Shown here one piece after another: positions 1 through 61,947 of a DNA stretch of 61,947 nucleotides (its first letter is position 1; each line of letters opens with the position of its first letter). The DNA comes from a virus (lineage: Duplodnaviria > Caudoviricetes): IMG/VR virus record IMGVR_UViG_3300033153_001808, positions 1 to 61,947 of that record; one strand, 5' to 3'. Under the pieces are notes generated by a model, which saw only the letters and a list, made by a program, of their open reading frames with translations, was not told the origin of the DNA and searched no databases. Both the position numbers and the translations under genes were made by a program.

Positions 1-2
1 TG

Positions 3-176
3 ATAAAGAACTATCAAAGGCAGACAAAACTTATGTATGAGTGTGATGGCCCGCTCTCGGACTGGGTCAGATCAGACGGGACTTTGAGAGATAAACTATC
101 CCGCGAAATTGCAGACGCAATGCAGACCACCGAAGCAGGTGGTTTGGTGGTTATTACGCAGGAGTGGGAAGTTTAG
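3..176 (+). CDS. hypothetical protein, 5'-truncated by window edge
   Basis: Open frame from window start (IKNYQRQTKLMYECDG...QEWEV) to TAG at 174-176; read manually. Confidence 0.55.
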   Translation: MKNYQRQTKLMYECDGPLSDWVRSDGTLRDKLSREIADAMQTTEAGGLVVITQEWEV

Positions 177-178
177 GT

Positions 179-394
179 ATGTTAAATATAGCTCAACTAC
201 ATACTGGAGACAAAGTTCATTATCAACCAGAGCATTATAATGATAAAAAGTGGGAGAACGGAATTGTAAAAGAGTTGCGCCACCCTAATGGTGTGTGGGT
301 CGTTTACAACTGTGGTTATGAATGGCACAGGTATAAGGATTACACAGGTGCCAAAACACACTTAAGAGACTTAAAAATAGGTTGGAGATATTAA
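179..394 (+). CDS. hypothetical early protein (small beta-barrel-like)
   Basis: ORF track 164..394; likely start ATG 179 right after upstream stop; 'GDKVHY...GIVKE' pattern. Confidence 0.7.
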   Translation: MLNIAQLHTGDKVHYQPEHYNDKKWENGIVKELRHPNGVWVVYNCGYEWHRYKDYTGAKTHLRDLKIGWRY

Positions 395-400
395 ATCATG

Positions 401-423
401 AACCGTTCATTTAATGAATCGTT
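401..423. promoter_or_regulatory. palindromic repeat motif, copy 1 (core TTCATTTAATGAA)
   Basis: aaccgttcatttaatgaatcgtt, intergenic, directly before GGAGG RBS; same core at 9769, 31378, 53238. Confidence 0.7.
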
Positions 424-438
424 GGAGGACAGCATAGA

Positions 439-771
439 ATGGACACAGAAGATCGGTTAGAAGTTAGGAATGAGTTTGACAAAAAGGTAGAGTGGCAGAG
501 ACTCACCGAGCTTGAACATGAAAGGCAAAAGGTCAATGAGAGGATAGCGTGTTTAAGGCAGGAGATTGTGTCTCTGTCCAGAAAGGCAAATAAGTTAGGT
601 GAGGAGTATCATACAGAGCTTTGTAAGGTTAAGCCGAGTGTGGTTGGACCTGCTCCCGGTGAGAGAGAAAAGGCACGAAAGGCAAAGACAAAAGCGGATA
701 TTTTAGTAGGTAAGTTAAAAGGCATAAATCCGGACAAGATGGCTAAGTTGGCTGATTTGTTGGATTTATAA
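439..771 (+). CDS. hypothetical coiled-coil protein
   Basis: ORF with GGAGG RBS; heptad-like charged helix. Confidence 0.75.
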   Translation: MDTEDRLEVRNEFDKKVEWQRLTELEHERQKVNERIACLRQEIVSLSRKANKLGEEYHTELCKVKPSVVGPAPGEREKARKAKTKADILVGKLKGINPDKMAKLADLLDL

Positions 772-783
772 AAAGGAGACATT

Positions 784-1134
784 ATGAAAGCGGAACTGAA
801 CATAGAACCATTGTTTAGAGTACGAGACTCTATTCTGGATGAGTTTTCTTTAGGTTTAGACCAAGAAGGAGAGTTCATTATACAACTCAATTCATATTAT
901 CAGTCCGAAATTGTGACCATGTTGAGTTATACACACGGAAACAATAATGTACAGATAAACTTCTCACCATTCCGCAATACAGGGTCACAATATGTGGCTA
1001 CGTTTTCTGTTTTAGATAAAGACCTACCAGAGAAAGAATCCTACAACTGGCACGCACAGAATACCTCACAGTGGCTATATGCCGGTGCGCTGGTGTATGA
1101 TCCAAAGACTAATGAGATTAGTTCGCATCATTAA
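784..1134 (+). CDS. hypothetical protein
   Basis: ORF with AAGGAG RBS, tight gene packing. Confidence 0.75.
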   Translation: MKAELNIEPLFRVRDSILDEFSLGLDQEGEFIIQLNSYYQSEIVTMLSYTHGNNNVQINFSPFRNTGSQYVATFSVLDKDLPEKESYNWHAQNTSQWLYAGALVYDPKTNEISSHH

Positions 1135-1146
1135 AAGGAGACCGTT

Positions 1147-1482
1147 ATGGCTATGGATAGTGTAAGGAACCGCCTGACAGATTCTATTATGACTAAGACG
1201 TACATAAAAAATGAACCAAACATAACAGGTCGTGAGTTCACACGTAGGTTGGTTGATTATATTTTAGATGAGTTTGCTTTAGATTCACAGGAAGCAGATA
1301 AACAAGGAATGACATTGAAGATAGTAGAACAACCTTACACAGACTTAATAGCTTCCGGTTATGAGTGGGAATGTTTAGGCTGTGATAATGTTAATGTAGA
1401 GGATATAGTAAAGAGTTTTGTTGTGTGTACTAAGTGTAATAGAGAGTTCGTGGTTAGGGAACACCATCATTGTAAAGAATAA
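1147..1482 (+). CDS. hypothetical protein with C-terminal zinc ribbon
   Basis: AAGGAG RBS; CLGC...CTKC. Confidence 0.7.
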   Translation: MAMDSVRNRLTDSIMTKTYIKNEPNITGREFTRRLVDYILDEFALDSQEADKQGMTLKIVEQPYTDLIASGYEWECLGCDNVNVEDIVKSFVVCTKCNREFVVREHHHCKE

Positions 1483-1494
1483 GGAGGTTCTAAT

Positions 1495-1599
1495 ATGCTA
1501 ACATCATTCTTTATGGGTTATTCATGTGGGATATTAACTTCAATAGCACTTATGGTGGTTGTAGTGTATTTTCGTATATTTCCGTGGGTGCCGAGATGA
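1495..1599 (+). CDS. small membrane peptide (34 aa)
   Basis: AAGGAGG RBS; MLTSFFMGYSCGILTSIALMVVVVYFRIFPWVPR; read manually. Confidence 0.55.
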   Translation: MLTSFFMGYSCGILTSIALMVVVVYFRIFPWVPR

Positions 1600-1677
1600 A
1601 TAGTATACTGGAGGATAGTGTGTTGTTAGGTGTGCTTGTCTTGATAGGGGTAGTTATATATGTATGGGAGGTTTTTG

Positions 1678-1875
1678 ATGAGAGTACTGTATAAGATATT
1701 GTTGGGTACGATCATACTCATACAATCCCCGGATTTTGATACAAAGACACTCATGATCGAGGAAGTGGTAGAAGATGTATACTTTATAATAGGCGAAGAC
1801 AGGAGTGAGACACTTTACATCATGGACACAGATCAAGAAAAGGAGGGCATAAAATGCGACCAAGATATGAAGTAG
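1678..1875 (+). CDS. hypothetical protein
   Basis: Part of ORF 1660..1875; GGAGG before ATG 1678. Confidence 0.5.
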   Translation: MRVLYKILLGTIILIQSPDFDTKTLMIEEVVEDVYFIIGEDRSETLYIMDTDQEKEGIKCDQDMK

Positions 1876-2000
1876 TCTGCTTTATGCGAGTAGATGCAGA
1901 AGAAGCAGAAAGGTATGATACATTAGAGGAAGCACAAGACGTAGTAGAAAGTCTAAAGGCAATGAACCCAGAAGACATATACCAAATAGAGGTGATATAA
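1854..2000 (+). CDS. hypothetical protein (48 aa)
   Basis: AAGGAGG RBS; MRPRYEVVCFMRVD...YQIEVI; fills gap; read manually. Confidence 0.6.
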   Translation: MRPRYEVVCFMRVDAEEAERYDTLEEAQDVVESLKAMNPEDIYQIEVI

Positions 2001-2281
2001 TGAAACAATGCAACGAATGTGCGAACCATAACTGCAATATAATCCGTAGTGGTTGGGCCTCAAAAGGCCCGAATTTTCGCTTCACTCACAGACTCTCCAG
2101 AGCAGAACTAATGACATCCTGCAAGAGCCACACAGAACTTCCTATATTCAAGCGGACAATTCTCGAACATTTATTCACTAACCCAACCCAAATAGCTAAA
2201 GCATTTGAACTCATATCAAGTGCAGGGTTGAAGTTTGTAGAAACTAATAGAAAGCCCGGGTTTCGGTTAGAACTCACATAA
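2000..2281 (+). CDS. hypothetical Cys-rich protein
   Basis: TAATG coupling, GAGGTG RBS, CxxC. Confidence 0.65.
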   Translation: MKQCNECANHNCNIIRSGWASKGPNFRFTHRLSRAELMTSCKSHTELPIFKRTILEHLFTNPTQIAKAFELISSAGLKFVETNRKPGFRLELT

Positions 2282-2308
2282 AACCGAGGCGTTGGGACAT
2301 GACTGATA

Positions 2309-2424
2309 AATGCTCCACGTAGACTGGGTCGCCTTACCCAATAGTGGAGCGTTGACTTCCCGCCTCCTCTCCTTACCGCAGAGTGCGAGCAAGTACGAGG
2401 ATGCGGTCTTGGAGGTGGGAAGTT
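2309..2424 (+). ncRNA. putative structured RNA / leader (two nested stem-loops)
   Basis: aatgctccac/gtggagcgtt (2309-2353) and gacttcccgcctcc/ggaggtgggaagtt (2354-2424), with inner helices and G-U pairs on the + strand. Confidence 0.55.
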
Positions 2425-2452
2425 TTCTTACATATAGAAAGGAGACTGAAGT

Positions 2453-2605
2453 ATGAAAATACAACAAGCTAAACTTTGTTTGGATTGTGATGAGTTGTAT
2501 ACAGGAGAAGGGTGTCCTGTGTGTGCGTCACGAGTGTATGTGTATATCAATAAATGGATAACAAATAGGATAAATAGATATGAAGACAGAACTAAAGCCC
2601 TATAA
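2453..2605 (+). CDS. small zinc-finger protein (50 aa)
   Basis: AAGGAG RBS; CLDC...CPVC; read manually. Confidence 0.6.
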   Translation: MKIQQAKLCLDCDELYTGEGCPVCASRVYVYINKWITNRINRYEDRTKAL

Positions 2606-2999
2606 TCATGAGTTATACTCCCCGCACTCCTGGCCGCCTAAGGTGGGACAGATCATAATACTCCTTGACGACCCTCGTGGGTATGTAGGAGTTCTTTTAA
2701 GCATCACAGGAGACAGGAGTGAGGTCAAACTCCTTGATGCTCAGGATGAGGTCTTGGATGTGGAACTGTCGGCTTTGCTCCCGACTGGTAAAACTCCACG
2801 AGACCTCATCCTTCAATATGAACCAACGGCTCTTAGTCTATCACAGAATCTTGCAATCGAGCGGAGTATACCGGATTTTACTCGATTGAGGAAATCTACC
2901 AAAAAAGGAGGTCCAAAGAAGAAGAAAGTGTTGACAGAAGCTAATAAGATGTTTTTGGCTAAACTTATTAAGGAGGCACTTGCAAAGAAGGGAGGTTGA
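2580..2999 (+). CDS. hypothetical protein (SH3/KOW-like N-terminus, basic C-terminus)
   Basis: ORF track; 'VGQIIIL...GYVGVLL...SEVKL'. Confidence 0.65.
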   Translation: MKTELKPYNHELYSPHSWPPKVGQIIILLDDPRGYVGVLLSITGDRSEVKLLDAQDEVLDVELSALLPTGKTPRDLILQYEPTALSLSQNLAIERSIPDFTRLRKSTKKGGPKKKKVLTEANKMFLAKLIKEALAKKGG

Positions 3000-3184
3000 T
3001 GATGGCGGTAACTATACTCGGATACCATATAAACATCATAAGAAGAAAAAGAGTTTATCAACCTATAAAATGTAAGCAGTTATGGAGAGACCAGAAGCCA
3101 AGCAAGCCAATGACTATTAGACTAACAAGGCAAAAAATGCGGAGAATAGCACAGCAGATGGGCTATACCTTACAAGAGGTGTGA
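2996..3184 (+). CDS. hypothetical basic protein
   Basis: GGAGG RBS, overlaps upstream stop. Confidence 0.55.
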   Translation: MMMAVTILGYHINIIRRKRVYQPIKCKQLWRDQKPSKPMTIRLTRQKMRRIAQQMGYTLQEV

Positions 3185-3300
3185 GGGAAGTGTGTTATGA
3201 CAAGAAAACAGGCTAAAAAGATCACGGATATGACATTACAAGAAAGACAAAAGATCATAGAAGATTACCTAATGAGGAGACTAAGGAAGGAGGATAAAAA

Positions 3301-3510
3301 ATGAAAGCAGAAATAGGAGCTGACTTACATGCACTACAACATGGTGATGGTATCTGGGTATACACCTGTGATCGTGAACTAAAGGCCACAGACTTAGCAT
3401 CACAATTCTCAGGTACCGGTGATAAAATATACTTACTTAGAGAAGAAATGACAGAACTATTGGGTTTCATGCTACGTATCGAGCTAAACAGAACAGGAGA
3501 CAAAGAATGA
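3301..3510 (+). CDS. hypothetical protein
   Basis: AAGGAGG RBS. Confidence 0.65.
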   Translation: MKAEIGADLHALQHGDGIWVYTCDRELKATDLASQFSGTGDKIYLLREEMTELLGFMLRIELNRTGDKE

Positions 3511-4397
3511 AAGCAACTAAGTCTGTACTACAGGACTTGAGAGCAGACGGGATCAAGGTATATGATAATAGTATGATCCAGTCTGCTATTTCTTGTCCAC
3601 GCTCGTACTACTACCGCCACATAAAAGGTCTTGTGCCAATAACCACAGACCAGATACCATATGGTCTATGGTTCGGGCAGATAGGCCACGGTGCACAAGA
3701 AATATGGTGGAAAGAGAAAGACGACACAGAGGCAATTCGGTACTTTGTGGATAAGTTCGAACAATATGCAGAGCCACCTAAGTTCTCGCATAAGACAGGC
3801 AAGGAGTTGGGAGCGACTTATACAGTACTGTATGGTTGTAGTCTACTAAGTGCTTATTTCAACAAATACCGCTTAGACACCAGAGAGGTTATTGAGTTAG
3901 AACTCCCGCTTGCCGAGCAGATCTCGGTGGACATATTCATGTGTGGCCGGATAGACAAGATCGTGAAGGGGCCATCTGGGCTTGTGTTTTGTGATTACAA
4001 ATTCACGAAATACATGAACGAGTATCAGGTGAATCCAAGTCCACAATTCATGAACTATAAATATCTTGTGGAAAAGCTCACAGGTGAGCACGTGTCAGGA
4101 GAGTTAGATATACTCGGTGTATCAAAGACTAAAGACGTAGACGAACTTCTCCGCAGAGAGCCATTTGACTACACACAATACCAGATGGACTGTTGGCAAG
4201 ACTCGGTTATAAACTGGGTGGAGCAGATAGAGTCTTACAAGAAAGATGGTTTCTATCCACAGACCTGGAGATGTAAGCCGTTCTTTAGGGATTGTGAGTA
4301 TTTGCCTTTGTGTACCTTGCCTACACCGGATAGTCATGATAAATTATTGGGGAGTATGTACAAAGAGGAGAGATGGGACCCGTTTATGTTGGTATAA
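3507..4397 (+). CDS. PD-(D/E)XK nuclease (RecB/Cas4-like exonuclease)
   Basis: SCPRSYYY, G..GH, ELEL, GRIDKIV, DYKFT, Q..NY and C-terminal C..C..C cysteines. Confidence 0.85.
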   Translation: MKATKSVLQDLRADGIKVYDNSMIQSAISCPRSYYYRHIKGLVPITTDQIPYGLWFGQIGHGAQEIWWKEKDDTEAIRYFVDKFEQYAEPPKFSHKTGKELGATYTVLYGCSLLSAYFNKYRLDTREVIELELPLAEQISVDIFMCGRIDKIVKGPSGLVFCDYKFTKYMNEYQVNPSPQFMNYKYLVEKLTGEHVSGELDILGVSKTKDVDELLRREPFDYTQYQMDCWQDSVINWVEQIESYKKDGFYPQTWRCKPFFRDCEYLPLCTLPTPDSHDKLLGSMYKEERWDPFMLV

Positions 4398-4411
4398 AAA
4401 GGAGTTTTATT

Positions 4412-4573
4412 ATGGAAGAAAGTACTTATATGGTTGCGTGTATTATTCTTGAGGCTAAAGCATTATGTGAAAAATTTATATTAAAGGTAGAAACAGGTAG
4501 AGCAAGAAGTGTGGAAACTTATAGGGAGTGTAAACACTTACTGGACAGTATAAACAAGAGCATGAAGCAGTAA
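4412..4573 (+). CDS. hypothetical protein
   Basis: Part of ORF 4373..4573; AAGGAG before MEEST. Confidence 0.6.
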   Translation: MEESTYMVACIILEAKALCEKFILKVETGRARSVETYRECKHLLDSINKSMKQ

Positions 4574-4593
4574 CCAAAAAGGAGGACAAAAGG

Positions 4594-4839
4594 ATGAGAC
4601 TAATGAGCTATAGAATCGAGACAGAAGAAGGTTGGTTGGAAATCAGTGAAATAAAAGGTAAGACATTGGTGGAATTAGCCATAAAGAATACCGAGGGAGA
4701 TAACTCTTTCTGTACATTAAACAGAGAAGGTTTCAATGAACTAACACGTTTGAGTTATGACATATTCTTGGAAGACCCGCCGGAAGACCCTCCAGAAGAC
4801 CCTGCACACTTCGAGAAACTATTCACAGAGGAGGACTAA
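4594..4839 (+). CDS. hypothetical acidic protein with EDPP repeat
   Basis: AAGGAGG RBS; 12-bp direct repeats near 4771-4803. Confidence 0.65.
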   Translation: MRLMSYRIETEEGWLEISEIKGKTLVELAIKNTEGDNSFCTLNREGFNELTRLSYDIFLEDPPEDPPEDPAHFEKLFTEED

Positions 4840-4994
4840 TGAAACCACCTACAGGCTTCAAAGCTGATAATGGTCAACAGTTCTCCATAAAGATCAGGAA
4901 GACAAACATTCGCTCTTACTGGATTGAACTAATAGGCACACATAGAGTGATTAAGGTCAAAAAAAGGAGTAAGAAACTAATGTGGGAGAATTAA
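4839..4994 (+). CDS. hypothetical basic protein (51 aa)
   Basis: GAGGAGG RBS, TAATG coupling; read manually. Confidence 0.55.
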   Translation: MKPPTGFKADNGQQFSIKIRKTNIRSYWIELIGTHRVIKVKKRSKKLMWEN

Positions 4995-4995
4995 G

Positions 4996-5475
4996 ATGAC
5001 ACTTCAAAGGATTAGTAGAGTAGGTACCACAAGAAGTAGGACCAGACGCTCACACGGCAGAATGGTAGCAAGTCTACGCTACATGCCTAATGGGGTTATG
5101 TTGGAGCTTGAGGCACCTTATAATAAGGACTTTACGGACACACTCAAGAAATCTGTGCCGAGTAAGAAACGTGCTTGGAACGCAGACGATAAGTCGTGGT
5201 TTATTGTAAAGGATCAGTTTGATAAACTGTCTCATCTACTGGATCAGTACTTTGATGAGACTATCTTACTAGACTTCCCGGCTCAAGAAGTCTCGGCGAG
5301 TTCGTTTGCAAAGTTGTATCTATTAGAGGGTGCTCCGTTGGAAGTCGTGAGAGCGGTCTACAAAGCACTTGCAGTGAAGTACCATCCAGACAAAGGTGGG
5401 GATCAAGGGATTATGACTACAATTAATGTAGCCTATAATGAGATTTTGGGTGAGTTGAAAAACGGAGAGGAGTAA
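4996..5475 (+). CDS. J-domain (DnaJ-like) protein with HARP-like N-terminal domain
   Basis: VRAVYKALAVKYHPDKGGD...INVAYNEI (HPD motif); N-terminal 'PYNKDF...RAWN...SWFI'. Confidence 0.8.
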   Translation: MTLQRISRVGTTRSRTRRSHGRMVASLRYMPNGVMLELEAPYNKDFTDTLKKSVPSKKRAWNADDKSWFIVKDQFDKLSHLLDQYFDETILLDFPAQEVSASSFAKLYLLEGAPLEVVRAVYKALAVKYHPDKGGDQGIMTTINVAYNEILGELKNGEE

Positions 5476-5477
5476 AA

Positions 5478-5687
5478 ATGCGTATAACAAAGGCAGTACT
5501 AGAACAAAGAAACTCAAAGCTCTTAGCAGACAACCAGGCTTTATTTAACCGGAATAAAATACTAAGAGAACAACTGGAGTTCTATCGTAAACATTCAGCA
5601 CCAGGAATACATGCAAGTATGACAATAGCACTTGAACGTGTGACAGATGCTGTTGCTCATGTTGTGGGTGACTTAAAAAGGAGGTGA
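5478..5687 (+). CDS. hypothetical coiled-coil protein
   Basis: GAGGAG RBS. Confidence 0.65.
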   Translation: MRITKAVLEQRNSKLLADNQALFNRNKILREQLEFYRKHSAPGIHASMTIALERVTDAVAHVVGDLKRR

Positions 5688-5691
5688 AAGT

Positions 5692-6303
5692 ATGACAGAA
5701 CTACAGAACACGAACACAGGAGTACAATCAGTCGCTAGACAGAAACTCAACAAGAAAGAATCAATAACTTTGAAGAGCTTGAATCCAATCGTTCAGCAGA
5801 ACAAAGACACAATCTTACTGGCGGATATTTCCGGTAGTATGAATGGAGAGAAGATGCGGGGACTTAAAGATGCACTCTCTACAGTATGGAAGCCGGGAAT
5901 ACAAGGGATTGCCTTTAATCATGAACTGTTTGAGCTTGTGGAACAGGATATACAATTCTTGGGTGCATCAGGTACTACGGCTATGTTAGAAGCATTACAG
6001 GAAGCATGGTCAAGAAATCCCTCACATATGATCTTGCTCACAGACGGTCAGCCAAGCAATGGAACCAAAGAAATCCTACAAGAGGTTAGTCATCATACAG
6101 ACATTCCTATAGACACAGTAGGTATAGGCGAGTATGGTGGGTTTGGCTACGATGCAGACTTCTTGCGAGAGGTTGCACGAATGACTGGTGGGAGGTTTAC
6201 AGACGTAGGAGAGCCTATGAAGTTGACAGAGACTTTGCAGTTTTTGTTGGCTTATAAACCAGATGGACTGGAGGCTCCGAAAGAAGGGGTTATACAACTT
6301 TGA
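5692..6303 (+). CDS. von Willebrand factor A (vWA) domain protein
   Basis: MIDAS DISGSM, GTT, LLTDG, IDTVGIG, LREVARMTGG. Confidence 0.85.
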   Translation: MTELQNTNTGVQSVARQKLNKKESITLKSLNPIVQQNKDTILLADISGSMNGEKMRGLKDALSTVWKPGIQGIAFNHELFELVEQDIQFLGASGTTAMLEALQEAWSRNPSHMILLTDGQPSNGTKEILQEVSHHTDIPIDTVGIGEYGGFGYDADFLREVARMTGGRFTDVGEPMKLTETLQFLLAYKPDGLEAPKEGVIQL

Positions 6304-6317
6304 AAGGAGGTAGGAAG

Positions 6318-6824
6318 ATGAAAACAAAACACAAGAACATGTTAGGAACACTATTGGCTTGTATGTTGTTTCTACCCACATCAGGTCAGGCCAAAGCAAC
6401 ACCACATATAGGAACAAGTACTATACAGACAAACGAGACCGTTACTCTTGAATTAACTAAGCCAGAGTTTTACTTTGGGGATTCTTTTATATACTACTCA
6501 AAAAACTCAAGTATTGCTGCATGTAGACAATTAACAGCGCCAGAAAGTGAGTATGTTGAGCTACAAGTAACAGGAATAGCACCAGGCACAGTTTATATTG
6601 TCGCAGCTTCAACAGAAAACGGAGAGTCTGAAACATATCATAGGGTTATAGTAGGCAATAAAGCTCCAGAATATAGAATGGTCCCATGTTATATGTACTA
6701 CAATGCCAGATTTGTGAACCATTACTACACCACAGATAAGAGCTTAGAAGACGATCTTGCAATATGGGGTTATAAATACATAGGTATTGCATACTATGTA
6801 TACCAAAGGGTTGAAAATGAATAG
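6318..6824 (+). CDS. secreted protein (signal peptide, Ig-like segment, C-terminal DUF5648-like motif)
   Basis: GGAGG RBS; hydrophobic signal ending AKA; 'HYYTTD...GYKYIGIAYYVY'. Confidence 0.65.
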   Translation: MKTKHKNMLGTLLACMLFLPTSGQAKATPHIGTSTIQTNETVTLELTKPEFYFGDSFIYYSKNSSIAACRQLTAPESEYVELQVTGIAPGTVYIVAASTENGESETYHRVIVGNKAPEYRMVPCYMYYNARFVNHYYTTDKSLEDDLAIWGYKYIGIAYYVYQRVENE

Positions 6825-7038
6825 ACAATTTTTGATAGACAAGATTAATAAGTTAATCCACAAAGAGTGGATCTCGGAAGGTGATCTGATGAGTATATAT
6901 GCTATACTTGTCGCCCTTCCGATCAGTGAGGGCACAGTATCTTATATGTTAGCAGACTTAGCACAGCAAATAGACGAGACTTTTAGACAACTATACATAC
7001 AAAAGGAGGACACAAAAAATGCAAATCAAACTTCCTAA
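6817..7038 (+). CDS. hypothetical protein
   Basis: Part of ORF 6787..7038 from MNRQF. Confidence 0.55.
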   Translation: MNRQFLIDKINKLIHKEWISEGDLMSIYAILVALPISEGTVSYMLADLAQQIDETFRQLYIQKEDTKNANQTS

Positions 7039-7777
7039 TCCAGAGCCATTACATCTCTTTAAACCAGAATCATACAATGTCCTATGCTACGGACCATCTG
7101 GTTCAGGCAAGACAGAATTTGCGGCCACATGGCCAACCCCAATCTTGTACATTGATACCGATCGTGGGATGACAACTGTAAAAGCCTCACCACGGATCAA
7201 AAACAAAGACAATATATACCGTGTGGCAATCTTGGATTATCCTGATGGCGTGCAAACCAACCAACCTTTAGGGTTTCTTACAATTAAACAAGTCTTGAAA
7301 GACATCCAAAGCACAGGCATGTATGGTGAGATTAAACCAGCTACAGTAGTTCTTGATACCCTGACAACTACGGCCAACTTCACGATGGCACATGTCCTAC
7401 ACGTGAACCGTCATGCAGGTCAACAACCTACCTTGCCGGATTGGGGTAAGCAGTTACGGGAACTCAAAGAGATTATAACTATTGGAGTAGGGTTTAAGTG
7501 TAATTTTATAGTTCTTGCACATGAACAGTATTTGAAAGATGAGTTGTCAGGAAGGACTTGGTGTGTTCCATTGATTACCGGGAAGTTAGCACAGGAAATT
7601 GGACTATACTTCGATGAAGTCTACCATGCAGAAGTAAAAACAGTAGGTGGGAACAGTAAATATATACTAGCCACTAAAGCAAGTGGTCTTATTACTGCAA
7701 AGTCCCGGCTTGATTTGCCGAATCCGATTGACACCCATTTTAATAGTATAAAAGGTGTGATTGAGAAGTTTCAATAG
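7019..7777 (+). CDS. Sak4-like / AAA_24 ssDNA-annealing ATPase
   Basis: Walker A YGPSGSGKT, IDTDRG, VVLDTLT, LAHE, FDEV, AKSR. Confidence 0.85.
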   Translation: MQIKLPNPEPLHLFKPESYNVLCYGPSGSGKTEFAATWPTPILYIDTDRGMTTVKASPRIKNKDNIYRVAILDYPDGVQTNQPLGFLTIKQVLKDIQSTGMYGEIKPATVVLDTLTTTANFTMAHVLHVNRHAGQQPTLPDWGKQLRELKEIITIGVGFKCNFIVLAHEQYLKDELSGRTWCVPLITGKLAQEIGLYFDEVYHAEVKTVGGNSKYILATKASGLITAKSRLDLPNPIDTHFNSIKGVIEKFQ

Positions 7778-7826
7778 AACTGAGCATAAGGGGGTGTAGT
7801 AGAGAACTACAAAAAGCCGGGAGGGA

Positions 7827-8090
7827 ATGATGTCAGAATGGTATGAAAGCATGACTAAGAAGGAACTATACGATAAATGGATAACCTGGGAGAAACACGC
7901 AAAAGTCCACAGTGCAGCAGAGGATTATTATAAAATAGAGTTGGCTAAAGCTCATGAATTACTAGGTAGGGTTATTCATCAGACCAGTGAGCGATGGGAT
8001 AGTGTCAATTTAACACGATTTTATCCTACCGATAATTTGCATCACCGGCGTCAGGTTAATAATCCAACAGGATTGAAAGGAGGTGACTAA
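7827..8090 (+). CDS. hypothetical protein
   Basis: GGAGG RBS. Confidence 0.6.
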   Translation: MMSEWYESMTKKELYDKWITWEKHAKVHSAAEDYYKIELAKAHELLGRVIHQTSERWDSVNLTRFYPTDNLHHRRQVNNPTGLKGGD

Positions 8091-8137
8091 ATGCAAGACA
8101 CAGAAACCATAAACACTCAAACAGGAGGACATTAACC

Positions 8138-8572
8138 ATGCCCACAATCGAACTTGGAGTAGATTTTAGTGATGTACAAAATGAGGACACATTTGAACCG
8201 CTTCCGAACGGAACTTATGACTTTATAACCACCAGTGCGGAACCTAAAAACTCCGCCGCTGGAAGACCTATGATTAAATGGGTCTTTACAGTCAATCATG
8301 AAGGAAAAGACTATAAACTCTTTTACAACACTGTCCTACCGTGGGAGGTAGATGGTGAGTGGGTTGTCAGTGGAGTAGGGATGCTCGTGAGTGTATGTAA
8401 AGCTCTTGGGGTTCCGTGGTCAGGCAAGAGTCTGAACTTGGAGGACTATCTTGGACTTGGAGGAGTTTGTCAGGTCGTACAGAAACCCAAACAGGTCAAG
8501 CAGTTAGACGGGAGCTATGCTGACAACACAACTGGCGAGGTCGTTAATGATATTAGTAAGTTTATTTACTAG
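8138..8572 (+). CDS. DUF669-like ssDNA-binding protein
   Basis: FEPLPNGTY...SAAGRPMIKWVF...N; follows Sak4-like gene. Confidence 0.75.
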   Translation: MPTIELGVDFSDVQNEDTFEPLPNGTYDFITTSAEPKNSAAGRPMIKWVFTVNHEGKDYKLFYNTVLPWEVDGEWVVSGVGMLVSVCKALGVPWSGKSLNLEDYLGLGGVCQVVQKPKQVKQLDGSYADNTTGEVVNDISKFIY

Positions 8573-8624
8573 ATCACTGGAAACCAGATAACACAACACA
8601 CCAATCATACAGGAGATAGAAGTT

Positions 8625-8900
8625 ATGGATACAGTAAGCGTAGAAGTTAAATCTAAGGGCCAGGTTTTAGGGTCATTCGACTATGAAGCACCGGTGGATT
8701 TGTCCGAGGCCATTGATGTTGATGGTGAGGAAAAGATCTTTAAACTCTATGCACAACAGCGGAAGATCGCATTTCTTAATGCAAAGCGCAGGGAGTTGAC
8801 CGGTGGTGGTCTGCCCAAGGCGTTGGTACAGGCACTCAAGGACGCAGATCCTGATGTGTTGAAGAAGATCGCCGCAGAAATGGGGTTGGATCTGGAGTAG
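8625..8900 (+). CDS. hypothetical protein
   Basis: AGGAG RBS. Confidence 0.75.
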   Translation: MDTVSVEVKSKGQVLGSFDYEAPVDLSEAIDVDGEEKIFKLYAQQRKIAFLNAKRRELTGGGLPKALVQALKDADPDVLKKIAAEMGLDLE

Positions 8901-8907
8901 GTAGATA

Positions 8908-8997
8908 TGTGATAAAGTCCATGCCTTTGGGATTGCGGGGAGTTTGAAAAAAACCTCTGAGGAAGGTATCACGCAACCGCAACTTTGACTTTATCAC
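8908..8997 (+). ncRNA. structured RNA array, unit 1
   Basis: gtgataaagtc (8909-8919)/gactttatcac (8987-8997), 11-bp stem; inner ttgcgg/ccgcaa. Confidence 0.55.
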
Positions 8998-9004
8998 TTT
9001 AACT

Positions 9005-9081
9005 TTGTGGGGATGCTTTGTATCGTGAGGTATAGAGGAGAAGTGGTGTGGTAGACTACATCTTTGATCACATCCCCACAA
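9005..9081 (+). ncRNA. structured RNA array, unit 2
   Basis: ttgtggggatg/catccccacaa 11-bp stem; inner ctttgtatc-GTGA-ggtatagag (GNRA loop) and ggtgtgg-taga-ctacatc hairpins. Confidence 0.65.
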
Positions 9082-9088
9082 TAAATCT

Positions 9089-9186
9089 TGTGCAATTAAC
9101 TGGCTGAGGGTCTACAAGATCTTAGGATGGTTAAATAAGCCGTAGATGTGAGGTAAGGGGACCATTGTAGGCTAGTTAGTTGCACA
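9089..9186 (+). ncRNA. structured RNA array, unit 3
   Basis: tgtgcaattaactggct/ggctagttagttgcaca 17-bp stem whose 3 deviations are all G-U; inner hairpins. Confidence 0.65.
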
Positions 9187-9192
9187 TCTTAA

Positions 9193-9259
9193 TTGTGGCA
9201 GTGTCCCGAACTATCGGATCTAATGTCTTTTGGGGGCGAAAGTATCCGAGCTGCCACAA
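9193..9259 (+). ncRNA. structured RNA array, unit 4
   Basis: ttgtggcag/ctgccacaa stem; inner tcggat/atccga; cccgaa/tttggg crossing (pseudoknot or alternative) pairing. Confidence 0.55.
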
Positions 9260-9284
9260 CAACAACTAACAGGAGGACTTAAAG

Positions 9285-9491
9285 ATGCCTTTATTTGAAG
9301 TAGCTATATTAGAAGAACCAACAAAGAAAGATCGTGAGGAAGAAGGAATTATAGAGAAACTAGTCTTTGGTCCCACAGCAGTAGTGGCCAGGGACTCACA
9401 ATCTGCCGGAATTAGTGCGGTCTTAGACTGTGCCGCAGAGATTCAGGTTGACCGTAGCCGGATGCAGGTATTAGTACGCCCTTTCGGTTAA
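9285..9491 (+). CDS. small hypothetical protein ending in RPF(G); candidate -1 frameshift gene
   Basis: AGGAGG RBS; ends CGC CCT TTC GGT TAA. Confidence 0.8.
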   Translation: MPLFEVAILEEPTKKDREEEGIIEKLVFGPTAVVARDSQSAGISAVLDCAAEIQVDRSRMQVLVRPFG

Positions 9492-9733
9492 AGGAACTAT
9501 CCGATAAGAATAGTGGAACATCAGGTGCAAGTGGGTTAAGTGGTGCGAGTGGTAGTAGTGGATCACAAGGTATTCAGGAGTGGTCTTCTGAGGTTGATTT
9601 CGACAGACAACAAGAACACGAGAGTGCCTCAAACCTATACTACCAACACACTCCAAACACATCAGGGGTGATGACAGTATTAAGTGATCAACCAGTCACA
9701 ACTTACTCAGCAAGTAGTTTAGGTGTTGACTAA
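9482..9733 (+). CDS. start-less -1 frame extension of the 9285 gene (putative frameshift product, about 149 aa in total)
   Basis: Frame open 9458-9733 with no early ATG/GTG; slippery C_CCT_TTC at 9479-9485; encodes FRLKELSDKNSGTSGASGLSGASGSSGSQG...SLGVD. Confidence 0.6.
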   Translation, partial: FRLKELSDKNSGTSGASGLSGASGSSGSQGIQEWSSEVDFDRQQEHESASNLYYQHTPNTSGVMTVLSDQPVTTYSASSLGVD

Positions 9734-9737
9734 TAAA

Positions 9738-9775
9738 GGTATGGTGTATAGAAATGTACACCATACCATTCATTT
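9738..9775 (+). terminator. hairpin with GAAA loop, terminator-like
   Basis: ggtatggtgtata-GAAA-tgtacaccatacc followed by attcattt, right after stop 9733. Confidence 0.55.
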
Positions 9776-9786
9776 AATGAACCGAA
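9764..9786. promoter_or_regulatory. palindromic repeat motif, copy 2
   Basis: taccattcatttaatgaaccgaa before AAGGAG RBS. Confidence 0.7.
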
Positions 9787-9798
9787 GGAGACTACATC

Positions 9799-10152
9799 AT
9801 GTTAGGTATTCTAGGACTATATATCTTATTGACCGGGATTCCGACCACACTCAACCACGAGATCAAGGTGACAGTAACTGCATACTCACCGGATGAACAC
9901 CAGACAGACTCTACACCTCTGCTTACAGCATCACAGAAAAGAGTATCTACTAAGTATGTAGCCCTGAGTAGGGATCTGGAGAGTGAGTATGGATTAAATT
10001 TCGGGGATTCTGTTATCTTGAACGGAGTAGAGTATGAGTTCCAAGACAGGATGAATAAGAAGTGGACTAAGAGAGTAGATAGGTTCTTTTGGAGTCGTGC
10101 AGAAGCACTACAGTTTGGTAAACAAGACGGAGTATTGGAGGTAGTAAGATGA
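9799..10152 (+). CDS. 3D-domain (MltA-like) protein, putative peptidoglycan-acting enzyme with N-terminal hydrophobic anchor
   Basis: VTVTAYS..QTDSTP..TAS..VALSRDL..FGD..QDRM..RVD. Confidence 0.75.
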   Translation: MLGILGLYILLTGIPTTLNHEIKVTVTAYSPDEHQTDSTPLLTASQKRVSTKYVALSRDLESEYGLNFGDSVILNGVEYEFQDRMNKKWTKRVDRFFWSRAEALQFGKQDGVLEVVR

Positions 10153-10313
10153 AAGATATTTTTAGTACTACAAAACTAACATCGGACCAGAAGTTGAGAT
10201 TAATGACACAGGCAATTAATTATGTACATATTCGACTTGGGTATAATGAAAAGCCAGTGTTGTCTGAGGTGTATAAAGAAATGTTTGAACTTATTACGGA
10301 GGACAATAAGTGA
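10149..10313 (+). CDS. hypothetical protein (54 aa)
   Basis: GGAGG RBS, ATGA/GTGA overlaps at both ends; read manually. Confidence 0.55.
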   Translation: MKDIFSTTKLTSDQKLRLMTQAINYVHIRLGYNEKPVLSEVYKEMFELITEDNK

Positions 10314-11560
10314 AACTCCCCATAGCAGACATAAACATAGAACACCGCATAAGAACATTTTTCGATCCAAAGAAACTAGACGAACTAGCAGAATCCATGC
10401 GGACGGTAGGTCTTATAGAACCTGTGGTAGTAGACGAAGACCATAATTTATTGGCAGGTGAGCGTAGGATAAAAGCAGCCCGGTCTTTGGGGTGGACAGA
10501 GATAACTACGGTCTATCTCAAGGACTTGAACCAGTGGCAGAAGAAGATAGTTGAACTGGAGGAGAATCTAAGGAGAGAAGAACTCACCTATGTAGAGGAA
10601 GTCAACGCAAAGGAGAGGATACATGAACTATACCAAGAAAAATACGGAAAGACAGCTCCAACAGGAGGAAGAAAGGGTGGTTGGAAAGTTAAAGATACTG
10701 CTGAACACCTTGGAATCAGCGCGGGAGCAGTTAGTCAAGACCTCCAACTTGCAAGAGCAATTAAACAAGATCCTGAACTTGGTAAACAAAAGACCAAAAT
10801 AGCCGCCAGGAGTATGATGCAAAGGAAGCAGACTATTAAGGCCCGACAACTCATGGTGGTGTTGAGTGCGGTTAAGAAACCTAAACAGGAACAGAAGTCT
10901 TTATTTCCCGCGCCTGTGGATTCCATACAACTCCTACATGGAAAAGCAGAGGTCATAATACCAACCTTAGCAGACAACTCCATAGACTGCCTAATAACAG
11001 ACCCGCCTTGGCAAGTAGAGTATGACAAAGAATTTGGGTCAGATCCACAAGCTGGTCTTGTCTTGACACAGAAAGTCCTGGCACTTCTATACCCTAAGCT
11101 AAAATCCGGGTCTCTATGTTGGATGTTCTGTGCTACCAAACACCTCATGAAGGGTACTATATATGAACTTGTCATGTCATGTGGGTATAGAATATTCGAA
11201 CAGGTTCTTATCTGGTACAAGCCTCATGTAGCACATAGCTCACATCCATATAGGGAGTTGAAGAATGACTATGAACCGGCACTATTCTTCTCAAAGGACG
11301 AACCTCGTGACTTAATAAAACCTATGTTCGCAGTTCAGGAAGCTAAGTTGATTGGGCAGAAGCTACATCCCGCACAGAAACCTACAGAAGTACTACAGAC
11401 TTTGATCTATAATTCTACTGTAGAAGGGGAGACTGTATGCGATCCATTTATGGGAAGTGGGAGTGTGTGTCAAGCGGCAAAAAAGACGGGCCGTAAAGCT
11501 ATAGGTATTGAGAAGGAACAGGAGTGGTATGATCTTGCGGTTGGAACTGTTGGAGTATAG
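10310..11560 (+). CDS. ParB/Srx-like N-terminal domain fused to beta-class N6/N4 DNA methyltransferase
   Basis: LAESM..VGLIEPVVV..AGERRIKA..EEN..R; ITDPPW, HPAQKP, DPFMGSGS. Confidence 0.9.
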   Translation: MKLPIADINIEHRIRTFFDPKKLDELAESMRTVGLIEPVVVDEDHNLLAGERRIKAARSLGWTEITTVYLKDLNQWQKKIVELEENLRREELTYVEEVNAKERIHELYQEKYGKTAPTGGRKGGWKVKDTAEHLGISAGAVSQDLQLARAIKQDPELGKQKTKIAARSMMQRKQTIKARQLMVVLSAVKKPKQEQKSLFPAPVDSIQLLHGKAEVIIPTLADNSIDCLITDPPWQVEYDKEFGSDPQAGLVLTQKVLALLYPKLKSGSLCWMFCATKHLMKGTIYELVMSCGYRIFEQVLIWYKPHVAHSSHPYRELKNDYEPALFFSKDEPRDLIKPMFAVQEAKLIGQKLHPAQKPTEVLQTLIYNSTVEGETVCDPFMGSGSVCQAAKKTGRKAIGIEKEQEWYDLAVGTVGV

Positions 11561-11568
11561 GGGGGGAG

Positions 11569-11790
11569 ATGGTAAAATGTAAAAAATGCGGGACCTATTA
11601 TAAAGTGAGTTGCCATGTCTGTTATCCTGACCCACCAACAGTTGAGACAGAGGATATATTGGCCCTAATATACAGTAGGTCTGACATTCATGGTCGAACT
11701 GTTATCGCAACACTATGTGACGAAATATTTGATCGGTCTGGTGCATTATTGGGGCGTATCCGTGAACTGTCCCAGGAGGTGATCGAATGA
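11569..11790 (+). CDS. small zinc-finger protein
   Basis: CKKC...CHVC. Confidence 0.6.
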   Translation: MVKCKKCGTYYKVSCHVCYPDPPTVETEDILALIYSRSDIHGRTVIATLCDEIFDRSGALLGRIRELSQEVIE

Positions 11791-12008
11791 AACGCATAAT
11801 AAGAACGCTAATATGGGACATAGAAGAATGCTGTGGTTGCCCTGAAATGAAGGAAAATTATTGTGTTATAGCTGAAAATGAATGTCCTTATGAGGGGTTG
11901 CCTGAATGGTGTCCATTAGAAGATGCCCCGGATATCGAGGCACCCTGTGGCGAAGACAAGAACTGCTCATCATGCCCTAAACACGGGAAGTGCGAATGGG
12001 TGAAATGA
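11787..12008 (+). CDS. Cys-rich hypothetical protein
   Basis: AGGAGG RBS; CCGC..C..C..PEWCPL. Confidence 0.65.
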   Translation: MKRIIRTLIWDIEECCGCPEMKENYCVIAENECPYEGLPEWCPLEDAPDIEAPCGEDKNCSSCPKHGKCEWVK

Positions 12009-12361
12009 AAAAATCGGCACTCTTACTCCTACTCCCTTTCCTGTGTGCATGTTCCACCGCACACAAATGGACCAAAACAGATAAGATACTAGAAACCTCT
12101 TATCTTGTCTTGCATACAGTAGATTGGTTGCAGACCAGAAATGCAGACTGGGATAGGTTTTATGAACGGAATCCTATTCTTGGTAAGAAACCGAGTACAA
12201 GTGAGGTAGATCTATACTTCTTACTGACCGTCCTTTTGCACCCGTTGGTTACACATATTATTCCACAGAAGTATAGACTATACTGGCTCATACCCACCAT
12301 AGGTATGCAAGTTATTGTAGTAGGAAACAATTTCCGTATAGGTATGGGGATTAATTTTTAA
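12005..12361 (+). CDS. putative lipoprotein/membrane protein
   Basis: MKK+hydrophobic+LCAC lipobox-like; DWLQT..YERNPILG; further TM segments. Confidence 0.65.
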   Translation: MKKSALLLLLPFLCACSTAHKWTKTDKILETSYLVLHTVDWLQTRNADWDRFYERNPILGKKPSTSEVDLYFLLTVLLHPLVTHIIPQKYRLYWLIPTIGMQVIVVGNNFRIGMGINF

Positions 12362-12379
12362 TAACAGGAGGACTAAAGA

Positions 12380-12622
12380 ATGACAACATTACCATGTGAA
12401 GGAACTTATGATGGATATGAAAATAGTTTATATCCAAGAGGCTCCAAGTCCCGGGCTTTGTTGGAGGACGAGTGGGACATGGACGCAGAAATGGATGCAG
12501 CAGAAGCAGCACTTGAATCGTATGCAGACAGACTGCATGATGAGATCCAGTGTGGGGATATTACAGAAGGACAGGCAAAGAGTAGATTTGCGAGAGCAAG
12601 GAAGAAGTCTTGTAGGAGGTAG
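12380..12622 (+). CDS. hypothetical acidic protein
   Basis: AGGAGG RBS. Confidence 0.6.
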   Translation: MTTLPCEGTYDGYENSLYPRGSKSRALLEDEWDMDAEMDAAEAALESYADRLHDEIQCGDITEGQAKSRFARARKKSCRR

Positions 12623-12627
12623 AGAAA

Positions 12628-12849
12628 ATGAAAAGGTACATAACACTTTTTCGTCTTGTTGAGACACACGATCCTTATGGCTCTAAACTAACTCTAACTT
12701 ATATAGACGAAGCAGGAAAATTAACCAAACCTCAATACAAACGTATTAAACATAAAACATATCAGAATGTTTGGAGACTCGATGGTAGATCTATTAGGTA
12801 CATGAAGCACGTAAGATTAGTAGAAAATGAGATTCCGTATATTATATAA
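12628..12849 (+). CDS. hypothetical protein
   Basis: AGGAGG RBS. Confidence 0.6.
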   Translation: MKRYITLFRLVETHDPYGSKLTLTYIDEAGKLTKPQYKRIKHKTYQNVWRLDGRSIRYMKHVRLVENEIPYII

Positions 12850-12869
12850 ACCTTAACAGGAGACACAAG

Positions 12870-13073
12870 ATGAAAAAACACATTAGACTAACCATAGACG
12901 AGAAACTATACAAACGTCTCACAACCCTCTGCACCCATCACGGAGAACAGACACATTTAATCCGTGAAGGTATTAAGATGATTGTGAGGTTTAAGGAGAA
13001 CCAGAGAAAGGAGGCTTTGGATTATGTCGACAGACAACTCAACTCAGGAGGCACGACCACAACAATTAGCTGA
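12870..13073 (+). CDS. ribbon-helix-helix (CopG/Arc-like) DNA-binding protein
   Basis: KHIRLTIDEKLYKRL...LIREGIKMIV strand-helix-helix pattern. Confidence 0.6.
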   Translation: MKKHIRLTIDEKLYKRLTTLCTHHGEQTHLIREGIKMIVRFKENQRKEALDYVDRQLNSGGTTTTIS

Positions 13074-13293
13074 CCATCATTGGGAGTTTGTAAGTAAACT
13101 AATTAGTTTATGTCAAGGATACCATGACCATAGTCAGCTATTATTAACTTGGGTTTACAAGGAGGCTTTTTTACATGGGTATAAACATGGATGTGAAGAC
13201 AGTATTAACTCCGCAGGAGTTGGCAGCGTTTTCCGAGCTAGACCAGAAGTGCACTCAAGCCAATCTGGTCCTCCCGAAGGGACTTACCCATAA
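13024..13293 (+). CDS. hypothetical protein (overlaps polymerase start)
   Basis: AAGGAGG RBS; 'LADHHWEFV...YKEAFLHGYKHG'. Confidence 0.55.
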   Translation: MSTDNSTQEARPQQLADHHWEFVSKLISLCQGYHDHSQLLLTWVYKEAFLHGYKHGCEDSINSAGVGSVFRARPEVHSSQSGPPEGTYP

Positions 13294-16200
13294 TGCACTT
13301 TGTATAGTAGGTGAGAGTCTAGGCTCCGAAGAGAACTTGAATGGCGAATACTTCATAGGCAAGGCCGGTAAACTACTAGACAAGCTCCTAAAAGAGGCCG
13401 GGATTATACGTTCAGCCTCACACATCACGAACGTAATCAAGGTCCAGCCACCAGGAAATAAGGTCGAGAGACTTCATGAGATAGGTCTATCTATACAGGA
13501 CTTCATACCTTATCTTAAGGAGGAGTTAGACACCATAAAACCCAAAGCTATACTAGCAGTGGGTCGTCATGCACTAGAGGCTCTCACCTCAGAACACGGT
13601 ATAACTAAATGGCGTGGATCTGTTCTGGAGTGTAGTTTAACTGAAAATCCGGTCAGTGTTCTACCTACCTTACATCCCTCATACCTACAACGTGGAATGA
13701 TGCACCTCTACCCCTATGTGCGTCATGATATGCAAAACTTTGCAAGACTAGGATTCGGAATCTACAAACCAGAAGACCCCTATGAACAGATCATAAACCC
13801 GTCTCTTACACAGTGTCTTGACTTCCTGTCAGACATAGCTAACACTGCAACCGAGACCTGCTTCGATATAGAAACAGTAGCTCACCAAAGAATTACCTGC
13901 ATCGGGTGGACTAATGGACCACACAAAGCAATATGTATACCTTTTAGGCACAATGGTCTCAAGTTAAGATGGGCAGAACACGAACAAATCATGCTATTGG
14001 ATGCCATGAAACAGATCTACCAGAAACCCAGGCTTTTGAAGATAGGCCAGAATATACATTATGATATACACTTCCTCTTACCTCTACTGGGTTTCCCGCG
14101 TGAACCTATATTTGACACACGATACGCTCACACCCTTCTTCATGCAGACGCCAAGCATGATCTAGGGTTTCTGACCTCTGTCTATACCAACATGAACTAC
14201 CACAAAGATGAAGCAAAAGATTGGGCTTCAAAAAAAGTACCCAAAGACGAAACCCTATGGGGTTATAATATAAAAGATGTGATCACGACCCACCGTGTCG
14301 CACAGGCTATTACTAAAGACCTCAAAGAAGCTAATCAGTATGACTTCTTCACAGGCTTCATGATGCCGTTTAGACGTGTTATATTCGACATGGAAGCACA
14401 TGGTATAAACGTGGACATGGATCTGATGAAAGAACTCCGGGACTATATACAAGAAGACGAGCTTCCTATTGCGTTGGATATAATCCACAAAATGACCGGT
14501 CGTGAGATGAATCCAAACTCCTCTAAACAGGTCGGAGAGTATCTAGCAGAAGAACTTCATCTACCTATACCACGAACCGCAAAGGGTAACTATACTGTAA
14601 AAGAAGAAATCTTAGAGGCTCTAGTTGCCCGGCATCCAAAGCATAGACAACTACTAAAGCAGATCTTGTGTGCGCGGGTCCTCAAGGCCAAAGACCTAGG
14701 AACCTATCTGACCGCTGTGGTGTCTAAGGACAACCACATGAAGTGTTCCTATGGTATGACTATTACAGGTCGTCTGACATCATCTACTAACCAAATAGAC
14801 GAAGGCACTAACTTACAGAACATACCTAAACATCTACGGCAGATCTTCATACCAGAACCAGATCAGGTCTTTGTAGATGCAGACCTATCACAAGCAGAAG
14901 CAAGAGTCATGGCGTGGCTTATGAAGTCAGACAAACTAAAAGAAGTATTCCACAGTGGACACAAGATCCACAAAATAGTAGGAGGATGGATATATGACAA
15001 AGACCCAGAGGATCTTACACCTACAGAGTATCTTATTGCGAAAAAAACAGTGCATGGTTGTGTAGATGAGAAAACCCAAGTCTTAACCTTAACTGGATGG
15101 AAGTATATCAATGAACCCTTCTTAGGTCAGATAGCACAATGGGACCCCAAAACAAAGGAAATTACGTTCGTCTATCCACACAATCTAGAGCCAATACCCT
15201 ATAAGGGTATAATGTACCGTCACACACAAGGATACTTCGATCAAATGGTAACCCCAACTCATCGTATGCCGCATTGGCAGGTACGATATGGTAGAAAGAG
15301 AAAACACGTAGATGGACCAGTGCGAGACATAGAAGCACAGAAGTTTACAAACAGACGTAATTCGTACAAACTACCTCTAGCTGGAGTATATTCTAGTTCC
15401 ACACCTAAACTAAATCCAAATGAAATGAGCTTATTAGTTGCTATTCAAGCAGACTGTTCCGTACGAAGGTCAGGGGAGGTTGAGGCCAACTTTACAAAAG
15501 GCTACAAAATAGCTAGATTAAAATATCTACTGAAACAATTAAGAATAGACTATACTGAGTATCCCTATAAAGATACTGGTTCTAGCTTCTACATACCAAA
15601 ACAATGGAAGGTAGTAGCACTATTAAATTGTTTTGAGAAACATAAAACGTTCAGTTTCGATGCAATATTAAATAACACTCCTAAAGTCTTGGATACATTT
15701 ATAAGAGAATTAGGTTTTTGGGACGGTAGAGTTAACAAAGAACAGGATGGAACAATAAACTCTTGGCAGTATTATACTACAAACGCACAAAACGCAGAAG
15801 TAGCTGCAACAATAGCACACCTAACAAACAAACGTGCTGTTGTGAGTATGCGTGAGAATTGGTGGGAGGAAAAAAGAACCAAAGATCTTTACACTGTGAG
15901 TATTTCATGCTACCCTTTAGGGGATCTAACAGAAATGAAAACAGAGATAATAAAAGACTTTGGTGGTGTTGTTTATTGTCCTACGGTGATGTCTTCTTAT
16001 TTTCTTATACGTCGTAATGGTCATATATCAATAACAGGAAACTCAAATTACCAAATGGGAGAACGTAAATTTGCGACAATTATCGAACGACCAGTTGCGG
16101 ACGCTAGAGAGATCATGCGTAAGTATTCTAAGATCGTACCGGAACTACCTCAGTATCATAAAGACATTCAAAGAGAAATAGAAACGACTAGAAAACTGGT

Positions 16201-16528
16201 AACCATGTATGGCAGGACGAGGATCTTCACAGGTCGGTTAGACGACTCGACCTTTAAAAGTGGCTATGCACAACTACCACAGAGTACAGTAGTAGATACA
16301 ATAAATCTCGGGATTCTTGGTCTATGGTGCATAACTCCTAGAAGTGTGCATTTCATAACCCAGACACATGATAGTATCTTACTCTCTATAGATCCCAATA
16401 AGGTAGAGTATTGGAATAAGTATATAAAAGCCCATCTTGAAACATTGAGAGAGTTGGAGATAAATGGCGATAGTCTTGTAATTCCACTGGATATTGAACC
16501 CCCTAAAGATAACTGGTACGGTGCTTAA
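13175..16528 (+). CDS. polA: DNA polymerase A with N-terminal uracil-DNA-glycosylase-like domain, 3'-5' exonuclease and intein
   Basis: UDG: VGESLG..F.GKAG..ITNVIK..LHPSY; exonuclease FDIET, GQNIHYD, YNIKD; polymerase TGRLTS..NLQNIP, DLSQAE, AKKTVHG/SNY, THDS. Confidence 0.92.
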   Translation: MGINMDVKTVLTPQELAAFSELDQKCTQANLVLPKGLTHNALCIVGESLGSEENLNGEYFIGKAGKLLDKLLKEAGIIRSASHITNVIKVQPPGNKVERLHEIGLSIQDFIPYLKEELDTIKPKAILAVGRHALEALTSEHGITKWRGSVLECSLTENPVSVLPTLHPSYLQRGMMHLYPYVRHDMQNFARLGFGIYKPEDPYEQIINPSLTQCLDFLSDIANTATETCFDIETVAHQRITCIGWTNGPHKAICIPFRHNGLKLRWAEHEQIMLLDAMKQIYQKPRLLKIGQNIHYDIHFLLPLLGFPREPIFDTRYAHTLLHADAKHDLGFLTSVYTNMNYHKDEAKDWASKKVPKDETLWGYNIKDVITTHRVAQAITKDLKEANQYDFFTGFMMPFRRVIFDMEAHGINVDMDLMKELRDYIQEDELPIALDIIHKMTGREMNPNSSKQVGEYLAEELHLPIPRTAKGNYTVKEEILEALVARHPKHRQLLKQILCARVLKAKDLGTYLTAVVSKDNHMKCSYGMTITGRLTSSTNQIDEGTNLQNIPKHLRQIFIPEPDQVFVDADLSQAEARVMAWLMKSDKLKEVFHSGHKIHKIVGGWIYDKDPEDLTPTEYLIAKKTVHGCVDEKTQVLTLTGWKYINEPFLGQIAQWDPKTKEITFVYPHNLEPIPYKGIMYRHTQGYFDQMVTPTHRMPHWQVRYGRKRKHVDGPVRDIEAQKFTNRRNSYKLPLAGVYSSSTPKLNPNEMSLLVAIQADCSVRRSGEVEANFTKGYKIARLKYLLKQLRIDYTEYPYKDTGSSFYIPKQWKVVALLNCFEKHKTFSFDAILNNTPKVLDTFIRELGFWDGRVNKEQDGTINSWQYYTTNAQNAEVAATIAHLTNKRAVVSMRENWWEEKRTKDLYTVSISCYPLGDLTEMKTEIIKDFGGVVYCPTVMSSYFLIRRNGHISITGNSNYQMGERKFATIIERPVADAREIMRKYSKIVPELPQYHKDIQREIETTRKLVTMYGRTRIFTGRLDDSTFKSGYAQLPQSTVVDTINLGILGLWCITPRSVHFITQTHDSILLSIDPNKVEYWNKYIKAHLETLRELEINGDSLVIPLDIEPPKDNWYGA
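15059..16042 (+). mobile_element. intein with LAGLIDADG-type endonuclease (328 aa) in polymerase motif B
   Basis: N-terminal CVDEKTQVLTLTGW, block B VTPTHRM, LLVAIQAD / FIRELGFWDG, C-terminal VYCPTV..FLIRRNG..ITGN followed by Ser+1. Confidence 0.9.
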
Positions 16529-16839
16529 TGTACAACACAACCTATAAATGCAAGTTCTGCCATGAGACATTCACCGGCCACCAAGGTAGGATTGTGTGTA
16601 GTGGAGAAGACTGTATAACAAAACGCAAGGCAGAACTAAGAAAGAACGCACAGGGTATTAGTAAAAAGGCCCGCAGTAAGGCTAAGATAAAAAAGAAACT
16701 GACCAAAAACACCAAGAAATGCGTCCGCTGTGGGAAACCTAAAGGAATTAATAGGTGGTATTGTTCTAGGTGTTTGAAATATCTAAGCAGACTTTATGGA
16801 GATTTAGAGCTTTATAGTGTTAGTGTTGGTAGACATTAA
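16528..16839 (+). CDS. zinc-finger protein
   Basis: CKFC, CSGEDC, CVRC, CSRC. Confidence 0.65.
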   Translation: MYNTTYKCKFCHETFTGHQGRIVCSGEDCITKRKAELRKNAQGISKKARSKAKIKKKLTKNTKKCVRCGKPKGINRWYCSRCLKYLSRLYGDLELYSVSVGRH

Positions 16840-16851
16840 AAGGAGAGTAAA

Positions 16852-17133
16852 ATGAGCAGATACAACATCCCACAAGATCAAATAGATTCTATGAACATAG
16901 ACACTGTATCTAACCTACTCAACACTATACAGAATGAGATGTGCGAACTTGCTGGATTGGAGTATAATCTATATGCCAGAAGACGGGAGCTAGAAAAGAT
17001 CCTACATCCAGAGCTATTTGTAGACCAGGAACCCAGCCCAGAATCAGAGGTTAAAAAACTCACCTCAAATCAACTAAAGAATTTACTTAAAGTTGCACTA
17101 GAAAGAGGCATAAACCTTAAGGATCTTGTATAG
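16852..17133 (+). CDS. hypothetical coiled-coil protein
   Basis: AAGGAG RBS. Confidence 0.7.
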   Translation: MSRYNIPQDQIDSMNIDTVSNLLNTIQNEMCELAGLEYNLYARRRELEKILHPELFVDQEPSPESEVKKLTSNQLKNLLKVALERGINLKDLV

Positions 17134-17147
17134 GAGGAGACCAAAGC

Positions 17148-17303
17148 ATGAAAGTCAAAGACCCGAATTTTACTTGTGGAGACTGCAAAAAGGAATGGAC
17201 TTTATGGGGAACAGTAGACATAGAAGAACTCAATAAAGACTACCCGCATTGTCCTTGGTGCGGGAAAGTACTAAATATAATCCAAGAGGAGACTGACTCA
17301 TGA
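17148..17303 (+). CDS. small zinc-ribbon protein (51 aa)
   Basis: AGGAGG RBS; CGDC...CPWC; read manually. Confidence 0.6.
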   Translation: MKVKDPNFTCGDCKKEWTLWGTVDIEELNKDYPHCPWCGKVLNIIQEETDS

Positions 17304-17524
17304 CTATATACACACCAGGCACACAGATCAGAATCCGCAGACCATGTCCAGATTGTGTAGATGGTAAGGTAGAACTTCCTGGCCACGGACAAGACTTTGT
17401 ACCCATAGGCTTTACTGTTAAACTCTACCACAAAGGCTACTGTCCCACCTGTTGGGGCCAGATGTGGATTGAAGATTGGGTATCTATTGAAGACTTAGTT
17501 AGGTGGACACAAGAGTTATTATGA
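17300..17524 (+). CDS. small zinc-finger protein (CxxCxG motifs)
   Basis: CPDCVDG...CPTCWG. Confidence 0.65.
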   Translation: MTIYTPGTQIRIRRPCPDCVDGKVELPGHGQDFVPIGFTVKLYHKGYCPTCWGQMWIEDWVSIEDLVRWTQELL

Positions 17525-18702
17525 CAAGAAAATGCAAATCTAATTGGGTAGATACTTATCTAGAATTTACCCAATACCAAGAAGCCCCGGAAATATATCA
17601 TATCTGGATTGGTCTATCTACACTAGCCTCAACGGTCAAGAGGAATGTATTCCTACCACGCGGGTATTTTAATATCTTTCCGAATCTATACACCGCTATA
17701 GTAGGACCGACAGGAATCACCAAGACAACCGCAGCAGACATAGGTATAGAACTAATCGAAGGCTTGAAAGATATGGAGTTGATGAAAGAGAAACTAACCT
17801 CTTTCTTTGTTCTTGAGCATTTTGACAAGCTGACTAAAGCCAAAGGTGAGTGTTGTATAACTATCTATGCACCTGAGATGAAGAACTTTCTTGGAGATCT
17901 AAACAAAGCAGAGATTGTTGCTATGCTGACATCATTTTTTGGGTGTCCTAATTCTCCTGCTTATAGGACTAAAGGCGGAGGTGTGTATCAGTTCAAAGAC
18001 GTGTGTATTAATCTGCTTGTGTGTTCTACTCCTGAGTGGCTTACTTTAGGCACTACCACCGATGAAATCGCGGGAGGTTTCACAGGTCGTTTCCTGTATG
18101 TATTTGAGGACACCACCACCAGATCCAGTCCGTTTCCAGAAGACCTAATAACCCCAACAATCATGGCATACAAACAAGACCTTATAGATGATCTAAAACA
18201 CATCTCAACCCTAAAAGGTAAGTTCATACTAACCGATCAAGCCAAAGCAGAGTATATTATATGGTACAACAGACGTGGGGATGAGTGTCAAGACGAGCGT
18301 ATGTTAGGGTATTATGCACGTAAGAGAGATGTTGTATTTAAGGTATCTATGCTGGTGTCATTAGCCCAAGATGACTCTTTAGTAATAGACGAGGATATTC
18401 TACGCAAGACATTTAAGCTCCTATCAAACCTTGAGGTGAAAATGGTGCAAGCCTTTGCGGGTGTGGTAGATGACCCCGCCCTAAAATTCAAGGACCTTAT
18501 ACTATCACAAATAGCAGTCACATCAGGACAGACACTAACTAGATCCGAACTACTTAGAAAAAATTGGAATAAAATGGATGGCCAGACACTAGATAGAATA
18601 ATAACTAATCTTGTTGATGCACGGGTTATAAAAAGTCAATCAAAGTATAAAGGGAACCAAGTAGATATAGTCTACACTCTTATAGACTCAGGCATGATCT
18701 AA
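17521..18702 (+). CDS. DUF3987-like P-loop ATPase, putative replicative helicase
   Basis: FPNLY..VGPTGITKTT; GGFTGRF; C-terminal winged-helix-like region; lies after PolA; ORF track start 17503. Confidence 0.7.
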   Translation: MTRKCKSNWVDTYLEFTQYQEAPEIYHIWIGLSTLASTVKRNVFLPRGYFNIFPNLYTAIVGPTGITKTTAADIGIELIEGLKDMELMKEKLTSFFVLEHFDKLTKAKGECCITIYAPEMKNFLGDLNKAEIVAMLTSFFGCPNSPAYRTKGGGVYQFKDVCINLLVCSTPEWLTLGTTTDEIAGGFTGRFLYVFEDTTTRSSPFPEDLITPTIMAYKQDLIDDLKHISTLKGKFILTDQAKAEYIIWYNRRGDECQDERMLGYYARKRDVVFKVSMLVSLAQDDSLVIDEDILRKTFKLLSNLEVKMVQAFAGVVDDPALKFKDLILSQIAVTSGQTLTRSELLRKNWNKMDGQTLDRIITNLVDARVIKSQSKYKGNQVDIVYTLIDSGMI

Positions 18703-18714
18703 GGAGCTTTTATT

Positions 18715-19290
18715 ATGTACAGAGATGAACTAACAGACATAACATTCACTAGATTGACAGTAATATCTTTTTCTCATTATGACAAACGAAATAGACCTTA
18801 CTGGAACTGTTTGTGTTCATGTGGAAATACCCACACAGTTGCTGCAGCCAACCTAAAATCTGGTGCGGTTAAGAGTTGTGGTTGCTATCAAACAGATCAA
18901 GCGAACAAATACAGATACACAAAGCATGGGCATACACCAAAAGGTAAGATTCCAAGTGAGTATAATACCTGGAGAGCAATGAAAATACGATGTTATAACA
19001 TTAAAGCAAAGGACTACCCTAATTATGGTGGGCGCGGCATTATTGTATGTGATAAATGGAAGGATAGTTTTGAGAACTTCTTCAAGGATATGGGTTACAA
19101 ACCAACCACCAAGCACTCAATAGATAGAATAAATAATAATGGAAACTACACACCAAATAATTGTAGGTGGGCTACAAGTACAGAACAAAACAACAACAAA
19201 AATTACATTCGAAATGAAAACTCAATAGAGAACTGGAGGTTATTAGAATTACTTGGAAATAAGTTATTAATTAAAGGAGAACTAGAATGA
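18715..19290 (+). CDS. HNH-type homing endonuclease
   Basis: CLCSCGN..SCGC; YPNYGGRGI..W; HSIDRINNNGNY.PNNCRWAT..QNNN. Confidence 0.85.
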   Translation: MYRDELTDITFTRLTVISFSHYDKRNRPYWNCLCSCGNTHTVAAANLKSGAVKSCGCYQTDQANKYRYTKHGHTPKGKIPSEYNTWRAMKIRCYNIKAKDYPNYGGRGIIVCDKWKDSFENFFKDMGYKPTTKHSIDRINNNGNYTPNNCRWATSTEQNNNKNYIRNENSIENWRLLELLGNKLLIKGELE

Positions 19291-19658
19291 ACACATCAAT
19301 AGATTGGGAATGGTTGGTAGAGGGCTATAACTCTACATACTCCACGACCTACAAGGACGAGACAGAACTCCTGCTCTCCATAGGTCCTAAGTTCTCACCT
19401 CGCAACCTAGCACTCCAGCTCGGAGTCTCACACACAACAATCTACTACAGACTAGACAAGCACCGCATACCAAGATCCCATACAAGAGGCGGTGCCAACA
19501 ACAAAGGCAGGAAAGAAAGGGAGTTCCTTTCGATCCCACCTGATGATATGTGCCAATTTACAGTCCCGCAAATCGCACTCAAGTTATCCATACACAAAGA
19601 CTATTGCTACCAACTAGTACGAAAACACAAAAGAAGATTCAAAAGCCTCCTATCTTAA
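19287..19658 (+). CDS. helix-turn-helix protein
   Basis: PRNLALQLGVSHTTIYYRL and a second HTH-like VPQIALKLSIH..YQLV. Confidence 0.65.
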   Translation: MNTSIDWEWLVEGYNSTYSTTYKDETELLLSIGPKFSPRNLALQLGVSHTTIYYRLDKHRIPRSHTRGGANNKGRKEREFLSIPPDDMCQFTVPQIALKLSIHKDYCYQLVRKHKRRFKSLLS

Positions 19659-22277
19659 CCCTGGTTCTTTTCTGTGTATGAACATCTCCAACTCGCTGTC
19701 TTTATCCTCCATCCGCCGCCTGACATCTGCGGGAACTTTGTTTCTCCACTTCCATTCCTCGATCTGTTCCTCAGTAGGCAAATCCAACCCTTGTTCATGT
19801 GCAATTCGTGCCGCCTCCGGTTCATTCCCCTCAACATACAACTGAAAGATCTTATCCTTCCATTCCCTGTGTGCCATCTTCGCGGATCGCCTGACTGAAT
19901 AATCCAAGAACCCTTTACTAGATGCCGCAGTTTTAGGACCAATAAACTCACTAACCGCTTCCCAGGGTTTTAAGTCCAGTGTCCTCTCCCCCTTCTCAGT
20001 GAACATAGGAACCTTATCACCTGATCTCTCTTGCATACCTTTAATAAATTTCTCCCCCTTAGTCCACATCACAGGAGTAATAGCCTTAACTGCTTCTTTA
20101 AGCCCCTCGCCTTTTTCAAGTCCCTTAGCCCAAGCATACGCAGACGTAGCACTAGGTCCAAGACCAGTAGGTAGTAAACCCCCACCACCAATACCTAATT
20201 TAGTATGCCTAATAGCATCCTTCCATTCACCTTCTTTAACATCACTAAGAACCTTTACCAATTCACCGTAATTCATACCAAAACCAAGAGCGTTTGACAG
20301 ATCAATACCCAAAAACTTCTCAAGTGTCATATTCCCGCCCTCTGCCATAGCCAGGAGTTTGACCAACTTATACACCCCGTTCGGTCCTTCCTTAGCTAGA
20401 TTCATCATGAACTCAACTTGCTTAATAGGATAAGACCAGAACTGAAACGCAAGCCTCCCTACAGGACTAGCCAATGCTCTAGGCATACCTATTTTACCAT
20501 ACCTAAACTGTGTCTTATGTACTATATCTATACCATATTGTATTGCATCTTGTTCCTCAAGTCCCTTACGTTTTGCCTTCAAATACCCAGACAAAAAAGA
20601 ATGTTTCCTGTTTCCTAACTCGACCTTAGTAAACATAAACCCAACTGCCTGTCTGAGTTTCTCCATTCGTTTAGAAACCGCACCTTCCATCAATACAGTA
20701 GGAACCTCCTCGGCAAGTCCAGTTGCAGCAAACATCTCCTTGCCTTTAGGAGTCCAGGCCATCTCATAACCTTTTAACGAGTCCTGAAATCCAACCTCTG
20801 CTATTGTGTTTATTCTCTGTGTGAAGTTAGTAATAGCACTCCTGGGATTCAACCCAAGTGCCCGCATCCACTGGAAACTGGCAATCGAAGCAGACAACTC
20901 AGAAGCCTTCGGTCCAACTCCGGCCCAGTTTTTTATGAACCAACTAGCATAGTCTCGCCAACCAGGATCGACTTTATTGTATAAATCCTTAGCTAACTTA
21001 AGTGCAGGATCACCATAGAACTTCCTAGAAAAGCCAAACAAATATGTCTGATATGCTTTCACTGCATCGAATGAATATCCTTGTGCGCCTTTTCTGGACA
21101 TGAGGAATCTGAACTTAAACTGATCGGGCAGGGAATCATAGGTAATCAATCTCCCGCCTTTTAGGTTGTTTATACTAGTCCTCAAGGTCTGTAACTTCTT
21201 ATTAAGATTAGTAACTTTCTTCTGGTTTGTCGTTACACGTAACTTCTCTTCAATCTTCTTAGCATCAAACTCAAACCTAGCCATCAGTTCATCTCTGTCA
21301 AATATCCTAGGTAAGTAATGCTTGACTTTCCTTCTCAATATAGTATACGCTTCTTTATCACCGGGACTCAGTCTATTCAACCACTCTTGGTGTCGAAGTG
21401 CACGTTTAGCTTTCTCATATGTTTTATACTTCTTCAAGTCCTTGCCAGCTAAACTACCCACCTTCCTACCTGCTAATACAGAAGTCCTTAAACTCTCTAC
21501 ATAGCTATATAACTGTGCACGATTTTTTGTCAAGTCCCGCACTTTTGTCATGGGTTTATACTTCTTGCTCACGATTCTGGACAATTTATTATACGAATCA
21601 GTACTATCAGCAGCAGCTAGACCAAACTTCTTGTACAGATAATCAAACTGTCCTTGCAAGAACTCATACAACTTAAGCTCACCTTTCTTGAGTTGCTCCG
21701 GTGGAAGTTTAGCTTCCAAGGCCCGACCTACTCGGCGGGAACTCTCACTGTCCATCTTAATCTTGCCTTGAGCTATTCGGAACTTACTAACCTGATTAAC
21801 CAAAAACCTATTCTTAGCCTCAGACATTCTACCTAACACAGACACGATCTCACTCAATGACCCACTCTTCTCCAACTTCGCCGCCTCAGCAGGTGAGTGA
21901 AACCATCCCCTCAACCTCTTAAACTTCCCAGGAGCATCCTTTAGTGCGCCACTAGGCAACTCACTTGCAGCCTTAAATCCCTCGCCTGATTCAGTAGTCT
22001 TGGGCATCTGGGCAGTTAGTTTACTAGTAGCTTTGAGTCCTTGAACTGCCTTCTGCATACCCTTTGAGATCTTCGGAGCCACAGACAACCCCGCAAGAGA
22101 CTCCCACATGACCTGTTCTAGTTCTTCCTCACTCAGTGCAGATCGCTTTTTCAACTCATCAATATCCACAGTACGGCCAAGCCTGGCACCGAGGTCTTTG
22201 AGTAGATCGAAGACTCCATAACTTCGGATACGCTTCAAAAGTGCGGGATCTTTAATTACCTTAACTTGTTGGGGCAT
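19650..22277 (-). CDS. large internal virion / ejection protein (large polyvalent-like)
   Basis: 875 aa, helical and basic; LGLNPRSAITNFTQ, TQFRYG, FQFWSYP; last gene of the structural arm. Confidence 0.65.
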   Translation of the reverse strand: MPQQVKVIKDPALLKRIRSYGVFDLLKDLGARLGRTVDIDELKKRSALSEEELEQVMWESLAGLSVAPKISKGMQKAVQGLKATSKLTAQMPKTTESGEGFKAASELPSGALKDAPGKFKRLRGWFHSPAEAAKLEKSGSLSEIVSVLGRMSEAKNRFLVNQVSKFRIAQGKIKMDSESSRRVGRALEAKLPPEQLKKGELKLYEFLQGQFDYLYKKFGLAAADSTDSYNKLSRIVSKKYKPMTKVRDLTKNRAQLYSYVESLRTSVLAGRKVGSLAGKDLKKYKTYEKAKRALRHQEWLNRLSPGDKEAYTILRRKVKHYLPRIFDRDELMARFEFDAKKIEEKLRVTTNQKKVTNLNKKLQTLRTSINNLKGGRLITYDSLPDQFKFRFLMSRKGAQGYSFDAVKAYQTYLFGFSRKFYGDPALKLAKDLYNKVDPGWRDYASWFIKNWAGVGPKASELSASIASFQWMRALGLNPRSAITNFTQRINTIAEVGFQDSLKGYEMAWTPKGKEMFAATGLAEEVPTVLMEGAVSKRMEKLRQAVGFMFTKVELGNRKHSFLSGYLKAKRKGLEEQDAIQYGIDIVHKTQFRYGKIGMPRALASPVGRLAFQFWSYPIKQVEFMMNLAKEGPNGVYKLVKLLAMAEGGNMTLEKFLGIDLSNALGFGMNYGELVKVLSDVKEGEWKDAIRHTKLGIGGGGLLPTGLGPSATSAYAWAKGLEKGEGLKEAVKAITPVMWTKGEKFIKGMQERSGDKVPMFTEKGERTLDLKPWEAVSEFIGPKTAASSKGFLDYSVRRSAKMAHREWKDKIFQLYVEGNEPEAARIAHEQGLDLPTEEQIEEWKWRNKVPADVRRRMEDKDSELEMFIHRKEPGLR

Positions 22278-23290
22278 TATGGTAATCTCCTAAATGGTGG
22301 CTGACCTCGCTGTAATAACTCACTTCTTCCTGACACTGGTGGTGCTTGAGTGAAGTTCTGTTCTTCTTTTGTTCCCTTAGAGACTGGGTTGATTCTTTCT
22401 AATAACCAATCAAGAAAACCTTCATCACTATCTGGTTCCGGTTCTGGATATTTTTCTATCAACTCACGTCTAGCTCTAGCTTGGGCTTCTTCAACTAACC
22501 TAGTACGTAACTCAGGACTAACTCCCTTAGCCAACGCTTTTTGTTCTGCTCGTAGACCTTCTGCTTCTATGTAGGCTTGTTTGTATTGTGCTTGTGATTG
22601 TTCAAAGGTTTCATCTCCAATAAACTGCATACTTCTTAGCTTTTTCTTTTTTATGTCCTCTACTAATTTCAACTTAGTCCCAACAATCCGGGCCTGTTCT
22701 GCATCTTCTCTCTGTGTAAAAGAACGATCTCTACTAAAGTCACTATATTTTACCCAACCAGGTCCAGTAGGCGCACCTTCAGTCTTAGGTAAATTCACCC
22801 TCTCATTACCCTTTACCCAGGTCTGTATCCCAACACTCGGAGGTTGAGAAGATACAACCTTTCCGCCTTTATCTGTCCACTTCCCGTTAATATATTCCTG
22901 CACCTGCTTACCAGGAATCTTGCCACCTTTGGGTCCAGTAATCTGTACAGGAAGTGTCCTAACAGCTCCCTCCATTGGAGTCTTTTCTTTTTCACGAGTC
23001 TTGATAAGACTCTGCAAATTCTTAATCTGCATGAATGATTTAATATCCGGACTAGTCTTCCGGCGTCTCAGCATACCTACACTACCTATCCTTAACACCC
23101 CACCATCAGCAGACCCTTCTGGTCCAACAGGTTCCCATTCACCACTCTCCAACAACTTACTATACATGCGCATAGCTTCGGTGTCTTTGTCTGACTTCTG
23201 CTTCTCTATACGCTGACTAGCAGTTTGCATACCACCCAAAAATCCGGCGGCTCCTTCACTACCTAGACTACCAAAAGCTGAAAATGCCAT
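22277..23290 (-). CDS. putative internal virion / ejection protein
   Basis: Gly/Ala-rich N-terminus; position. Confidence 0.55.
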   Translation of the reverse strand: MAFSAFGSLGSEGAAGFLGGMQTASQRIEKQKSDKDTEAMRMYSKLLESGEWEPVGPEGSADGGVLRIGSVGMLRRRKTSPDIKSFMQIKNLQSLIKTREKEKTPMEGAVRTLPVQITGPKGGKIPGKQVQEYINGKWTDKGGKVVSSQPPSVGIQTWVKGNERVNLPKTEGAPTGPGWVKYSDFSRDRSFTQREDAEQARIVGTKLKLVEDIKKKKLRSMQFIGDETFEQSQAQYKQAYIEAEGLRAEQKALAKGVSPELRTRLVEEAQARARRELIEKYPEPEPDSDEGFLDWLLERINPVSKGTKEEQNFTQAPPVSGRSELLQRGQPPFRRLP

Positions 23291-23319
23291 GTTGTTGTCT
23301 CCTCTATATATCGTAGGGG

Positions 23320-24066
23320 TTAAAAGGTTTTCAATAAATCTTTCTTCTTAGTAGTCCCCCACTCCGGTGCTGGCTCAGGAGTAGCGCCTGTCTTACTAGT
23401 TAACTGTCCATACTGACTATAAGGCATAGGAGTATCTGCGGCAGTATTAGGATCACTATACCCATACATAGGTTGCTCTTTATCACCCGCTCGAAATGCA
23501 GCGGTGGTAAGATCACCAAGTGTACTTGCAATAGCACCATAGTTCTTAGTCATATTCGCATAATCCTTCTGCGTAGCCCACATCCTAGCATCCTGACTTG
23601 CGCCGTACTTAGCACCCATAGCTTGCTGTGTATATTGATTAGTCAACTTAACATCAAGATCTCTCTTGGCTGTCTGACTCTCTCTTGTTGCCTTGCCTTT
23701 GGCATCTTGGGTCTTAATAGCCAGATCCGCCAGTGCTCTTAACTTAGCCCCACCAGGCGGTATGTTCTCGGCAATCATCTGTTGAGCACTCTTACTCTGT
23801 GAATCTATTAACCTGTTCTGCTCTTGCAAGGCGAAGTCTATCTCACCGAACTGATCCTGAAAGCCCGGCACGTCTAGCTGACTCGCCTTCCCACCACCCA
23901 AGAAATACTCCGTAATCCCCTGTTGCATAGCCACAGTTCCTTGACCCTGTTCCATCATCTGATTCAGTGCCTTGGCTTGACTACTGGCTCCATATACACT
24001 AGCAGCAGTTCCAGCTACTCCTACCACTGTCTGTACTATCTGTTCTGCTCCAAATCCACTGCCCAT
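23320..24066 (-). CDS. putative DNA pilot / ejection protein
   Basis: Hydrophobic G/A N-terminus, Q/A-rich helix; follows the nozzle gene. Confidence 0.55.
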   Translation of the reverse strand: MGSGFGAEQIVQTVVGVAGTAASVYGASSQAKALNQMMEQGQGTVAMQQGITEYFLGGGKASQLDVPGFQDQFGEIDFALQEQNRLIDSQSKSAQQMIAENIPPGGAKLRALADLAIKTQDAKGKATRESQTAKRDLDVKLTNQYTQQAMGAKYGASQDARMWATQKDYANMTKNYGAIASTLGDLTTAAFRAGDKEQPMYGYSDPNTAADTPMPYSQYGQLTSKTGATPEPAPEWGTTKKKDLLKTF

Positions 24067-24076
24067 CTTACACCTC

Positions 24077-24370
24077 CTACTTATAGTCTCGTCCTAAACT
24101 AGTCTGCACTAAAGCTCCTGCTGTGTCAATAGTAACTCGCCAATATACCGGCGGATCTGCTCCGTCTTTCAAGACCACACCTCTTGATGCACTGGTGTGT
24201 ACTGTATCATATTGTGTAGTTTGTCGAGCATACAATTCCGGTTCTCCTCTGTGTCCTTCTATCTTGTCTAGTCTGTTAGCCAACAACTCAAAGACCCTAT
24301 TACATTCAACCAATAAATCATTAGGATCTGTGCTTCTGATCTTATACGGAACTGAACCAAAATCGGTCAT
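24077..24370 (-). CDS. small tail-associated protein
   Basis: C-terminal VVLKD..YWRVTIDTAGAL motif shared with 26127..27245. Confidence 0.55.
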   Translation of the reverse strand: MTDFGSVPYKIRSTDPNDLLVECNRVFELLANRLDKIEGHRGEPELYARQTTQYDTVHTSASRGVVLKDGADPPVYWRVTIDTAGALVQTSLGRDYK

Positions 24371-26136
24371 TACAAAATCTCCAATTCATTAAACACATGA
24401 GTGATAGGACTAGGTGTTCCTGTTGCAAGTATTCTTATATACAAATACCTGCCTTTTAGTTGTGGGCCAAAATCATACCAAGCGTATCTTGTACTTGAAT
24501 CCTGATCCGTGAGAGCTTGGGTGTGTTCTAAAGTCCCGTCCACATAGAAATACAAAGTCCAGTCTCCCTTACAATCAACCCGGAATTTTCTGACCCAACC
24601 AACTGCTTGATTAGAGTCCTTCCCTACCAAAGAATACGCTTTTGTAACCACATCAGGAACAGCTGAGTCGTCTGTATTAGTCGCCGAGCTGAACAGCTCA
24701 TAGATACTATAAGAACTAGCACTACCCAATCCTCCATATAACTTACCCCGCCCACCATCAGAAGTTAAACTCCCGGCCTCTACACTCAACTGCCGCCAAC
24801 TCTGTTCAAACACATCAAAGGCTATGATGTTGTTAGTCACCGTCCCATCAACATCCTTTATAGGTAGCATAAGATAATAAACTCCTAACAAGAAACACCC
24901 TCTAGCTACACTATCTACCGTAGATGTGTCTACTATATCAACCCAGGATTCTGCTGTGAGACCAAAACTCCGGCCTATTGCTTCGCTTATACGTACAGAC
25001 TTCAAGCCATCAAATCTATACACTCCATCATGAGCCAAGAAATAAATCCCATCCGGGCCAGTAGCTACACTCCATCTCGCTACAGTACCTACATGAGATC
25101 TTGTCTGGTGCCACGCAAAGGTATTGGAGTCACTTCCATACATCCCCGCAATCCCGGCGGTCTGTATAAAATACAACTTACCCTCGAATCCTATTATGTT
25201 CTGTATCGAATCATCACTAGTACCTACATCTAGATAGTATGTAGAGGGCCAATTATCAGGTCTCTCACTCCTTGAGAACCACACCCGATTAGGATAATCA
25301 ACCGAGCCAGCTAAAAAGAGTCTATTCAAATGTGCCACTACTACATCACCAGTCGGCGGGACTCCTTGATCTGTGGTTATTTGTGTACTCAAATCTGCAT
25401 CTATTTTTGTATCAAAAAATGTAGTAGCTGTGTTGTCATTAACATTTCCCGCAAGGTATTGGGTTCCGCCATCTACCAGAGTCCTATACACCCGCCTCTT
25501 AGTAACTCGACTATCACTACTCACGCTTATACTCGTCAGTGTAGCCGAGTCATTAGCGGCGGCAGTCGTAGCAATACTAGATATACTAGGATCTGATTCT
25601 GCTCCTGTGTCTTCATCATAAAAAGTATAACTATATACATAATCCCCGGCTGCTAGATCACCTCCACTACCTGCCATAGCAACTATAGGCAAATTAGTAG
25701 GTGCGTCTATACCCCAGGTCTTACTTCCTGTACCATTATCTGACAGCATAATAATTCCATCAGTCAAGAATACATAAGTAGTAGACCCCAAGACAGGTTT
25801 AATAGGTGCATAACTAACATGATCACCGGTCATAGAAGTAGACAGTGTTCTAGTAGACTGGGTGGATGAATTATAACAATACAGATTATCCCCAACAATA
25901 TAGAATATAAGATGTTTACTAACTCCTTCAACATCTACAATATACAAATCCTCAATCATGCTGGCTATAGTCTCACCAGCGAAGTAGGAGTTTTCGACAT
26001 ACAAATTCCGGCACTTCAAGGCTCCCAACCTATCCAGACTCACATCCTTACACATAAACAACGCATCATCTTTCATGAGTTCTTTTCGTGCTCTGTTCTG
26101 CCACCCAACTGCAAAGTTACTTATTATTATTCCCAT
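24370..26136 (-). CDS. tail nozzle / tubular protein B (DNA stabilization protein)
   Basis: Beta-propeller-like: NRLFLAG..NRVWFS..PDNWP, GIYFLAHDGVYRFDG. Confidence 0.75.
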   Translation of the reverse strand: MGIIISNFAVGWQNRARKELMKDDALFMCKDVSLDRLGALKCRNLYVENSYFAGETIASMIEDLYIVDVEGVSKHLIFYIVGDNLYCYNSSTQSTRTLSTSMTGDHVSYAPIKPVLGSTTYVFLTDGIIMLSDNGTGSKTWGIDAPTNLPIVAMAGSGGDLAAGDYVYSYTFYDEDTGAESDPSISSIATTAAANDSATLTSISVSSDSRVTKRRVYRTLVDGGTQYLAGNVNDNTATTFFDTKIDADLSTQITTDQGVPPTGDVVVAHLNRLFLAGSVDYPNRVWFSRSERPDNWPSTYYLDVGTSDDSIQNIIGFEGKLYFIQTAGIAGMYGSDSNTFAWHQTRSHVGTVARWSVATGPDGIYFLAHDGVYRFDGLKSVRISEAIGRSFGLTAESWVDIVDTSTVDSVARGCFLLGVYYLMLPIKDVDGTVTNNIIAFDVFEQSWRQLSVEAGSLTSDGGRGKLYGGLGSASSYSIYELFSSATNTDDSAVPDVVTKAYSLVGKDSNQAVGWVRKFRVDCKGDWTLYFYVDGTLEHTQALTDQDSSTRYAWYDFGPQLKGRYLYIRILATGTPSPITHVFNELEIL

Positions 26137-27245
26137 CTGGATTCAAAGATCCCCCGTATAGAAGTGCACTCAGCAAAGAATATATTTTTCATCAACTCAG
26201 CCTTTTCTGTATCTTTCCCATCCCCATCTTGACCAAAAGCCAGAGCAAGAACACCATGTTTAAGTACCGGCATTAAGCCATCCGATAACCAAATTTCATG
26301 TTCATAAGCACCTAGATCCCTATGTGATCCTTTATACCATAAAGTCCCGGCTTCTGTGTTGGTGCGACCAAACAAACTAAGCCCAACTGGTCTATTGACC
26401 TTAACCACACTCGTAGGCGTGGTGGATGTACTGTCAGCATAAGCGTCCACAATAATACCATACTCCGCATTAGCCCCGCCTCCTGCTGTAAAGGTCTGGT
26501 AGTCTGCATAGTCAATAACGGCGGCAACTCCTATACCATAATTAGTATAGACTGTCTCTGTCCGCAATACACCAGAATCATCAACCAATAACAACCAATC
26601 ATTAGACCCACCACTTGAATCTATCAAAGCAATGTCTGTAGCACTAGTAGACGCACTAGCAGTAGTAACCAACAAACCAACAGCGGACACAGTCAGATCC
26701 CAGTATGTAGTTGGCCCTGCAAGTACCGGCGCGGTTGCAGCACCACCAGCGTTGGTAGTAATTATCACACCCCTATTTGTTGTCACCGTCCAGAAAGCTC
26801 CACCTACAGATAAGATCAGACCTGCTGTAGGTGCTGCACTTGAGCCTCCATCGTATACACTACTAGGAACCGGTACATATCTAATCACACTCCCTGGGCC
26901 ACTACCTATTAGACTAGCTCCAGTTGGTGTTCCTGTCCCTCCTGCAAGCCAGTCATCGTCTAGAAAGTCCAGTTCATCCAAGCTAACCGAGTCCTTCATC
27001 AGCTGACTAAACTGCACAAAATAACTCTGCTCATAATCTTCTGGTACAGTAGCTTCTCCGGTAGTACCATTGACTAATCTATTTTCTGTCTTGTCAAACA
27101 ACTGTGTCAACTGACAGAACATCTTCAATGCCTGTCTTGTATACCCAAACACTTCAGCTTTAGTCCATACGGGGTTAGTACTATAGTCTTCCTGTAGTAC
27201 ATCTCCTATATCTGTGAGAAAATCATCTACTCTCATTTTGCTCAC
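26127..27245 (-). CDS. tail adaptor/ring-like protein with repeated insertion motif
   Basis: WTKAEVFGY..; IRYVPVP; C-terminal helix; three W-x-(T/L)-x..G-(V/L)-(I/L) repeats. Confidence 0.6.
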   Translation of the reverse strand: MSKMRVDDFLTDIGDVLQEDYSTNPVWTKAEVFGYTRQALKMFCQLTQLFDKTENRLVNGTTGEATVPEDYEQSYFVQFSQLMKDSVSLDELDFLDDDWLAGGTGTPTGASLIGSGPGSVIRYVPVPSSVYDGGSSAAPTAGLILSVGGAFWTVTTNRGVIITTNAGGAATAPVLAGPTTYWDLTVSAVGLLVTTASASTSATDIALIDSSGGSNDWLLLVDDSGVLRTETVYTNYGIGVAAVIDYADYQTFTAGGGANAEYGIIVDAYADSTSTTPTSVVKVNRPVGLSLFGRTNTEAGTLWYKGSHRDLGAYEHEIWLSDGLMPVLKHGVLALAFGQDGDGKDTEKAELMKNIFFAECTSIRGIFESRWE

Positions 27246-27957
27246 CTTGTGTTCGCTGTGAATCTACCGTTTTTTGTTGTGATCTCCTGATGTCGTCTAC
27301 CATAAACTCCACCGGTCTTGGCTTAAATCCCTGACCAGACGGGAACTTGGATTTAGTTGTCGCAACCAGTTCATTGACACGAGTTACGTACATCTTGTAA
27401 GACTCTGCGGCTTCTTTGGCCCGACCAGGCTCACTTGCAAATCCATGAAAGACACCGTAGTGGAATAATATATCCTGAAAGTTCTCGCTCAACCTAGGTT
27501 CGTCTGTGGCGGTGAGACTAACCGGCACAAAGGCTCCTATGATAGTTAGGTCCACCGACCCACCAGAAGGTATAGGTACTACACCAATCATACACTCTGC
27601 ATGGTCGTACGGAGCGAGGACTATATACTGTGTAGCATCTACTCCAGATATAGTCCCTTCCCATGTAGAACTAAAGAACTCAAGCTCATCTAAACGGACC
27701 GGATTGACTCGTGTTCCCGTAGTTGTATTCGCTACATAAATCGGGGCAATCATTTCTGCACTGGAGTCTACCGGCAGAGCTACAAAATTCCGAGTTTCGC
27801 CTATGCTTACACTACCCCTTCTCTCATCAAATAATGTAAGCACAGCGGTTAGTTTATACCCATCATTTATGGACTCCAAGACAAAAGCATCTGTTCTATA
27901 CACTGCTTTATCAGCCAGTATATATTGTATGTTAGCAACTAAAGTAGAAACAAGCAT
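27223..27957 (-). CDS. tail adaptor / tubular protein A-like
   Basis: AGGAG RBS before MLVST; INDGY; VVPIP; DEPRLSENFQDILFHY. Confidence 0.65.
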   Translation of the reverse strand: MLVSTLVANIQYILADKAVYRTDAFVLESINDGYKLTAVLTLFDERRGSVSIGETRNFVALPVDSSAEMIAPIYVANTTTGTRVNPVRLDELEFFSSTWEGTISGVDATQYIVLAPYDHAECMIGVVPIPSGGSVDLTIIGAFVPVSLTATDEPRLSENFQDILFHYGVFHGFASEPGRAKEAAESYKMYVTRVNELVATTKSKFPSGQGFKPRPVEFMVDDIRRSQQKTVDSQRTQGEQNESR

Positions 27958-27965
27958 ATCAACTC

Positions 27966-28880
27966 CTAACCAGAACCAACTCCACCTGCAGTGAGGTAAT
28001 AATAAGTAGTACAACCCGCTAGCGAAACATAGTTAGTTATTAAACCACCCTTTGTTATACCCACAACTGTGAATGAGCTACAATTACTCGCCTTAAAAGT
28101 AGCGGCACCAAGACCGTCCATGTGTATATTACTAAAGTTCATGTTAGTACTATAATATGCACCACCTACAAGACTAACAGCACAAGCAGTACCACCTACT
28201 CCAACTATATTTAGGTCACTAACCACTAAATCGCCAAAGGCATCACCAGTACAGTACACACCGGCTATTGTTACCCATCCTCTAAGCCCAGAAATAATTA
28301 TACCAGTAGGATTATCATTAGCTTCACTAGCAACACTAGTGTCTATATGAACAAGACTACTTAAACTACTACTATTAGTACTGTTTAGATTATTTATATA
28401 CATCCAACCACTATATATACCTACACGTATTCCAGTTGTGATGTTAGCTCCAAAATGCAAGCCAGTAAAATTACCATAAGAACCTCCGCCATTAGTACCT
28501 GAATAATTACCGTCAGCTAAATATATAGCAGTAGCTCCAGATGAAGCAGTAAACCAAATATCCTGAACACCATTTCCATACCAAGCTCCAGTAGTAAAAT
28601 GCAGAATAGGATTTCCGCTTGTGCCGTTAACGACAGTTGAACCTATCCCTGAACCACGTATGTGTATGTTTACATTAGTTATATAAATTGTACTACTAAT
28701 TGTCCAGGTGCCGGAACTTAAATAAACTACTCCACCTCCAGCAGCAGCAGTAATTGCGGCAGTTACGGCAGCTTGAGTTCCATGTGTACCATAATCATCT
28801 GCATTGTAGTATATACTTACATCGGTTAAGGCAGCACCACTTGCACTTTTTCCTTCTAGTAAAGGATCACCTATTGCCAT
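27966..28880 (-). CDS. tailspike-like right-handed beta-helix (pectate-lyase-like) protein
   Basis: AAITAAAGGGVVYLSSGTW..IHIRGSG..STV. Confidence 0.7.
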   Translation of the reverse strand: MAIGDPLLEGKSASGAALTDVSIYYNADDYGTHGTQAAVTAAITAAAGGGVVYLSSGTWTISSTIYITNVNIHIRGSGIGSTVVNGTSGNPILHFTTGAWYGNGVQDIWFTASSGATAIYLADGNYSGTNGGGSYGNFTGLHFGANITTGIRVGIYSGWMYINNLNSTNSSSLSSLVHIDTSVASEANDNPTGIIISGLRGWVTIAGVYCTGDAFGDLVVSDLNIVGVGGTACAVSLVGGAYYSTNMNFSNIHMDGLGAATFKASNCSSFTVVGITKGGLITNYVSLAGCTTYYYLTAGGVGSG

Positions 28881-28888
28881 AACAACCT

Positions 28889-29176
28889 CTATTTGACCTT
28901 AGCCAATTCATCAAAGAACTCTATGAGTTCCACCACTCCACCAGTCCACTGACAATTATCAAGAGCCTTGTACAGGAAAACAAACTCAGTGTCTTCTAAT
29001 TCTAATGTATCAACTGCTGCTTTAATCTTACTACTGATCTTTAAAGTAAGGGTTATGTTATCTAGTCCTTTCAAACCTTCCTCATAAGCACTAAGTGCAA
29101 CACCCATTAGTTCTTGTGATGTAACTGGCTCGTCTCGTCCTGTGGTCTTCATTGATACTAGTTTTAATGTTTTCAT
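28889..29176 (-). CDS. putative tail fibre assembly chaperone
   Basis: Small helical protein between fibre genes; LELEDTEFVFL..W. Confidence 0.45.
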   Translation of the reverse strand: MKTLKLVSMKTTGRDEPVTSQELMGVALSAYEEGLKGLDNITLTLKISSKIKAAVDTLELEDTEFVFLYKALDNCQWTGGVVELIEFFDELAKVK

Positions 29177-29194
29177 TTCGTCCTCCTGGGACGG

Positions 29195-30454
29195 TTAGTT
29201 CAATATATTTGCATCTTCTAGTCTGTCTTCTAGTTCTTTAAGTCTTTCATGAAGCTGTATTATATAAAGAGCTTGTTCTTCTGATTTTATGATTAACTCC
29301 TGTGCGGCTTTTCCAAGACTCATCTTGTCTTGATTTCTATTTACAGTCATACCAGGAAGTTGAGTATTAGCGGCTATGTAATTACTCATCTCATTTATTG
29401 ACATCAAGTCATAATCATCCTCAAACACAAAATCAGTACAAGTCACTATACCACAACTTGATACAATCTGTCCTTTCACAGTCAAATCACAAGAACCGTC
29501 AGCAGCTATCGCTATATCCATCATTTCATTAGTACCAGTACCAAAATTATTTGCACATCTAAACCAATATAGTCGACTTCCAACTAGATAATTCAATACA
29601 CAACGACTTCCAGACGAACTGTTTGTATCTTCTATATAAACACCAGGAGTAGCGGCATGACCTACTCTAAACTGCCCAGCTGTTGAAATCTGTACATTAT
29701 TAGCTCCACTATAATACCCACGTGAAGTTATATTACCCACCATGTCTATAGCAAAAGCAGAGTGCCCACTGGTATCAGTTAAGTTATTCCTGTCCTCAAT
29801 AGTAAAAGCCTTTCTAGTAGTATGTGTCAATGAATCAAAAGGAAAAACTCTAATCCCCTCAGAATCAGCATCAGTACCTACACCGGCAGCTATAGCTATA
29901 CCACCACCATGAGTTGCGTTCCAGTTAGTTGCAAGCAATCCAGTTTGAGCACCATGTACGTCACATTCAATAGCAACACCATGATTTCTGGCTATAGGAG
30001 TGTTTGAAAGTGTTGTACCAGTTATAGTTCTTAACGCCGATGGAACCTCACTACTATACACAGGATCGTATTTCTGAAAGGTTGCCGCGTTTCCATAACC
30101 CCATTCGGACGAGACTATTCCAGAAGAGTCTCCGCCGTTATCAACATCACTGTAGTGGAAGATTATTATTCCAGAGCTTATTTGTTTAGTATAAGGAGGC
30201 ACATCAGGGTCAACATTATAAGTGACGACCGAATTAACATTCTCAATCCATAAAGAAGTCTTCACACAATTAGTAAGTTTATTAAGAATAAAGGCTGTAT
30301 GAGAATAAAAACCCGAGTAAGATGGACTAAAAGAACCATTAGCATAACCTCCACCACTACTAGGTTCAATGATTATGTAACTAGGATTATGAGCAGTAGC
30401 ATCAATAGCCAACTCAGCATCTTTATTAATTATTAAAGGATCACCAGTTGCCAT
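29195..30454 (-). CDS. tail fibre with C-terminal intramolecular-chaperone-like coiled coil
   Basis: DFVFEDDYDL..LPG..KSEEQALYIIQLHERLKELE; GGAGG RBS before MATGDPL. Confidence 0.7.
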   Translation of the reverse strand: MATGDPLIINKDAELAIDATAHNPSYIIIEPSSGGGYANGSFSPSYSGFYSHTAFILNKLTNCVKTSLWIENVNSVVTYNVDPDVPPYTKQISSGIIIFHYSDVDNGGDSSGIVSSEWGYGNAATFQKYDPVYSSEVPSALRTITGTTLSNTPIARNHGVAIECDVHGAQTGLLATNWNATHGGGIAIAAGVGTDADSEGIRVFPFDSLTHTTRKAFTIEDRNNLTDTSGHSAFAIDMVGNITSRGYYSGANNVQISTAGQFRVGHAATPGVYIEDTNSSSGSRCVLNYLVGSRLYWFRCANNFGTGTNEMMDIAIAADGSCDLTVKGQIVSSCGIVTCTDFVFEDDYDLMSINEMSNYIAANTQLPGMTVNRNQDKMSLGKAAQELIIKSEEQALYIIQLHERLKELEDRLEDANILN

Positions 30455-31356
30455 TACCACACCTCCGTATCATGGTCTATATTAAACACATTACTATCCC
30501 AAGGACCTCTAGTTTCTAACCAAGGTCTTATTCGTCTAGGCAAGGAACTCGTACTAAGGTCTTCGATAATCATCTGTCTCATTAAGCCCTGGAACTCTGT
30601 CTGTGCATCCCTGGCCATCCCAATAAATGCGGGATTTTGCGTGACACCAAATGCTTGTCTATAGCAGTCCCACAAAGCTCCTGCTTCCAGAATCTCAGAT
30701 CTAAACACCGGCTCATCTGTATCAGCACTCAGATCACTAACCTTCTTCTTATAAAACACAGTAATTGCATAATCAGTATCCCCGGCGGGCCAGATCTCAA
30801 GACTTATGATCCCCAAAGCACTACTTTTACTAAACACACTCCAATAAAGTGGAGGTCCAGTAGACTCTCTCTCAGGATCTACAGTATTAAAATACTCTTT
30901 GGGTCTCTGTCCCATCTCTGTCTGGTACACAACCATCCGCACTTCGGCCACATCTCCAACCGCCGGACTGTATACCTGTGGCCAATGACTAAAATCCTGG
31001 GCAGTAGCATCATCTTCTGCATAGGAAGTCTCTAGTGTGAGCTGAGTAGTACTGTCCACAGAACTTATTACATAAGGCTGTGACTCACTTCCTATCCTGA
31101 ACAGATGCGCCGCAATTCCACTCCAGCTCGTACTAGTTCCAGTCACCGTGGTAGATCCCTGAGTCACAGCACAGCTCTCACTGCTTGTATTACTCACCTG
31201 CTCTTCAATTCTAATAACTGTTGAGTCATTCAAGAAAGCCCAGTCTTCTACACCTAAGATCTGTTGATACCTCACATTGATCCGCTGCTTTATGACCGGG
31301 ATACTAAGCATAGGTACAAATTGCCGGATATTTAAAGCCATTAACCTGAAGTTCAT
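30454..31356 (-). CDS. head-tail adaptor / tail tubular protein A-like with inserted beta domain
   Basis: IKQRIN..DWAFL; TGPPLYW; LEIWP..; DTDEPVF; insertion VTQGSTTVTG..VDSTTQLTL. Confidence 0.7.
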   Translation of the reverse strand: MNFRLMALNIRQFVPMLSIPVIKQRINVRYQQILGVEDWAFLNDSTVIRIEEQVSNTSSESCAVTQGSTTVTGTSTSWSGIAAHLFRIGSESQPYVISSVDSTTQLTLETSYAEDDATAQDFSHWPQVYSPAVGDVAEVRMVVYQTEMGQRPKEYFNTVDPERESTGPPLYWSVFSKSSALGIISLEIWPAGDTDYAITVFYKKKVSDLSADTDEPVFRSEILEAGALWDCYRQAFGVTQNPAFIGMARDAQTEFQGLMRQMIIEDLSTSSLPRRIRPWLETRGPWDSNVFNIDHDTEVW

Positions 31357-31372
31357 AATTCTTCTCCACTAC

Positions 31373-31395
31373 ATCCATTCATTAAATGAATCGTT
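31373..31395. promoter_or_regulatory. palindromic repeat motif, copy 3
   Basis: Minus strand aacgattcatttaatgaatggat between stop 31395 and the RBS of 31356. Confidence 0.7.
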
Positions 31396-34300
31396 TACAC
31401 ATTGTCAGCCCTACTTAGTTCTACCCAACCTCCACTAATACCCATTAACATAACAGTATCATAAGCACTATTAAAGGTAAAATTAGCCTGACACTGTATA
31501 TTACCCCCATCAGTCATGGTAAGACTAGACGTAGACCGTATGACCAAGAGATGTCCATCAGGCCCAGTTGATCCGTCTATAGTAGCACTATTAAAATTAG
31601 TACTCCCAGTTAGTAATATATTATGAGCATTACCTGTAATCACAAGTGTTCCAGCACTAGCTACACTACTTACCGCACCAAATTCTCCACCACCTCCAAC
31701 AGGGCTTGTTCCACTTGTACCCGCAGTACCACTTGTTCCATCTCCGCTTGTACCGCTTGTTCCGCCACCGCTAGTTCCACTCGTACCAACACCACTTGTC
31801 CCTGCCGTCCCACTTGTTCCTGCACTACCACTCGTTCCTGAACTCCCACTTGTACCGCTACTTCCACTCGTACCAGACGAACCGCTCGTTCCACTAGTAC
31901 CGGAAGTTCCACTCGAACCCGAAGTAATTCCAGAAGCACTTGTTCCGCTAGTACCCGAACTCCCGCTGGTTCCGCTTGTACCACTCGTTCCAGACGAGCC
32001 TGAACTTCCAGAAGTTCCACTTGTTCCACTACTACCTGATGTAATACCAGCAGCACTTGTGCCACTTGTACCTGAACTTCCGCTAGTCCCGCTTGTACCA
32101 CTAATTCCACTACTCCCACTTGTCCCAGATGTACCAGAAGTTCCCTGTATACCACCACCACTTGCAATCGCATAGTAACCAGCAACCGCACTCGGAAATG
32201 TCAACACAACATCATTAACCCCAGTAAATTCTATATTACTAGGTATAATAGTATTATAAGAACTATCTGTTACCTCTACTACAACAGGCTGGTAGCCTAG
32301 ATTATGATTTATATTCCAAGTAGTTGCTGAACCATTAGTACCGTAGAACGCCCCGGCAATAGCCTGTGTACCAGAAGTACCAGCAGTACCACTCGTGCCA
32401 GAACTACCACTTGTTCCAGCAGTACCAGAAGTCCCGCTACTACCAGAAGTACCACTACTTCCTGATGTACCTGATGTACCACTGCTACCAGAAGTAATAC
32501 CAGAAGCACTTGTTCCAGAGGTCCCACTACTTCCACTAGTTCCACTCATACCACTTGTACCTGAACTCCCGCTTGTGCCTGATGTTCCACTTGATCCAGA
32601 ACTTCCTGATGTACCACTCGTACCGCTAGATCCCGATGTACCGCTAGTTCCACTAGATCCACTAGTACCAGATCCACTCGTACCAGACGTCCCTGATCCA
32701 CTCGTACCACTTGAACCAGCCGTTCCGCTTGTTCCAGAACTCCCACTAGTACCAGACGTACCGCTACTTCCTGCTGTACCAGACGTTCCACTAGAACCGG
32801 AGGTCCCACTAGATCCGCTAGTACCTGAGGTCCCCGAACTTCCACTACTACCAGAAGTTCCACTCGATCCACTAGAACCAGAGGTAACACCAACACCACT
32901 CGTTCCTGAGGTTCCGCTAGTACCACTGGTGCCTCCACCACTTGCCATAGCATAATAGCCACTAACAGCACTTGGAAAGGTTAGAGTAACTGTATCTATA
33001 TCGTCAAAACTTATATTACTAGGTATAATAGTATTATAACTATCGTCAGTTACTTCCACCACAACAGGTTTATAACCTAGACTATGAACTATTGTCCAGC
33101 TAGTACTTGCAGCTCCTTGAGTTCCATAAAATCCTCCAGCCACCGCTTGGGTTCCACTTGTTCCGGCGGTTCCACTTGTACCAGAACTACCAGAAGTACC
33201 ACTAGAGCCAGACGTACCAGAAGTCCCACTAGAACCTGATGTACCACTACTACCACTTGTTCCAGAAGTACCAGATGAACCGCTAGAACCAGAAGTACCA
33301 CTCGTTCCACTGCTTCCAGATGTACCGCTTGTACCGGAACTTCCACTCGTACCGCTAGTCCCACTAGAACCAGAACTCCCACTTGAACCAGAGGTCCCAC
33401 TAGTACCTGAACTACCACTTGTCCCACTGGTACCTGAACTCCCTGATGTTCCACTACTTCCAGAAGTACCTGAGGTCCCACTTGATCCAGAAGTCCCTGA
33501 GGAACCGCTTGTACCACTTGAGCCAGATGTTCCACTAGAACCAGAGGTTCCGCTTGTGCCACTACTACCAGACGTGATTCCGGTGGCTGATGTACCAGAG
33601 GTTCCAGAACTTCCACTTGTTCCTGAGGTTCCAGCTGTTCCTGAGGTTCCACTAGATCCACTTGTTCCTGCTGTACCACTGGTTCCACTACTACCAGATG
33701 TACCAGATGTTCCACTACTCCCAGACGTACCGCTGGTTCCACTCGAACCAGACGTTCCGCTACTCCCAGATGTACCAGAAGTACCTGAACTGCCTGACGT
33801 ACCTGAAGTACCGCTAGATCCGGCAGTTCCTGATGTACCACTAGATCCGGCTGTGCCTGAGGTACCAGAACTCCCACTCGTACCACTTGATCCACTAGTC
33901 CCGCTTGATCCGCTGGTGCCACTAGTTCCACTCGATCCTGATGTACCAGACGAACCAGAAGAGCCAGAACTTACACCAACACCAGAGGTACCAGACGTTC
34001 CTGATGTACCAGAACTTCCAGAAGTCCCTGATGTACCCGATGTACCACTAGTTCCACTAGTTCCTGATGATCCTGACGAGCCACTAGAACCAGAACTTAC
34101 ACCCGAGCCAGAGGTACCAGATGTACCAGCTGTACCGGAAGTACCACTAGATCCACTACTCCCACTTGACCCACTAGTACCTGCTGTTCCAGACGAACCA
34201 CTTGTTCCTGATGTACCTGAACTACCGGATGTTCCACTTGTACCACTAGTGCCTATAGCACTTGTACCAGATGTCCCACTAGTACCACCCGTACCAGAAG

Positions 34301-34571
34301 TGACACCGACCCCACTAGTACCACTTGTACCTGATGTTCCACCAGTACCAGAAGTCGATACCACACTATCAGCATACGCCTTAATAGCTCCTTCTGTAAC
34401 CAAGCTAGTATTACTAGTACCTAAACTAGTGCTAGAAGAAATCTCACTAATGGCAACAGAAGTAGCATCATCTTCAAATGTACCCCCATCCAATATAACC
34501 TTTCCACCAGCAGAATAGGTATGTTCAGCGGTTATAGTGGCATCAATAGTAGTCGTTAATGTCGTAGGCAT
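31395..34571 (-). CDS. Gly-Thr/Ser-Ser triplet repeat fibre protein
   Basis: Long runs of G-[TS]-S triplets interrupted by two homologous globular domains (W.I.H.LGY.PVVVEVTD.SYNTIIPSNI.F). Confidence 0.85.
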   Translation of the reverse strand: MPTTLTTTIDATITAEHTYSAGGKVILDGGTFEDDATSVAISEISSSTSLGTSNTSLVTEGAIKAYADSVVSTSGTGGTSGTSGTSGVGVTSGTGGTSGTSGTSAIGTSGTSGTSGSSGTSGTSGSSGTAGTSGSSGSSGSSGTSGTAGTSGTSGSGVSSGSSGSSGSSGTSGTSGTSGTSGTSGSSGTSGTSGTSGVGVSSGSSGSSGTSGSSGTSGTSGSSGTSGSSGTSGSSGTSGTAGSSGTSGTAGSSGTSGTSGSSGTSGTSGSSGTSGSSGTSGTSGSSGTSGTSGSSGTSGTAGTSGSSGTSGTAGTSGTSGSSGTSGTSATGITSGSSGTSGTSGSSGTSGSSGTSGSSGTSGSSGTSGTSGSSGTSGSSGTSGTSGSSGTSGTSGSSGSSGSSGTSGTSGSSGTSGTSGSSGTSGTSGSSGSSGTSGTSGSSGTSGSSGTSGTSGSSGTSGSSGTSGTAGTSGTQAVAGGFYGTQGAASTSWTIVHSLGYKPVVVEVTDDSYNTIIPSNISFDDIDTVTLTFPSAVSGYYAMASGGGTSGTSGTSGTSGVGVTSGSSGSSGTSGSSGSSGTSGTSGSSGTSGSSGTSGTAGSSGTSGTSGSSGTSGTAGSSGTSGSGTSGTSGSGTSGSSGTSGTSGSSGTSGTSGSSGSSGTSGTSGSSGTSGMSGTSGSSGTSGTSASGITSGSSGTSGTSGSSGTSGSSGTSGTAGTSGSSGTSGTAGTSGTQAIAGAFYGTNGSATTWNINHNLGYQPVVVEVTDSSYNTIIPSNIEFTGVNDVVLTFPSAVAGYYAIASGGGIQGTSGTSGTSGSSGISGTSGTSGSSGTSGTSAAGITSGSSGTSGTSGSSGSSGTSGTSGTSGSSGTSGTSASGITSGSSGTSGTSGTSGSSGTSGSSGTSGSSGTSGSAGTSGTAGTSGVGTSGTSGGGTSGTSGDGTSGTAGTSGTSPVGGGGEFGAVSSVASAGTLVITGNAHNILLTGSTNFNSATIDGSTGPDGHLLVIRSTSSLTMTDGGNIQCQANFTFNSAYDTVMLMGISGGWVELSRADNV
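31700..34355 (-). repeat. degenerate 9-bp (GTS/GSS codon) tandem repeat region
   Basis: Recurrent accactagt/tccacttgt/accagaagt variants, synonymously diversified. Confidence 0.9.
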
Positions 34572-34583
34572 TTTGTTACCCCG

Positions 34584-37500
34584 TTAAACTATGTTTGTAA
34601 GAATCTCACCAACAGCCTTTATTACAGTCTCAGGTTTGATGTTTTTACTGCACTCAAAATCCTTATTCTTAGGACACCAAGCCCAATTATCACGAGCAAA
34701 TGTCACACTACTATCATTAAAACACCCATGACAAACATCTTTGTTTATAATCCTATGATTACCAGATTGAAATTCACAAAACGGTTCACTGAAACCAGAG
34801 ACCATAACGACTGGCGTGTTGACCGCCCAACTTAACCAACTAAGACCAGAACCTACACCTAAAAACATTTTTGCTTTGGCTAACACATCTGCTACTTGAG
34901 TAATAGGTGAAGTATGTATTGGTGTGACATTCTTTAACTCTGTTCCTTCTTTGCCTATGGTTAAAACCTCTAAACCCTGCGAGGTTATATAATCAACCAC
35001 CTCTTGCCATCCACCTACATAGTTCCAATACTTAGCTTGCATAGTAGAATGTTCCGACAAGCATACATAATCTTTAGGTAATTTATGTTGATACTCACTC
35101 ATGGAAATTTTAGGTTTTAGTTCTTTATACTCCAATCCTAACATATCTGTGCCTACTTGCTGTAAAGGCACCGAGTTCCACGGATGTTTATTCTTATCAC
35201 TATCTCCATCAAAGACACCAACACCAAAAGACGCATATATATTAGGGGCAACGTCGCCAACCTTGGTGAAGTCTATATTAGGATACACAGATTCAAACAA
35301 CTCATTCCACCAAGTAGCTGTTACAATACTACATTTATGTTCTTTTGCAAATGCTTCAAGATAAGGAAACCAAGCAATAGTATCACCTAAAGACTTACTA
35401 TCCATCCAAATTAAGACACGTTGTCCTATTGGATCGAATCTATGTGAAACTAATGTTTTATCAGTCTTGGTGTCTGTTACTCTAACTAGCCAATTACTGC
35501 AATACTTCCGACCAGGTCTAGCCCATTCACCACTACCTAAGATAGTACCATACATAGACCTACCAATATCTGAGTCAACAAAGTCAACCTTGTATTGACC
35601 ACCATTTGGACCTTGAACTTCACAATACGGACCATCTACAAAATGTACAGTTACATCTACATTATCGCTTCTACATAAATACAACATCTGTATGTGGTCA
35701 TTATCACCAAGGTATAATGTATAAGCAGAAAATCCGGCATTTGTTAGTCTGGTCAATAACTCAGTTCTCAATTCTGCTTTGAAGTCAAACAACATATTAT
35801 GATATTCTATACATATTTTTTGTACCTTAGCAAGATTATCGTCTGACAAACCAGCAAATAAATCCAACTCCGAACCTTCTATATCTACCTTTAAGTAATT
35901 AATCACATCCAGACCAAGCTCTCCAATCATGTGATCTAATGTGACTAGTTCTATTTGAACTGACTCACCTGTTTTAGTGTTATTTATATTATTATCTTTT
36001 ACACTATGTCCGCCCTCACAAGAGTGGATAAAAAGCTCTGAAATTCCGGCTTTGTTGGATATACCCAACTCTGATTTCCATGACTCCACATTCTTCTCCA
36101 AAGCACTATAATTATCTGGCTCTGGTTCAAAAGAATATACCTCACTAGCACCCATTTCTTTTGCGTATCGTGCAAATACACCTATATTACCACCACAATC
36201 TACTACAACATCCCCAGGTTCTATTTTACATCTACCATGTTCGTATGTCTTATCAACAAAGATCTCATGATATACACCACTAAAAGTATCAATTCCATCG
36301 ACAGATATATCAACAGGCTCAGTAGAATTTGGCAAATAATACTTAGTTCTTTCTAACTCAACCTTTTCAGTAGGCACTAAATACCTCTCGTACATTTCCT
36401 TTAATACCTTAGGATCATGTTGACAGTGCATTAACCACACACCAGACTTTTCTGGAATGTGTATATGTTCTGATAACCCACCTGCCAACACTGGCATGTA
36501 TTCACTGTAACTTTCTTGCCACTCTGCTGTGAAGAACTTATCAAAATACTTAGGCCAATATATGTCATAGATATGAACTCCTAATTGTTCTGTGGCTTCA
36601 TACTTCCATAGCATTAAGTTCATAAAAATCTCATCACCTAAAGGGCCGGACTTTTCTACCAACTCCTCAGGGGTAAGTTCATCTTTCCACTTCAGTACAT
36701 CTAACATGAATTGCTTACAGTTCTTATCAAACAAGAACATACAAGCCTGTACCCAAGGAGACATAGACCTCTCAGAGATTCCGAATTTTGTCTTTAGTTC
36801 CTCAAACCCAGGTGCTGGTATACCATTAGTTTGTACAACTACATGGTCATAGATATGCGAGGCAAAAAGCGGGTAATTATTTAACCTACCTACAGAGTCC
36901 CATATCCTGTCTATGCTTTCCGTACAAAAACTATCCCCATCTATCCAAGCATAATGACTACCTTCCACATTCTCTATTGCGTCTAGACCACATAATAATT
37001 TACAAAAATAAGAATCAACTGCTCGACCATCAGGCAGGGTAGCTTTTGAGGTAAAATCAATACGTCTTTTCTGCATACGTGGTAAGTCAAAAGGTATATC
37101 ACAACCAAAACCATAAACCACGATCTGTGCAGTAGAAAATTTCAACAGACTACTAACACAAGTTTCAATCAAAGGCATATAATTTGAATCACCACCAAGA
37201 ACAAATACAGGCTTCAAGGACTTTGCAATAGTAAAACCACCTACAATATCCTCGCAGACGTAGTCCTTTGTTAACATATGAAAGAAGCCAATTTCTGTAT
37301 TGTCAACCAGAGTTAGCTTTCCATCAAGCCATGTTGCGTTATCTTGTGTCTTCTCGTGTTGGAAGTTCTGTCCATTTAGTATTATCTCAAGTTTTACATC
37401 CTCTTCAATAAGTTTATCACTCCACATACTTTCATCAAAGTTAGTGTACTTGTCTGTCTCATCAAGCATGGATTGAAAACCAGGGGTGGAAGCATATAAC

Positions 37501-40500
37501 TCCCGCATCTTGGGTGTGTTATGTACTAGAGTACAAGGCCCGGCAACTCTATAATGCAGTCCGTCTTTGGTTGAACCACCAAAAGTAATCACATCGTAGT
37601 CTTGTTCCATATACTTATTAAAGAATCCATCCAACTTACCCCAAATAACATCAAGATCACAGAAACCCCAATAATCATAATCTTTGAGATACCCATCATA
37701 AATATGTCCATATAAAGGTTTATAATCACACAACTTATACGACACACCTATACGCACTTTATGGTCTATTGTACGACTAGCAAGTTGTTCAAATGATAAT
37801 TTAGTCTGGTCTATAAAACTAACATTCTCTGGATACTCATGTGGAGCCTGTTGATCACTAAATATCAACCAATCAAACTCTGGATTCTCAGCACAAGAAC
37901 ATAAGAACATATAAAACCAATCAGGAAAGGGTCCAAGCCAAGTAACCACAAATGCTGCTTTTTGTTGATTGTTTAAATCATCAACTAATTCGTCCAACAA
38001 TTCCCCGCCATTTCCGTTGCCATGCCACACCAAGGTCTGCTTGTTTACTTCATCTTTGGTTGTATTACCCAGTGTTTGAAACATCTCACAATCTACATCT
38101 CTGATAATCTTATGACCATTAGCCATAAAATATTTAGTCAACAACCACTGATCGTTTCTACCATATAAGCCACCCTCTGTACCTAGTAAAGCCTCTGGTA
38201 GTTTGGTATACTTATCTACCATCGTATTTAGTGCATTATAAATAACACCAGCCGGACCCATATAAGTGCCGGAATTTACATACCTAAACTTCTCCTCTCC
38301 AGGTGGGTAGTTCTCAGCTAGACTCCTATCTGGATACAGATTCTTTTCAGCACCTACAACAATATACGACTCTGGTACTGCTTTCGTGTACACAGACGTG
38401 TTTTTATCTGCTTGTCTGTGATAAGCCTGTATTAACTCAGTCTCATTTCCTAGTAAGTAACTATCAAAACCATCCAAGAATAGTACCAACTGCTTCTTAG
38501 GCAGAGTTGAAACATAATCCCTCATGTGGATGAACTTGGTTATAAAATCTCCCCACTCTACTCCAGCACCCAAGACCTCAAGCTCCATACCTTGTGCTGT
38601 GACAGACTCAACCAACCTATCAAGCCCGGAGTTTGTATGATTAGCGAATGTAACAACCTTTAATAACTTAGCTCCACTATCAGACTCTCTACTAAACGTA
38701 GCCTGTGAAGCAAAATCAAACAAAGGCAAGTCAAACATACGCCTAAAGCAGACCTTATTATTATGAGAAACCGTCAACACTTCACCCTTTTGATACTTAT
38801 TCTGTAGTTCTTCTAATCCAACACTACCAGGCTCAACACTCAACTCTAACCTCTCACCAGAATATTCAACCACACAGTCAAGCCTCTTAGCCCCACGATT
38901 ATCTATACCTATAACCATAGCACCAACATAATTAGCACCTATTGAATAAGTCACATCTACCATAGTATCTACTTCCCGTGCAGACTCAGAACCACCAAAA
39001 GCTCTCCAACGGTCTATAGCTAACCAATCTTTAGGTCTAGTAGTATTAACCTCCACTGCGTCGTATTTTCTAAATGCCTCTAGTAATGTATACTCTAACT
39101 GAGTAGCAACTAATCTACCAACATAATACTCCTCTGGAGTTTTGTACTCACTAAAAACCTCAAGACCTTTTTTGACTGAAAAAGAGAAAACTCCACTCTC
39201 CATTTCTTCATAAGGTACATGATGATTATTTGGTTTGATATAACATAAATCATTTCCAACCACCGGAGCTATGAGTGTATTCAACCACACATCATTATCT
39301 ATGTCCACGTCATATTCTATATAATGAACATAGTCCTTTGATTTCATTATATCTGTATTCAATGCGTTACGTATATTAGTCCATATAGCATAATCATATA
39401 ACCAAGGAGCCTCTGTGTCTACTCTTAAACCCCCCGATTGAATCCATAATCTTGCATCTAGACTAATTTTATAGTAATCTTCTTTATACATAAGTGGATT
39501 ATGAGAATCAAACACATAATAATCCACATACTGCTGTAACCTACTAGGTATTGGTTTATGTGATACTAACATAACATCAAAGCCTAGAGACTTTGCCTTG
39601 ACTACACGTTCATGAAGTAAATCTTCTTGGGCATCAGATACACACCAAGCACCTATAACAACAATATGTTTCTCAGCTAAACTGACTGCCCAACTAGAGT
39701 CTGAATAATGTTTGAGTTTATACTCACCTAAGGTATTGTCAACCGCTGGCCTGACTCCATCTGCGCCGGGATTTACGTTTCTATGAAAATAGTCATGCCC
39801 ACACATAATACCCTTAGGTTTTAGTTTAGGCATCCACGCTAGTATGTCAGCACACACAGCATCATAATCATGTGCAGCGTCCACATAAACTAAGTCCAAC
39901 GAACTGTCTTCAAACCTCTGTGCAGCAGGAACTGATTGACTTCTGATCTTCTCTACGTTTCCAGCTCTATACTGCATCTGCTCAAACCTAGCTTGTGCCA
40001 TCAAGATATTAGTTATGTCTCCATAACAATCCTGCCATTCGTCAACTCCATAAACCTTCTTAGCTCTAGAGGCAAAGACTTCTGTACTAACTCCACCAAA
40101 ACAACCTAATTCTACCATTACGGTGTCTTTAGTAATATAATCATCCGCAAGTTCAAATAGTCCTGCTGTAGTATTCCACGGAACCATCTCTGTTTCAACA
40201 CCACGCCACTTTATTCTAGATTGAGTACGTAGTCTAGTTTCTTTTTCTGTAGTACTCTCGTCAAAATCCCCGAATTTTTTAATCACACTAAAAGACTTCT
40301 CGGCGGCAGATTCCCACGAGAACCTATCTCTCACTTCACACGAAGCGGCAAGAGCTTCTTGTATACGATTTATATCTATCGGATCACGGACTTGATTATA
40401 CAAACTTCGCATTATTTCTCTCAGATGATTGAAGTCTGGCTCTGCCCACATACCAGGAAACTGACTTCCTACCGGATAGGTCTCCTGTGGTGGTTTCATC

Positions 40501-41351
40501 TCTTTAATACGCACTTTATGCACACCCAACAAATCTCCGGCGTATTCTAGTTGTCCACCAAAATCCGAACATATACTTGGTAATCCACACGCTACTGCTT
40601 CTATAAGGGGTAGATTCCAACCCTCGGCACGAGAACAACTCACAAACACATCACTATATTTTAGATAATCTGCATAAGTATTACGTGGAGGGAAATGTAA
40701 AATTTCCAACTTAGGACTCATCAAGCCATGATGTTCTAAGCGTTCTTCTGTAGTCTCAAACCCATCTATAGAGAAACTATTATCTACAGAAATAGCCATA
40801 CCTACATTGGTGTCGCGTTCAAACTCAACCAAAAAAGCCTGGATAATCTCCGTAGTGCTTTTCCTATATTCCCACCTACCAAAAAGCAGAAACCTAAAAT
40901 CATCTGTTCTGCCATTCATAGGTTGGAATAACTCTCCATCAACACCTTCTGGTATAACCTTGACCCGATCTTCTGGGTATCCTTGGTCTATACTACATTG
41001 TCTCTGCCACTCACTAGGAACCCATAATTGGTCATACTCTAACAACCTAGCAAAGAACTCATCTGGTTGACGTGTACTTTCCCATACATTGTAAGCTATT
41101 TTTGGGCTTGGTATATCCTCATAAAAAACCGGGTGACCAGTTACCTCCAAGACAATATGTAAAACATTTGAACCAATTATCCTATTAATCATTTCCTGTT
41201 GTTCATCAGACAACTCAGTCGTATCATCAACTGTTGTACTCACGATACCTACAGGAACAAACTTATTGAGAGCAGTAAAAAACTCTCGCGCATGGTTGGC
41301 ATATCCTGTATGCCCCATGAAACTTGTATGTCCTAACACTAAATCGTACAT
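34584..41351 (-). CDS. multidomain glycosyltransferase/methyltransferase polyprotein
   Basis: GT4-like (TGYA..CSRAEGWNLP); class I MTase (ELGCFGG, YVDAAHDY); PLOD-like GT-A (FLDGFD, GAEKN..P, VNSG); DUF6625-like (YKLCDYKP, WGFCDLD); GT-A-like (WIDGD); FkbM-like (DCGGNIG, KVDIEG); Aah/TibC-like heptosyltransferase (SKSLGDTIAW, CHGC..C..FEC). Confidence 0.85.
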   Translation of the reverse strand: MYDLVLGHTSFMGHTGYANHAREFFTALNKFVPVGIVSTTVDDTTELSDEQQEMINRIIGSNVLHIVLEVTGHPVFYEDIPSPKIAYNVWESTRQPDEFFARLLEYDQLWVPSEWQRQCSIDQGYPEDRVKVIPEGVDGELFQPMNGRTDDFRFLLFGRWEYRKSTTEIIQAFLVEFERDTNVGMAISVDNSFSIDGFETTEERLEHHGLMSPKLEILHFPPRNTYADYLKYSDVFVSCSRAEGWNLPLIEAVACGLPSICSDFGGQLEYAGDLLGVHKVRIKEMKPPQETYPVGSQFPGMWAEPDFNHLREIMRSLYNQVRDPIDINRIQEALAASCEVRDRFSWESAAEKSFSVIKKFGDFDESTTEKETRLRTQSRIKWRGVETEMVPWNTTAGLFELADDYITKDTVMVELGCFGGVSTEVFASRAKKVYGVDEWQDCYGDITNILMAQARFEQMQYRAGNVEKIRSQSVPAAQRFEDSSLDLVYVDAAHDYDAVCADILAWMPKLKPKGIMCGHDYFHRNVNPGADGVRPAVDNTLGEYKLKHYSDSSWAVSLAEKHIVVIGAWCVSDAQEDLLHERVVKAKSLGFDVMLVSHKPIPSRLQQYVDYYVFDSHNPLMYKEDYYKISLDARLWIQSGGLRVDTEAPWLYDYAIWTNIRNALNTDIMKSKDYVHYIEYDVDIDNDVWLNTLIAPVVGNDLCYIKPNNHHVPYEEMESGVFSFSVKKGLEVFSEYKTPEEYYVGRLVATQLEYTLLEAFRKYDAVEVNTTRPKDWLAIDRWRAFGGSESAREVDTMVDVTYSIGANYVGAMVIGIDNRGAKRLDCVVEYSGERLELSVEPGSVGLEELQNKYQKGEVLTVSHNNKVCFRRMFDLPLFDFASQATFSRESDSGAKLLKVVTFANHTNSGLDRLVESVTAQGMELEVLGAGVEWGDFITKFIHMRDYVSTLPKKQLVLFLDGFDSYLLGNETELIQAYHRQADKNTSVYTKAVPESYIVVGAEKNLYPDRSLAENYPPGEEKFRYVNSGTYMGPAGVIYNALNTMVDKYTKLPEALLGTEGGLYGRNDQWLLTKYFMANGHKIIRDVDCEMFQTLGNTTKDEVNKQTLVWHGNGNGGELLDELVDDLNNQQKAAFVVTWLGPFPDWFYMFLCSCAENPEFDWLIFSDQQAPHEYPENVSFIDQTKLSFEQLASRTIDHKVRIGVSYKLCDYKPLYGHIYDGYLKDYDYWGFCDLDVIWGKLDGFFNKYMEQDYDVITFGGSTKDGLHYRVAGPCTLVHNTPKMRELYASTPGFQSMLDETDKYTNFDESMWSDKLIEEDVKLEIILNGQNFQHEKTQDNATWLDGKLTLVDNTEIGFFHMLTKDYVCEDIVGGFTIAKSLKPVFVLGGDSNYMPLIETCVSSLLKFSTAQIVVYGFGCDIPFDLPRMQKRRIDFTSKATLPDGRAVDSYFCKLLCGLDAIENVEGSHYAWIDGDSFCTESIDRIWDSVGRLNNYPLFASHIYDHVVVQTNGIPAPGFEELKTKFGISERSMSPWVQACMFLFDKNCKQFMLDVLKWKDELTPEELVEKSGPLGDEIFMNLMLWKYEATEQLGVHIYDIYWPKYFDKFFTAEWQESYSEYMPVLAGGLSEHIHIPEKSGVWLMHCQHDPKVLKEMYERYLVPTEKVELERTKYYLPNSTEPVDISVDGIDTFSGVYHEIFVDKTYEHGRCKIEPGDVVVDCGGNIGVFARYAKEMGASEVYSFEPEPDNYSALEKNVESWKSELGISNKAGISELFIHSCEGGHSVKDNNINNTKTGESVQIELVTLDHMIGELGLDVINYLKVDIEGSELDLFAGLSDDNLAKVQKICIEYHNMLFDFKAELRTELLTRLTNAGFSAYTLYLGDNDHIQMLYLCRSDNVDVTVHFVDGPYCEVQGPNGGQYKVDFVDSDIGRSMYGTILGSGEWARPGRKYCSNWLVRVTDTKTDKTLVSHRFDPIGQRVLIWMDSKSLGDTIAWFPYLEAFAKEHKCSIVTATWWNELFESVYPNIDFTKVGDVAPNIYASFGVGVFDGDSDKNKHPWNSVPLQQVGTDMLGLEYKELKPKISMSEYQHKLPKDYVCLSEHSTMQAKYWNYVGGWQEVVDYITSQGLEVLTIGKEGTELKNVTPIHTSPITQVADVLAKAKMFLGVGSGLSWLSWAVNTPVVMVSGFSEPFCEFQSGNHRIINKDVCHGCFNDSSVTFARDNWAWCPKNKDFECSKNIKPETVIKAVGEILTNIV

Positions 41352-41415
41352 AGTGGTCCTCCTAGAACTTTGGTTAATAATTTAAACAACTCAATATCCT
41401 CACACTACATCACTA

Positions 41416-41568
41416 TTACTTAGGTTCATAACTAAACAACTTATCACACAAATCAAGCACGAAATCATCCCATTCAGACTCAGGATCGTCAATAGCTTTC
41501 TTTAACAGTTCACGTAATACAGTCTTGTACAGCACACATACCATGTTGTAAATTAATGTAATTTTCAT
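41416..41568 (-). CDS. small hypothetical protein (50 aa, AIDDPESEWDD)
   Basis: GAGGAGG RBS; read manually. Confidence 0.6.
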   Translation of the reverse strand: MKITLIYNMVCVLYKTVLRELLKKAIDDPESEWDDFVLDLCDKLFSYEPK

Positions 41569-41645
41569 TTCTCAACCCTCCTCTGTTTAAGTTTTAACCC
41601 ATGCACAGGACAGTAGGGCACACTCCGATACCCCATTCCCGGCTT

Positions 41646-41768
41646 TCATCCACACTCATAAATCCACTCATATTTCTCACGCTTTTTTTGTTGACGTCTG
41701 ATCCACCAATCACGTATGGCTATTAAGTCAAGGCTAAATGAGTACTCTAAAGGTCTACGGTTCCACAT
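41646..41768 (-). CDS. small hypothetical protein (40 aa)
   Basis: AAGGAG RBS; MWNRRPLEY...YECG; read manually. Confidence 0.4.
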   Translation of the reverse strand: MWNRRPLEYSFSLDLIAIRDWWIRRQQKKREKYEWIYECG

Positions 41769-42126
41769 CGAAAGACTCCTTAACCACACGAAGTAGTTCA
41801 GTCGTAGCTACTGGCTTGGCTATTACCGCCGAGAATCCGTTCTGCAACCCATAATCCGGTTTAAACATCTCGAAATTTCCACTCACACAAATCACCTGAG
41901 TTTTAGGCTCAAGGGTTATTAACTGTTTGCATATTTCGTTTCCTGGTAGTGAATGTAATCCCAAATTAAGATCCATAATCACAACCCTTGGCTGATGTTC
42001 AAAAAACAAGTCAAACGCATTTATGTCATCTCTTGCTGTTAAAACCTCATATCCAGCTTTTTCAAGTATTGCTTTATACAGTTCCCGCAAATTCTCCTGA
42101 TCTTCAACTACTAATACTTGTTCCAT
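41755..42126 (-). CDS. stand-alone CheY-like response regulator receiver
   Basis: VLVVED, IMDLNL (phosphoacceptor), VSG, AKP; start coupled to upstream TAA. Confidence 0.85.
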   Translation of the reverse strand: MEQVLVVEDQENLRELYKAILEKAGYEVLTARDDINAFDLFFEHQPRVVIMDLNLGLHSLPGNEICKQLITLEPKTQVICVSGNFEMFKPDYGLQNGFSAVIAKPVATTELLRVVKESFDVEP

Positions 42127-42341
42127 TACTCTACACTCCTGGCAAGCCAGACTAAAATAGCCACGCACACTCCACCGATTGCCCCCCATGCTCCAGACTT
42201 GACTTTCAGACTAACTATGTCCTTCCCAATCTTTATCACTTCTTTATTTAGATTATCGTAGCAGTCATTCAGCCTTTCCAATTCTTTTAAGACAAACTTA
42301 GACCAACTCTCCCAATCATCATTATTACCTGTCATAATCAC
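42126..42341 (-). CDS. small coiled-coil + C-terminal TM protein (holin-like)
   Basis: ELERLN..IVSLKVKSGAWGAIGGVCVAILVWL. Confidence 0.55.
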   Translation of the reverse strand: MIMTGNNDDWESWSKFVLKELERLNDCYDNLNKEVIKIGKDIVSLKVKSGAWGAIGGVCVAILVWLARSVE

Positions 42342-42754
42342 ACCCCTTTAGGGGCTTGGGGCCAGCCCGTAGTTTGAGGGATTGTAATAGCAAGAAGCCA
42401 ACAGTCACCTTCTGGAATTAATACTTCATGCTCAACACCCGGATCTATTTCTAAACAGTCACCCACATTGAGGATATGGACCTGCTCGGCAACGGTTACT
42501 TCCATTATACCTTTGTAGACAAGAAACATCTCTGTCTCATCATGAGCATGGAGAGGTGACATAGACCCCGCAGACATGAAGACTTTGGCACAACTTATGG
42601 CAGGCTCGTTTAGTAGACCGAAACTCAGTGATGTACCTTTAATCATAGTATTCTGACGAATACTTGGAGAATACGTTTCCTTAGAAGAAAACGATAATTT
42701 CTCAGTTAAGTTCCTTAATTCCGGCATAAACGAGTTTGCCATAGCACACTCCAT
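42338..42754 (-). CDS. cupin-domain protein
   Basis: SPLHAHDETEMFLVYKG..GDCLEIDPGVEH. Confidence 0.8.
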   Translation of the reverse strand: MECAMANSFMPELRNLTEKLSFSSKETYSPSIRQNTMIKGTSLSFGLLNEPAISCAKVFMSAGSMSPLHAHDETEMFLVYKGIMEVTVAEQVHILNVGDCLEIDPGVEHEVLIPEGDCWLLAITIPQTTGWPQAPKGV

Positions 42755-43251
42755 TAGTCTTCCCATCCTTGACGTAGAATAACATCCCGGACTTCTTTAC
42801 AGAGTTTTTTAAAGGTTGCTTTGGAGTCTGTAAGATCGGTCCAGTTTGCGTCTATGTAGTCACCTATCTGCTGCTCCGTCTTGTTGTAGAAGACAGAATC
42901 CTTCATGTCATTTTCTGCTGTGACACGTTTGATTGACCATGAAGCTGTGAACGGGACTTTGTCTATAACACCAGAGGGATTAGTATGCCCGTCTGCTATC
43001 CATTGAGTGAACTTTTCAAGGTCCGTGTCACCTACGCTATCTTGATAGATGGCTCCTGGGTATTCTCTTTTTCTGATAAGCAATAAGTAATCATTTAATT
43101 TGTCATCAAGGTAATTCTGTAAATTTTGACCTTCAAGAACAGGTGTATTGCTGTGCCACAAATAAACCTCTGGAGTATCGTCAGTAAGAGTAAAGAACAC
43201 CACTTGTCTCTCATTGTCTATATTTCTTATCCCGTTTGCTTGTATATTCAT
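42754..43251 (-). CDS. hypothetical protein (possible fibre chaperone)
   Basis: AAGGAG RBS before MNIQAN; follows a tail protein. Confidence 0.55.
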   Translation of the reverse strand: MNIQANGIRNIDNERQVVFFTLTDDTPEVYLWHSNTPVLEGQNLQNYLDDKLNDYLLLIRKREYPGAIYQDSVGDTDLEKFTQWIADGHTNPSGVIDKVPFTASWSIKRVTAENDMKDSVFYNKTEQQIGDYIDANWTDLTDSKATFKKLCKEVRDVILRQGWED

Positions 43252-43262
43252 TTTATTCTCCT

Positions 43263-44711
43263 TTATGAGGCCACTTGGACAGCCATCCAATAGAACTGGA
43301 TTATATCAAAAGTTTCACTGCCAGTTGCTCTAATTTTGTACGCGATATCGCCAGCCGAGTTACAGGAAACTGATCCTTGATTTGCTGCACGAGCATCATT
43401 CACTAATCCAGCAGAGGATATATAGCCTGCTGCAATCATAGTAGTTGCTGGAGATAGTTCAAGCCTGCTCTCATATGCATGACCAGCAGATCCAGAATCA
43501 TTAATTTGACCGTAAAATGCAACAGACACGGCTCCTTTCGGAATTTTTCCCTCAGTGGTAGCCTCAAGATTGATTACTGTTGCAGTAATATCACTATATC
43601 CAGAAGCATTGGCTATAGTTAAATCTGAAATGTTAGTCTCACACCACACAATCTCACCAGGAGGCTGAACATAATTACCTTCTCCTATTGAAGATCCAAA
43701 CACTAACATTGGTTGGGATATATAGGCGGTATCCGTGGTGTCAGCAACAATAGCCACGCTGAACTCGGTTGTGGTTGCTGATATGGTTGCCGTGACCTCA
43801 AGCCATGTCCATGTCCCGTTTGCACCATACGAGCTTGCATCAGAACTCTGGTCATAGTCTGTGGTATCACTATCAATAATTTGCAGGAATATACTACTTG
43901 CTGCCCCTGCTTTGACCCATGCCCCGAATGTAACTGTCCGACCTGCGTATTTCTGGTAGTGATTAGCCTGAGTCCTAACCACAGACAAAGGCCAGATAAG
44001 GAAATCATCAGCAGCACCAGGGGTCATTTTTAAAGCATAAAAGCTACCATCCTTTGTCACCGTCCCGCCATCATTATGTTGTCTCCATATATCCAAGGTA
44101 GTATCTTTATGCCACCCATCAGGTCCAGTTGCAGCAGCACTTACAATGCCTGGGGTGACTTCATGGAGTTGGACTTTATCTATTGCCCATTCTGCGGCTC
44201 CGCCCACAGCAATAAAACGAACAAAACCTCCAGCACCAGCACCAGCAGATTCAAAAACAACAGAATATGTTGTATCTGTTGCAGTCAAATTTATATCATA
44301 AGCAGTTCCAGAACCATCCCCATCTTTAATAAAAACCCGCAATGTTCCACCAGTTCTGGTGAAACTTGCCGTAAATTCGTAAAGTTTACCAGCCACAGTC
44401 GTAAATGTATTAGTGTCGCAACCTTCTCCATCAGCACTGACATCAAGGTGCATATACCCACCACCATCACTAATCTCACCAGCATCAGCGTCTTTGTTTG
44501 ACCACCCAACAGGTAAATCAGGATCACCGCCTTGCCAGCTTCCCATATTACCATTATCAATTAGATCAGTGGCATCCTCAACCGTACTATCTCCAACAGC
44601 ATCCCCCGCAGTAGTATACAAATCCTCACTATTACTCCACACTCCGAATCCTGAATTAGTGAGCAAATTAACTTGATTCTCCGCTTGTCCAAACAAAAAA
44701 GGCCCGGCCAT
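43263..44711 (-). CDS. virion protein with carbohydrate-binding (jelly-roll)-like domains
   Basis: NLLTNSGFGVW; LIDNGNM..W; GRTVTFGAWVK..W.WLEVT. Confidence 0.6.
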   Translation of the reverse strand: MAGPFLFGQAENQVNLLTNSGFGVWSNSEDLYTTAGDAVGDSTVEDATDLIDNGNMGSWQGGDPDLPVGWSNKDADAGEISDGGGYMHLDVSADGEGCDTNTFTTVAGKLYEFTASFTRTGGTLRVFIKDGDGSGTAYDINLTATDTTYSVVFESAGAGAGGFVRFIAVGGAAEWAIDKVQLHEVTPGIVSAAATGPDGWHKDTTLDIWRQHNDGGTVTKDGSFYALKMTPGAADDFLIWPLSVVRTQANHYQKYAGRTVTFGAWVKAGAASSIFLQIIDSDTTDYDQSSDASSYGANGTWTWLEVTATISATTTEFSVAIVADTTDTAYISQPMLVFGSSIGEGNYVQPPGEIVWCETNISDLTIANASGYSDITATVINLEATTEGKIPKGAVSVAFYGQINDSGSAGHAYESRLELSPATTMIAAGYISSAGLVNDARAANQGSVSCNSAGDIAYKIRATGSETFDIIQFYWMAVQVAS

Positions 44712-44725
44712 TTTTCAACCTCCTA

Positions 44726-45109
44726 TTATGTAGTAGTCCATGTTCCCACAGCACCAGGAGCAATAGCCCACGCTGATGTAGTCACACTAACTAAAGTTAT
44801 ACTTGCATAAGTCTCACTTGCATTGGTGTTTTGTATCTGCCCACCAGCACTGGAGTTAGCAATAGTCTCACCAGCAGCAGCATCAATAACCAAATTATCA
44901 TCAGTCAGTTTAACAAACGTATACTCAAGACCCAAATCACTAGCCCCAGTAATAGTAGGTAAGTTAAACTGCACACTGGCAGTCGAGCCACTGTTCGTAA
45001 AGACCTGCCCGGACATATCAGAAGTTAGTGTATACGGTGAACTACCCTCTGTCACCGCATTTACAGTCTTCTTGACATAACCTTTATGTAAAAATCCATA
45101 GGTATCCAC
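44726..45109 (-). CDS. virion structural protein, paralog B
   Basis: GGAGG RBS before GTG; IDAA...IANSSAGG..WTTT shared with 45121..45489. Confidence 0.65.
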   Translation of the reverse strand: MDTYGFLHKGYVKKTVNAVTEGSSPYTLTSDMSGQVFTNSGSTASVQFNLPTITGASDLGLEYTFVKLTDDNLVIDAAAGETIANSSAGGQIQNTNASETYASITLVSVTTSAWAIAPGAVGTWTTT

Positions 45110-45120
45110 TTCAACACCTC

Positions 45121-45489
45121 CTAAGTAGTAGTCCATGCTCCATGCGCACCTCTAACTGTCCAAGTCACAGTCGCATGAATATACTCCAAATTAACAACAG
45201 CATACAACTCTGCGGTATTATTATACAAAGTCCCTCCCGCACTACTGTTGGCTATTAAATCACTATCCGCTGCATCAATGATAACCTTGCCCGCTCCGAG
45301 TTTAGAGAATGAGATTCTGCTTCCGTCGTCAGCTGTGCCCACACTCGGCATGGTAAATGTCTTTGCAGATGCCGCGTTCATACGTAAGGTCTTACCAAAG
45401 TCTGCGGTAGTGACTGTATAATTATCTGTTTTTGTACTAACAACAGCTCTAGCTAATGTTTTGTCTTGTCCATTTACATAAATAGTCAT
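45121..45489 (-). CDS. virion structural protein, paralog A
   Basis: TKTDNYTVTTADFGK..TFTMP..IANSSAGG..WTTT. Confidence 0.7.
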   Translation of the reverse strand: MTIYVNGQDKTLARAVVSTKTDNYTVTTADFGKTLRMNAASAKTFTMPSVGTADDGSRISFSKLGAGKVIIDAADSDLIANSSAGGTLYNNTAELYAVVNLEYIHATVTWTVRGAHGAWTTT

Positions 45490-45501
45490 ATCAAACTCCT
45501 T

Positions 45502-46722
45502 CTAAGCTGCTGACACAAATCCATCATCTGAAATAGGATTCCACAAACAATGAAAATGGATCTGACCATCTTTATTACCTGCACCATCATCGCTGTAGAA
45601 CTGAATCGTGGTCGTGCCTGTATTGTCAGCTACGAGAATAGTTGACACTCTAGGCTCTTTGAAGTTAGTGTTCTCTATCACCACCGGAGCCGCCGAACTT
45701 CCTACAGTCAAAGCATCTCCAGCGGTTGCGGTTTTACCAATAAATGAGTTAATAGGTAGACTGTTACAAGCAGTAGCGGTCGTGAGGTCAGCGTTCGTTG
45801 GGCCATCTGTTCCGTGAACTCTAAATAAACAATTTCCCAACTCTCCATTAAGAGCAGACTCCACATGACCTCTTATTCCATGTATCTCAACAGTTCCAAC
45901 TAGGGTAAATAAATCAAATGCTTGAGTAGCATCAACAAATGTAACTGATTTTAAAACCTCATCATTATAACTAAAATTAGTCCATACATTAATATCATCC
46001 GCATCAATCCAACGTCCATCATTTGCACCACTTGAGCAATTTAATATAGTCCATTCTGATGAACCTGTGACTATGTGGTAACCAGCAGTTTGGTGTCCTG
46101 CCGATGTACATGTGTCTAAGACTCCAGTATCAACAGTACCACTTATTTTATATCCAGTGGTTGTAGTATTTCCAACAGTCTTACATCTATAAGCTCGTGT
46201 TTGTGCACCCTGTATGTCAAAAGAAATACCACCAGCAGCTTGATATGCCCCGGCACATTCATTTAAAATAGTTCCAGTTCCAGTGATTTGATAACCAGAA
46301 GTTCCACCTACTACTTTACCATTCTCTAGGTAACATTCAGCACCACTAACTAAGACTCCTACTGCCGCTGAGTCTGGAGTTACTTTAAACCTCCCTTTAA
46401 CAGCACACGAAGCACCAGAAATAGTTAATGCAGTACCAGAAACAGGATCAATTAAGACACCAATCTCACACCACATTTCCGTGCCATCAAGATTGAGGGT
46501 TAGTCCTGTCTCTGTATAAGTGCCGGCCTTGATATTAAGTGCATCACCGGCAGACATAGCACTAAGGCCTTCTTTTATTGTCTCAAAGGCTTCATGTGGG
46601 TCTTGACCACTATTACTATTCGACCCACCAACTTTGTCGACGTACCAGATCTCACCACCGAACTTTGGGATATGTCCGGCTGACTCAACCTCTTGGAGTT
46701 GTCCATTAATTGATATAGGCAT
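45502..46722 (-). CDS. beta-helix (pectate-lyase-like) virion protein
   Basis: WYVD..GSNSNSG...AFETI....GD...KAGTY. Confidence 0.7.
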   Translation of the reverse strand: MPISINGQLQEVESAGHIPKFGGEIWYVDKVGGSNSNSGQDPHEAFETIKEGLSAMSAGDALNIKAGTYTETGLTLNLDGTEMWCEIGVLIDPVSGTALTISGASCAVKGRFKVTPDSAAVGVLVSGAECYLENGKVVGGTSGYQITGTGTILNECAGAYQAAGGISFDIQGAQTRAYRCKTVGNTTTTGYKISGTVDTGVLDTCTSAGHQTAGYHIVTGSSEWTILNCSSGANDGRWIDADDINVWTNFSYNDEVLKSVTFVDATQAFDLFTLVGTVEIHGIRGHVESALNGELGNCLFRVHGTDGPTNADLTTATACNSLPINSFIGKTATAGDALTVGSSAAPVVIENTNFKEPRVSTILVADNTGTTTIQFYSDDGAGNKDGQIHFHCLWNPISDDGFVSAA

Positions 46723-46734
46723 ATCAGACTCCCC

Positions 46735-48138
46735 CTAGGCTAAGGTTCCACCAGCAACAACAGATCTATAATGCACGAAGACATTACAAGTAGTTGTAGC
46801 GTCTGCGGCACCACCAGCTATAGTTAACTGAATCTTAGTAGCTACTGTGATGGCTATACTACCAGTCCAGGCTATCTGAGCTTCTGCCGTTAGGTTTGCT
46901 ATCACACCATCTGATGAAGATATAATAACCGATGGAGTTACATCATCTGTTTGAATACTTATTGATGTAATAGCAGCATCATCAGAAACATCCACATTAG
47001 GTAACTGAAAGGTTAGTTTTTCTAACACAACAACCTGACTAGTTCCTGTGAGTAGATCATAACTTGCTGCTGCTTGGTTGAGGTCTATAGTTGTAGACAC
47101 CATCTGCATCCTACCTACAGAGGTAGTGGCTAAACCAAGAGAATCTATTACATCACGAATAGCCTCTAAACTATCTGTCGTGTTATCATATGTATACGAG
47201 CCGTCTTTGTGGAGTGTATCCTGTAAACTATTTGCTGTGGGAGGCTCTGGAACAGCCGCAGATATGTCTGTAATAATTGCATCCAGATCTGTATGTGCTA
47301 GATCCAAACTAGCCTTCACAGAATCATCCTGTGCAGCACCACCATCTCCTGACATCCCACCGAGCTTATCCGATAACATTTCTAGTGAGTCAGTAGTATT
47401 ATTATACGACGTTGCAACAGGATTCGCGTTTTTACTCAACATATAAGCCGTGATACTTTCTTGTACCACACTATCAGGATATGGGTTAGTCCCGCCATCA
47501 GCGGCGGCAACTAAGTGGTCCAATCCATCTGCTTCTAGTGCATCTGTTGCTTCTGCTTCTATACTTGCAAGTGCAGTCGAGTTCCACGTAACAGTACTAT
47601 CAGATTTCGGAATTTTTGCAACTTCAGCCTCAAGATCCGCAAATTCCGTGACAACATTACTCCAAACCATATCAGGAACATAAGCTGTGTCACCAGCTAT
47701 TGTTGCAGTGATTCCTGTCACAGTCAACTTATACATATCCCCTTCTGCCCACTCTGCGGCTAGAAACTGATATGAACAATAAACACTTCCATTAGCCTTA
47801 GCAAAGGTTGGTTGTGTCTGTGTTCCTGTAGCAAATGCTCCACCACCTGTACTCTTTTGCATCACATTAGTGATACTAGTAATATCTATATTCGCAGATG
47901 CAACCGCACCAGAATCCACATCATAAATACCTATATTAAACATCAAATATGCGTTCTCTTCTACCGCACCACCTTCACTTTGCGTAACTCTTAACTGTCC
48001 AGCAGCTCCACCTACCGCTACTTGAATAAACTCCAATCTCTCAAGAACCGATCCGTCTGCGTCAGAGGCGACAGCACTAGTTGAGACTTGATTATCCGCA
48101 TTATTTTTTCCTATATATCGTCCACTATCCCAAGACAT
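46735..48138 (-). CDS. virion structural protein with internal repeat
   Basis: A/T/S/D-rich; YNNTTDSLE / YDNTTDSLE repeat. Confidence 0.6.
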   Translation of the reverse strand: MSWDSGRYIGKNNADNQVSTSAVASDADGSVLERLEFIQVAVGGAAGQLRVTQSEGGAVEENAYLMFNIGIYDVDSGAVASANIDITSITNVMQKSTGGGAFATGTQTQPTFAKANGSVYCSYQFLAAEWAEGDMYKLTVTGITATIAGDTAYVPDMVWSNVVTEFADLEAEVAKIPKSDSTVTWNSTALASIEAEATDALEADGLDHLVAAADGGTNPYPDSVVQESITAYMLSKNANPVATSYNNTTDSLEMLSDKLGGMSGDGGAAQDDSVKASLDLAHTDLDAIITDISAAVPEPPTANSLQDTLHKDGSYTYDNTTDSLEAIRDVIDSLGLATTSVGRMQMVSTTIDLNQAAASYDLLTGTSQVVVLEKLTFQLPNVDVSDDAAITSISIQTDDVTPSVIISSSDGVIANLTAEAQIAWTGSIAITVATKIQLTIAGGAADATTTCNVFVHYRSVVAGGTLA

Positions 48139-48153
48139 ACTAAGTCACCCCCC

Positions 48154-48513
48154 TTAATCTATAGCAATCCACATAGTAATTACTGCGGTATTAGTTCCAT
48201 CTTCAGTTAACGTAATCTTCATAAACCTAGCAACTTCTGGCTCAAAGCTCACAATATCCGACTGCGTTCCAGCAGCTATTGCACTCACTATATCAACAGC
48301 AGTACTAGGAGTAAGGAATGTTCCCTTATAGTCATCAGATAGTTCGTACTCTACCTTAACAACGCCACTTCCGGTCTTGGTGTAATGACAACCAAAAAAC
48401 CCATTTTGTACCTTACTTCCAAGATCAAGAATCGTGCTCGTAGCAGTTCCACTGGTTGTGAGTGCTTCGGCAGAAAACACCTTCCGCACATATATATCCT
48501 TGTATTCCGACAT
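48154..48513 (-). CDS. small beta-sandwich virion protein
   Basis: VKVEYELSDD..ARFMKITLT. Confidence 0.6.
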   Translation of the reverse strand: MSEYKDIYVRKVFSAEALTTSGTATSTILDLGSKVQNGFFGCHYTKTGSGVVKVEYELSDDYKGTFLTPSTAVDIVSAIAAGTQSDIVSFEPEVARFMKITLTEDGTNTAVITMWIAID

Positions 48514-48531
48514 GATCTTATTCCTTAGTAG

Positions 48532-48604
48532 AAACTGACATTATGTAAGGCATAAACCGCTTGGGAGGAGGACATCCCCAAAAAAGCCTACATAATGCCA
48601 GTTT
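48532..48604 (-). other. long intergenic stem-loop (processing, stability or termination element)
   Basis: Minus strand aaactggcattatgtaggc...gccttacataatgtcagttt with inner ttgggga/tcccaa hairpin. Confidence 0.6.
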
Positions 48605-48626
48605 GTTAACACTAATCCCCCACTTT

Positions 48627-48878
48627 CTAGGAACCTACTGCACTCACTACAGCCGTTAAGCCATTTCCAAGTGCGGTTCCAAAGGTCACCGTGGAGCCAG
48701 AATACGACATCAATTCATCCGTAGATGTAGACGTGCCCTTCTGGTGCCACGCACCGTCTATCTCATTCATAGGTAGGGTATATGTAGTCCCTCCACCAAC
48801 ATCACCGGTGAGTTCATATACTACAAACAACTTATCCCCTAGGTATGTAATGAGTTTTTTAGTCCCTGTAATAGCCAT
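48627..48878 (-). CDS. small head-associated protein, paralog 3
   Basis: GDK..Y.L.GD..I.GAW.Q..S.E.M..SG..VTF. Confidence 0.75.
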   Translation of the reverse strand: MAITGTKKLITYLGDKLFVVYELTGDVGGGTTYTLPMNEIDGAWHQKGTSTSTDELMSYSGSTVTFGTALGNGLTAVVSAVGS

Positions 48879-48889
48879 CTCATTACCTC

Positions 48890-49144
48890 CTAATAACCTA
48901 CAAAAAAGACATCAACATATTCAGCTGATCCCGGTGCTTCATTAAAAGTCACAGTCGCACCAGACCAGGTCATACGCTCACTCGTTGCTGAGTCATCCAC
49001 TCGTTGAAACCACGCACTTTCGATTGCCTTGACAGGTGCTGTCCAAGTAACTCCGGCAGCATCACCCAGTATTCTATAGCAACCAAAAATCTTGTCGCCA
49101 GCGATTGTAAGGAACTGTTTGCTGGCACTAGGTACATCAGCCAT
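48890..49144 (-). CDS. small head-associated protein, paralog 2
   Basis: TIAGDKIFGCYR..WTAP..AWFQR..ATSE. Confidence 0.75.
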   Translation of the reverse strand: MADVPSASKQFLTIAGDKIFGCYRILGDAAGVTWTAPVKAIESAWFQRVDDSATSERMTWSGATVTFNEAPGSAEYVDVFFVGY

Positions 49145-49155
49145 TAGACACCTCC

Positions 49156-49404
49156 TTATGTACCGACGTAGAATACATCAGTGTATAGGTTATTATCCAC
49201 AGCTTCATCCATTGAAATCACCGCACCAGAGAAAGTCATCAACTCACTCGTCGCAGTATCAGTTATACGTTGAAACCACGCACCCTCTATTGCATCAAGG
49301 GGTGCTGTCCAGTCCTTAGTGGACCCATCACCCTTTAACCGATAACATCCAAAGACCTTGTCACCAGCTATAGTCTGAAAGCGTTTTGCTTCTGTAATAG
49401 CCAT
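49156..49404 (-). CDS. small head-associated protein, paralog 1
   Basis: TIAGDKVFGCYR..WTAP..AWFQR..ATSE. Confidence 0.75.
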   Translation of the reverse strand: MAITEAKRFQTIAGDKVFGCYRLKGDGSTKDWTAPLDAIEGAWFQRITDTATSELMTFSGAVISMDEAVDNNLYTDVFYVGT

Positions 49405-49420
49405 CTTAACGCCTCCTTTT

Positions 49421-50164
49421 CTACGGTGTAATCTGTAGATAGACTGGTTGAAATTCTTCGTCGGTTCCTTTGTACAACTGAACTCCTATAATGTTGTATG
49501 TGAAACCAACTTGTACGGTTATCGCACCTGCTGTTCCTGATGCGGTCATTAAACCGCCTGCTGCATCCTCTGTGCCTGACATTAACACAGCCGCCGGACC
49601 CCAGGTCTGGCACCAGAAATAGTTATTCAAAGTCACCGCTGTAGGAGCTACACCTACACTATACTTCTCTTCTGTGGTTGTATGTATATCTAGATCATAA
49701 TACATGTTATTCATAATAGCCAGCTCAGATGAACCGGTTAAAGCCACATGCAGTGGATCATAAAGAACCAAGTCAGTTGATGTTGACAAGGTTGTATTGG
49801 CCGTAGCCTTTTTGATCCTGTAAGAATAACCAGCACCCGCCGCTTCGTGGATAAAGATATAACCTTCTTCCGAGTTATCTTGAGCTGCTGCTGTTACCAG
49901 TGTAAACTCAGTTGAGTTTATAGTAACCGCTGCAGAAGGACTAACACCTTCCTCTGCAACTGCCGCCGTTGCAGGCTGTAATACCACTCCTGCAGCTAAG
50001 TTAACCCCACCTGCGTAGGCATAGTGAAAGACCCTGTCTCCCACACGCACCCTCGTACCAAGCGGAGCTTTAGCGGTTGAGGAAATCTCATAGATACCCT
50101 GTGATGGCCTTATCGGCCCATCCTCTGTATGGTATCCTAAGTGTTGATTCACACTAATAGTCAT
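49421..50164 (-). CDS. putative capsid decoration/cement protein, paralog 2
   Basis: LGTRVRVGDRVFHYAYAG..GVAPTAV..YFWCQTWGP. Confidence 0.7.
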   Translation of the reverse strand: MTISVNQHLGYHTEDGPIRPSQGIYEISSTAKAPLGTRVRVGDRVFHYAYAGGVNLAAGVVLQPATAAVAEEGVSPSAAVTINSTEFTLVTAAAQDNSEEGYIFIHEAAGAGYSYRIKKATANTTLSTSTDLVLYDPLHVALTGSSELAIMNNMYYDLDIHTTTEEKYSVGVAPTAVTLNNYFWCQTWGPAAVLMSGTEDAAGGLMTASGTAGAITVQVGFTYNIIGVQLYKGTDEEFQPVYLQITP

Positions 50165-50179
50165 ATCAATCTCCTTTCT

Positions 50180-50914
50180 CTACGGGGCTATCCGCAGATA
50201 CATGGGTTGATATTGGTCAGCGGTACCAACATAAAGGTTAAACCCAACAATGTTGCTTGTATAGGCAGATTGAGTATCCACCTGGCCATTGGTTCCACCT
50301 GGAATCATAATACTTCCAGCCGCAATGGTAGTGTCCTGCCATGTCGCACAAGGTCCCCATGTTTGACACCAGAACCAGTAATTCGCTGTCACGGCAGTAG
50401 GCGCAACGCCTGGGATGTATTTAGTAATAGTTGTCTGGATATCCAAATCATAATAAAAGTTATTCATCAAGGCAACTTCGGATGAAGTAGTCAAGGCAAC
50501 ATGGATCTCATCGTACAGTACAATATCTGTACTAGTAGATGTATCCGCATTAGCCGTGGCTTTCTTAATCCTATATGAATACCCCTCACCAGCTTCTTCG
50601 TGGGTGAACATATAACCTTCTGCCAAGTCTGTCTGTGCAGCAGAGGTAGCAATAGTAAACTCAGTCTCACCGGCAGCAACAGTAGCAGAAGGACTCTTAC
50701 CTTCCTCTTCGACCAGAGTTGCACATTCAAGTAAATTTCCGGCAACTAAAGCCGTTCCACCTGCATAGGCATATCTAAAAACTCTATCACCTACACGAAC
50801 ACGAGTACCAACCGGGCCTTTCTGTGTGGCAGAGATTTCATAAAGACCTTGTGCGATCTTAATGTCTCCATCACCAGAATGATAACCCCATTCAGTATTT
50901 GCACTTGCAGTCAT
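50180..50914 (-). CDS. putative capsid decoration/cement protein, paralog 1
   Basis: VGTRVRVGDRVFRYAYAG..GVAPTAV..WFWCQTWGP; immediately after MCP. Confidence 0.7.
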   Translation of the reverse strand: MTASANTEWGYHSGDGDIKIAQGLYEISATQKGPVGTRVRVGDRVFRYAYAGGTALVAGNLLECATLVEEEGKSPSATVAAGETEFTIATSAAQTDLAEGYMFTHEEAGEGYSYRIKKATANADTSTSTDIVLYDEIHVALTTSSEVALMNNFYYDLDIQTTITKYIPGVAPTAVTANYWFWCQTWGPCATWQDTTIAAGSIMIPGGTNGQVDTQSAYTSNIVGFNLYVGTADQYQPMYLRIAP

Positions 50915-50936
50915 TTTGTTCTCCTTTAGCTTTGGG

Positions 50937-50976
50937 CTAGCTCAAGAGGTGGGTTGGCTCCCACCTCAGGAGTTAG
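50937..50976 (-). other. stem-loop downstream of major capsid gene
   Basis: gaggtggg/cccacctc 8-bp stem with an imperfect outer extension. Confidence 0.5.
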
Positions 50977-50983
50977 ATTAATG

Positions 50984-51907
50984 TTAACTTACGTTAGAGA
51001 TGTAACCATTCCAACGAGGTGCACTACAGGCCAATAATCCGGCCCAAAGAGCTTGTCTAATCCAAGCATCCTGATTCAAAGGCACCTTTTTGTCGGTCCA
51101 ACTAAAGTTACGTTTCTTATGTACGACCATCTTCCAGAAATCTGTGTTCAGAACATAAATATATCCTGAGTTACAGTAGCTATCCACTACAATAGTGGCG
51201 TTATTGAATTTAATCCCACTAAAGCCAATATTCGCCAGGCCGGGACTATTATCAAGATTTCCCCGCTGTTGTGGTTGCACACGCAACCAGATTTTGTCAT
51301 AGATGTCCTGTGTGGTGATAATCAAATCCGGCTGAATTGCACCATCTGAACAGTCACCATACATACTCTGGAGCATGTCCATGTCAAAGGCTCCACCGGT
51401 TGTGTTCACATTACCCTGCCACCAGGAATAAGTTCCCTTTACGATTTCACCATACGTACCGCTTGTTGCGATAGCAGTGGTGAGTGGAATAATAGCTTTA
51501 GCACCCTGTGAAGCATAAAGTGCCTGACTAAAAGCCCTGCTGAAAGTCTTGGCCGCATTTTCCATTTTGGTTGCCACGATAGACAGAATTTTCTCATCTC
51601 CCTCAACCTTCAGAAGAGTAGTACCATCTATAGTAACATCTACGTATAACTGTTTCCAGTCAAATTTGGCCAGGGTTGTAGTCTCGACAGTATCTATGTT
51701 AAATGTATCAAGACCAGAATACCATCCATTCGGAAGATCCCCATATAAGACCGGAATATCTACCTGCTTACCTGAATCAAACACTACCTTACTTTTACTC
51801 ATCAACTGAGCCATGAGTGGAGTGGAGTAGTAGAACTGATCCATTAAAGTAGGTATATATTTATCCCGAACATGGGCATCAAGTTCGCTATAAGTTAATG
51901 CCGCCAT
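50984..51907 (-). CDS. major capsid protein
   Basis: Follows scaffold; FDWKQL, TYGEI....WWQG, PDLIITT, GFSGIKF..ATIVVD, IYVLNT. Confidence 0.85.
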   Translation of the reverse strand: MAALTYSELDAHVRDKYIPTLMDQFYYSTPLMAQLMSKSKVVFDSGKQVDIPVLYGDLPNGWYSGLDTFNIDTVETTTLAKFDWKQLYVDVTIDGTTLLKVEGDEKILSIVATKMENAAKTFSRAFSQALYASQGAKAIIPLTTAIATSGTYGEIVKGTYSWWQGNVNTTGGAFDMDMLQSMYGDCSDGAIQPDLIITTQDIYDKIWLRVQPQQRGNLDNSPGLANIGFSGIKFNNATIVVDSYCNSGYIYVLNTDFWKMVVHKKRNFSWTDKKVPLNQDAWIRQALWAGLLACSAPRWNGYISNVS

Positions 51908-51919
51908 AGCTCAATCTCC

Positions 51920-52708
51920 TTACATACCTTGTGCTGCTCTATCATTAAGAATAGACTGAGTCGCTTCTTCAAAACTCTTAGGTGTGTCCTTACCGGGCTT
52001 TACAAGTATTTGCTGTCCGGTTCCACGTATACCTTGAGTTCTTTGTTTGGTCAACTCTTCCTCGACTCTTTCTTTGACTTGTGCTTCTATAAGCTCGTCT
52101 TGATGAAGGTCTTTATAGGCTTTAGTGAGATCCATCTGTCCGGCTTTTAGGGCATAGTCTAGAAGTTCTTGTTTATCGAGGTCTTTATGCTGACCAGCAA
52201 GGTCGTTCAGTTGAGCATGATAACTAAACATTCTTGAAGTCTGGTCAGTAGTGTCTTTTACTGTAGTTTGAAGTTTTTCTACTAAGGTTGTTAGTCCGTC
52301 GATCTTAGTATCCCGATCAGCCAGTTGTTCGCTAAGGTATTTCTGCACACCTTCCGAGCCTGGTTCGTCGAGGTAGTTAGGAGTTTTTGGGTCTGTTGCA
52401 GGATCAGGATCTGTTTTAGGGTCTGCTTTAGGATCTGGGTTTTCTTCCAGACCTGCATACCAATCCCGCCACTGTTTAACCTCCTGCTCAACCGCACCGT
52501 ATTCTTTGAGCTTGTCTTCAAAGCCGGTTTCTTTATCCTCGAACTCTTTTCGTCTGCCAGACAGGTCTTGGGTCTTTCTAGTATAATCTGCCTGCATACC
52601 TTTGTAGATTTGCTTCAATTCCGGGGCTAAGGTTTCTGGGTCTATCGCTGAGAACAGATCTTTAAGGTTTTCTGTCTCATCGTTTTTGGTTCCGTCTAGT
52701 TCTGCCAT
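51920..52708 (-). CDS. capsid scaffolding protein
   Basis: Acidic coiled coil; QADYTRKTQDL; upstream of MCP. Confidence 0.8.
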   Translation of the reverse strand: MAELDGTKNDETENLKDLFSAIDPETLAPELKQIYKGMQADYTRKTQDLSGRRKEFEDKETGFEDKLKEYGAVEQEVKQWRDWYAGLEENPDPKADPKTDPDPATDPKTPNYLDEPGSEGVQKYLSEQLADRDTKIDGLTTLVEKLQTTVKDTTDQTSRMFSYHAQLNDLAGQHKDLDKQELLDYALKAGQMDLTKAYKDLHQDELIEAQVKERVEEELTKQRTQGIRGTGQQILVKPGKDTPKSFEEATQSILNDRAAQGM

Positions 52709-52780
52709 CGCTCAGTTCCTCCGTTATTCATGTAGATACTCTCATGAGCCTACAAGAATCAACTGACAGGGGTTAATAAT

Positions 52781-53206
52781 CTAAGCCATCGGTGGTCCAC
52801 CAACTGGGGGTCCGGATTGCGGACCTTGTCCACTAACCGCCGACGCTTGTGCTCTACCTTTGGTCATCTGTGCTTGTTTAAGTGCTAGTTTACCTTCTTC
52901 TCCGAAGCCGTAGTGCTCAGAGATCTGCAAAAATCCGTCCTGTAAGAACTTATCTATGATATGACTCACAGAAGGATCAGTCTGTGCTGCCTGACGAAAC
53001 ATCTGTGCGCCTTGCATAAGCATCTGGACGGCCTGTTGTTCTTGAGGTGTATCTACTCCTGGTCCACCGAGCTGTTGCCCACCCCCCTGCTGACCACCTA
53101 GCTCACCACCGATTTCTGGTGTAGGTGGACCTTCCATACCTCCTTGAGGCATACTTGCAAGTTCACCCATTGAGTCTGTCTGTTGTTGTATGTCGTCAAA
53201 TGGCAT
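52781..53206 (-). CDS. Gly/Gln/Pro-rich hypothetical protein
   Basis: AAGGAGG RBS before MPFDD; ORF track start 53215. Confidence 0.65.
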   Translation of the reverse strand: MPFDDIQQQTDSMGELASMPQGGMEGPPTPEIGGELGGQQGGGQQLGGPGVDTPQEQQAVQMLMQGAQMFRQAAQTDPSVSHIIDKFLQDGFLQISEHYGFGEEGKLALKQAQMTKGRAQASAVSGQGPQSGPPVGGPPMA

Positions 53207-53232
53207 ATCGTTCAACCTCCTTTCATTATGCT

Positions 53233-53255
53233 AACCGTTCATTAAATGAATGGTT
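53233..53255. promoter_or_regulatory. palindromic repeat motif, copy 4
   Basis: Minus strand aaccattcatttaatgaacggtt between stop 53256 and the next RBS. Confidence 0.7.
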
Positions 53256-53399
53256 CTAATACTCCCATTTAAGTGCTTGCCGCATTTCTTCATAGTTCTC
53301 CCACTTAATGTATAGGTGTCCACACCTAGGACATTGTGTTGGTCCTGGTTTATTCTCATAACTATACTGACACCCTAAACACCTAAATTTAGCTTTCAT
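53256..53399 (-). CDS. small zinc-ribbon protein (47 aa)
   Basis: CLGC...CPRC; TGATG coupling; read manually. Confidence 0.6.
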   Translation of the reverse strand: MKAKFRCLGCQYSYENKPGPTQCPRCGHLYIKWENYEEMRQALKWEY

Positions 53400-54172
53400 C
53401 AGTGCCTTGCGGCTCCTATAGTTGGTGATGTTCCTATAAAACGTTCTTGTGCTGTACGGGGCTTTTGAAAGTACTCATTGAAGGTTTGTCCTCCGAGTGC
53501 ACGAGTTGATGCTGCCTGAGAGGATTTTTGCATTGACTCTAAAGCCTTTGCACGTGAGTTCATCTCATCTGCCCGGCGTTCACGCTGGTTTCTTGCGTCT
53601 ATTGCTGCTGGAGTCTCTTCAAATCTTTTAGCCTCTGTTGCATCTGCATGGATGTTGGTTGTAGGGGGTGCAATAGGTGCTGGGTAGTCTGGTGCATCTG
53701 GCGCAAGTGCTAGGGATGCTATAGTACCACCTACTTTAATTGCCGGGTTTATGAGGGACGCGTAGTTGAATCCTCCAGTAGCACTAGTAGGAGTCACAGC
53801 TGAGGTTGCGCCTGTCTCTAGAAAGGCACTGGCAATATCAGTAACACCACTTCCAACAGCGCCACCAAAAGAACCACCCAAACCGGCCGCAGCACTTGCA
53901 GCAGGAGTGGCCATTAAATAACCTGTGGGTAGACCATAACCTAGCTCTGTCCCAAGTGCACTTGCAGCCATACTACTTGCCGTACTTCCAGTTCCGCCAG
54001 CAACACTACCACCTACAGCCCCACCGATTGCACCACCTGCTGCACCACCGGCGGCTCCCAAGACACCACCCATCAACCCAGATGCTGCTGAACTACCACC
54101 TTCTGTATAGTGTCCTTGTATGGCTCCGCTAATTACACCTACTGCCATTCCTATAAATATACCAGCACCCAT
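53399..54172 (-). CDS. Gly/Ala-rich pilot/ejection-like virion protein
   Basis: Hydrophobic GxxxG-rich N-terminus, coiled-coil C-terminus. Confidence 0.55.
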   Translation of the reverse strand: MGAGIFIGMAVGVISGAIQGHYTEGGSSAASGLMGGVLGAAGGAAGGAIGGAVGGSVAGGTGSTASSMAASALGTELGYGLPTGYLMATPAASAAAGLGGSFGGAVGSGVTDIASAFLETGATSAVTPTSATGGFNYASLINPAIKVGGTIASLALAPDAPDYPAPIAPPTTNIHADATEAKRFEETPAAIDARNQRERRADEMNSRAKALESMQKSSQAASTRALGGQTFNEYFQKPRTAQERFIGTSPTIGAARH

Positions 54173-54173
54173 T

Positions 54174-54581
54174 CTATGTCTCCTCTTGAGTTAGATCGTA
54201 TTCGTATACACTGTAGATCTTTTTCAGTTTGGTTAGTCTCGTGTATGTTTCCTCTGGTATATGGGTTGATGCAAGTATACGTTTATAACCTACTGCACGA
54301 CAGGTCTGAAAAAATAGCTCTCTAAAGGCTACTACATTGTTCTTGAGATGTAGGATGTGGACAAAACAACTTCCGTCCTGTAGTGGATTATATACCAGAA
54401 TCCCGGCAAATTCGCCATCTACAGTGCCTTTAGACATAGAGTACTGGCCAGCAAGACACTGTTGCAGAATAAGCGCGGGATCTCCACTATCACACAGATC
54501 TGTATCCTGTATGTGTGGCCAGTAAGAAATCATCTCATCTTTGTCTGTTACAGGAACTATCTCAATCTTAGGCTTGTCCAC
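54174..54581 (-). CDS. GNAT-like fold protein
   Basis: GEFAGILVY..CFVHIL..CRAVGYKRI; adjacent to pilot-like gene. Confidence 0.45.
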   Translation of the reverse strand: MDKPKIEIVPVTDKDEMISYWPHIQDTDLCDSGDPALILQQCLAGQYSMSKGTVDGEFAGILVYNPLQDGSCFVHILHLKNNVVAFRELFFQTCRAVGYKRILASTHIPEETYTRLTKLKKIYSVYEYDLTQEET

Positions 54582-56357
54582 TTATTGTGTTCTCCCCGCT
54601 GGACTAGCGTTTTTTTGTGTAGGAAACTGTGTTCCTCCTGCTCCTGCTGGTGGACCTACTTCTGGCACTTCTTCTGCCTCTCGTTTCTGACTCATCCTAG
54701 CCAAGACAGACCTTCTATGAGGATACTCTATATCTTCCAGAAGTGCGGGATCATCTATAACCTGCATCTCTCGTAACTTCATGGACTCGATTCTCTTTTG
54801 TACTTTTGCAAGTCCAAGACTTGATCCTGGTTCTATTTTGAATCCAACCTTTGTCCAAGCATCATCTTTGCGTTTTGATATAGGTTTTAAGAGTTCGCTA
54901 GTTATTGCTTGCATCGCAGCACTATCTATTCTGGTAGTTTCCTGTAAGACCTCCATGATCTTGTCTGGTTTGTAGAACTGAAAGATTCGAGAGATTAGTT
55001 TTCTACCAACTCGCTCTTGCATAGATTCAACTGCCCTCGCACGTAGGCGTATGAGTGCCTGGGCCATTAACTGCAAAGACTCTATACCTACACCAGAGCT
55101 GACTTGACCTGTTGCGTTTCCTCTCATGACGTCTATCATGCCGGTTATTTTTTCAGAAGCACCTACGAGACCTTGTACAGTCTCACCTACATATGAGGGT
55201 AAAGGAACTCCAGGCTCTCGGCGCAGTTCCCGCCCAGGACGTTTCTTTACATAAGTTCCCGGTGCACTATTTAACCTTGCCCACTCTTCTTTGGTGAGTG
55301 CATCTTGATCTCCAACCCAGATTGCATTACTCATCAGGGCTATGTTTTCCATGACTGTAGCGGTTATCTTGTTTATCAGTTCTTGGGGATTTTTCAATAA
55401 CTCAACATCACCCCAACCCCAAGCTGTGGAGAAATCTGTATGCCATGCAAGTAGATCAACCGGAAATTGACCATCGTTGTAGGGGTTGTCTCCGTCGTCT
55501 GCTATGAGGTCTCCGATCATGATGACTTTTCTGGCTCCGTTCTTAAATCTTAACTTCCCGTCCGTCTTTGATCTGTCTCTGAGCCAGAACTCCCGCACAT
55601 AAATCCGGGGAATTTCAGAACCTTGTTGTGCTTCTGGTCTTGTTTGCAGGATCTTAGACTTGATGGTACCAAAGAATCCCTTACTCTGTTCTCCCTGGAA
55701 GCGCACAAGACCTACGTCTGATTTAAATAGATCAGCTCTTTTGGGGTACATATCCTGGGCTTTACTTAATGGCCACACATCTTCTAGTATAACATACTCA
55801 CCTTCACATAAAAGGTAAGACTTCCTCACCAGAGGATCAAAGTATACTGCTCGTGGATCATAACTAGGTACTCCTATGTCTCCACGCCCACCGTCTCCGT
55901 CTGCATCGAATAAGGTTCCTATAGAGCCTGTCCCAAAGACCTGAGCATTTTCGACTACATCAACCATAGCTTGACTGAATGAACTGCCTTCAAAGATCAC
56001 GCTTATTAGAATATTTAAAATATCCGCAGTATCCTGTAAGGTATCACTCCTGGGCTGAACATCCGGGATTGGTTTGGTATCTGTCAAGAGAGCTGTCTTA
56101 CGTTCTATGTTCTCTATGAGATAATTTATAACCGCACTCACCTTATAAGCAGGTCTACGTGCAGGCCACTGAGCACCACGCAGGAACTGTGTATAAAGGT
56201 CCCAATTTCGGGAGACTTTAGCCTTTGATTGTGAGGCTTCTGTATAGAGATTAAGAAGTTTAATCCTGAACTCAGTCTCAGCAATACGTTCAGCTTCTTT
56301 GGTTAAGATCTGGAGTTTAGCAAAGTCTTCTATTTTTGTAGCTTCTGGTGTGGTCAT
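54582..56357 (-). CDS. portal protein
   Basis: 591 aa; G.QW, VINY, VYFDP, WGWGDVELL..PQ..IN, SGVGIESLQ. Confidence 0.85.
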   Translation of the reverse strand: MTTPEATKIEDFAKLQILTKEAERIAETEFRIKLLNLYTEASQSKAKVSRNWDLYTQFLRGAQWPARRPAYKVSAVINYLIENIERKTALLTDTKPIPDVQPRSDTLQDTADILNILISVIFEGSSFSQAMVDVVENAQVFGTGSIGTLFDADGDGGRGDIGVPSYDPRAVYFDPLVRKSYLLCEGEYVILEDVWPLSKAQDMYPKRADLFKSDVGLVRFQGEQSKGFFGTIKSKILQTRPEAQQGSEIPRIYVREFWLRDRSKTDGKLRFKNGARKVIMIGDLIADDGDNPYNDGQFPVDLLAWHTDFSTAWGWGDVELLKNPQELINKITATVMENIALMSNAIWVGDQDALTKEEWARLNSAPGTYVKKRPGRELRREPGVPLPSYVGETVQGLVGASEKITGMIDVMRGNATGQVSSGVGIESLQLMAQALIRLRARAVESMQERVGRKLISRIFQFYKPDKIMEVLQETTRIDSAAMQAITSELLKPISKRKDDAWTKVGFKIEPGSSLGLAKVQKRIESMKLREMQVIDDPALLEDIEYPHRRSVLARMSQKREAEEVPEVGPPAGAGGTQFPTQKNASPAGRTQ

Positions 56358-56366
56358 AAGTAAATC

Positions 56367-57533
56367 CTATAATTCGTTTTGGTAGTAGCCAACAACATCT
56401 ATGGTTATGTTTCCATTTGAAGAACATGTTAACCAAGTAGATTGACTAGTATTTAATAATACTTCTATCGAATAATACGCATCATTACCTGTAGCTGCAA
56501 CAAAGTAGTCTGCGTCTAAAACAGCCGCACCCGGACTAAAGGCAAACTCCTGATCTGCGGTTGTGGCTTCTACTTTTAATCGAGCACGAGTAGAATAAAT
56601 CGGGACTGAACTGGCTAGATCAAGTTCTGTCGCAGCAGTCGGAGCAGCGGCAGCTGCATACTCTTCTACAAAAGCAGTAGTGAAAGCATACATATCATTA
56701 CTGTATACTTTAAAAGCAGTGATCTGACTAGAACCATTTGTTAGTACACATCCTATACATCTATCATTTCCGTTATACCAACCATTAGCTGCGTGTGAGT
56801 AGGCTGGAGCAGTCTTGTCGTTCAAGAACTCACTTGCTGTCAGTAGGGTAGTTCCAGCAGTTACTACTGCACTATCGTCTATATATAGGTAGTGTATGTT
56901 AGAAGCGTCAAGATCATCACTTGCCGCATTTGACCCTCCTGAGCCACACACAAAACTGATCTGACTTGCAGTATATACCGCCTGTCTTGAAGTCCCTTTA
57001 TGATCCCACATACCTCCACTTATAGTAAGAGTAGTCGTGTTAGAATACCCAAGAGTAAAGCCCCTCTTGTATCCAGCATACGCAACCACTCCTGCTACAC
57101 TAGCGGCCAGTTCTGCCAACACAGCTTCTACATCATTACCAGTAAAATACCCTGCTGCATCCTGGACTCCACTCATACTGGCACCATAACCAGCGGTTGT
57201 CTGACTCAACTCCCCTACACCTGCAAGTTGGCCTGTTAAATCCGGGAAGGTGAATAGTCTAGTTCCGGTTAGGCCAACAGCAGACAATATAGCTGGATTA
57301 CTACCAGATCGGACATAGAAATTTGCTTCTGTAGTTCCAGTATCCGTATTCTGTGTATGAATATAGTCGTCTATAACACCACCAAGAGCATTAGATGGGA
57401 TTGACTTAGAATCTATATAATTTATACTAGTAGACCCACCAGTATGTGTCTGACGAGTAAAGGTAGTATCAGAATCACCCCAACTCACATCCTGTTCACC
57501 TATAAGATCCTTAATTATTTGTAATACTGTCAT
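56367..57533 (-). CDS. tail-fibre-like virion protein
   Basis: HTQNTDTGT; DAAGYFTGNDVEAVLAEL; GWYNGNDRCIG. Confidence 0.6.
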   Translation of the reverse strand: MTVLQIIKDLIGEQDVSWGDSDTTFTRQTHTGGSTSINYIDSKSIPSNALGGVIDDYIHTQNTDTGTTEANFYVRSGSNPAILSAVGLTGTRLFTFPDLTGQLAGVGELSQTTAGYGASMSGVQDAAGYFTGNDVEAVLAELAASVAGVVAYAGYKRGFTLGYSNTTTLTISGGMWDHKGTSRQAVYTASQISFVCGSGGSNAASDDLDASNIHYLYIDDSAVVTAGTTLLTASEFLNDKTAPAYSHAANGWYNGNDRCIGCVLTNGSSQITAFKVYSNDMYAFTTAFVEEYAAAAAPTAATELDLASSVPIYSTRARLKVEATTADQEFAFSPGAAVLDADYFVAATGNDAYYSIEVLLNTSQSTWLTCSSNGNITIDVVGYYQNEL

Positions 57534-57820
57534 CTTCCCACCTCTTGTTTGTGCTCCGCTATCATGTCCTGAATTTCGTCATCCGTACTAGCACCCTGTT
57601 CTTGTGCCCACTCTATCTCGTCAGGAGTTATGTTGTCTGGATAACCCATATCTGGTGACTGTTTTCTCTGGCCTAGGTCTGTTATAATACCAAACTTTCC
57701 GGTCTTGAAGATCTTAGTCTCTGGTCCACTAAGCCGCTTCCATAAGAGGATCAGGACTATTCCAGTCAGAAGGTTTATTAGTGTCAAGATGCTTAGTAAG
57801 ATCAGTACGTAAAGGCTCAT
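57530..57820 (-). CDS. small membrane-anchored protein
   Basis: N-terminal TM helix; ATGA overlap with next gene. Confidence 0.55.
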   Translation of the reverse strand: MSLYVLILLSILTLINLLTGIVLILLWKRLSGPETKIFKTGKFGIITDLGQRKQSPDMGYPDNITPDEIEWAQEQGASTDDEIQDMIAEHKQEVGR

Positions 57821-58262
57821 TATCTTGTGGCTCCTCTATAGGGGTTTTCTCTATGTGTGGTTCCGGTCCTGTAGCTGCAAATCCGCACTCATTAGAGCAA
57901 TACGGTTGGCCTATATGAACTGGTTTAAACATCTTGTTGCAATGTTTGCACTTCAGTTCCTTGGTCTTCAGCCCATCCTTCCATGCGGGATCTAACCTAA
58001 ATTCACTCAACCTACCTTCAAGATGAACTGCCAATAAAATACCGTCTAAATACTGCCACAAAGGAATCTGGAACTGTTTGGATAAACTGTGCACTAGTTC
58101 TCCTGCATGGTCTGGTATCTGGCCTAAAAGTAATTCTGCTGCTTTATCCAACTCCTTAACCTTTACCTCAGAGACCTTAACCTTCGCCACACTGGGCTGG
58201 ATCTTCTTCTGTGCTTCTGTCTGTGGCTTGGACTTCTTTGCTACTGGTGTTGAGTCTGCCAT
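57729..58262 (-). CDS. hypothetical protein with zinc finger
   Basis: AGGAGG RBS before MADST; CKHC..YCSNEC. Confidence 0.65.
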   Translation of the reverse strand: MADSTPVAKKSKPQTEAQKKIQPSVAKVKVSEVKVKELDKAAELLLGQIPDHAGELVHSLSKQFQIPLWQYLDGILLAVHLEGRLSEFRLDPAWKDGLKTKELKCKHCNKMFKPVHIGQPYCSNECGFAATGPEPHIEKTPIEEPQDNEPLRTDLTKHLDTNKPSDWNSPDPLMEAA

Positions 58263-58291
58263 GTTGTGTCCTCCTGTCATGTATTTATAAC

Positions 58292-58804
58292 CTATGAAGA
58301 TAAATTAAGTCGTGCAAATTCACCAAAGTGTTTTAGTGCGGCTTTATCGTATGCTTGTGCTGCATCTATTTCGTCATCAAAATAACCTAAAAAGATCTGT
58401 CTATAATCGTGTGTAATTTTAGAGTACCACCTCTTACGCTGCTTATTCCAGTATACTCCTTTATGTACAGAAGCCCCACCACGACTTACACTATTGGCCG
58501 CATTTTGGGATTTAGTGCACACACGTAGATTTCCTCGTGTATTATCTAAAGTATCAAAATTCTTGTGGTCAATTAACACATCCATATTTTTATCTAACAC
58601 TCCCATAATAAATCTAGGCATACGTACTGTGCGTTTTTCACTTGGAATGTAACCCAAAACGCGTACCTCACCGCTAATACTAGTACACACACCACGCCAA
58701 CGATAATCCATTACACGATCAAAGTCTTCTGGACTAACTTTTGCAGTTAGGTAAGAATACTGTCCACCTAAAGGTACTTCTTTATACGCTAATAATTCAA
58801 CCAT
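58292..58804 (-). CDS. HNH-AP2 homing endonuclease
   Basis: IDHKN.DTLDN.R.NLR...QN; KGVYW..W..I..FLGYF..EIDAAQAYD.AA..FGEFARLN. Confidence 0.9.
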   Translation of the reverse strand: MVELLAYKEVPLGGQYSYLTAKVSPEDFDRVMDYRWRGVCTSISGEVRVLGYIPSEKRTVRMPRFIMGVLDKNMDVLIDHKNFDTLDNTRGNLRVCTKSQNAANSVSRGGASVHKGVYWNKQRKRWYSKITHDYRQIFLGYFDDEIDAAQAYDKAALKHFGEFARLNLSS

Positions 58805-60552
58805 GATTGCTCATAATCCCCAGTGCTGCCATAAGCCAAAATACTTGCAAACTCAGAATCTATAGTCAAACGGTTTTTACTATCTTCTGTGACTAGTGTA
58901 CTCATAGGAGGTGCTTCGGCCTGAAAAACACTACTTTCGATAGGCTCTTCATTTATAACTTGGTGCATGATAAACAACCCTATCAACCCTGACATCACCC
59001 TATCATCAAACCCATTACCACTAGCTGCTGCACTACCCTGCTCATCACGCACGAAGGTCATGCACTCTCTTACGAAATCACTTGAGTGGACTAAAATAGT
59101 CATATCAGAAATACAATGAGTGCCAAAGGCAATTAACAACTTCTTAGACCTCATTGTTGTTTCCCAGCCTATCTTGTTCATCAACTGATTTCTATACCGA
59201 TCGAAGTGTTCTTGTTGATACAAATTCCAATAATGATGCTGTAGTTCTTGTTGTGTAGCAAGTCCGTGCGCATTGATTTCTACTCCAACCAATGCCTCAT
59301 TATACAATACAGCCACTTTATGTATAACATGGGCAAAATTATATGGGTCCAAATGACCGTGCCACTCTGCTACCTGTTCAGCCACATATGGATTGGGTAA
59401 TTTTCGCCACACCTCAATACAAGAGTAATCCCCACCCATTCCACCATCCGCTACATCTGCTCCGATAACATAGATCCCCCCAGATTTCGGGCCTTTCCAA
59501 AGTTTTAGTGGACCGTCTTCATTGGCCACTAATCCTTTATCAGTTATGTCGCCACGAAATTCAGGCTCGGTGCACTTAATCGACATAAGACGTAGTTTAT
59601 GACGGTCGAAGATGGGGACCCCCGAAACGAGAAACGCCTCATCCGCCGTTGCGGGATACTCCTGCCGGAATAACTCTACATCACCTTTTAAATCAGCTAT
59701 TGTAAGTCTTCTCCAATATAGCTGTTCTAAGGTTAGATTATAGATGCGCCTGAGTTCGTTTTCTTCGTCATTGAGATGCTCCTTAAAAGAGTCTCTATCT
59801 TTTCTGGTGTTGAACTCGCGACTATAAGACTGTAGGTCAAACCAAGCAAGGAAAAACGGTTTGAAGTTTGACACTCCCTCAACTGCACGAAGCCATTCTC
59901 CGTGGAAGAAGTTGCCTACTCCTTTTGCTGTTGATTCATAGACTATTAATGATTGGTTGTTTTTAGGAATGGTAGGGACTAGAGCTGGAATTACGTCTTC
60001 TGGAAAGGCCCAGGAACCGAGTTCACTACAATGGAGGTTATGTATTGTTGTTCCACGAGCCACGTTCTTTTTTCCGGCTGTGTAGACCTCTACAGCAGAT
60101 CGAAGCCCGGGATTTGCATATCTTGTCTTCGCATCTGGATTCTCAAACACTAACTCCTTCTTACTACTATACCTAGTCATAGGTCTCATAGACCTAGGCA
60201 AGCAGTCATAAAAGAGCCGGCACATTCCAAAGATACTAGTTCCCGATTCTTTCTCGTGTGCTATAACTACATTCTTACTATTCTCGTTCATGTGCGCGGC
60301 CCAAAACATCCGGCCCTCGGAATAGGTGCTTATACCCTCCTGTCTTGCTTTCAAGACAATAACCCGCTGCAACTGATTCCTTGTCCTAAGATCCTCCAAT
60401 ATACTATGCAACTGCATCTGAGGGTCCCACAATTTCAACGGAACAAGCTGCGAGTCTTTGTCCTTGATCCGTAAGAGATTATGTGCGTAGTAGGTAAAAT
60501 CATCCACACACTTCTGCATATTCAATTGTCTTGGCCTACCGGGTTGTGTCAT
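58789..60552 (-). CDS. terL: terminase large subunit
   Basis: LKARQEGIS, LHCSE, YESTAKG, FRQEYP, IGADVA, DDRVMS. Confidence 0.92.
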   Translation of the reverse strand: MTQPGRPRQLNMQKCVDDFTYYAHNLLRIKDKDSQLVPLKLWDPQMQLHSILEDLRTRNQLQRVIVLKARQEGISTYSEGRMFWAAHMNENSKNVVIAHEKESGTSIFGMCRLFYDCLPRSMRPMTRYSSKKELVFENPDAKTRYANPGLRSAVEVYTAGKKNVARGTTIHNLHCSELGSWAFPEDVIPALVPTIPKNNQSLIVYESTAKGVGNFFHGEWLRAVEGVSNFKPFFLAWFDLQSYSREFNTRKDRDSFKEHLNDEENELRRIYNLTLEQLYWRRLTIADLKGDVELFRQEYPATADEAFLVSGVPIFDRHKLRLMSIKCTEPEFRGDITDKGLVANEDGPLKLWKGPKSGGIYVIGADVADGGMGGDYSCIEVWRKLPNPYVAEQVAEWHGHLDPYNFAHVIHKVAVLYNEALVGVEINAHGLATQQELQHHYWNLYQQEHFDRYRNQLMNKIGWETTMRSKKLLIAFGTHCISDMTILVHSSDFVRECMTFVRDEQGSAAASGNGFDDRVMSGLIGLFIMHQVINEEPIESSVFQAEAPPMSTLVTEDSKNRLTIDSEFASILAYGSTGDYEQSWLNY

Positions 60553-60567
60553 CTAGATCTTCCTGGT

Positions 60568-61107
60568 CTATACATTTGCTGATTGAAGTTTGTCCACAAA
60601 AGATTGCAACTCTGGCTCCGCTTCGCTCGCCATGTTGAGGTCTTCCTGAAGTTCCCTTTCAGCCTTTCCCAAGTCAGCAGCGTCCGAATCAGAACTGTCA
60701 GAGGATCTATCAAGTCCCATAGACTTTTTGGTGACCCGAAGCATCTGCTCAAACACAATTTCTTCACCGTCTTGTCCTCCTGCTTGTACACCTTCCGACT
60801 GAGCCACACGATCCAGAACCGCAAGCCCGGCATCTAGTTTGGTCTTATGAGGAGTAAGCGGACTGTCTACCATCCGGACTATTTCCTTCGCTACATCCTC
60901 AGCTGCGTTACCGAATACACTAACTGCCTTCTGATACTTATCCGCTTCGATTTTTCGGTACTTTTCTACCTGTCGCTGAAACACCGGATTAGCTTTCAAG
61001 ACACTTAACCGACTACCAGAAATCTGGATCTCTTTCATGATCTCACGGTTAGGTTGTCCTAGTGCTAGTCTTTTAGCTATTTCCATATGAAATGGTGATA
61101 TTCTCAT
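60568..61107 (-). CDS. putative terminase small subunit
   Basis: N-terminal HTH, 'KLDAGLAVLDR'; directly upstream of TerL. Confidence 0.65.
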   Translation of the reverse strand: MRISPFHMEIAKRLALGQPNREIMKEIQISGSRLSVLKANPVFQRQVEKYRKIEADKYQKAVSVFGNAAEDVAKEIVRMVDSPLTPHKTKLDAGLAVLDRVAQSEGVQAGGQDGEEIVFEQMLRVTKKSMGLDRSSDSSDSDAADLGKAERELQEDLNMASEAEPELQSFVDKLQSANV

Positions 61108-61271
61108 GGTGTGTCCTCCTTCTCCACCAGTTTTAACTCAACCTTAGGTAATTCATACCTGATTTCATACCCTCCACATTTTGGATTCACACACATCAAC
61201 TCATACCCTAAGTTTACTTGCATAACAAACCCACACCTACATAAAATAGTGCCTCCTATTCGTGCTTCCAT
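61104..61271 (-). CDS. small Cys-containing protein (55 aa)
   Basis: GGAGG RBS; CRCG...CVNPKC; read manually. Confidence 0.55.
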   Translation of the reverse strand: MEARIGGTILCRCGFVMQVNLGYELMCVNPKCGGYEIRYELPKVELKLVEKEDTP

Positions 61272-61287
61272 AGTGTCCTCCCAGACA

Positions 61288-61788
61288 TTAAAAATTTAAT
61301 TGTGCAAACTCTTTATGTAAATGTCGTGCAGCCTCATCAAAAGCCTTAGCTGCCATTTCTTCATCATCAAACAAACCTAAATGTATAGACTTTCCTTCAT
61401 GTTTTATATTGACTACCCAACACTTACTTACCTTATTCCAACAAACTCCTTTATATTTAGATGCTGAGTTACCAATACTCCACTTATGCCTATTACAGTT
61501 ATTCTGTTGTTGTGTACATAAACGTAAGTTCTCTCGTCTATTATCTAATGTGTCTCCGTTTATGTGGTCTACTACTCTTATATCGTCTTTACCCACACAC
61601 AAAACAAAACGACTCAATTTTAATTTAGTTCCTTTAAGATAAGTTGTTGGCACAATACAATAACTTGAACGATATGTTACTCTATTTCCAATCCACTTAA
61701 AGATACGTACATAACCAAAAACATCGTCATCAACTAGTGCTACTTTGCCTTCACCATACTTACCTTGTAACCTAAGTTCTTGACTCAT
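61288..61788 (-). CDS. HNH-AP2 homing endonuclease
   Basis: VDHINGDTLDNRRENLR..QNNCN; SKYKGV..HLGLFDDEEMAAKAFDEAA. Confidence 0.9.
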   Translation of the reverse strand: MSQELRLQGKYGEGKVALVDDDVFGYVRIFKWIGNRVTYRSSYCIVPTTYLKGTKLKLSRFVLCVGKDDIRVVDHINGDTLDNRRENLRLCTQQQNNCNRHKWSIGNSASKYKGVCWNKVSKCWVVNIKHEGKSIHLGLFDDEEMAAKAFDEAARHLHKEFAQLNF

Positions 61789-61947
61789 CTTTCTACCTCC
61801 ACTCAGTAGTTCCCTTTAGTTATAGCGACAGGCTTGGAGGGAAACCCAGGCTTTTCGAGAGCTACTCTAGTCGCTACGGAGTACTGTTCTTGAAGTCCCT
61901 ATTATAACAGGCCCAATAGAGAATGTCCAGCCTTTTCTTTAAAGGAA

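Follow-up and report, generated by a model that had tools for sequence, protein, structure and literature searches.

The 384-nt non-coding gap between two small genes of a 62-kb SU10-like phage record contains four different stem-closed RNA-like units in tandem, and we regard this array as a real and moderately novel feature. A sequence-only reading of the window, by which we mean the whole stretch of 61,947 bases, had described the four units and interpreted them as a polycistronic cassette of small RNAs with conserved ends and variable cargo. The units were recovered with the same coordinates and sequences, closed by stems of 10-17 pairs, and the interpretation as a whole is partly supported. 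Our preferred reading, which we hold tentatively, is that the units are co-transcribed RNA modules, putatively excised from an early mRNA by host RNases with the shared end as a handle.

Anatomy and genomic setting of the array

The array gap (8901-9284) lies between two small co-oriented genes, A and B. The features discussed in this study are as follows.

2309-2352 and 2354-2425, + strand: two abutting stem-closed units (10-pair and 14-pair stems) in the same early operon, without GUG/CAC ends
8625-8900, + strand: gene A, 91 aa, ending in a stop codon that lies 8 nt 5' of unit 1; gives the non-coding slot its syntenic anchor
8908-8997, + strand: unit 1 (U1), 90 nt, 11-bp closing stem and branched interior
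8998-9004, + strand: linker 1, UUUAACU (TTTAACT), AU-rich, single-stranded in the whole-stretch fold
9005-9081, + strand: unit 2 (U2), 77 nt, closing stem leading to a 9-bp helix and then a second hairpin, a three-way junction
9082-9088, + strand: linker 2, UAAAUCU (TAAATCT)
9089-9186, + strand: unit 3 (U3), 98 nt, a long irregular rod of closing stem and three more helices between internal loops
9187-9192, + strand: linker 3, UCUUAA (TCTTAA)
9193-9259, + strand: unit 4 (U4), 67 nt, closing stem and inner hairpin
9260-9284, + strand: gene B leader with ribosome-binding site AGGAGG, 3' of unit 4
9285-9491, + strand: gene B, 68 aa, a promiscuous small phage gene
9738-9767, + strand: terminator-like hairpin of 13 pairs, the strongest candidate on this strand

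The units tile 332 of the 384 gap bases. The closing stems of U1 (GTGATAAAGTC/GACTTTATCAC, also written GUGAUAAAGUC/GACUUUAUCAC) and U2 (TTGTGGGGATG/CATCCCCACAA, also written UUGUGGGGAUG/CAUCCCCACAA) are both 11 bp long and Watson-Crick throughout. The stem of U3 (TGTGCAATTAACTGGCT/GGCTAGTTAGTTGCACA) has 17 pairs, three of them G-U on the + strand, and that of U4 (TTGTGGCAGT/GCTGCCACAA, also written UUGUGGCAGU/GCUGCCACAA) has 10 pairs with one G-U. The total of predicted pairs is 118, among which 24 are G-U, including the three in the U3 closing stem. Sequence alignment confirms that the units differ from each other yet have the base of the stem in common, U/GUG...CAC/A, with an extent of only 3-6 bp; the invariant columns are TGTG and three further scattered ones only. 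TGTG occurs six times in the gap, and unit starts account for four of these. The GNRA loop noticed before is indeed present, as a GUGA tetraloop at 9025-9028 that caps the 9-bp helix of U2. U4 possesses the motifs GUCCCGA at 9203 and GGCGAAAG at 9235, and a five-pair complementarity of GUCCC (9203-9207) with GGGGC (9232-9236), read from the sequence, makes a candidate pseudoknot.

Judged by sequence comparison, the phage represents a novel lineage without a cultured relative. No cultured-phage relative was found by blastn of 8600-9500 against 50,697 phage records, no counterpart of gene B was found in cultured phages by tblastn, and the best identity of PolA to cultured phages is 29%. The gap sits in a replication/recombination module, in which PD-(D/E)XK nuclease, AAA_24, DUF669 SSB, ParB-methylase, PolA and DUF3987 proteins were recognized by Pfam; the DUF3987 protein is likely a primase-helicase according to its Pfam name. 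The gap contains zero + strand ORFs of at least 30 aa, and neither a promoter-like nor a terminator-like + strand site was found within 8900-9284, including the interval between unit 4 and gene B. Intrinsic terminators were rejected as an identity of the units on the latter result. The nearest terminator-like + strand site 3' of the gap is at 9573, and the strongest one, the hairpin at 9738-9767, is likely the 3' end of a transcription unit spanning A, the array and B. As the array has no promoter or terminator of its own, the polycistronic context proposed earlier is the natural reading.

Gene A belongs to no Pfam or PHROG family, and its 63 homologues are all unnamed or annotated as 'hypothetical'. 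The closest proteins, P0003, P0004 and P0005, are 97%, 90% and 80% identical to it, P0005 being encoded on a 4.5-kb contig; P0016 and P0018 show 71-73% identity, and P0023, from a 57-kb contig, shows 68%. Its AF2 model (pLDDT 90) consists of a beta-hairpin and four helices with no PDB match in Foldseek (best E 2.3), and its matches in the ESM Atlas are viral hypothetical clusters only. Gene B also has no Pfam or PHROG family. The gap upstream of gene B is 65 nt or shorter in 46 of 55 gene B loci, as measured by a crude rule that counts ORFs of at least 60 aa. Clustered TGTG...CACA stems and neighbouring AAA_24, SSB or A genes are absent from all 55 loci, which by this comparison are not relatives of the phage. 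Both flanking genes had been named as candidate partners of the array; gene B is not linked to it, and gene A is linked by position only.

Folding statistics and strand preference

Chance occurrence was evaluated by counting sequences with four non-overlapping closing stems of at least nine pairs and a span of 55-110. Four such stems were reached in 2 of 2000 dinucleotide shuffles of the gap, and across the whole 61,947-base record in 2 of 1232 384-nt windows on the + strand and 1 of 1232 on the - strand. As + strand RNA, all four units fold better than their shuffled controls (z -2.82 to -6.67). The folding energies are -27.0 kcal/mol for U1 (z -2.82, equalled by 1 of 200 shuffles), -34.2 kcal/mol for U2 (z -5.75, 0/200), -41.3 kcal/mol for U3 (z -6.67, 0/200) and -25.3 kcal/mol for U4 (z -3.16, 0/200). 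The - strand version of U3 gives -19.75 with z -2.52. The stretch 8890-9290 reaches -136.6 kcal/mol as + strand RNA (z -5.74, 0 of 100 shuffles) versus -93.75 kcal/mol as - strand RNA (z -1.74, 6 of 100).

We further took off the closing stems and folded the remaining part of each unit against shuffles. The interior of U2 has z -3.16 on the + strand (0/200) versus +0.62 on the - strand, and that of U3 has z -2.43 (2/200) versus +0.38. The interiors of U1 (z -0.38, 70/200) and U4 (z -0.10, 83/200) are no better than shuffles. The strand-specific signal thus stems from the interiors of U2 and U3, and in U1 and U4 the signal is that of the closing stems alone, so half of the 'cargo' may be mere hairpin. 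When DNA parameters were used, both strands folded about equally (z -3.73 and -3.44) because the closing stems are near-perfect inverted repeats, and the clamps by themselves therefore do not indicate RNA. The asymmetry between the strands, seen in the whole stretch and in the interiors of U2 and U3, favours a transcript of the + strand.

The pair of units at 2309-2425 has a fold of -66.3 on the + strand (z -4.04, 0 of 200 shuffles) and -52.6 on the - strand (z -1.99). Its strand bias is the same as that of the array.

Related loci and known families

Gene A loci were obtained from viral contigs (L002, L062 and the incomplete L063) and from metagenome contigs (at least three among the matches listed, namely L059, L060 and the incomplete L061), and the search of genome contigs gave no loci. 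Queries with DUF669 and the ParB-methylase for homologous arrays returned nothing useful. The gene order AAA_24-SSB-A-gap-ParB/MTase is found in L002, L059, L060 and L062. Five gene A-lineage loci, among the matches listed, extend downstream of A, and in four of these A is followed by at least 290 nt of non-coding sequence. The gaps measure 360 plus 263 nt in L059, 400 nt in L060 and 290 nt in L062, versus 99 nt in L002. The long gaps of the relatives hold strong closing stems, and L059 has two units with the common ends CTGGCGGCGGC...GGCCCGCCAGG and one U-A to C-G compensatory pair. The post-A gaps have no more than words of 8-13 nt in common; TTAACTTT recurs near gene A in some loci and is not enriched. 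No homologous units were found in the relatives reached, among the matches listed, and a covariance model of U2 matched only U2 itself in 254,221 bases from 21 sources. Of the four long gaps in relatives, only those of L060 (z -2.95) and L062 (z -3.18) fold better than shuffles, the - strand of the L060 gap being equally good (z -3.78), and the two gaps of L059 are no better than shuffles (z -0.32 and -0.57). Short + strand ORFs of 47 and 60 aa, which are candidate genes, overlap the L059 and L060 gaps. A whole-genome stem scan of G001 and G002 was too noisy for use.

That the array is not CRISPR or tRNA had been claimed before and agrees with searches by Rfam, ARAGORN and repeat detection, which also place it in no Rfam family. 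Rfam 15 searched at gathering thresholds left the whole window without a match. When E was relaxed to 10, only two matches, both on the - strand and at chance level, came from the region 8800-9400, namely snoZ223 with 16.5 bits (gathering 45) and HSR-omega_2 with 12.8 (gathering 55). ARAGORN predicted zero tRNA or tmRNA genes in the window, RF00005 gave no match, and the T-loop UUCRANYC is absent within 8901-9284. The search for complementarity to phage genes that had been proposed before gave no antisense match in the rest of the phage (best E 0.29).

Several other element types were also considered. A type III toxin-antitoxin antitoxin, CRISPR or RNA anti-CRISPR array does not fit, with no direct-repeat family tiling the gap and no alignment among the units. 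The marks of a replication origin were not seen, as the gap lacks iterons and has a GC content of 0.415-0.445 and a GC skew that is positive throughout. Those of a MITE- or REP-like repeat were not seen either, as no unit recurs elsewhere in the phage, where the longest same-sense match is 13 nt (E 0.29). CUGAGGA at 8957 fits the hammerhead motif CUGANGA, but the GAAA/stem III arrangement and a CM match are both absent. The core sites of integron attC do not fit the unit ends. A limited search of article full texts turned up no earlier account of unrelated, stem-closed RNA units arranged in tandem within the operon of a phage.

Proposed processing and rival explanations

According to our preferred reading, the four units would be RNA domains within an early polycistronic message A-array-B. 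Each domain would fold independently, clamped by a terminal helix based on U/GUG...CAC/A(U), and the helices would be joined by the AU-rich single-stranded linkers of 6-7 nt. Host endoribonucleases may cut in or beside the clamps and linkers, and the candidates are an RNase III-type enzyme on the coaxial stems of ~20-34 bp, RNase E in the AU-rich linkers and RNase P at the U/G junction. Cutting would separate the messages of A and B, with a protective hairpin remaining at the A 3' end and at the B 5' end. It would also free at least U2 (77 nt) and U3 (98 nt), which would be stable small RNAs with their differing interiors as the 'cargo', possibly with a function in trans.

In silico, the length of coaxial double-stranded RNA associated with RNase III, about two turns or at least 20 bp, is reached by U3, with 35 predicted pairs in one irregular rod, and U2 has 11+9 contiguous predicted pairs on its 5' strand. 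For RNase P, PMC11143913 describes cleavage of polycistronic mRNAs, of hairpin model substrates and of the phage RNAs M3 and C4, with G+1/C+72, N-1 and the discriminator all mattering. The features it gives for non-tRNA substrates are an unpaired N-1, CCA after the discriminator, and a T-stem-loop or equivalent (PMC11143913). U-1, G+1 and C+72 are present in all four units and A+73 in three. However, the -1 U can pair with the +73 A in U2-U4, no CCA follows and there is no T-loop, which is unlike a good RNase P substrate.

We count in favour of excised modules the chance controls, the + strand thermodynamics, the U2 and U3 interiors, the G-U pairs, the shared ends, the non-coding nature of the gap, its position in the operon, the pair at 2309-2425, the conserved slot after A, and the precedents of RNase P cleavage of non-tRNA substrates and of the tandem stable RNAs of T4. 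Counted against them are the lack of homologous units in the relatives reached, the U1 and U4 interiors, the equal DNA folding, a handle of only 3-6 bp, the poor fit to RNase P, the shuffle-level folding of the two L059 gaps, the equally good - strand fold of the L060 gap, and the short ORFs in the L059 and L060 gaps. A bolder extension, which is speculative and in our judgement unlikely, would be a modular phage 'wrapper and cargo' system. The U/GUG...CAC/A base and the AU-rich linkers would mark unrelated RNA folds for excision and yield a cocktail of small structured RNAs, acting on host RNA-handling or defence proteins as aptamer-like decoys or sponges, and the slot after A would be a hot spot of cargo swapping between phages.

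The units might instead be cis-acting mRNA elements only, an intercistronic stack of barriers or stabilisers like REP/BIME or the T7 R-sites, which would adjust how stable the A and B messages are relative to each other and how well they are translated, or would cause transcriptional pausing or attenuation, with no function once released. This is possible, though we do not think it probable. It would suit the location between co-oriented cistrons without a promoter or terminator of its own, the shuffle-level interiors of U1 and U4, the absence of antisense targets from the phage, a slot that stays structured in relatives while the unit sequence is not conserved, and the comparable hairpin pair at 2309-2425, which occupies a further gap of the operon. 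However, a stabiliser would not need four large, different and branched units that have a stem base in common and are regularly spaced by 6-7-nt linkers, and the significant, strand-specific structure of the U2 and U3 interiors also argues against it. To our knowledge, no stabiliser cluster is made of unrelated units. A DNA-level element, in the form of an origin or single-strand initiation signals, paired protein-binding sites or recombination hot spots, seems improbable. It is suggested by the surrounding replication/recombination module, by the near-perfect palindromic arms with their equal DNA-parameter folds, and by the NCACA/TGTGN ends, which by eye resemble the core of the DnaA box consensus, with only 6-7 of 9 positions matching. 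The lack of iterons or tandem direct repeats, of an AT-rich trough (GC 0.415-0.445) and of a GC-skew switch across the gap speaks against it, as do the interiors of U2 and U3, which have structure as + strand RNA alone, the three mismatches of the U3 stem that are all G-T on the + strand, and the absence of similar repeats from the slot in relatives.

Selfish or decaying palindromic insertions of MITE or REP type, or local duplications, without function for the phage are very unlikely. The TG...CA-type unit termini are typical of transposon ends, the content of the slot turns over completely between relatives, and a unit is duplicated in L059. Against these stand the absence of any further copy of a unit in the phage and the rarity of the U2 arms: an exact search with a 45-65-nt spacer through 596 Gb of prokaryote genomes found them a single time, in coding sequence and around an unrelated interior, where about one chance match is expected by our own estimate. 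No consistent target-site duplication was seen by eye beside the units. Since the units are mutually unrelated, insertion would further require four different families to land side by side at a regular spacing of 6-7 nt. We give the least credence to Y-RNA-like or tRNA-neighbour decoys, to which a host protein that handles RNA would bind (Ro/Rsr, a tRNA enzyme or a defence nuclease). The terminal stems formed by the 5' and 3' ends would fit such RNAs, as would the row of several different units; PMC4201824 describes YrlA and YrlB of M. smegmatis as different Y RNAs side by side that are processed from one precursor. The same source places GNCGAAN0-1G near the 5' end of Y RNAs as the Rsr-binding strand (PMC4201824). 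In the gap this motif has one match, GGCGAAAG at 9235, and GUCCCGA of U4, which is near GGUCCGA, lies at 9203 near the 5' strand. The match is in the 3' half of U4, however, away from the 5' end, and ~0.2 such matches are expected by chance in a gap of this size (own estimate). A YrlA-like tRNA mimic lies in the gap upstream of a gene B homologue (L052, 2695-2809, 31.3 bits, E 6e-5 in a 501-nt search), and tRNAs occur in other B loci, but the score is below the Rfam gathering score (69) and the L052 phage is unrelated. Searched at E up to 10, the array matches neither YrlA nor Y_RNA, and it lacks both a T-loop and a tRNA-like module. A six-frame search of the 61,947-base record, with working positive controls, gave no Rsr gene (TROVE, PF05731).

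Likeness to known systems and significance

The non-coding RNAs of phages have been mapped far less than their proteins. If unrelated folds sit behind a common nuclease-readable clamp, as the excised-module reading has it, phage small RNAs outside any sequence family could be found by a simple rule. The clamp would then also be a natural scaffold for several RNAs from one transcript and a new place to seek RNA-based counter-defence. If the units are mRNA stabilisers only, they would represent unusually elaborate but ordinary intercistronic processing.

The R0.3-R1.3 sites of T7 are irregular hairpins between the cistrons of the early transcript, where cutting by RNase III separates the messages and leaves protective stems. 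The array resembles these sites and the processing stalks of rRNA operons in its irregular hairpins of ~20 bp or more that are read on the mRNA strand. However, the T7 sites are single between genes and similar to each other, whereas the array is a gene-free row of four unrelated units, in part branched, with only 3-6 bp of stem base in common and a cleavage that is putative. The REP/BIME elements of enterobacteria are clusters of intergenic palindromes within operons that are transcribed and stabilise upstream mRNA. REP units are ~35 nt long and belong to one dispersed multi-copy family, unlike the array units, which are 67-98 nt long, unique and mutually unrelated.

Bacterial and phage Y RNAs (YrlA/YrlB, RF02553; PMC4201824) share with the units a size of ~70-120 nt and a terminal helix made from both ends. 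The array differs from them in lacking a CM match, a tRNA-like module and a nearby Rsr gene, and in the position of the candidate Rsr motif. In organelle tRNA punctuation and 't-elements' (PMC1920247), stem-closed structures between coding regions are cutting signals that define mRNA ends. RNase P and RNase Z cut the t-elements, which are recognisably tRNA-like, whereas the array units are not.

The pre-tRNAs of T4 are less than 5 nt apart and some lack CCA (PMC11143913). T4 also encodes rnaC and rnaD (species 1 and 2), two structured RNAs of 119-139 nt that are not tRNAs and stand in tandem, with spacers of 1 nt and 6 nt. These differ from the array in lying at the end of the tRNA cluster, in a tRNA operon, and rnaC has the tRNA T-arm CCGGGUUCGAAUCCCGG, whereas the window has no tRNA gene and the gap no T-loop. 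Like the array, they are in tandem; they are co-transcribed with their neighbours, as the array would be, and the T4 record, which gives them no function, lists them as small, stable RNAs.

Array anatomy and genomic setting

The gap between genes A and B (8901-9284), in which no + strand ORF reaches 30 aa, is tiled by four stem-closed units, U1 to U4. Together they form a real, non-random and un-catalogued array. The sequence-only reading had described four units with shared TGTG...CAC ends and differing bodies, and they were found exactly where it had placed them.

Features of the early region discussed in the text
2309-2352, +, stem-closed unit, 10-pair stem
2354-2425, +, stem-closed unit abutting the preceding one, 14-pair stem
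3507-4397, +, PD-(D/E)XK nuclease
7019-7777, +, AAA_24 ATPase
8138-8572, +, DUF669/SSB
8625-8900, +, gene A, 91 aa
8908-8997, +, U1, closing stem of 11 pairs
9005-9081, +, U2, closing stem of 11 pairs
9089-9186, +, U3, closing stem of 17 pairs, 3 of them G-U
9193-9259, +, U4, closing stem of 10 pairs
9285-9491, +, gene B, 68 aa
10310-11560, +, ParB-N6 methylase
13175-16528, +, PolA, N-terminal domain of the uracil-DNA-glycosylase (UDG) superfamily fused to a family A DNA polymerase
17503-18702, +, DUF3987 protein

The units occupy 332 of the 384 gap bases and are separated, in order, by the linkers TTTAACT, TAAATCT and TCTTAA. A stem base GUG...CAC, preceded by U and followed by A (by U in U1), is common to all of them, and UUGUGG...CCACAA is common to U2 and U4; the unit sequences do not align to each other. 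Of the six TGTG occurrences in the gap, four mark the start of a unit. When the gap was dinucleotide-shuffled, four non-overlapping closing stems appeared in 2 of 2000 sequences; across the phage they are seen in 2/1232 + strand windows and 1/1232 - strand windows. The earlier view that the array is neither CRISPR nor tRNA and belongs to no recognised family was borne out, with no iterons or tandem direct repeats in the gap, no tRNA or tmRNA found, and no match to an Rfam family at gathering thresholds (relaxing E to 10 gave two chance matches, both on the - strand). T-loop, box C and CsrA-type motifs were also absent from the gap. U2 arms with a 45-65-nt spacer matched once in a prokaryote genome collection; this match lies within a coding region and has an unrelated interior, and about one match was estimated to arise by chance.

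The 61,947-base virus record was judged 93% complete. Its early and replication genes are densely packed on the + strand from about 1 to 19,300, and the - strand carries the late genes, including SU10-type capsid and adaptor proteins, portal, large terminase and a collagen-like fibre. No close cultured phage was found by blastn of the array locus or by tblastn of gene B, which gave no match, and the identity of PolA to cultured phages does not exceed 29%. A 1058-aa collagen-repeat protein (31395-34571) adjoins a 2255-aa protein (34584-41351, -) with serial glycosyltransferase and methyltransferase domains (Glycos_transf_1, Methyltransf_24, GT_PLOD, DUF6625, FkbM, Glyco_transf_9), which for a phage of 62 kb is a sugar-modifying enzyme of unusual size. 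The terminase region is flanked by two paralogous HNH-AP2 endonuclease genes (58292-58804 and 61288-61788, -), likely homing endonucleases.

Folding and strand preference

As + strand RNA, 8890-9290 folds at -136.6 kcal/mol (z -5.74), matched by 0/100 shuffles, and as - strand RNA at -93.75 (z -1.74), matched by 6/100; G-U makes up 24 of the 118 predicted pairs. DNA parameters give similar values for the two strands (z -3.73 and -3.44). Since each closing stem forms an almost perfect inverted repeat, interiors were scored separately.

Predicted RNA folding of units (z, fold energy against shuffled sequence; interior, unit without its closing stem)
U1: + strand -27.0 kcal/mol, z -2.82; - strand z -3.81; interior + z -0.38, - z -0.56
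U2: + strand -34.2 kcal/mol, z -5.75; - strand z -3.02; interior + z -3.16, - z +0.62
U3: + strand -41.3 kcal/mol, z -6.67; - strand z -2.52; interior + z -2.43, - z +0.38
U4: + strand -25.3 kcal/mol, z -3.16; - strand z -2.36; interior + z -0.10, - z +0.73

The + strand-biased interiors of U2 and U3, together with the G-U pairs of the U3 stem, make a good case for + strand RNA in these two units. The proposal of RNA rather than DNA cruciforms stands for U2 and U3; for U1 and U4, whose interiors fold about as shuffles do, + strand RNA is suggested by context. The array is most likely RNA, at least in U2 and U3, and its transcription and any function are putative.

Besides the array gap, the early operon has just one clear gap (2281-2453). 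It contains the two abutting units at 2309-2425, which lack GUG/CAC ends; a U-rich stretch follows the second stem. This gap folds at -66.3 kcal/mol on the + strand (z -4.04; - strand z -1.99), a bias in the same direction as that of the array. Downstream of gene B, the segment 9489-9800 (z -3.17) includes an imperfect long hairpin near 9551-9645, and a terminator-like hairpin of 13 pairs (9738-9767) forms its end; 9492-9798 may be largely non-coding, its sole ORF being a 43-aa GTG ORF (9540-9671). The two arms of a perfect 11-nt inverted repeat (CCTGATGTGTT / AACACATCAGG, 8850-8860 and 9656-9666, 795 nt apart) enclose the end of gene A together with the array and gene B; this may be due to chance.

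Putative excision and competing explanations

Because the array is co-oriented with its neighbours and the gap holds no + strand promoter-like site and no terminator-like site, the units are taken as part of an A-array-B message; promoter-like sites over 7000-11000 number 7 against 7.2 expected. Our best reading, held tentatively, is that the units may be excised from this early message. The array shows three features expected of cutting signals: a regular succession of clamp, 6-7-nt AU-rich linker and next clamp, an identical stem base and, in U2 and U3, some 20-35 stacked pairs. After cutting, gene A would be uncoupled from gene B, the ends left behind would be protected by hairpins, and U2 and U3, at the least, would be released as stable small RNAs. 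RNase III hairpins lie between early genes of phage T7, and T4 has two tandem non-tRNA stable RNAs with spacers of 1 nt and 6 nt. In design the array resembles known processing signals between cistrons and clusters of stable RNAs in phages, but it is more modular than any that our literature searches found described. Substrates of RNase P include the M3 and C4 RNAs of phages, mRNAs of operons and simple hairpins, the enzyme reading G+1/C+72, N-1 and the discriminator, and T4 pre-tRNAs lie less than 5 nt apart (PMC11143913). U-1, G+1 and C+72 are present in all four units and A+73 in three. Since -1 can pair with +73 and neither CCA nor a T-loop follows the units, no single enzyme is favoured.

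That the units serve purely as stabilisers in cis is possible and a good deal less likely than excision. A role at the DNA level, as part of the replication module, seems rather unlikely; no AT trough or GC-skew switch occurs across the gap. Selfish palindromes are improbable. In the rest of the phage no further copy of a unit turned up, nor any antisense target (best E 0.29), so that the complementarity to phage genes suggested as a check did not materialise. Least probable are Y-RNA-like decoys: U4 does hold GGCGAAAG and GUCCCGA, but its Rsr-type motif is misplaced, the phage has no TROVE gene, and no CM match was obtained.

Relatives of genes A and B

A large protein collection contains 63 homologues of gene A, among them ones with 97%, 90% and 80% identity. 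Pfam and PHROG assign no family to either A or B, and the ESM Atlas returned only viral hypothetical clusters for both; the gene A structure model is confident (pLDDT 90) and has no fold match in the PDB. These searches (Pfam, PHROG and ESM Atlas, and the gene A model against the PDB) revealed no RNA-binding hallmark in either protein. The order AAA_24-SSB-A-gap-ParB/methylase is common to gene A relatives, and gene A marks the true relatives. At least five loci, the window included, have sequence downstream of gene A; two others (L061, L063) were left out of the gap comparison, as both end too early.

Gaps after gene A in the window and related loci
Window: 384 nt
L059: 360 nt, then a 57-aa ORF, then a further 263 nt; z -0.32 and -0.57 for the two gaps
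L060: 400 nt; z -2.95 on +, -3.78 on -
L062: 290 nt; z -3.18 on +, -2.51 on -
L002: 99 nt; z -1.38

The relatives' gaps give mixed folding results. Strong closing stems are found in them, for example GGGCGGGC/GCCCGCCC and GUGCUCCCU/GGGAGCAC in L060. Two units of L059 (3300-3428 and 3814-4044), on either side of the 57-aa ORF, share the stem ends CTGGCGGCGGC...GGCCCGCCAGG and differ there by one compensatory pair, U-A to C-G, which points to a probable duplication of stem-closed units within one phage. The L059 and L060 gaps overlap with short + strand ORFs (47 and 60 aa), which may be genes. The gaps of the four loci have no sequence similarity to that of the window or to one another, and a U2 covariance model found no match in 254,221 bases. 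What is conserved therefore appears to be a slot downstream of gene A, non-coding and structured, with turnover of its content, not an RNA family.

Homologues of gene B occur in 55 viral loci. By a crude rule counting ORFs of at least 60 aa, a gene ends within 65 nt upstream of B in 46 of them, and none of the 55 has the AAA_24, SSB or A of the window. Gene B, which the sequence-only reading had named a candidate partner, is therefore not a partner of the array but a promiscuous small gene. Stable RNA genes do occur beside its homologues in some of these unrelated loci. L047 has a tRNA gene (2496-2570) 430 nt upstream, scoring 58.7 bits with the Rfam tRNA model and assigned no anticodon by ARAGORN ('tRNA-???', anticodon tt), and tRNAs are also present in L045, L046 and L053. 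L052, a high-GC phage unrelated to that of the window, has a YrlA-like tRNA mimic (2695-2809) about 190 nt upstream of its B homologue. It scores 31.3 bits, short of Rfam's gathering score of 69, with E 6e-5 when 501 nt were searched; T-arm and D-arm sequences are clear, the Rsr-binding motif is not retained, and the mimic may be followed by a second stem-closed unit. One stem-closed unit of 79 nt with a perfect 16-bp closing stem is located in L053 (2897-2975; the same in L054), 25 nt upstream of the gene B homologue, and the L053 leader ...CACACAACAGGAG... resembles ...CACAACAACAACUAACAGGAGG... of the window.

Follow-up and report, generated by a model that had tools for sequence, protein, structure and literature searches.

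To our knowledge, the conserved programmed frameshifts of phages come mainly from tail assembly chaperone genes and from a few capsid genes. The G/GT frameshift of the phage tail assembly chaperone was reportedly described by Xu, Hendrix and Duda in 2004. In the case of the capsid genes, exemplified by T7 10A/10B and gp5A/5B of the Lactobacillus phage A2, the capsid protein is extended by a -1 frameshift, and Garcia et al. are said to have reported a capsid gene -1 frameshift in 2004. The dnaX gene of E. coli, whose frameshift was reportedly described by Blinkowa and Walker in 1990, produces tau and gamma by means of the heptamer A_AAA_AAG, which is preceded at a distance of about 10 nt by a Shine-Dalgarno (SD)-like element and followed by a stem-loop, and in this case the shift truncates the protein. 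Passages of Sharma et al. (2014, PMC4066793) assign internal SD elements a role in -1 frameshifting, report that H_HH.U_UU.Y belongs to the group of -1 motifs with the highest efficiency in E. coli, and give C_CC.U_UU.C as a high-level -1 site. Since C_CC.U_UU.C is efficient in E. coli, this heptamer alone is a plausible working site.

Here, we analyze a small phage gene that ends in such a heptamer. It is located in a 61,947-bp virus record of IMG/VR (estimated to be 93% complete), the whole of which is referred to as the window. A first-pass annotation had proposed that this gene, which encodes 68 residues and ends CGC CCT TTC GGT TAA, carries a correctly phased C_CCT_TTC, that slippage leads into a -1 frame that remains open between 9458 and the TAA at 9733 and lacks an early start codon, giving a protein of about 149 aa, and that a strong hairpin directly follows. 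All these coordinates and features were recovered from the sequence (Table 1). The heptamer has the X_XXY_YYZ phase relative to the zero frame and is the only one present in the overlap between the two frames (9458-9491), and the slip product, counted from the coordinates, amounts to 67 + 82 = 149 residues. The first ATG, GTG or TTG past the slip site is codon 63 of the 84 codons of the -1 frame. The hairpin located directly after the -1 stop folds with a z score of -5.3, and none of 200 shuffled sequences folds as well. It is also picked up by a terminator scan and is followed by a T-rich tail; together with ATTCATTT, it is a probable intrinsic terminator. The next gene begins at 9799.

The explanation that we favor, with a probability of about 0.88, is that programmed -1 ribosomal frameshifting yields two isoforms from one message. 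With respect to the slippage mechanism, the ratio of the isoforms and the role of the tail, we infer the following. Most ribosomes would translate 9285-9491 and terminate, releasing the acidic 68-aa domain, and a fraction of them would move one base back on C_CCU_UUC and continue in the -1 frame to 9733, with tRNA-Pro in the P site and tRNA-Phe in the A site both re-pairing as given in Table 1. The 149-aa isoform would then consist of the same domain, a flexible Gly/Ser-rich linker and a conserved C-terminal motif. Slippage would be aided, in most relatives, by an upstream (G)GAGGT, by a stem-loop a few bases downstream, or by both.

Table 1. Coordinates of the features of the 68-aa gene and its -1 extension (positions refer to the window).
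Feature	Coordinates	Strand	Remarks
Shine-Dalgarno AGGAGGA	9271..9277	+	7 nt 5' of the ATG of the 68-aa gene; strong; read from the sequence
Zero-frame ORF, short isoform, 68 aa	9285..9491	+	predicted beta-alpha-beta-alpha-beta domain; C-terminus ...VLVRPFG*
Weak SD-like AGGT	9466..9469	+	9 nt 5' of the heptamer; occupies the place of (G)GAGGT in most relatives
Slippery heptamer C_CCT_TTC	9479..9485	+	predicted re-pairing: P-site CCU to CCC, A-site UUC to UUU
Zero-frame stop TAA	9489..9491	+	one sense codon past the heptamer
-1 extension, 82 sense codons (CGG 9485-9487 to GAC 9728-9730) plus TAA 9731-9733	9485..9733	+	putative long isoform of 149 aa
Small stem-loop ACUAU-N9-AUAGU	9496..9514	+	10 nt 3' of the heptamer; weak candidate stimulator only
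Gly/Ser-rich low-complexity linker of the putative long isoform	9512..9571	+	length and composition of the linker vary among relatives
C-terminal tail SGVMTVLSDQPVTTYSASSLGVD	9662..9730	+	apparently a divergent version of the family motif
13-bp hairpin, then ATTCATTT, probable intrinsic terminator	9738..9767	+	located after the -1 stop, not after the zero-frame stop

The proposed arrangement resembles that of dnaX in its three-part layout, which most relatives appear to have ((G)GAGGT, in-phase heptamer and hairpin), and in the tandem -1 re-pairing. It differs from dnaX in the heptamer, which is C_CCU_UUY here, in that the shift would add 45-117 residues in 98 of 101 relatives, and in the weakness of both stimulators in the window; there is no sequence relation between the two genes. 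As in G/GT, the -1 shift would be located close to the 3' end of a short ORF and is conserved among very divergent phages, and its two products, of which the short form would be the more abundant, would have a common N-terminal part. However, no match to any tail-chaperone family was found in Pfam or PHROGs, and the gene lies within a replication and recombination block on the strand opposite to the structural genes, and not between those for the tail tube and the tape measure. As in the capsid pair 10A/10B, a slip in the last codons of the ORF would add a C-terminal extension, and the zero-frame stop is located just beyond the slip site, but the protein concerned is a 68-aa alpha/beta domain and not a major capsid protein, no capsid-like fold match was obtained, and the extension is predicted to be a disordered linker plus a short motif instead of a folded domain. 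The orfA-orfB frameshift of IS3/IS911 elements is similar in its X_XXZ_ZZN heptamer, optional upstream SD and downstream structure, and U_UU.Y-type motifs are also in use in this group (PMC4066793); the gene is not a transposase, however, and its -1 frame contains no catalytic domain.

It should be noted that the window by itself shows only a moderate excess over chance, which is not decisive. At least 40 open -1 codons are present at the 3' end of 23 of its 60 ORFs, mostly as a consequence of overlap with the next gene. An in-phase X_XXY_YYZ within the last six codons is present in 2 of the 60, and only the ORF at 9285-9491 adds a long -1 frame. In the HNH gene at 61288-61788, an in-phase A_AAT_TTT lies two codons before the stop and is followed by just 14 open -1 codons. 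Because long -1 frames are frequent at gene ends in the window, the case depends on the comparison with relatives.

For this comparison we collected 136 loci, consisting of 55 viral contigs, one genome contig and 80 metagenome contigs, which together with the window makes 137. Excluded were 31 copies with identical gene DNA and three genes without the site, namely L032 as well as L049 and L055, which are truncated or chimeric. The resulting set comprises 103 distinct genes, whose products are 41-81% identical to the window protein and whose loci range in GC content from 0.30 to 0.69. An in-phase C_CCT_TTY is present in 98 of the 103 genes, as CCCTTTC in 57 and as CCCTTTT in 41; the other heptamers are TCCTTTT (two genes), TTCTTTT, CCCTTTG and CCCTCTT (one gene each). 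The codon usage at the site is strikingly fixed. The proline codon of the slip site is CCT in 102 of 102 genes, versus 37 of 303 codons at three other conserved proline columns, and the arginine codon preceding it is CGC in 100 of 103, versus 35 of 93 at another conserved arginine. The phenylalanine codon is TTT in 44 genes and TTC in 57, and the last base of the heptamer is only T or C at this codon. Moreover, 90 of the 103 genes have a distance of 10 nt between the start of the heptamer and that of the zero-frame stop. Since CCT and CGC are fixed here and the same residues are free to use other codons elsewhere, selection acts on the nucleotides C-CCU-UUY and not on the residues R-P-F alone. 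Thus, conservation of CCCTTTY, for which the first-pass annotation had suggested a check, holds in the homologous genes, and synonymous non-slippery codons are not used. There are a few exceptions. The gene with CCCTCTT (L111), in which RPL replaces RPF, has retained a long -1 ORF and the C-terminal motif. The -1 ORF and the motif are also retained, as read from the DNA, in L018, one of the two genes with TCCTTTT, and in L048, the gene with TTCTTTT, which fits with slippage on U_UUU in the A site. L102 has one T fewer (CCCTTTG), and its -1 frame closes after three codons; linker-like and tail-like peptides are scattered over two frames, and this gene is either indel-ridden or decayed.

Several observations indicate that the -1 frame downstream of the heptamer is a coding sequence. 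It closes within the locus for 101 genes, with a median length of 71 codons (range 3-117), and reaches at least 45 codons in 98 of these; short extensions are found in L054 (26 codons) and L116 (39 codons). The open -1 frame that the first-pass annotation wished to see in homologues is therefore the rule. In some genes, no more than four codons of the -1 frame are open before the heptamer, so that the shift can take place only close to the 3' end of the gene, within its last few codons. In 27 of 32 GC-rich loci, the third codon position of the -1 frame has the highest GC content of the three (means of 0.63, 0.52 and 0.74), which resembles the upstream gene. When the extension regions were compared between loci by blastp in an all-against-all, six-frame search from which pairs with more than 80% identity had been removed, -1 against -1 gave 166 matches, and each other frame 34-46. 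The -1 peptides combine a low-complexity linker, which is variable, with a shared C-terminal motif that reads approximately VxYxxAPxGxxx[YF]xAxxL. In relatives, the gene that follows is frequently adjacent to the -1 stop or overlaps with it. In the subclade to which the window belongs, the -1 peptide starts with PFRLKELS[DE]KNS. Over the first 12 -1 codons, the window and L062 differ in four, three of which are synonymous, and the zero-frame stop that lies within these codons differs between the two (TAA versus TGA). As the differences are mostly synonymous, purifying selection in the -1 frame begins right at the heptamer. Hence, the comparative sequence data show that the nucleotides of the heptamer are constrained, that the -1 frame is coding, and that its tail is conserved. 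The frameshift interpretation put forward by the first-pass annotation is in this way strongly supported, by the relatives rather than by the window itself.

The tail of the window is divergent and matches the shared motif only weakly. With an HMM of the motif built without the window, its tail scores an E value of 1.3, the best stretch contributing 7 bits on TTYSASSLGV; with the window included, its -1 frame reaches 7e-5. In searches of Pfam and PHROGs, the -1 peptide produced only tail-fibre and collagen noise (E at least 0.013), which originates from the Gly/Ser run. AlphaFold2 (AF2) modeled the 44-aa tail alone with low confidence (pLDDT 64). Complex predictions of the N-terminal domain with the tail, which were run without controls, scored 0.24 and 0.28 against a mark of 0.32, and hhalign detected no similarity between the profiles of domain and tail. 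MAFFT alignments that combined fused, domain-only and tail-only rows were dropped, because the tails were laid over the N-terminal domain.

Some relatives encode domain and tail in a single frame. At the DNA level, this applies to L032, in which the VRPF/slip site and the linker are deleted and which reads in frame into ...GASTFSATDL... Among predicted proteins, a single frame covers both the domain and the tail motif in P0124, P0123, P0150, P0185 and P0175; RPL or RLF replaces RPF in three of these five, and P0124 and P0123 are rare in-frame versions that keep RPFA. P0167 (RAF) also has an in-frame extension, which matches the motif less clearly. The in-frame fusions other than L032 are metagenome gene predictions, and they could be due to assembly indels. 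A C-terminal extension was counted by eye, from the length and match columns, for about 13 of the 150 best cluster representatives. The split form is the rule in this family.

With respect to stimulatory elements, two tests were applied to the 103 genes, in each of which about 10 positive genes are expected by chance. In 60 genes, the 15-nt stretch whose 3' end is 5 nt away from the heptamer shows better pairing with the anti-SD sequence than 90% of the windows of its own locus, and the 50 nt from the zero-frame stop fall within the lowest decile of folding energies of their own locus in 50. Both elements are present in 34 genes and neither in 27, and the results were similar for earlier subsets of relatives. 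The usual SD-like element is (G)GAGGT, 9 nt 5' of the heptamer. At the glutamate located four codons before the arginine, GAG is used in 23 of 23 cases in the 45-gene set of viral contigs and in 44 of 50 in the 103-gene set; codon use at other glutamate columns is mixed. The window is one of the 27 genes without either detectable stimulator. Its AGGT forms an anti-SD duplex of -4.7 kcal/mol, which corresponds to about the 25th percentile of its own locus and is not significant, and the 75 nt 3' of the site fold no better than shuffled sequences (z +1.44). L062 and L116 also have the 5-bp stem found at 9496-9514, with G-U variation, but this stem is weak. As both stimulators are weak in the window, the efficiency of slippage may be low there.

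Other explanations for the arrangement can be weighed against these data. The downstream ORF might be a second gene, translated separately either from a start of its own or by reinitiation after termination at the zero-frame stop. An ATG, GTG or TTG occurs within eight codons of the slip site in 37 of the 103 genes, often as GTGA or ATGA overlapping the stop, and reinitiation could contribute in those cases. As a general explanation we nevertheless regard separate translation as quite improbable. In the window, no -1 start codon exists at or near the upstream stop that would allow translational coupling, and the AGGA at 9492-9495 is not followed by even a near-cognate start. Of 101 relatives, 4 have no start codon whatever in the -1 frame and 29 have their first one past codon 20. 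Where a GTG does follow, GGAGGT lies about 18 nt from it, which is too far for initiation, and 9 nt from the heptamer. In addition, two genes would leave the fixed synonymous choice CGC-CCT-TTY unexplained, synonymous change in the -1 frame starts right at the heptamer, and relatives fused in frame exist.

The same fused protein would be obtained if RNA polymerase stuttered on CCCTTT(T), so that a minority of mRNAs would be one base shorter and encode it in frame. The site does contain short runs of C and T, and L102 has one T fewer at precisely this place. However, the known bacterial transcriptional realignment sites are runs of about seven or more identical bases, and the runs here comprise just 3-4. 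Besides, the X_XXY_YYZ phase and the fixed C before CCT are what tandem tRNA re-pairing needs, and an SD-like element at a dnaX-like spacing points to the ribosome; transcriptional slippage is therefore a very remote prospect. We give even less credence to an artefact or decay, in which an assembly indel would have split a 149-aa gene, or in which the downstream frame would be an untranslated spacer whose conserved bases serve another purpose. The two in-frame versions that keep RPFA speak for such a scenario, but 98 of the 103 distinct genes, which come from independent assemblies and span the whole range of GC content, have the identical split at the heptamer. This recurrence excludes an assembly artefact, and an untranslated spacer is at odds with the coding composition, the frame-specific similarity and the conserved motif of the -1 frame. 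Programmed ribosomal frameshifting thus remains the explanation that we favor.

The 68-aa protein belongs to a large family. In a collection clustered at 90% it has 526 homologues of 37-119 aa, and a profile search yielded 654 clusters at 50% identity (E at most 1e-3). The remark in the first-pass annotation that similar phage proteins often end in RPF proved right: among the matches listed, all 120 homologues end in RPF followed by 0-5 residues, and 115 of these 120 end in [LIV][VI]RPF plus one residue. The protein has no match in Pfam, PHROGs or PADLOC, and its profile has none among PDB sequences. No tblastn match to the family was obtained in 50,697 GenBank phage records, and blastn against GenBank phages was negative as well. 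A single match to the family was obtained in bacterial genomes, on a metagenome-assembled contig, and in the ESM Atlas the family occurs only within viral 'hypothetical protein' clusters. AF2 models the protein confidently (mean pLDDT 90.7) as beta-alpha-beta-alpha-beta, and the short isoform is accordingly predicted to be an acidic domain with this fold. The best Foldseek match in the PDB was PurS (E 7e-3), and in BFVD only uncharacterised phage proteins were matched (best E 9e-3). In a wide VIA-align search, the N-terminal domain of a eukaryotic 60S ribosomal protein chain came out best (Z 6.9), and PurS, T7 Gp2 and anti-CRISPR proteins were among the lower matches. A function based on these fold matches was discarded, since they reflect common small alpha/beta arrangements.

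The start of the gene is also conserved at the DNA level. Its first 47 nt (9285-9331) are about 80-85% identical even to those of GC-rich relatives; the N-terminus, MPLFEVAI, is almost invariant and encoded by AT-rich codons, and the glutamate at position 5 is GAA in 94 of 103 genes. This conservation may reflect selection for high expression that acts on the translation start region. Separately, the predicted protein P0166 (972 aa) consists of about 14 tandem units, each with a fragment that resembles part of the N-terminal domain (...QDSQSA...), and is probably an assembly or repeat artefact.

The early, non-structural placement of the gene that had been proposed agrees with the organization of the window. 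The gene lies between those for a DUF669 SSB and a ParB-methylase, within a + strand block (439-19658) that encodes an exonuclease, a Sak4-like annealase, the DUF669 SSB, the ParB-methyltransferase, a DNA polymerase, a primase and an HNH nuclease. The terminase, portal, major head (50984-51907) and tail-fibre genes are all on the - strand. In relatives, + strand neighbours were scanned against Pfam, longest-ORF-first picking having been dropped because it selects antisense ORFs in GC-rich loci. These neighbours are heterogeneous, and 58 of 81 are without a hit. RecT is located directly upstream in five related loci, and other neighbours include Sak4-like AAA_24, DNA polymerase A with UDG, UDG and AAA ATPases. 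A P22-type portal is directly upstream in two loci and a terminase downstream in one; the pair of tail tube and tape measure was never found among the neighbours in relatives. Similarity at the DNA level between the window and other loci is limited to the gene, and only L060 additionally shares the DUF669 and 91-aa genes. The gene thus behaves like an island of high conservation, surrounded by genomes that are otherwise not related to each other.

The mechanism is classical, and the gene family is, as far as our searches reach, new to recoding. Full-text literature searches and passages of PMC4276943, 10.1101/2025.10.02.679949 and PMC10885494 yielded nothing on the family; the cluster lists of large frameshift screens (e.g. 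the supplement to PMC4066793) could hold it. The family is very common in environmental phages, and gene callers annotate the 68-aa half and leave an 'empty' gap of 240 nt; recognition of the site would correct the annotation of hundreds of viral contigs. The C_CCU_UUY site, which occurs with and without SD and hairpin stimulators, would also provide a naturally validated training case for frameshift predictors. The conservation of this two-isoform protein suggests that it has an important function. Our tentative idea, based on analogy with G/GT and 10A/10B, is that the short form might be the abundant working unit and that the long form might tether a sub-stoichiometric share of it to a partner via the tail. 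A broader proposal, which we consider somewhat more doubtful, is that the family might constitute a third large conserved phage -1 frameshift family beside those of the tail chaperones and capsid genes, one outside the virion module, in which the frameshift would set a fixed ratio between the free 68-aa domain and an adaptor form whose linker and VxY...[YF]xAxxL peptide would dock on a conserved partner that acts in DNA metabolism or in the takeover of the host. If true, this would explain why the proteins are 41-81% identical to that of the window despite unrelated neighbours and a GC content of 0.30-0.69.

Some further features of the window and of related loci deserve mention. The 385-nt gap that precedes the gene (8900-9284), which the first-pass annotation had called an RNA array, folds into four tandem closed stems of about 65-100 nt each (approximately 8909-8997, 9005-9081, 9089-9186 and 9195-9260), with a z score of -4.9 and none of 100 shuffled sequences folding as well. 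ARAGORN detected no tRNA in it, there was no Rfam match even at an E value of 5, and no similarity to it was found in any of the 136 related loci; the syntenic gap of L060 is just 124 nt. In L044, a 908-aa gene (215-2938) located upstream of the family member contains an intein (Intein_splicing, PT-HINT), and its near-twin L043 has a 564-aa version without a Pfam match. The 1117-aa DNA polymerase of the window (13175-16528) matches polymerases at residues 39-621 and 958-1101, and a PhoH-like ATPase in between, at residues 622-958; the PhoH-like region could be an inserted domain or a fusion. HNH endonuclease genes are present at 18715-19290, 58292-58804 and 61288-61788, two of which flank the terminase region. 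Finally, a single ORF of 2255 aa on the - strand (34584-41351), within the structural block, has matches to a glycosyltransferase, two methyltransferase-like regions and a 2OG-Fe(II) oxygenase, an unusual giant multi-enzyme protein of the virion module.
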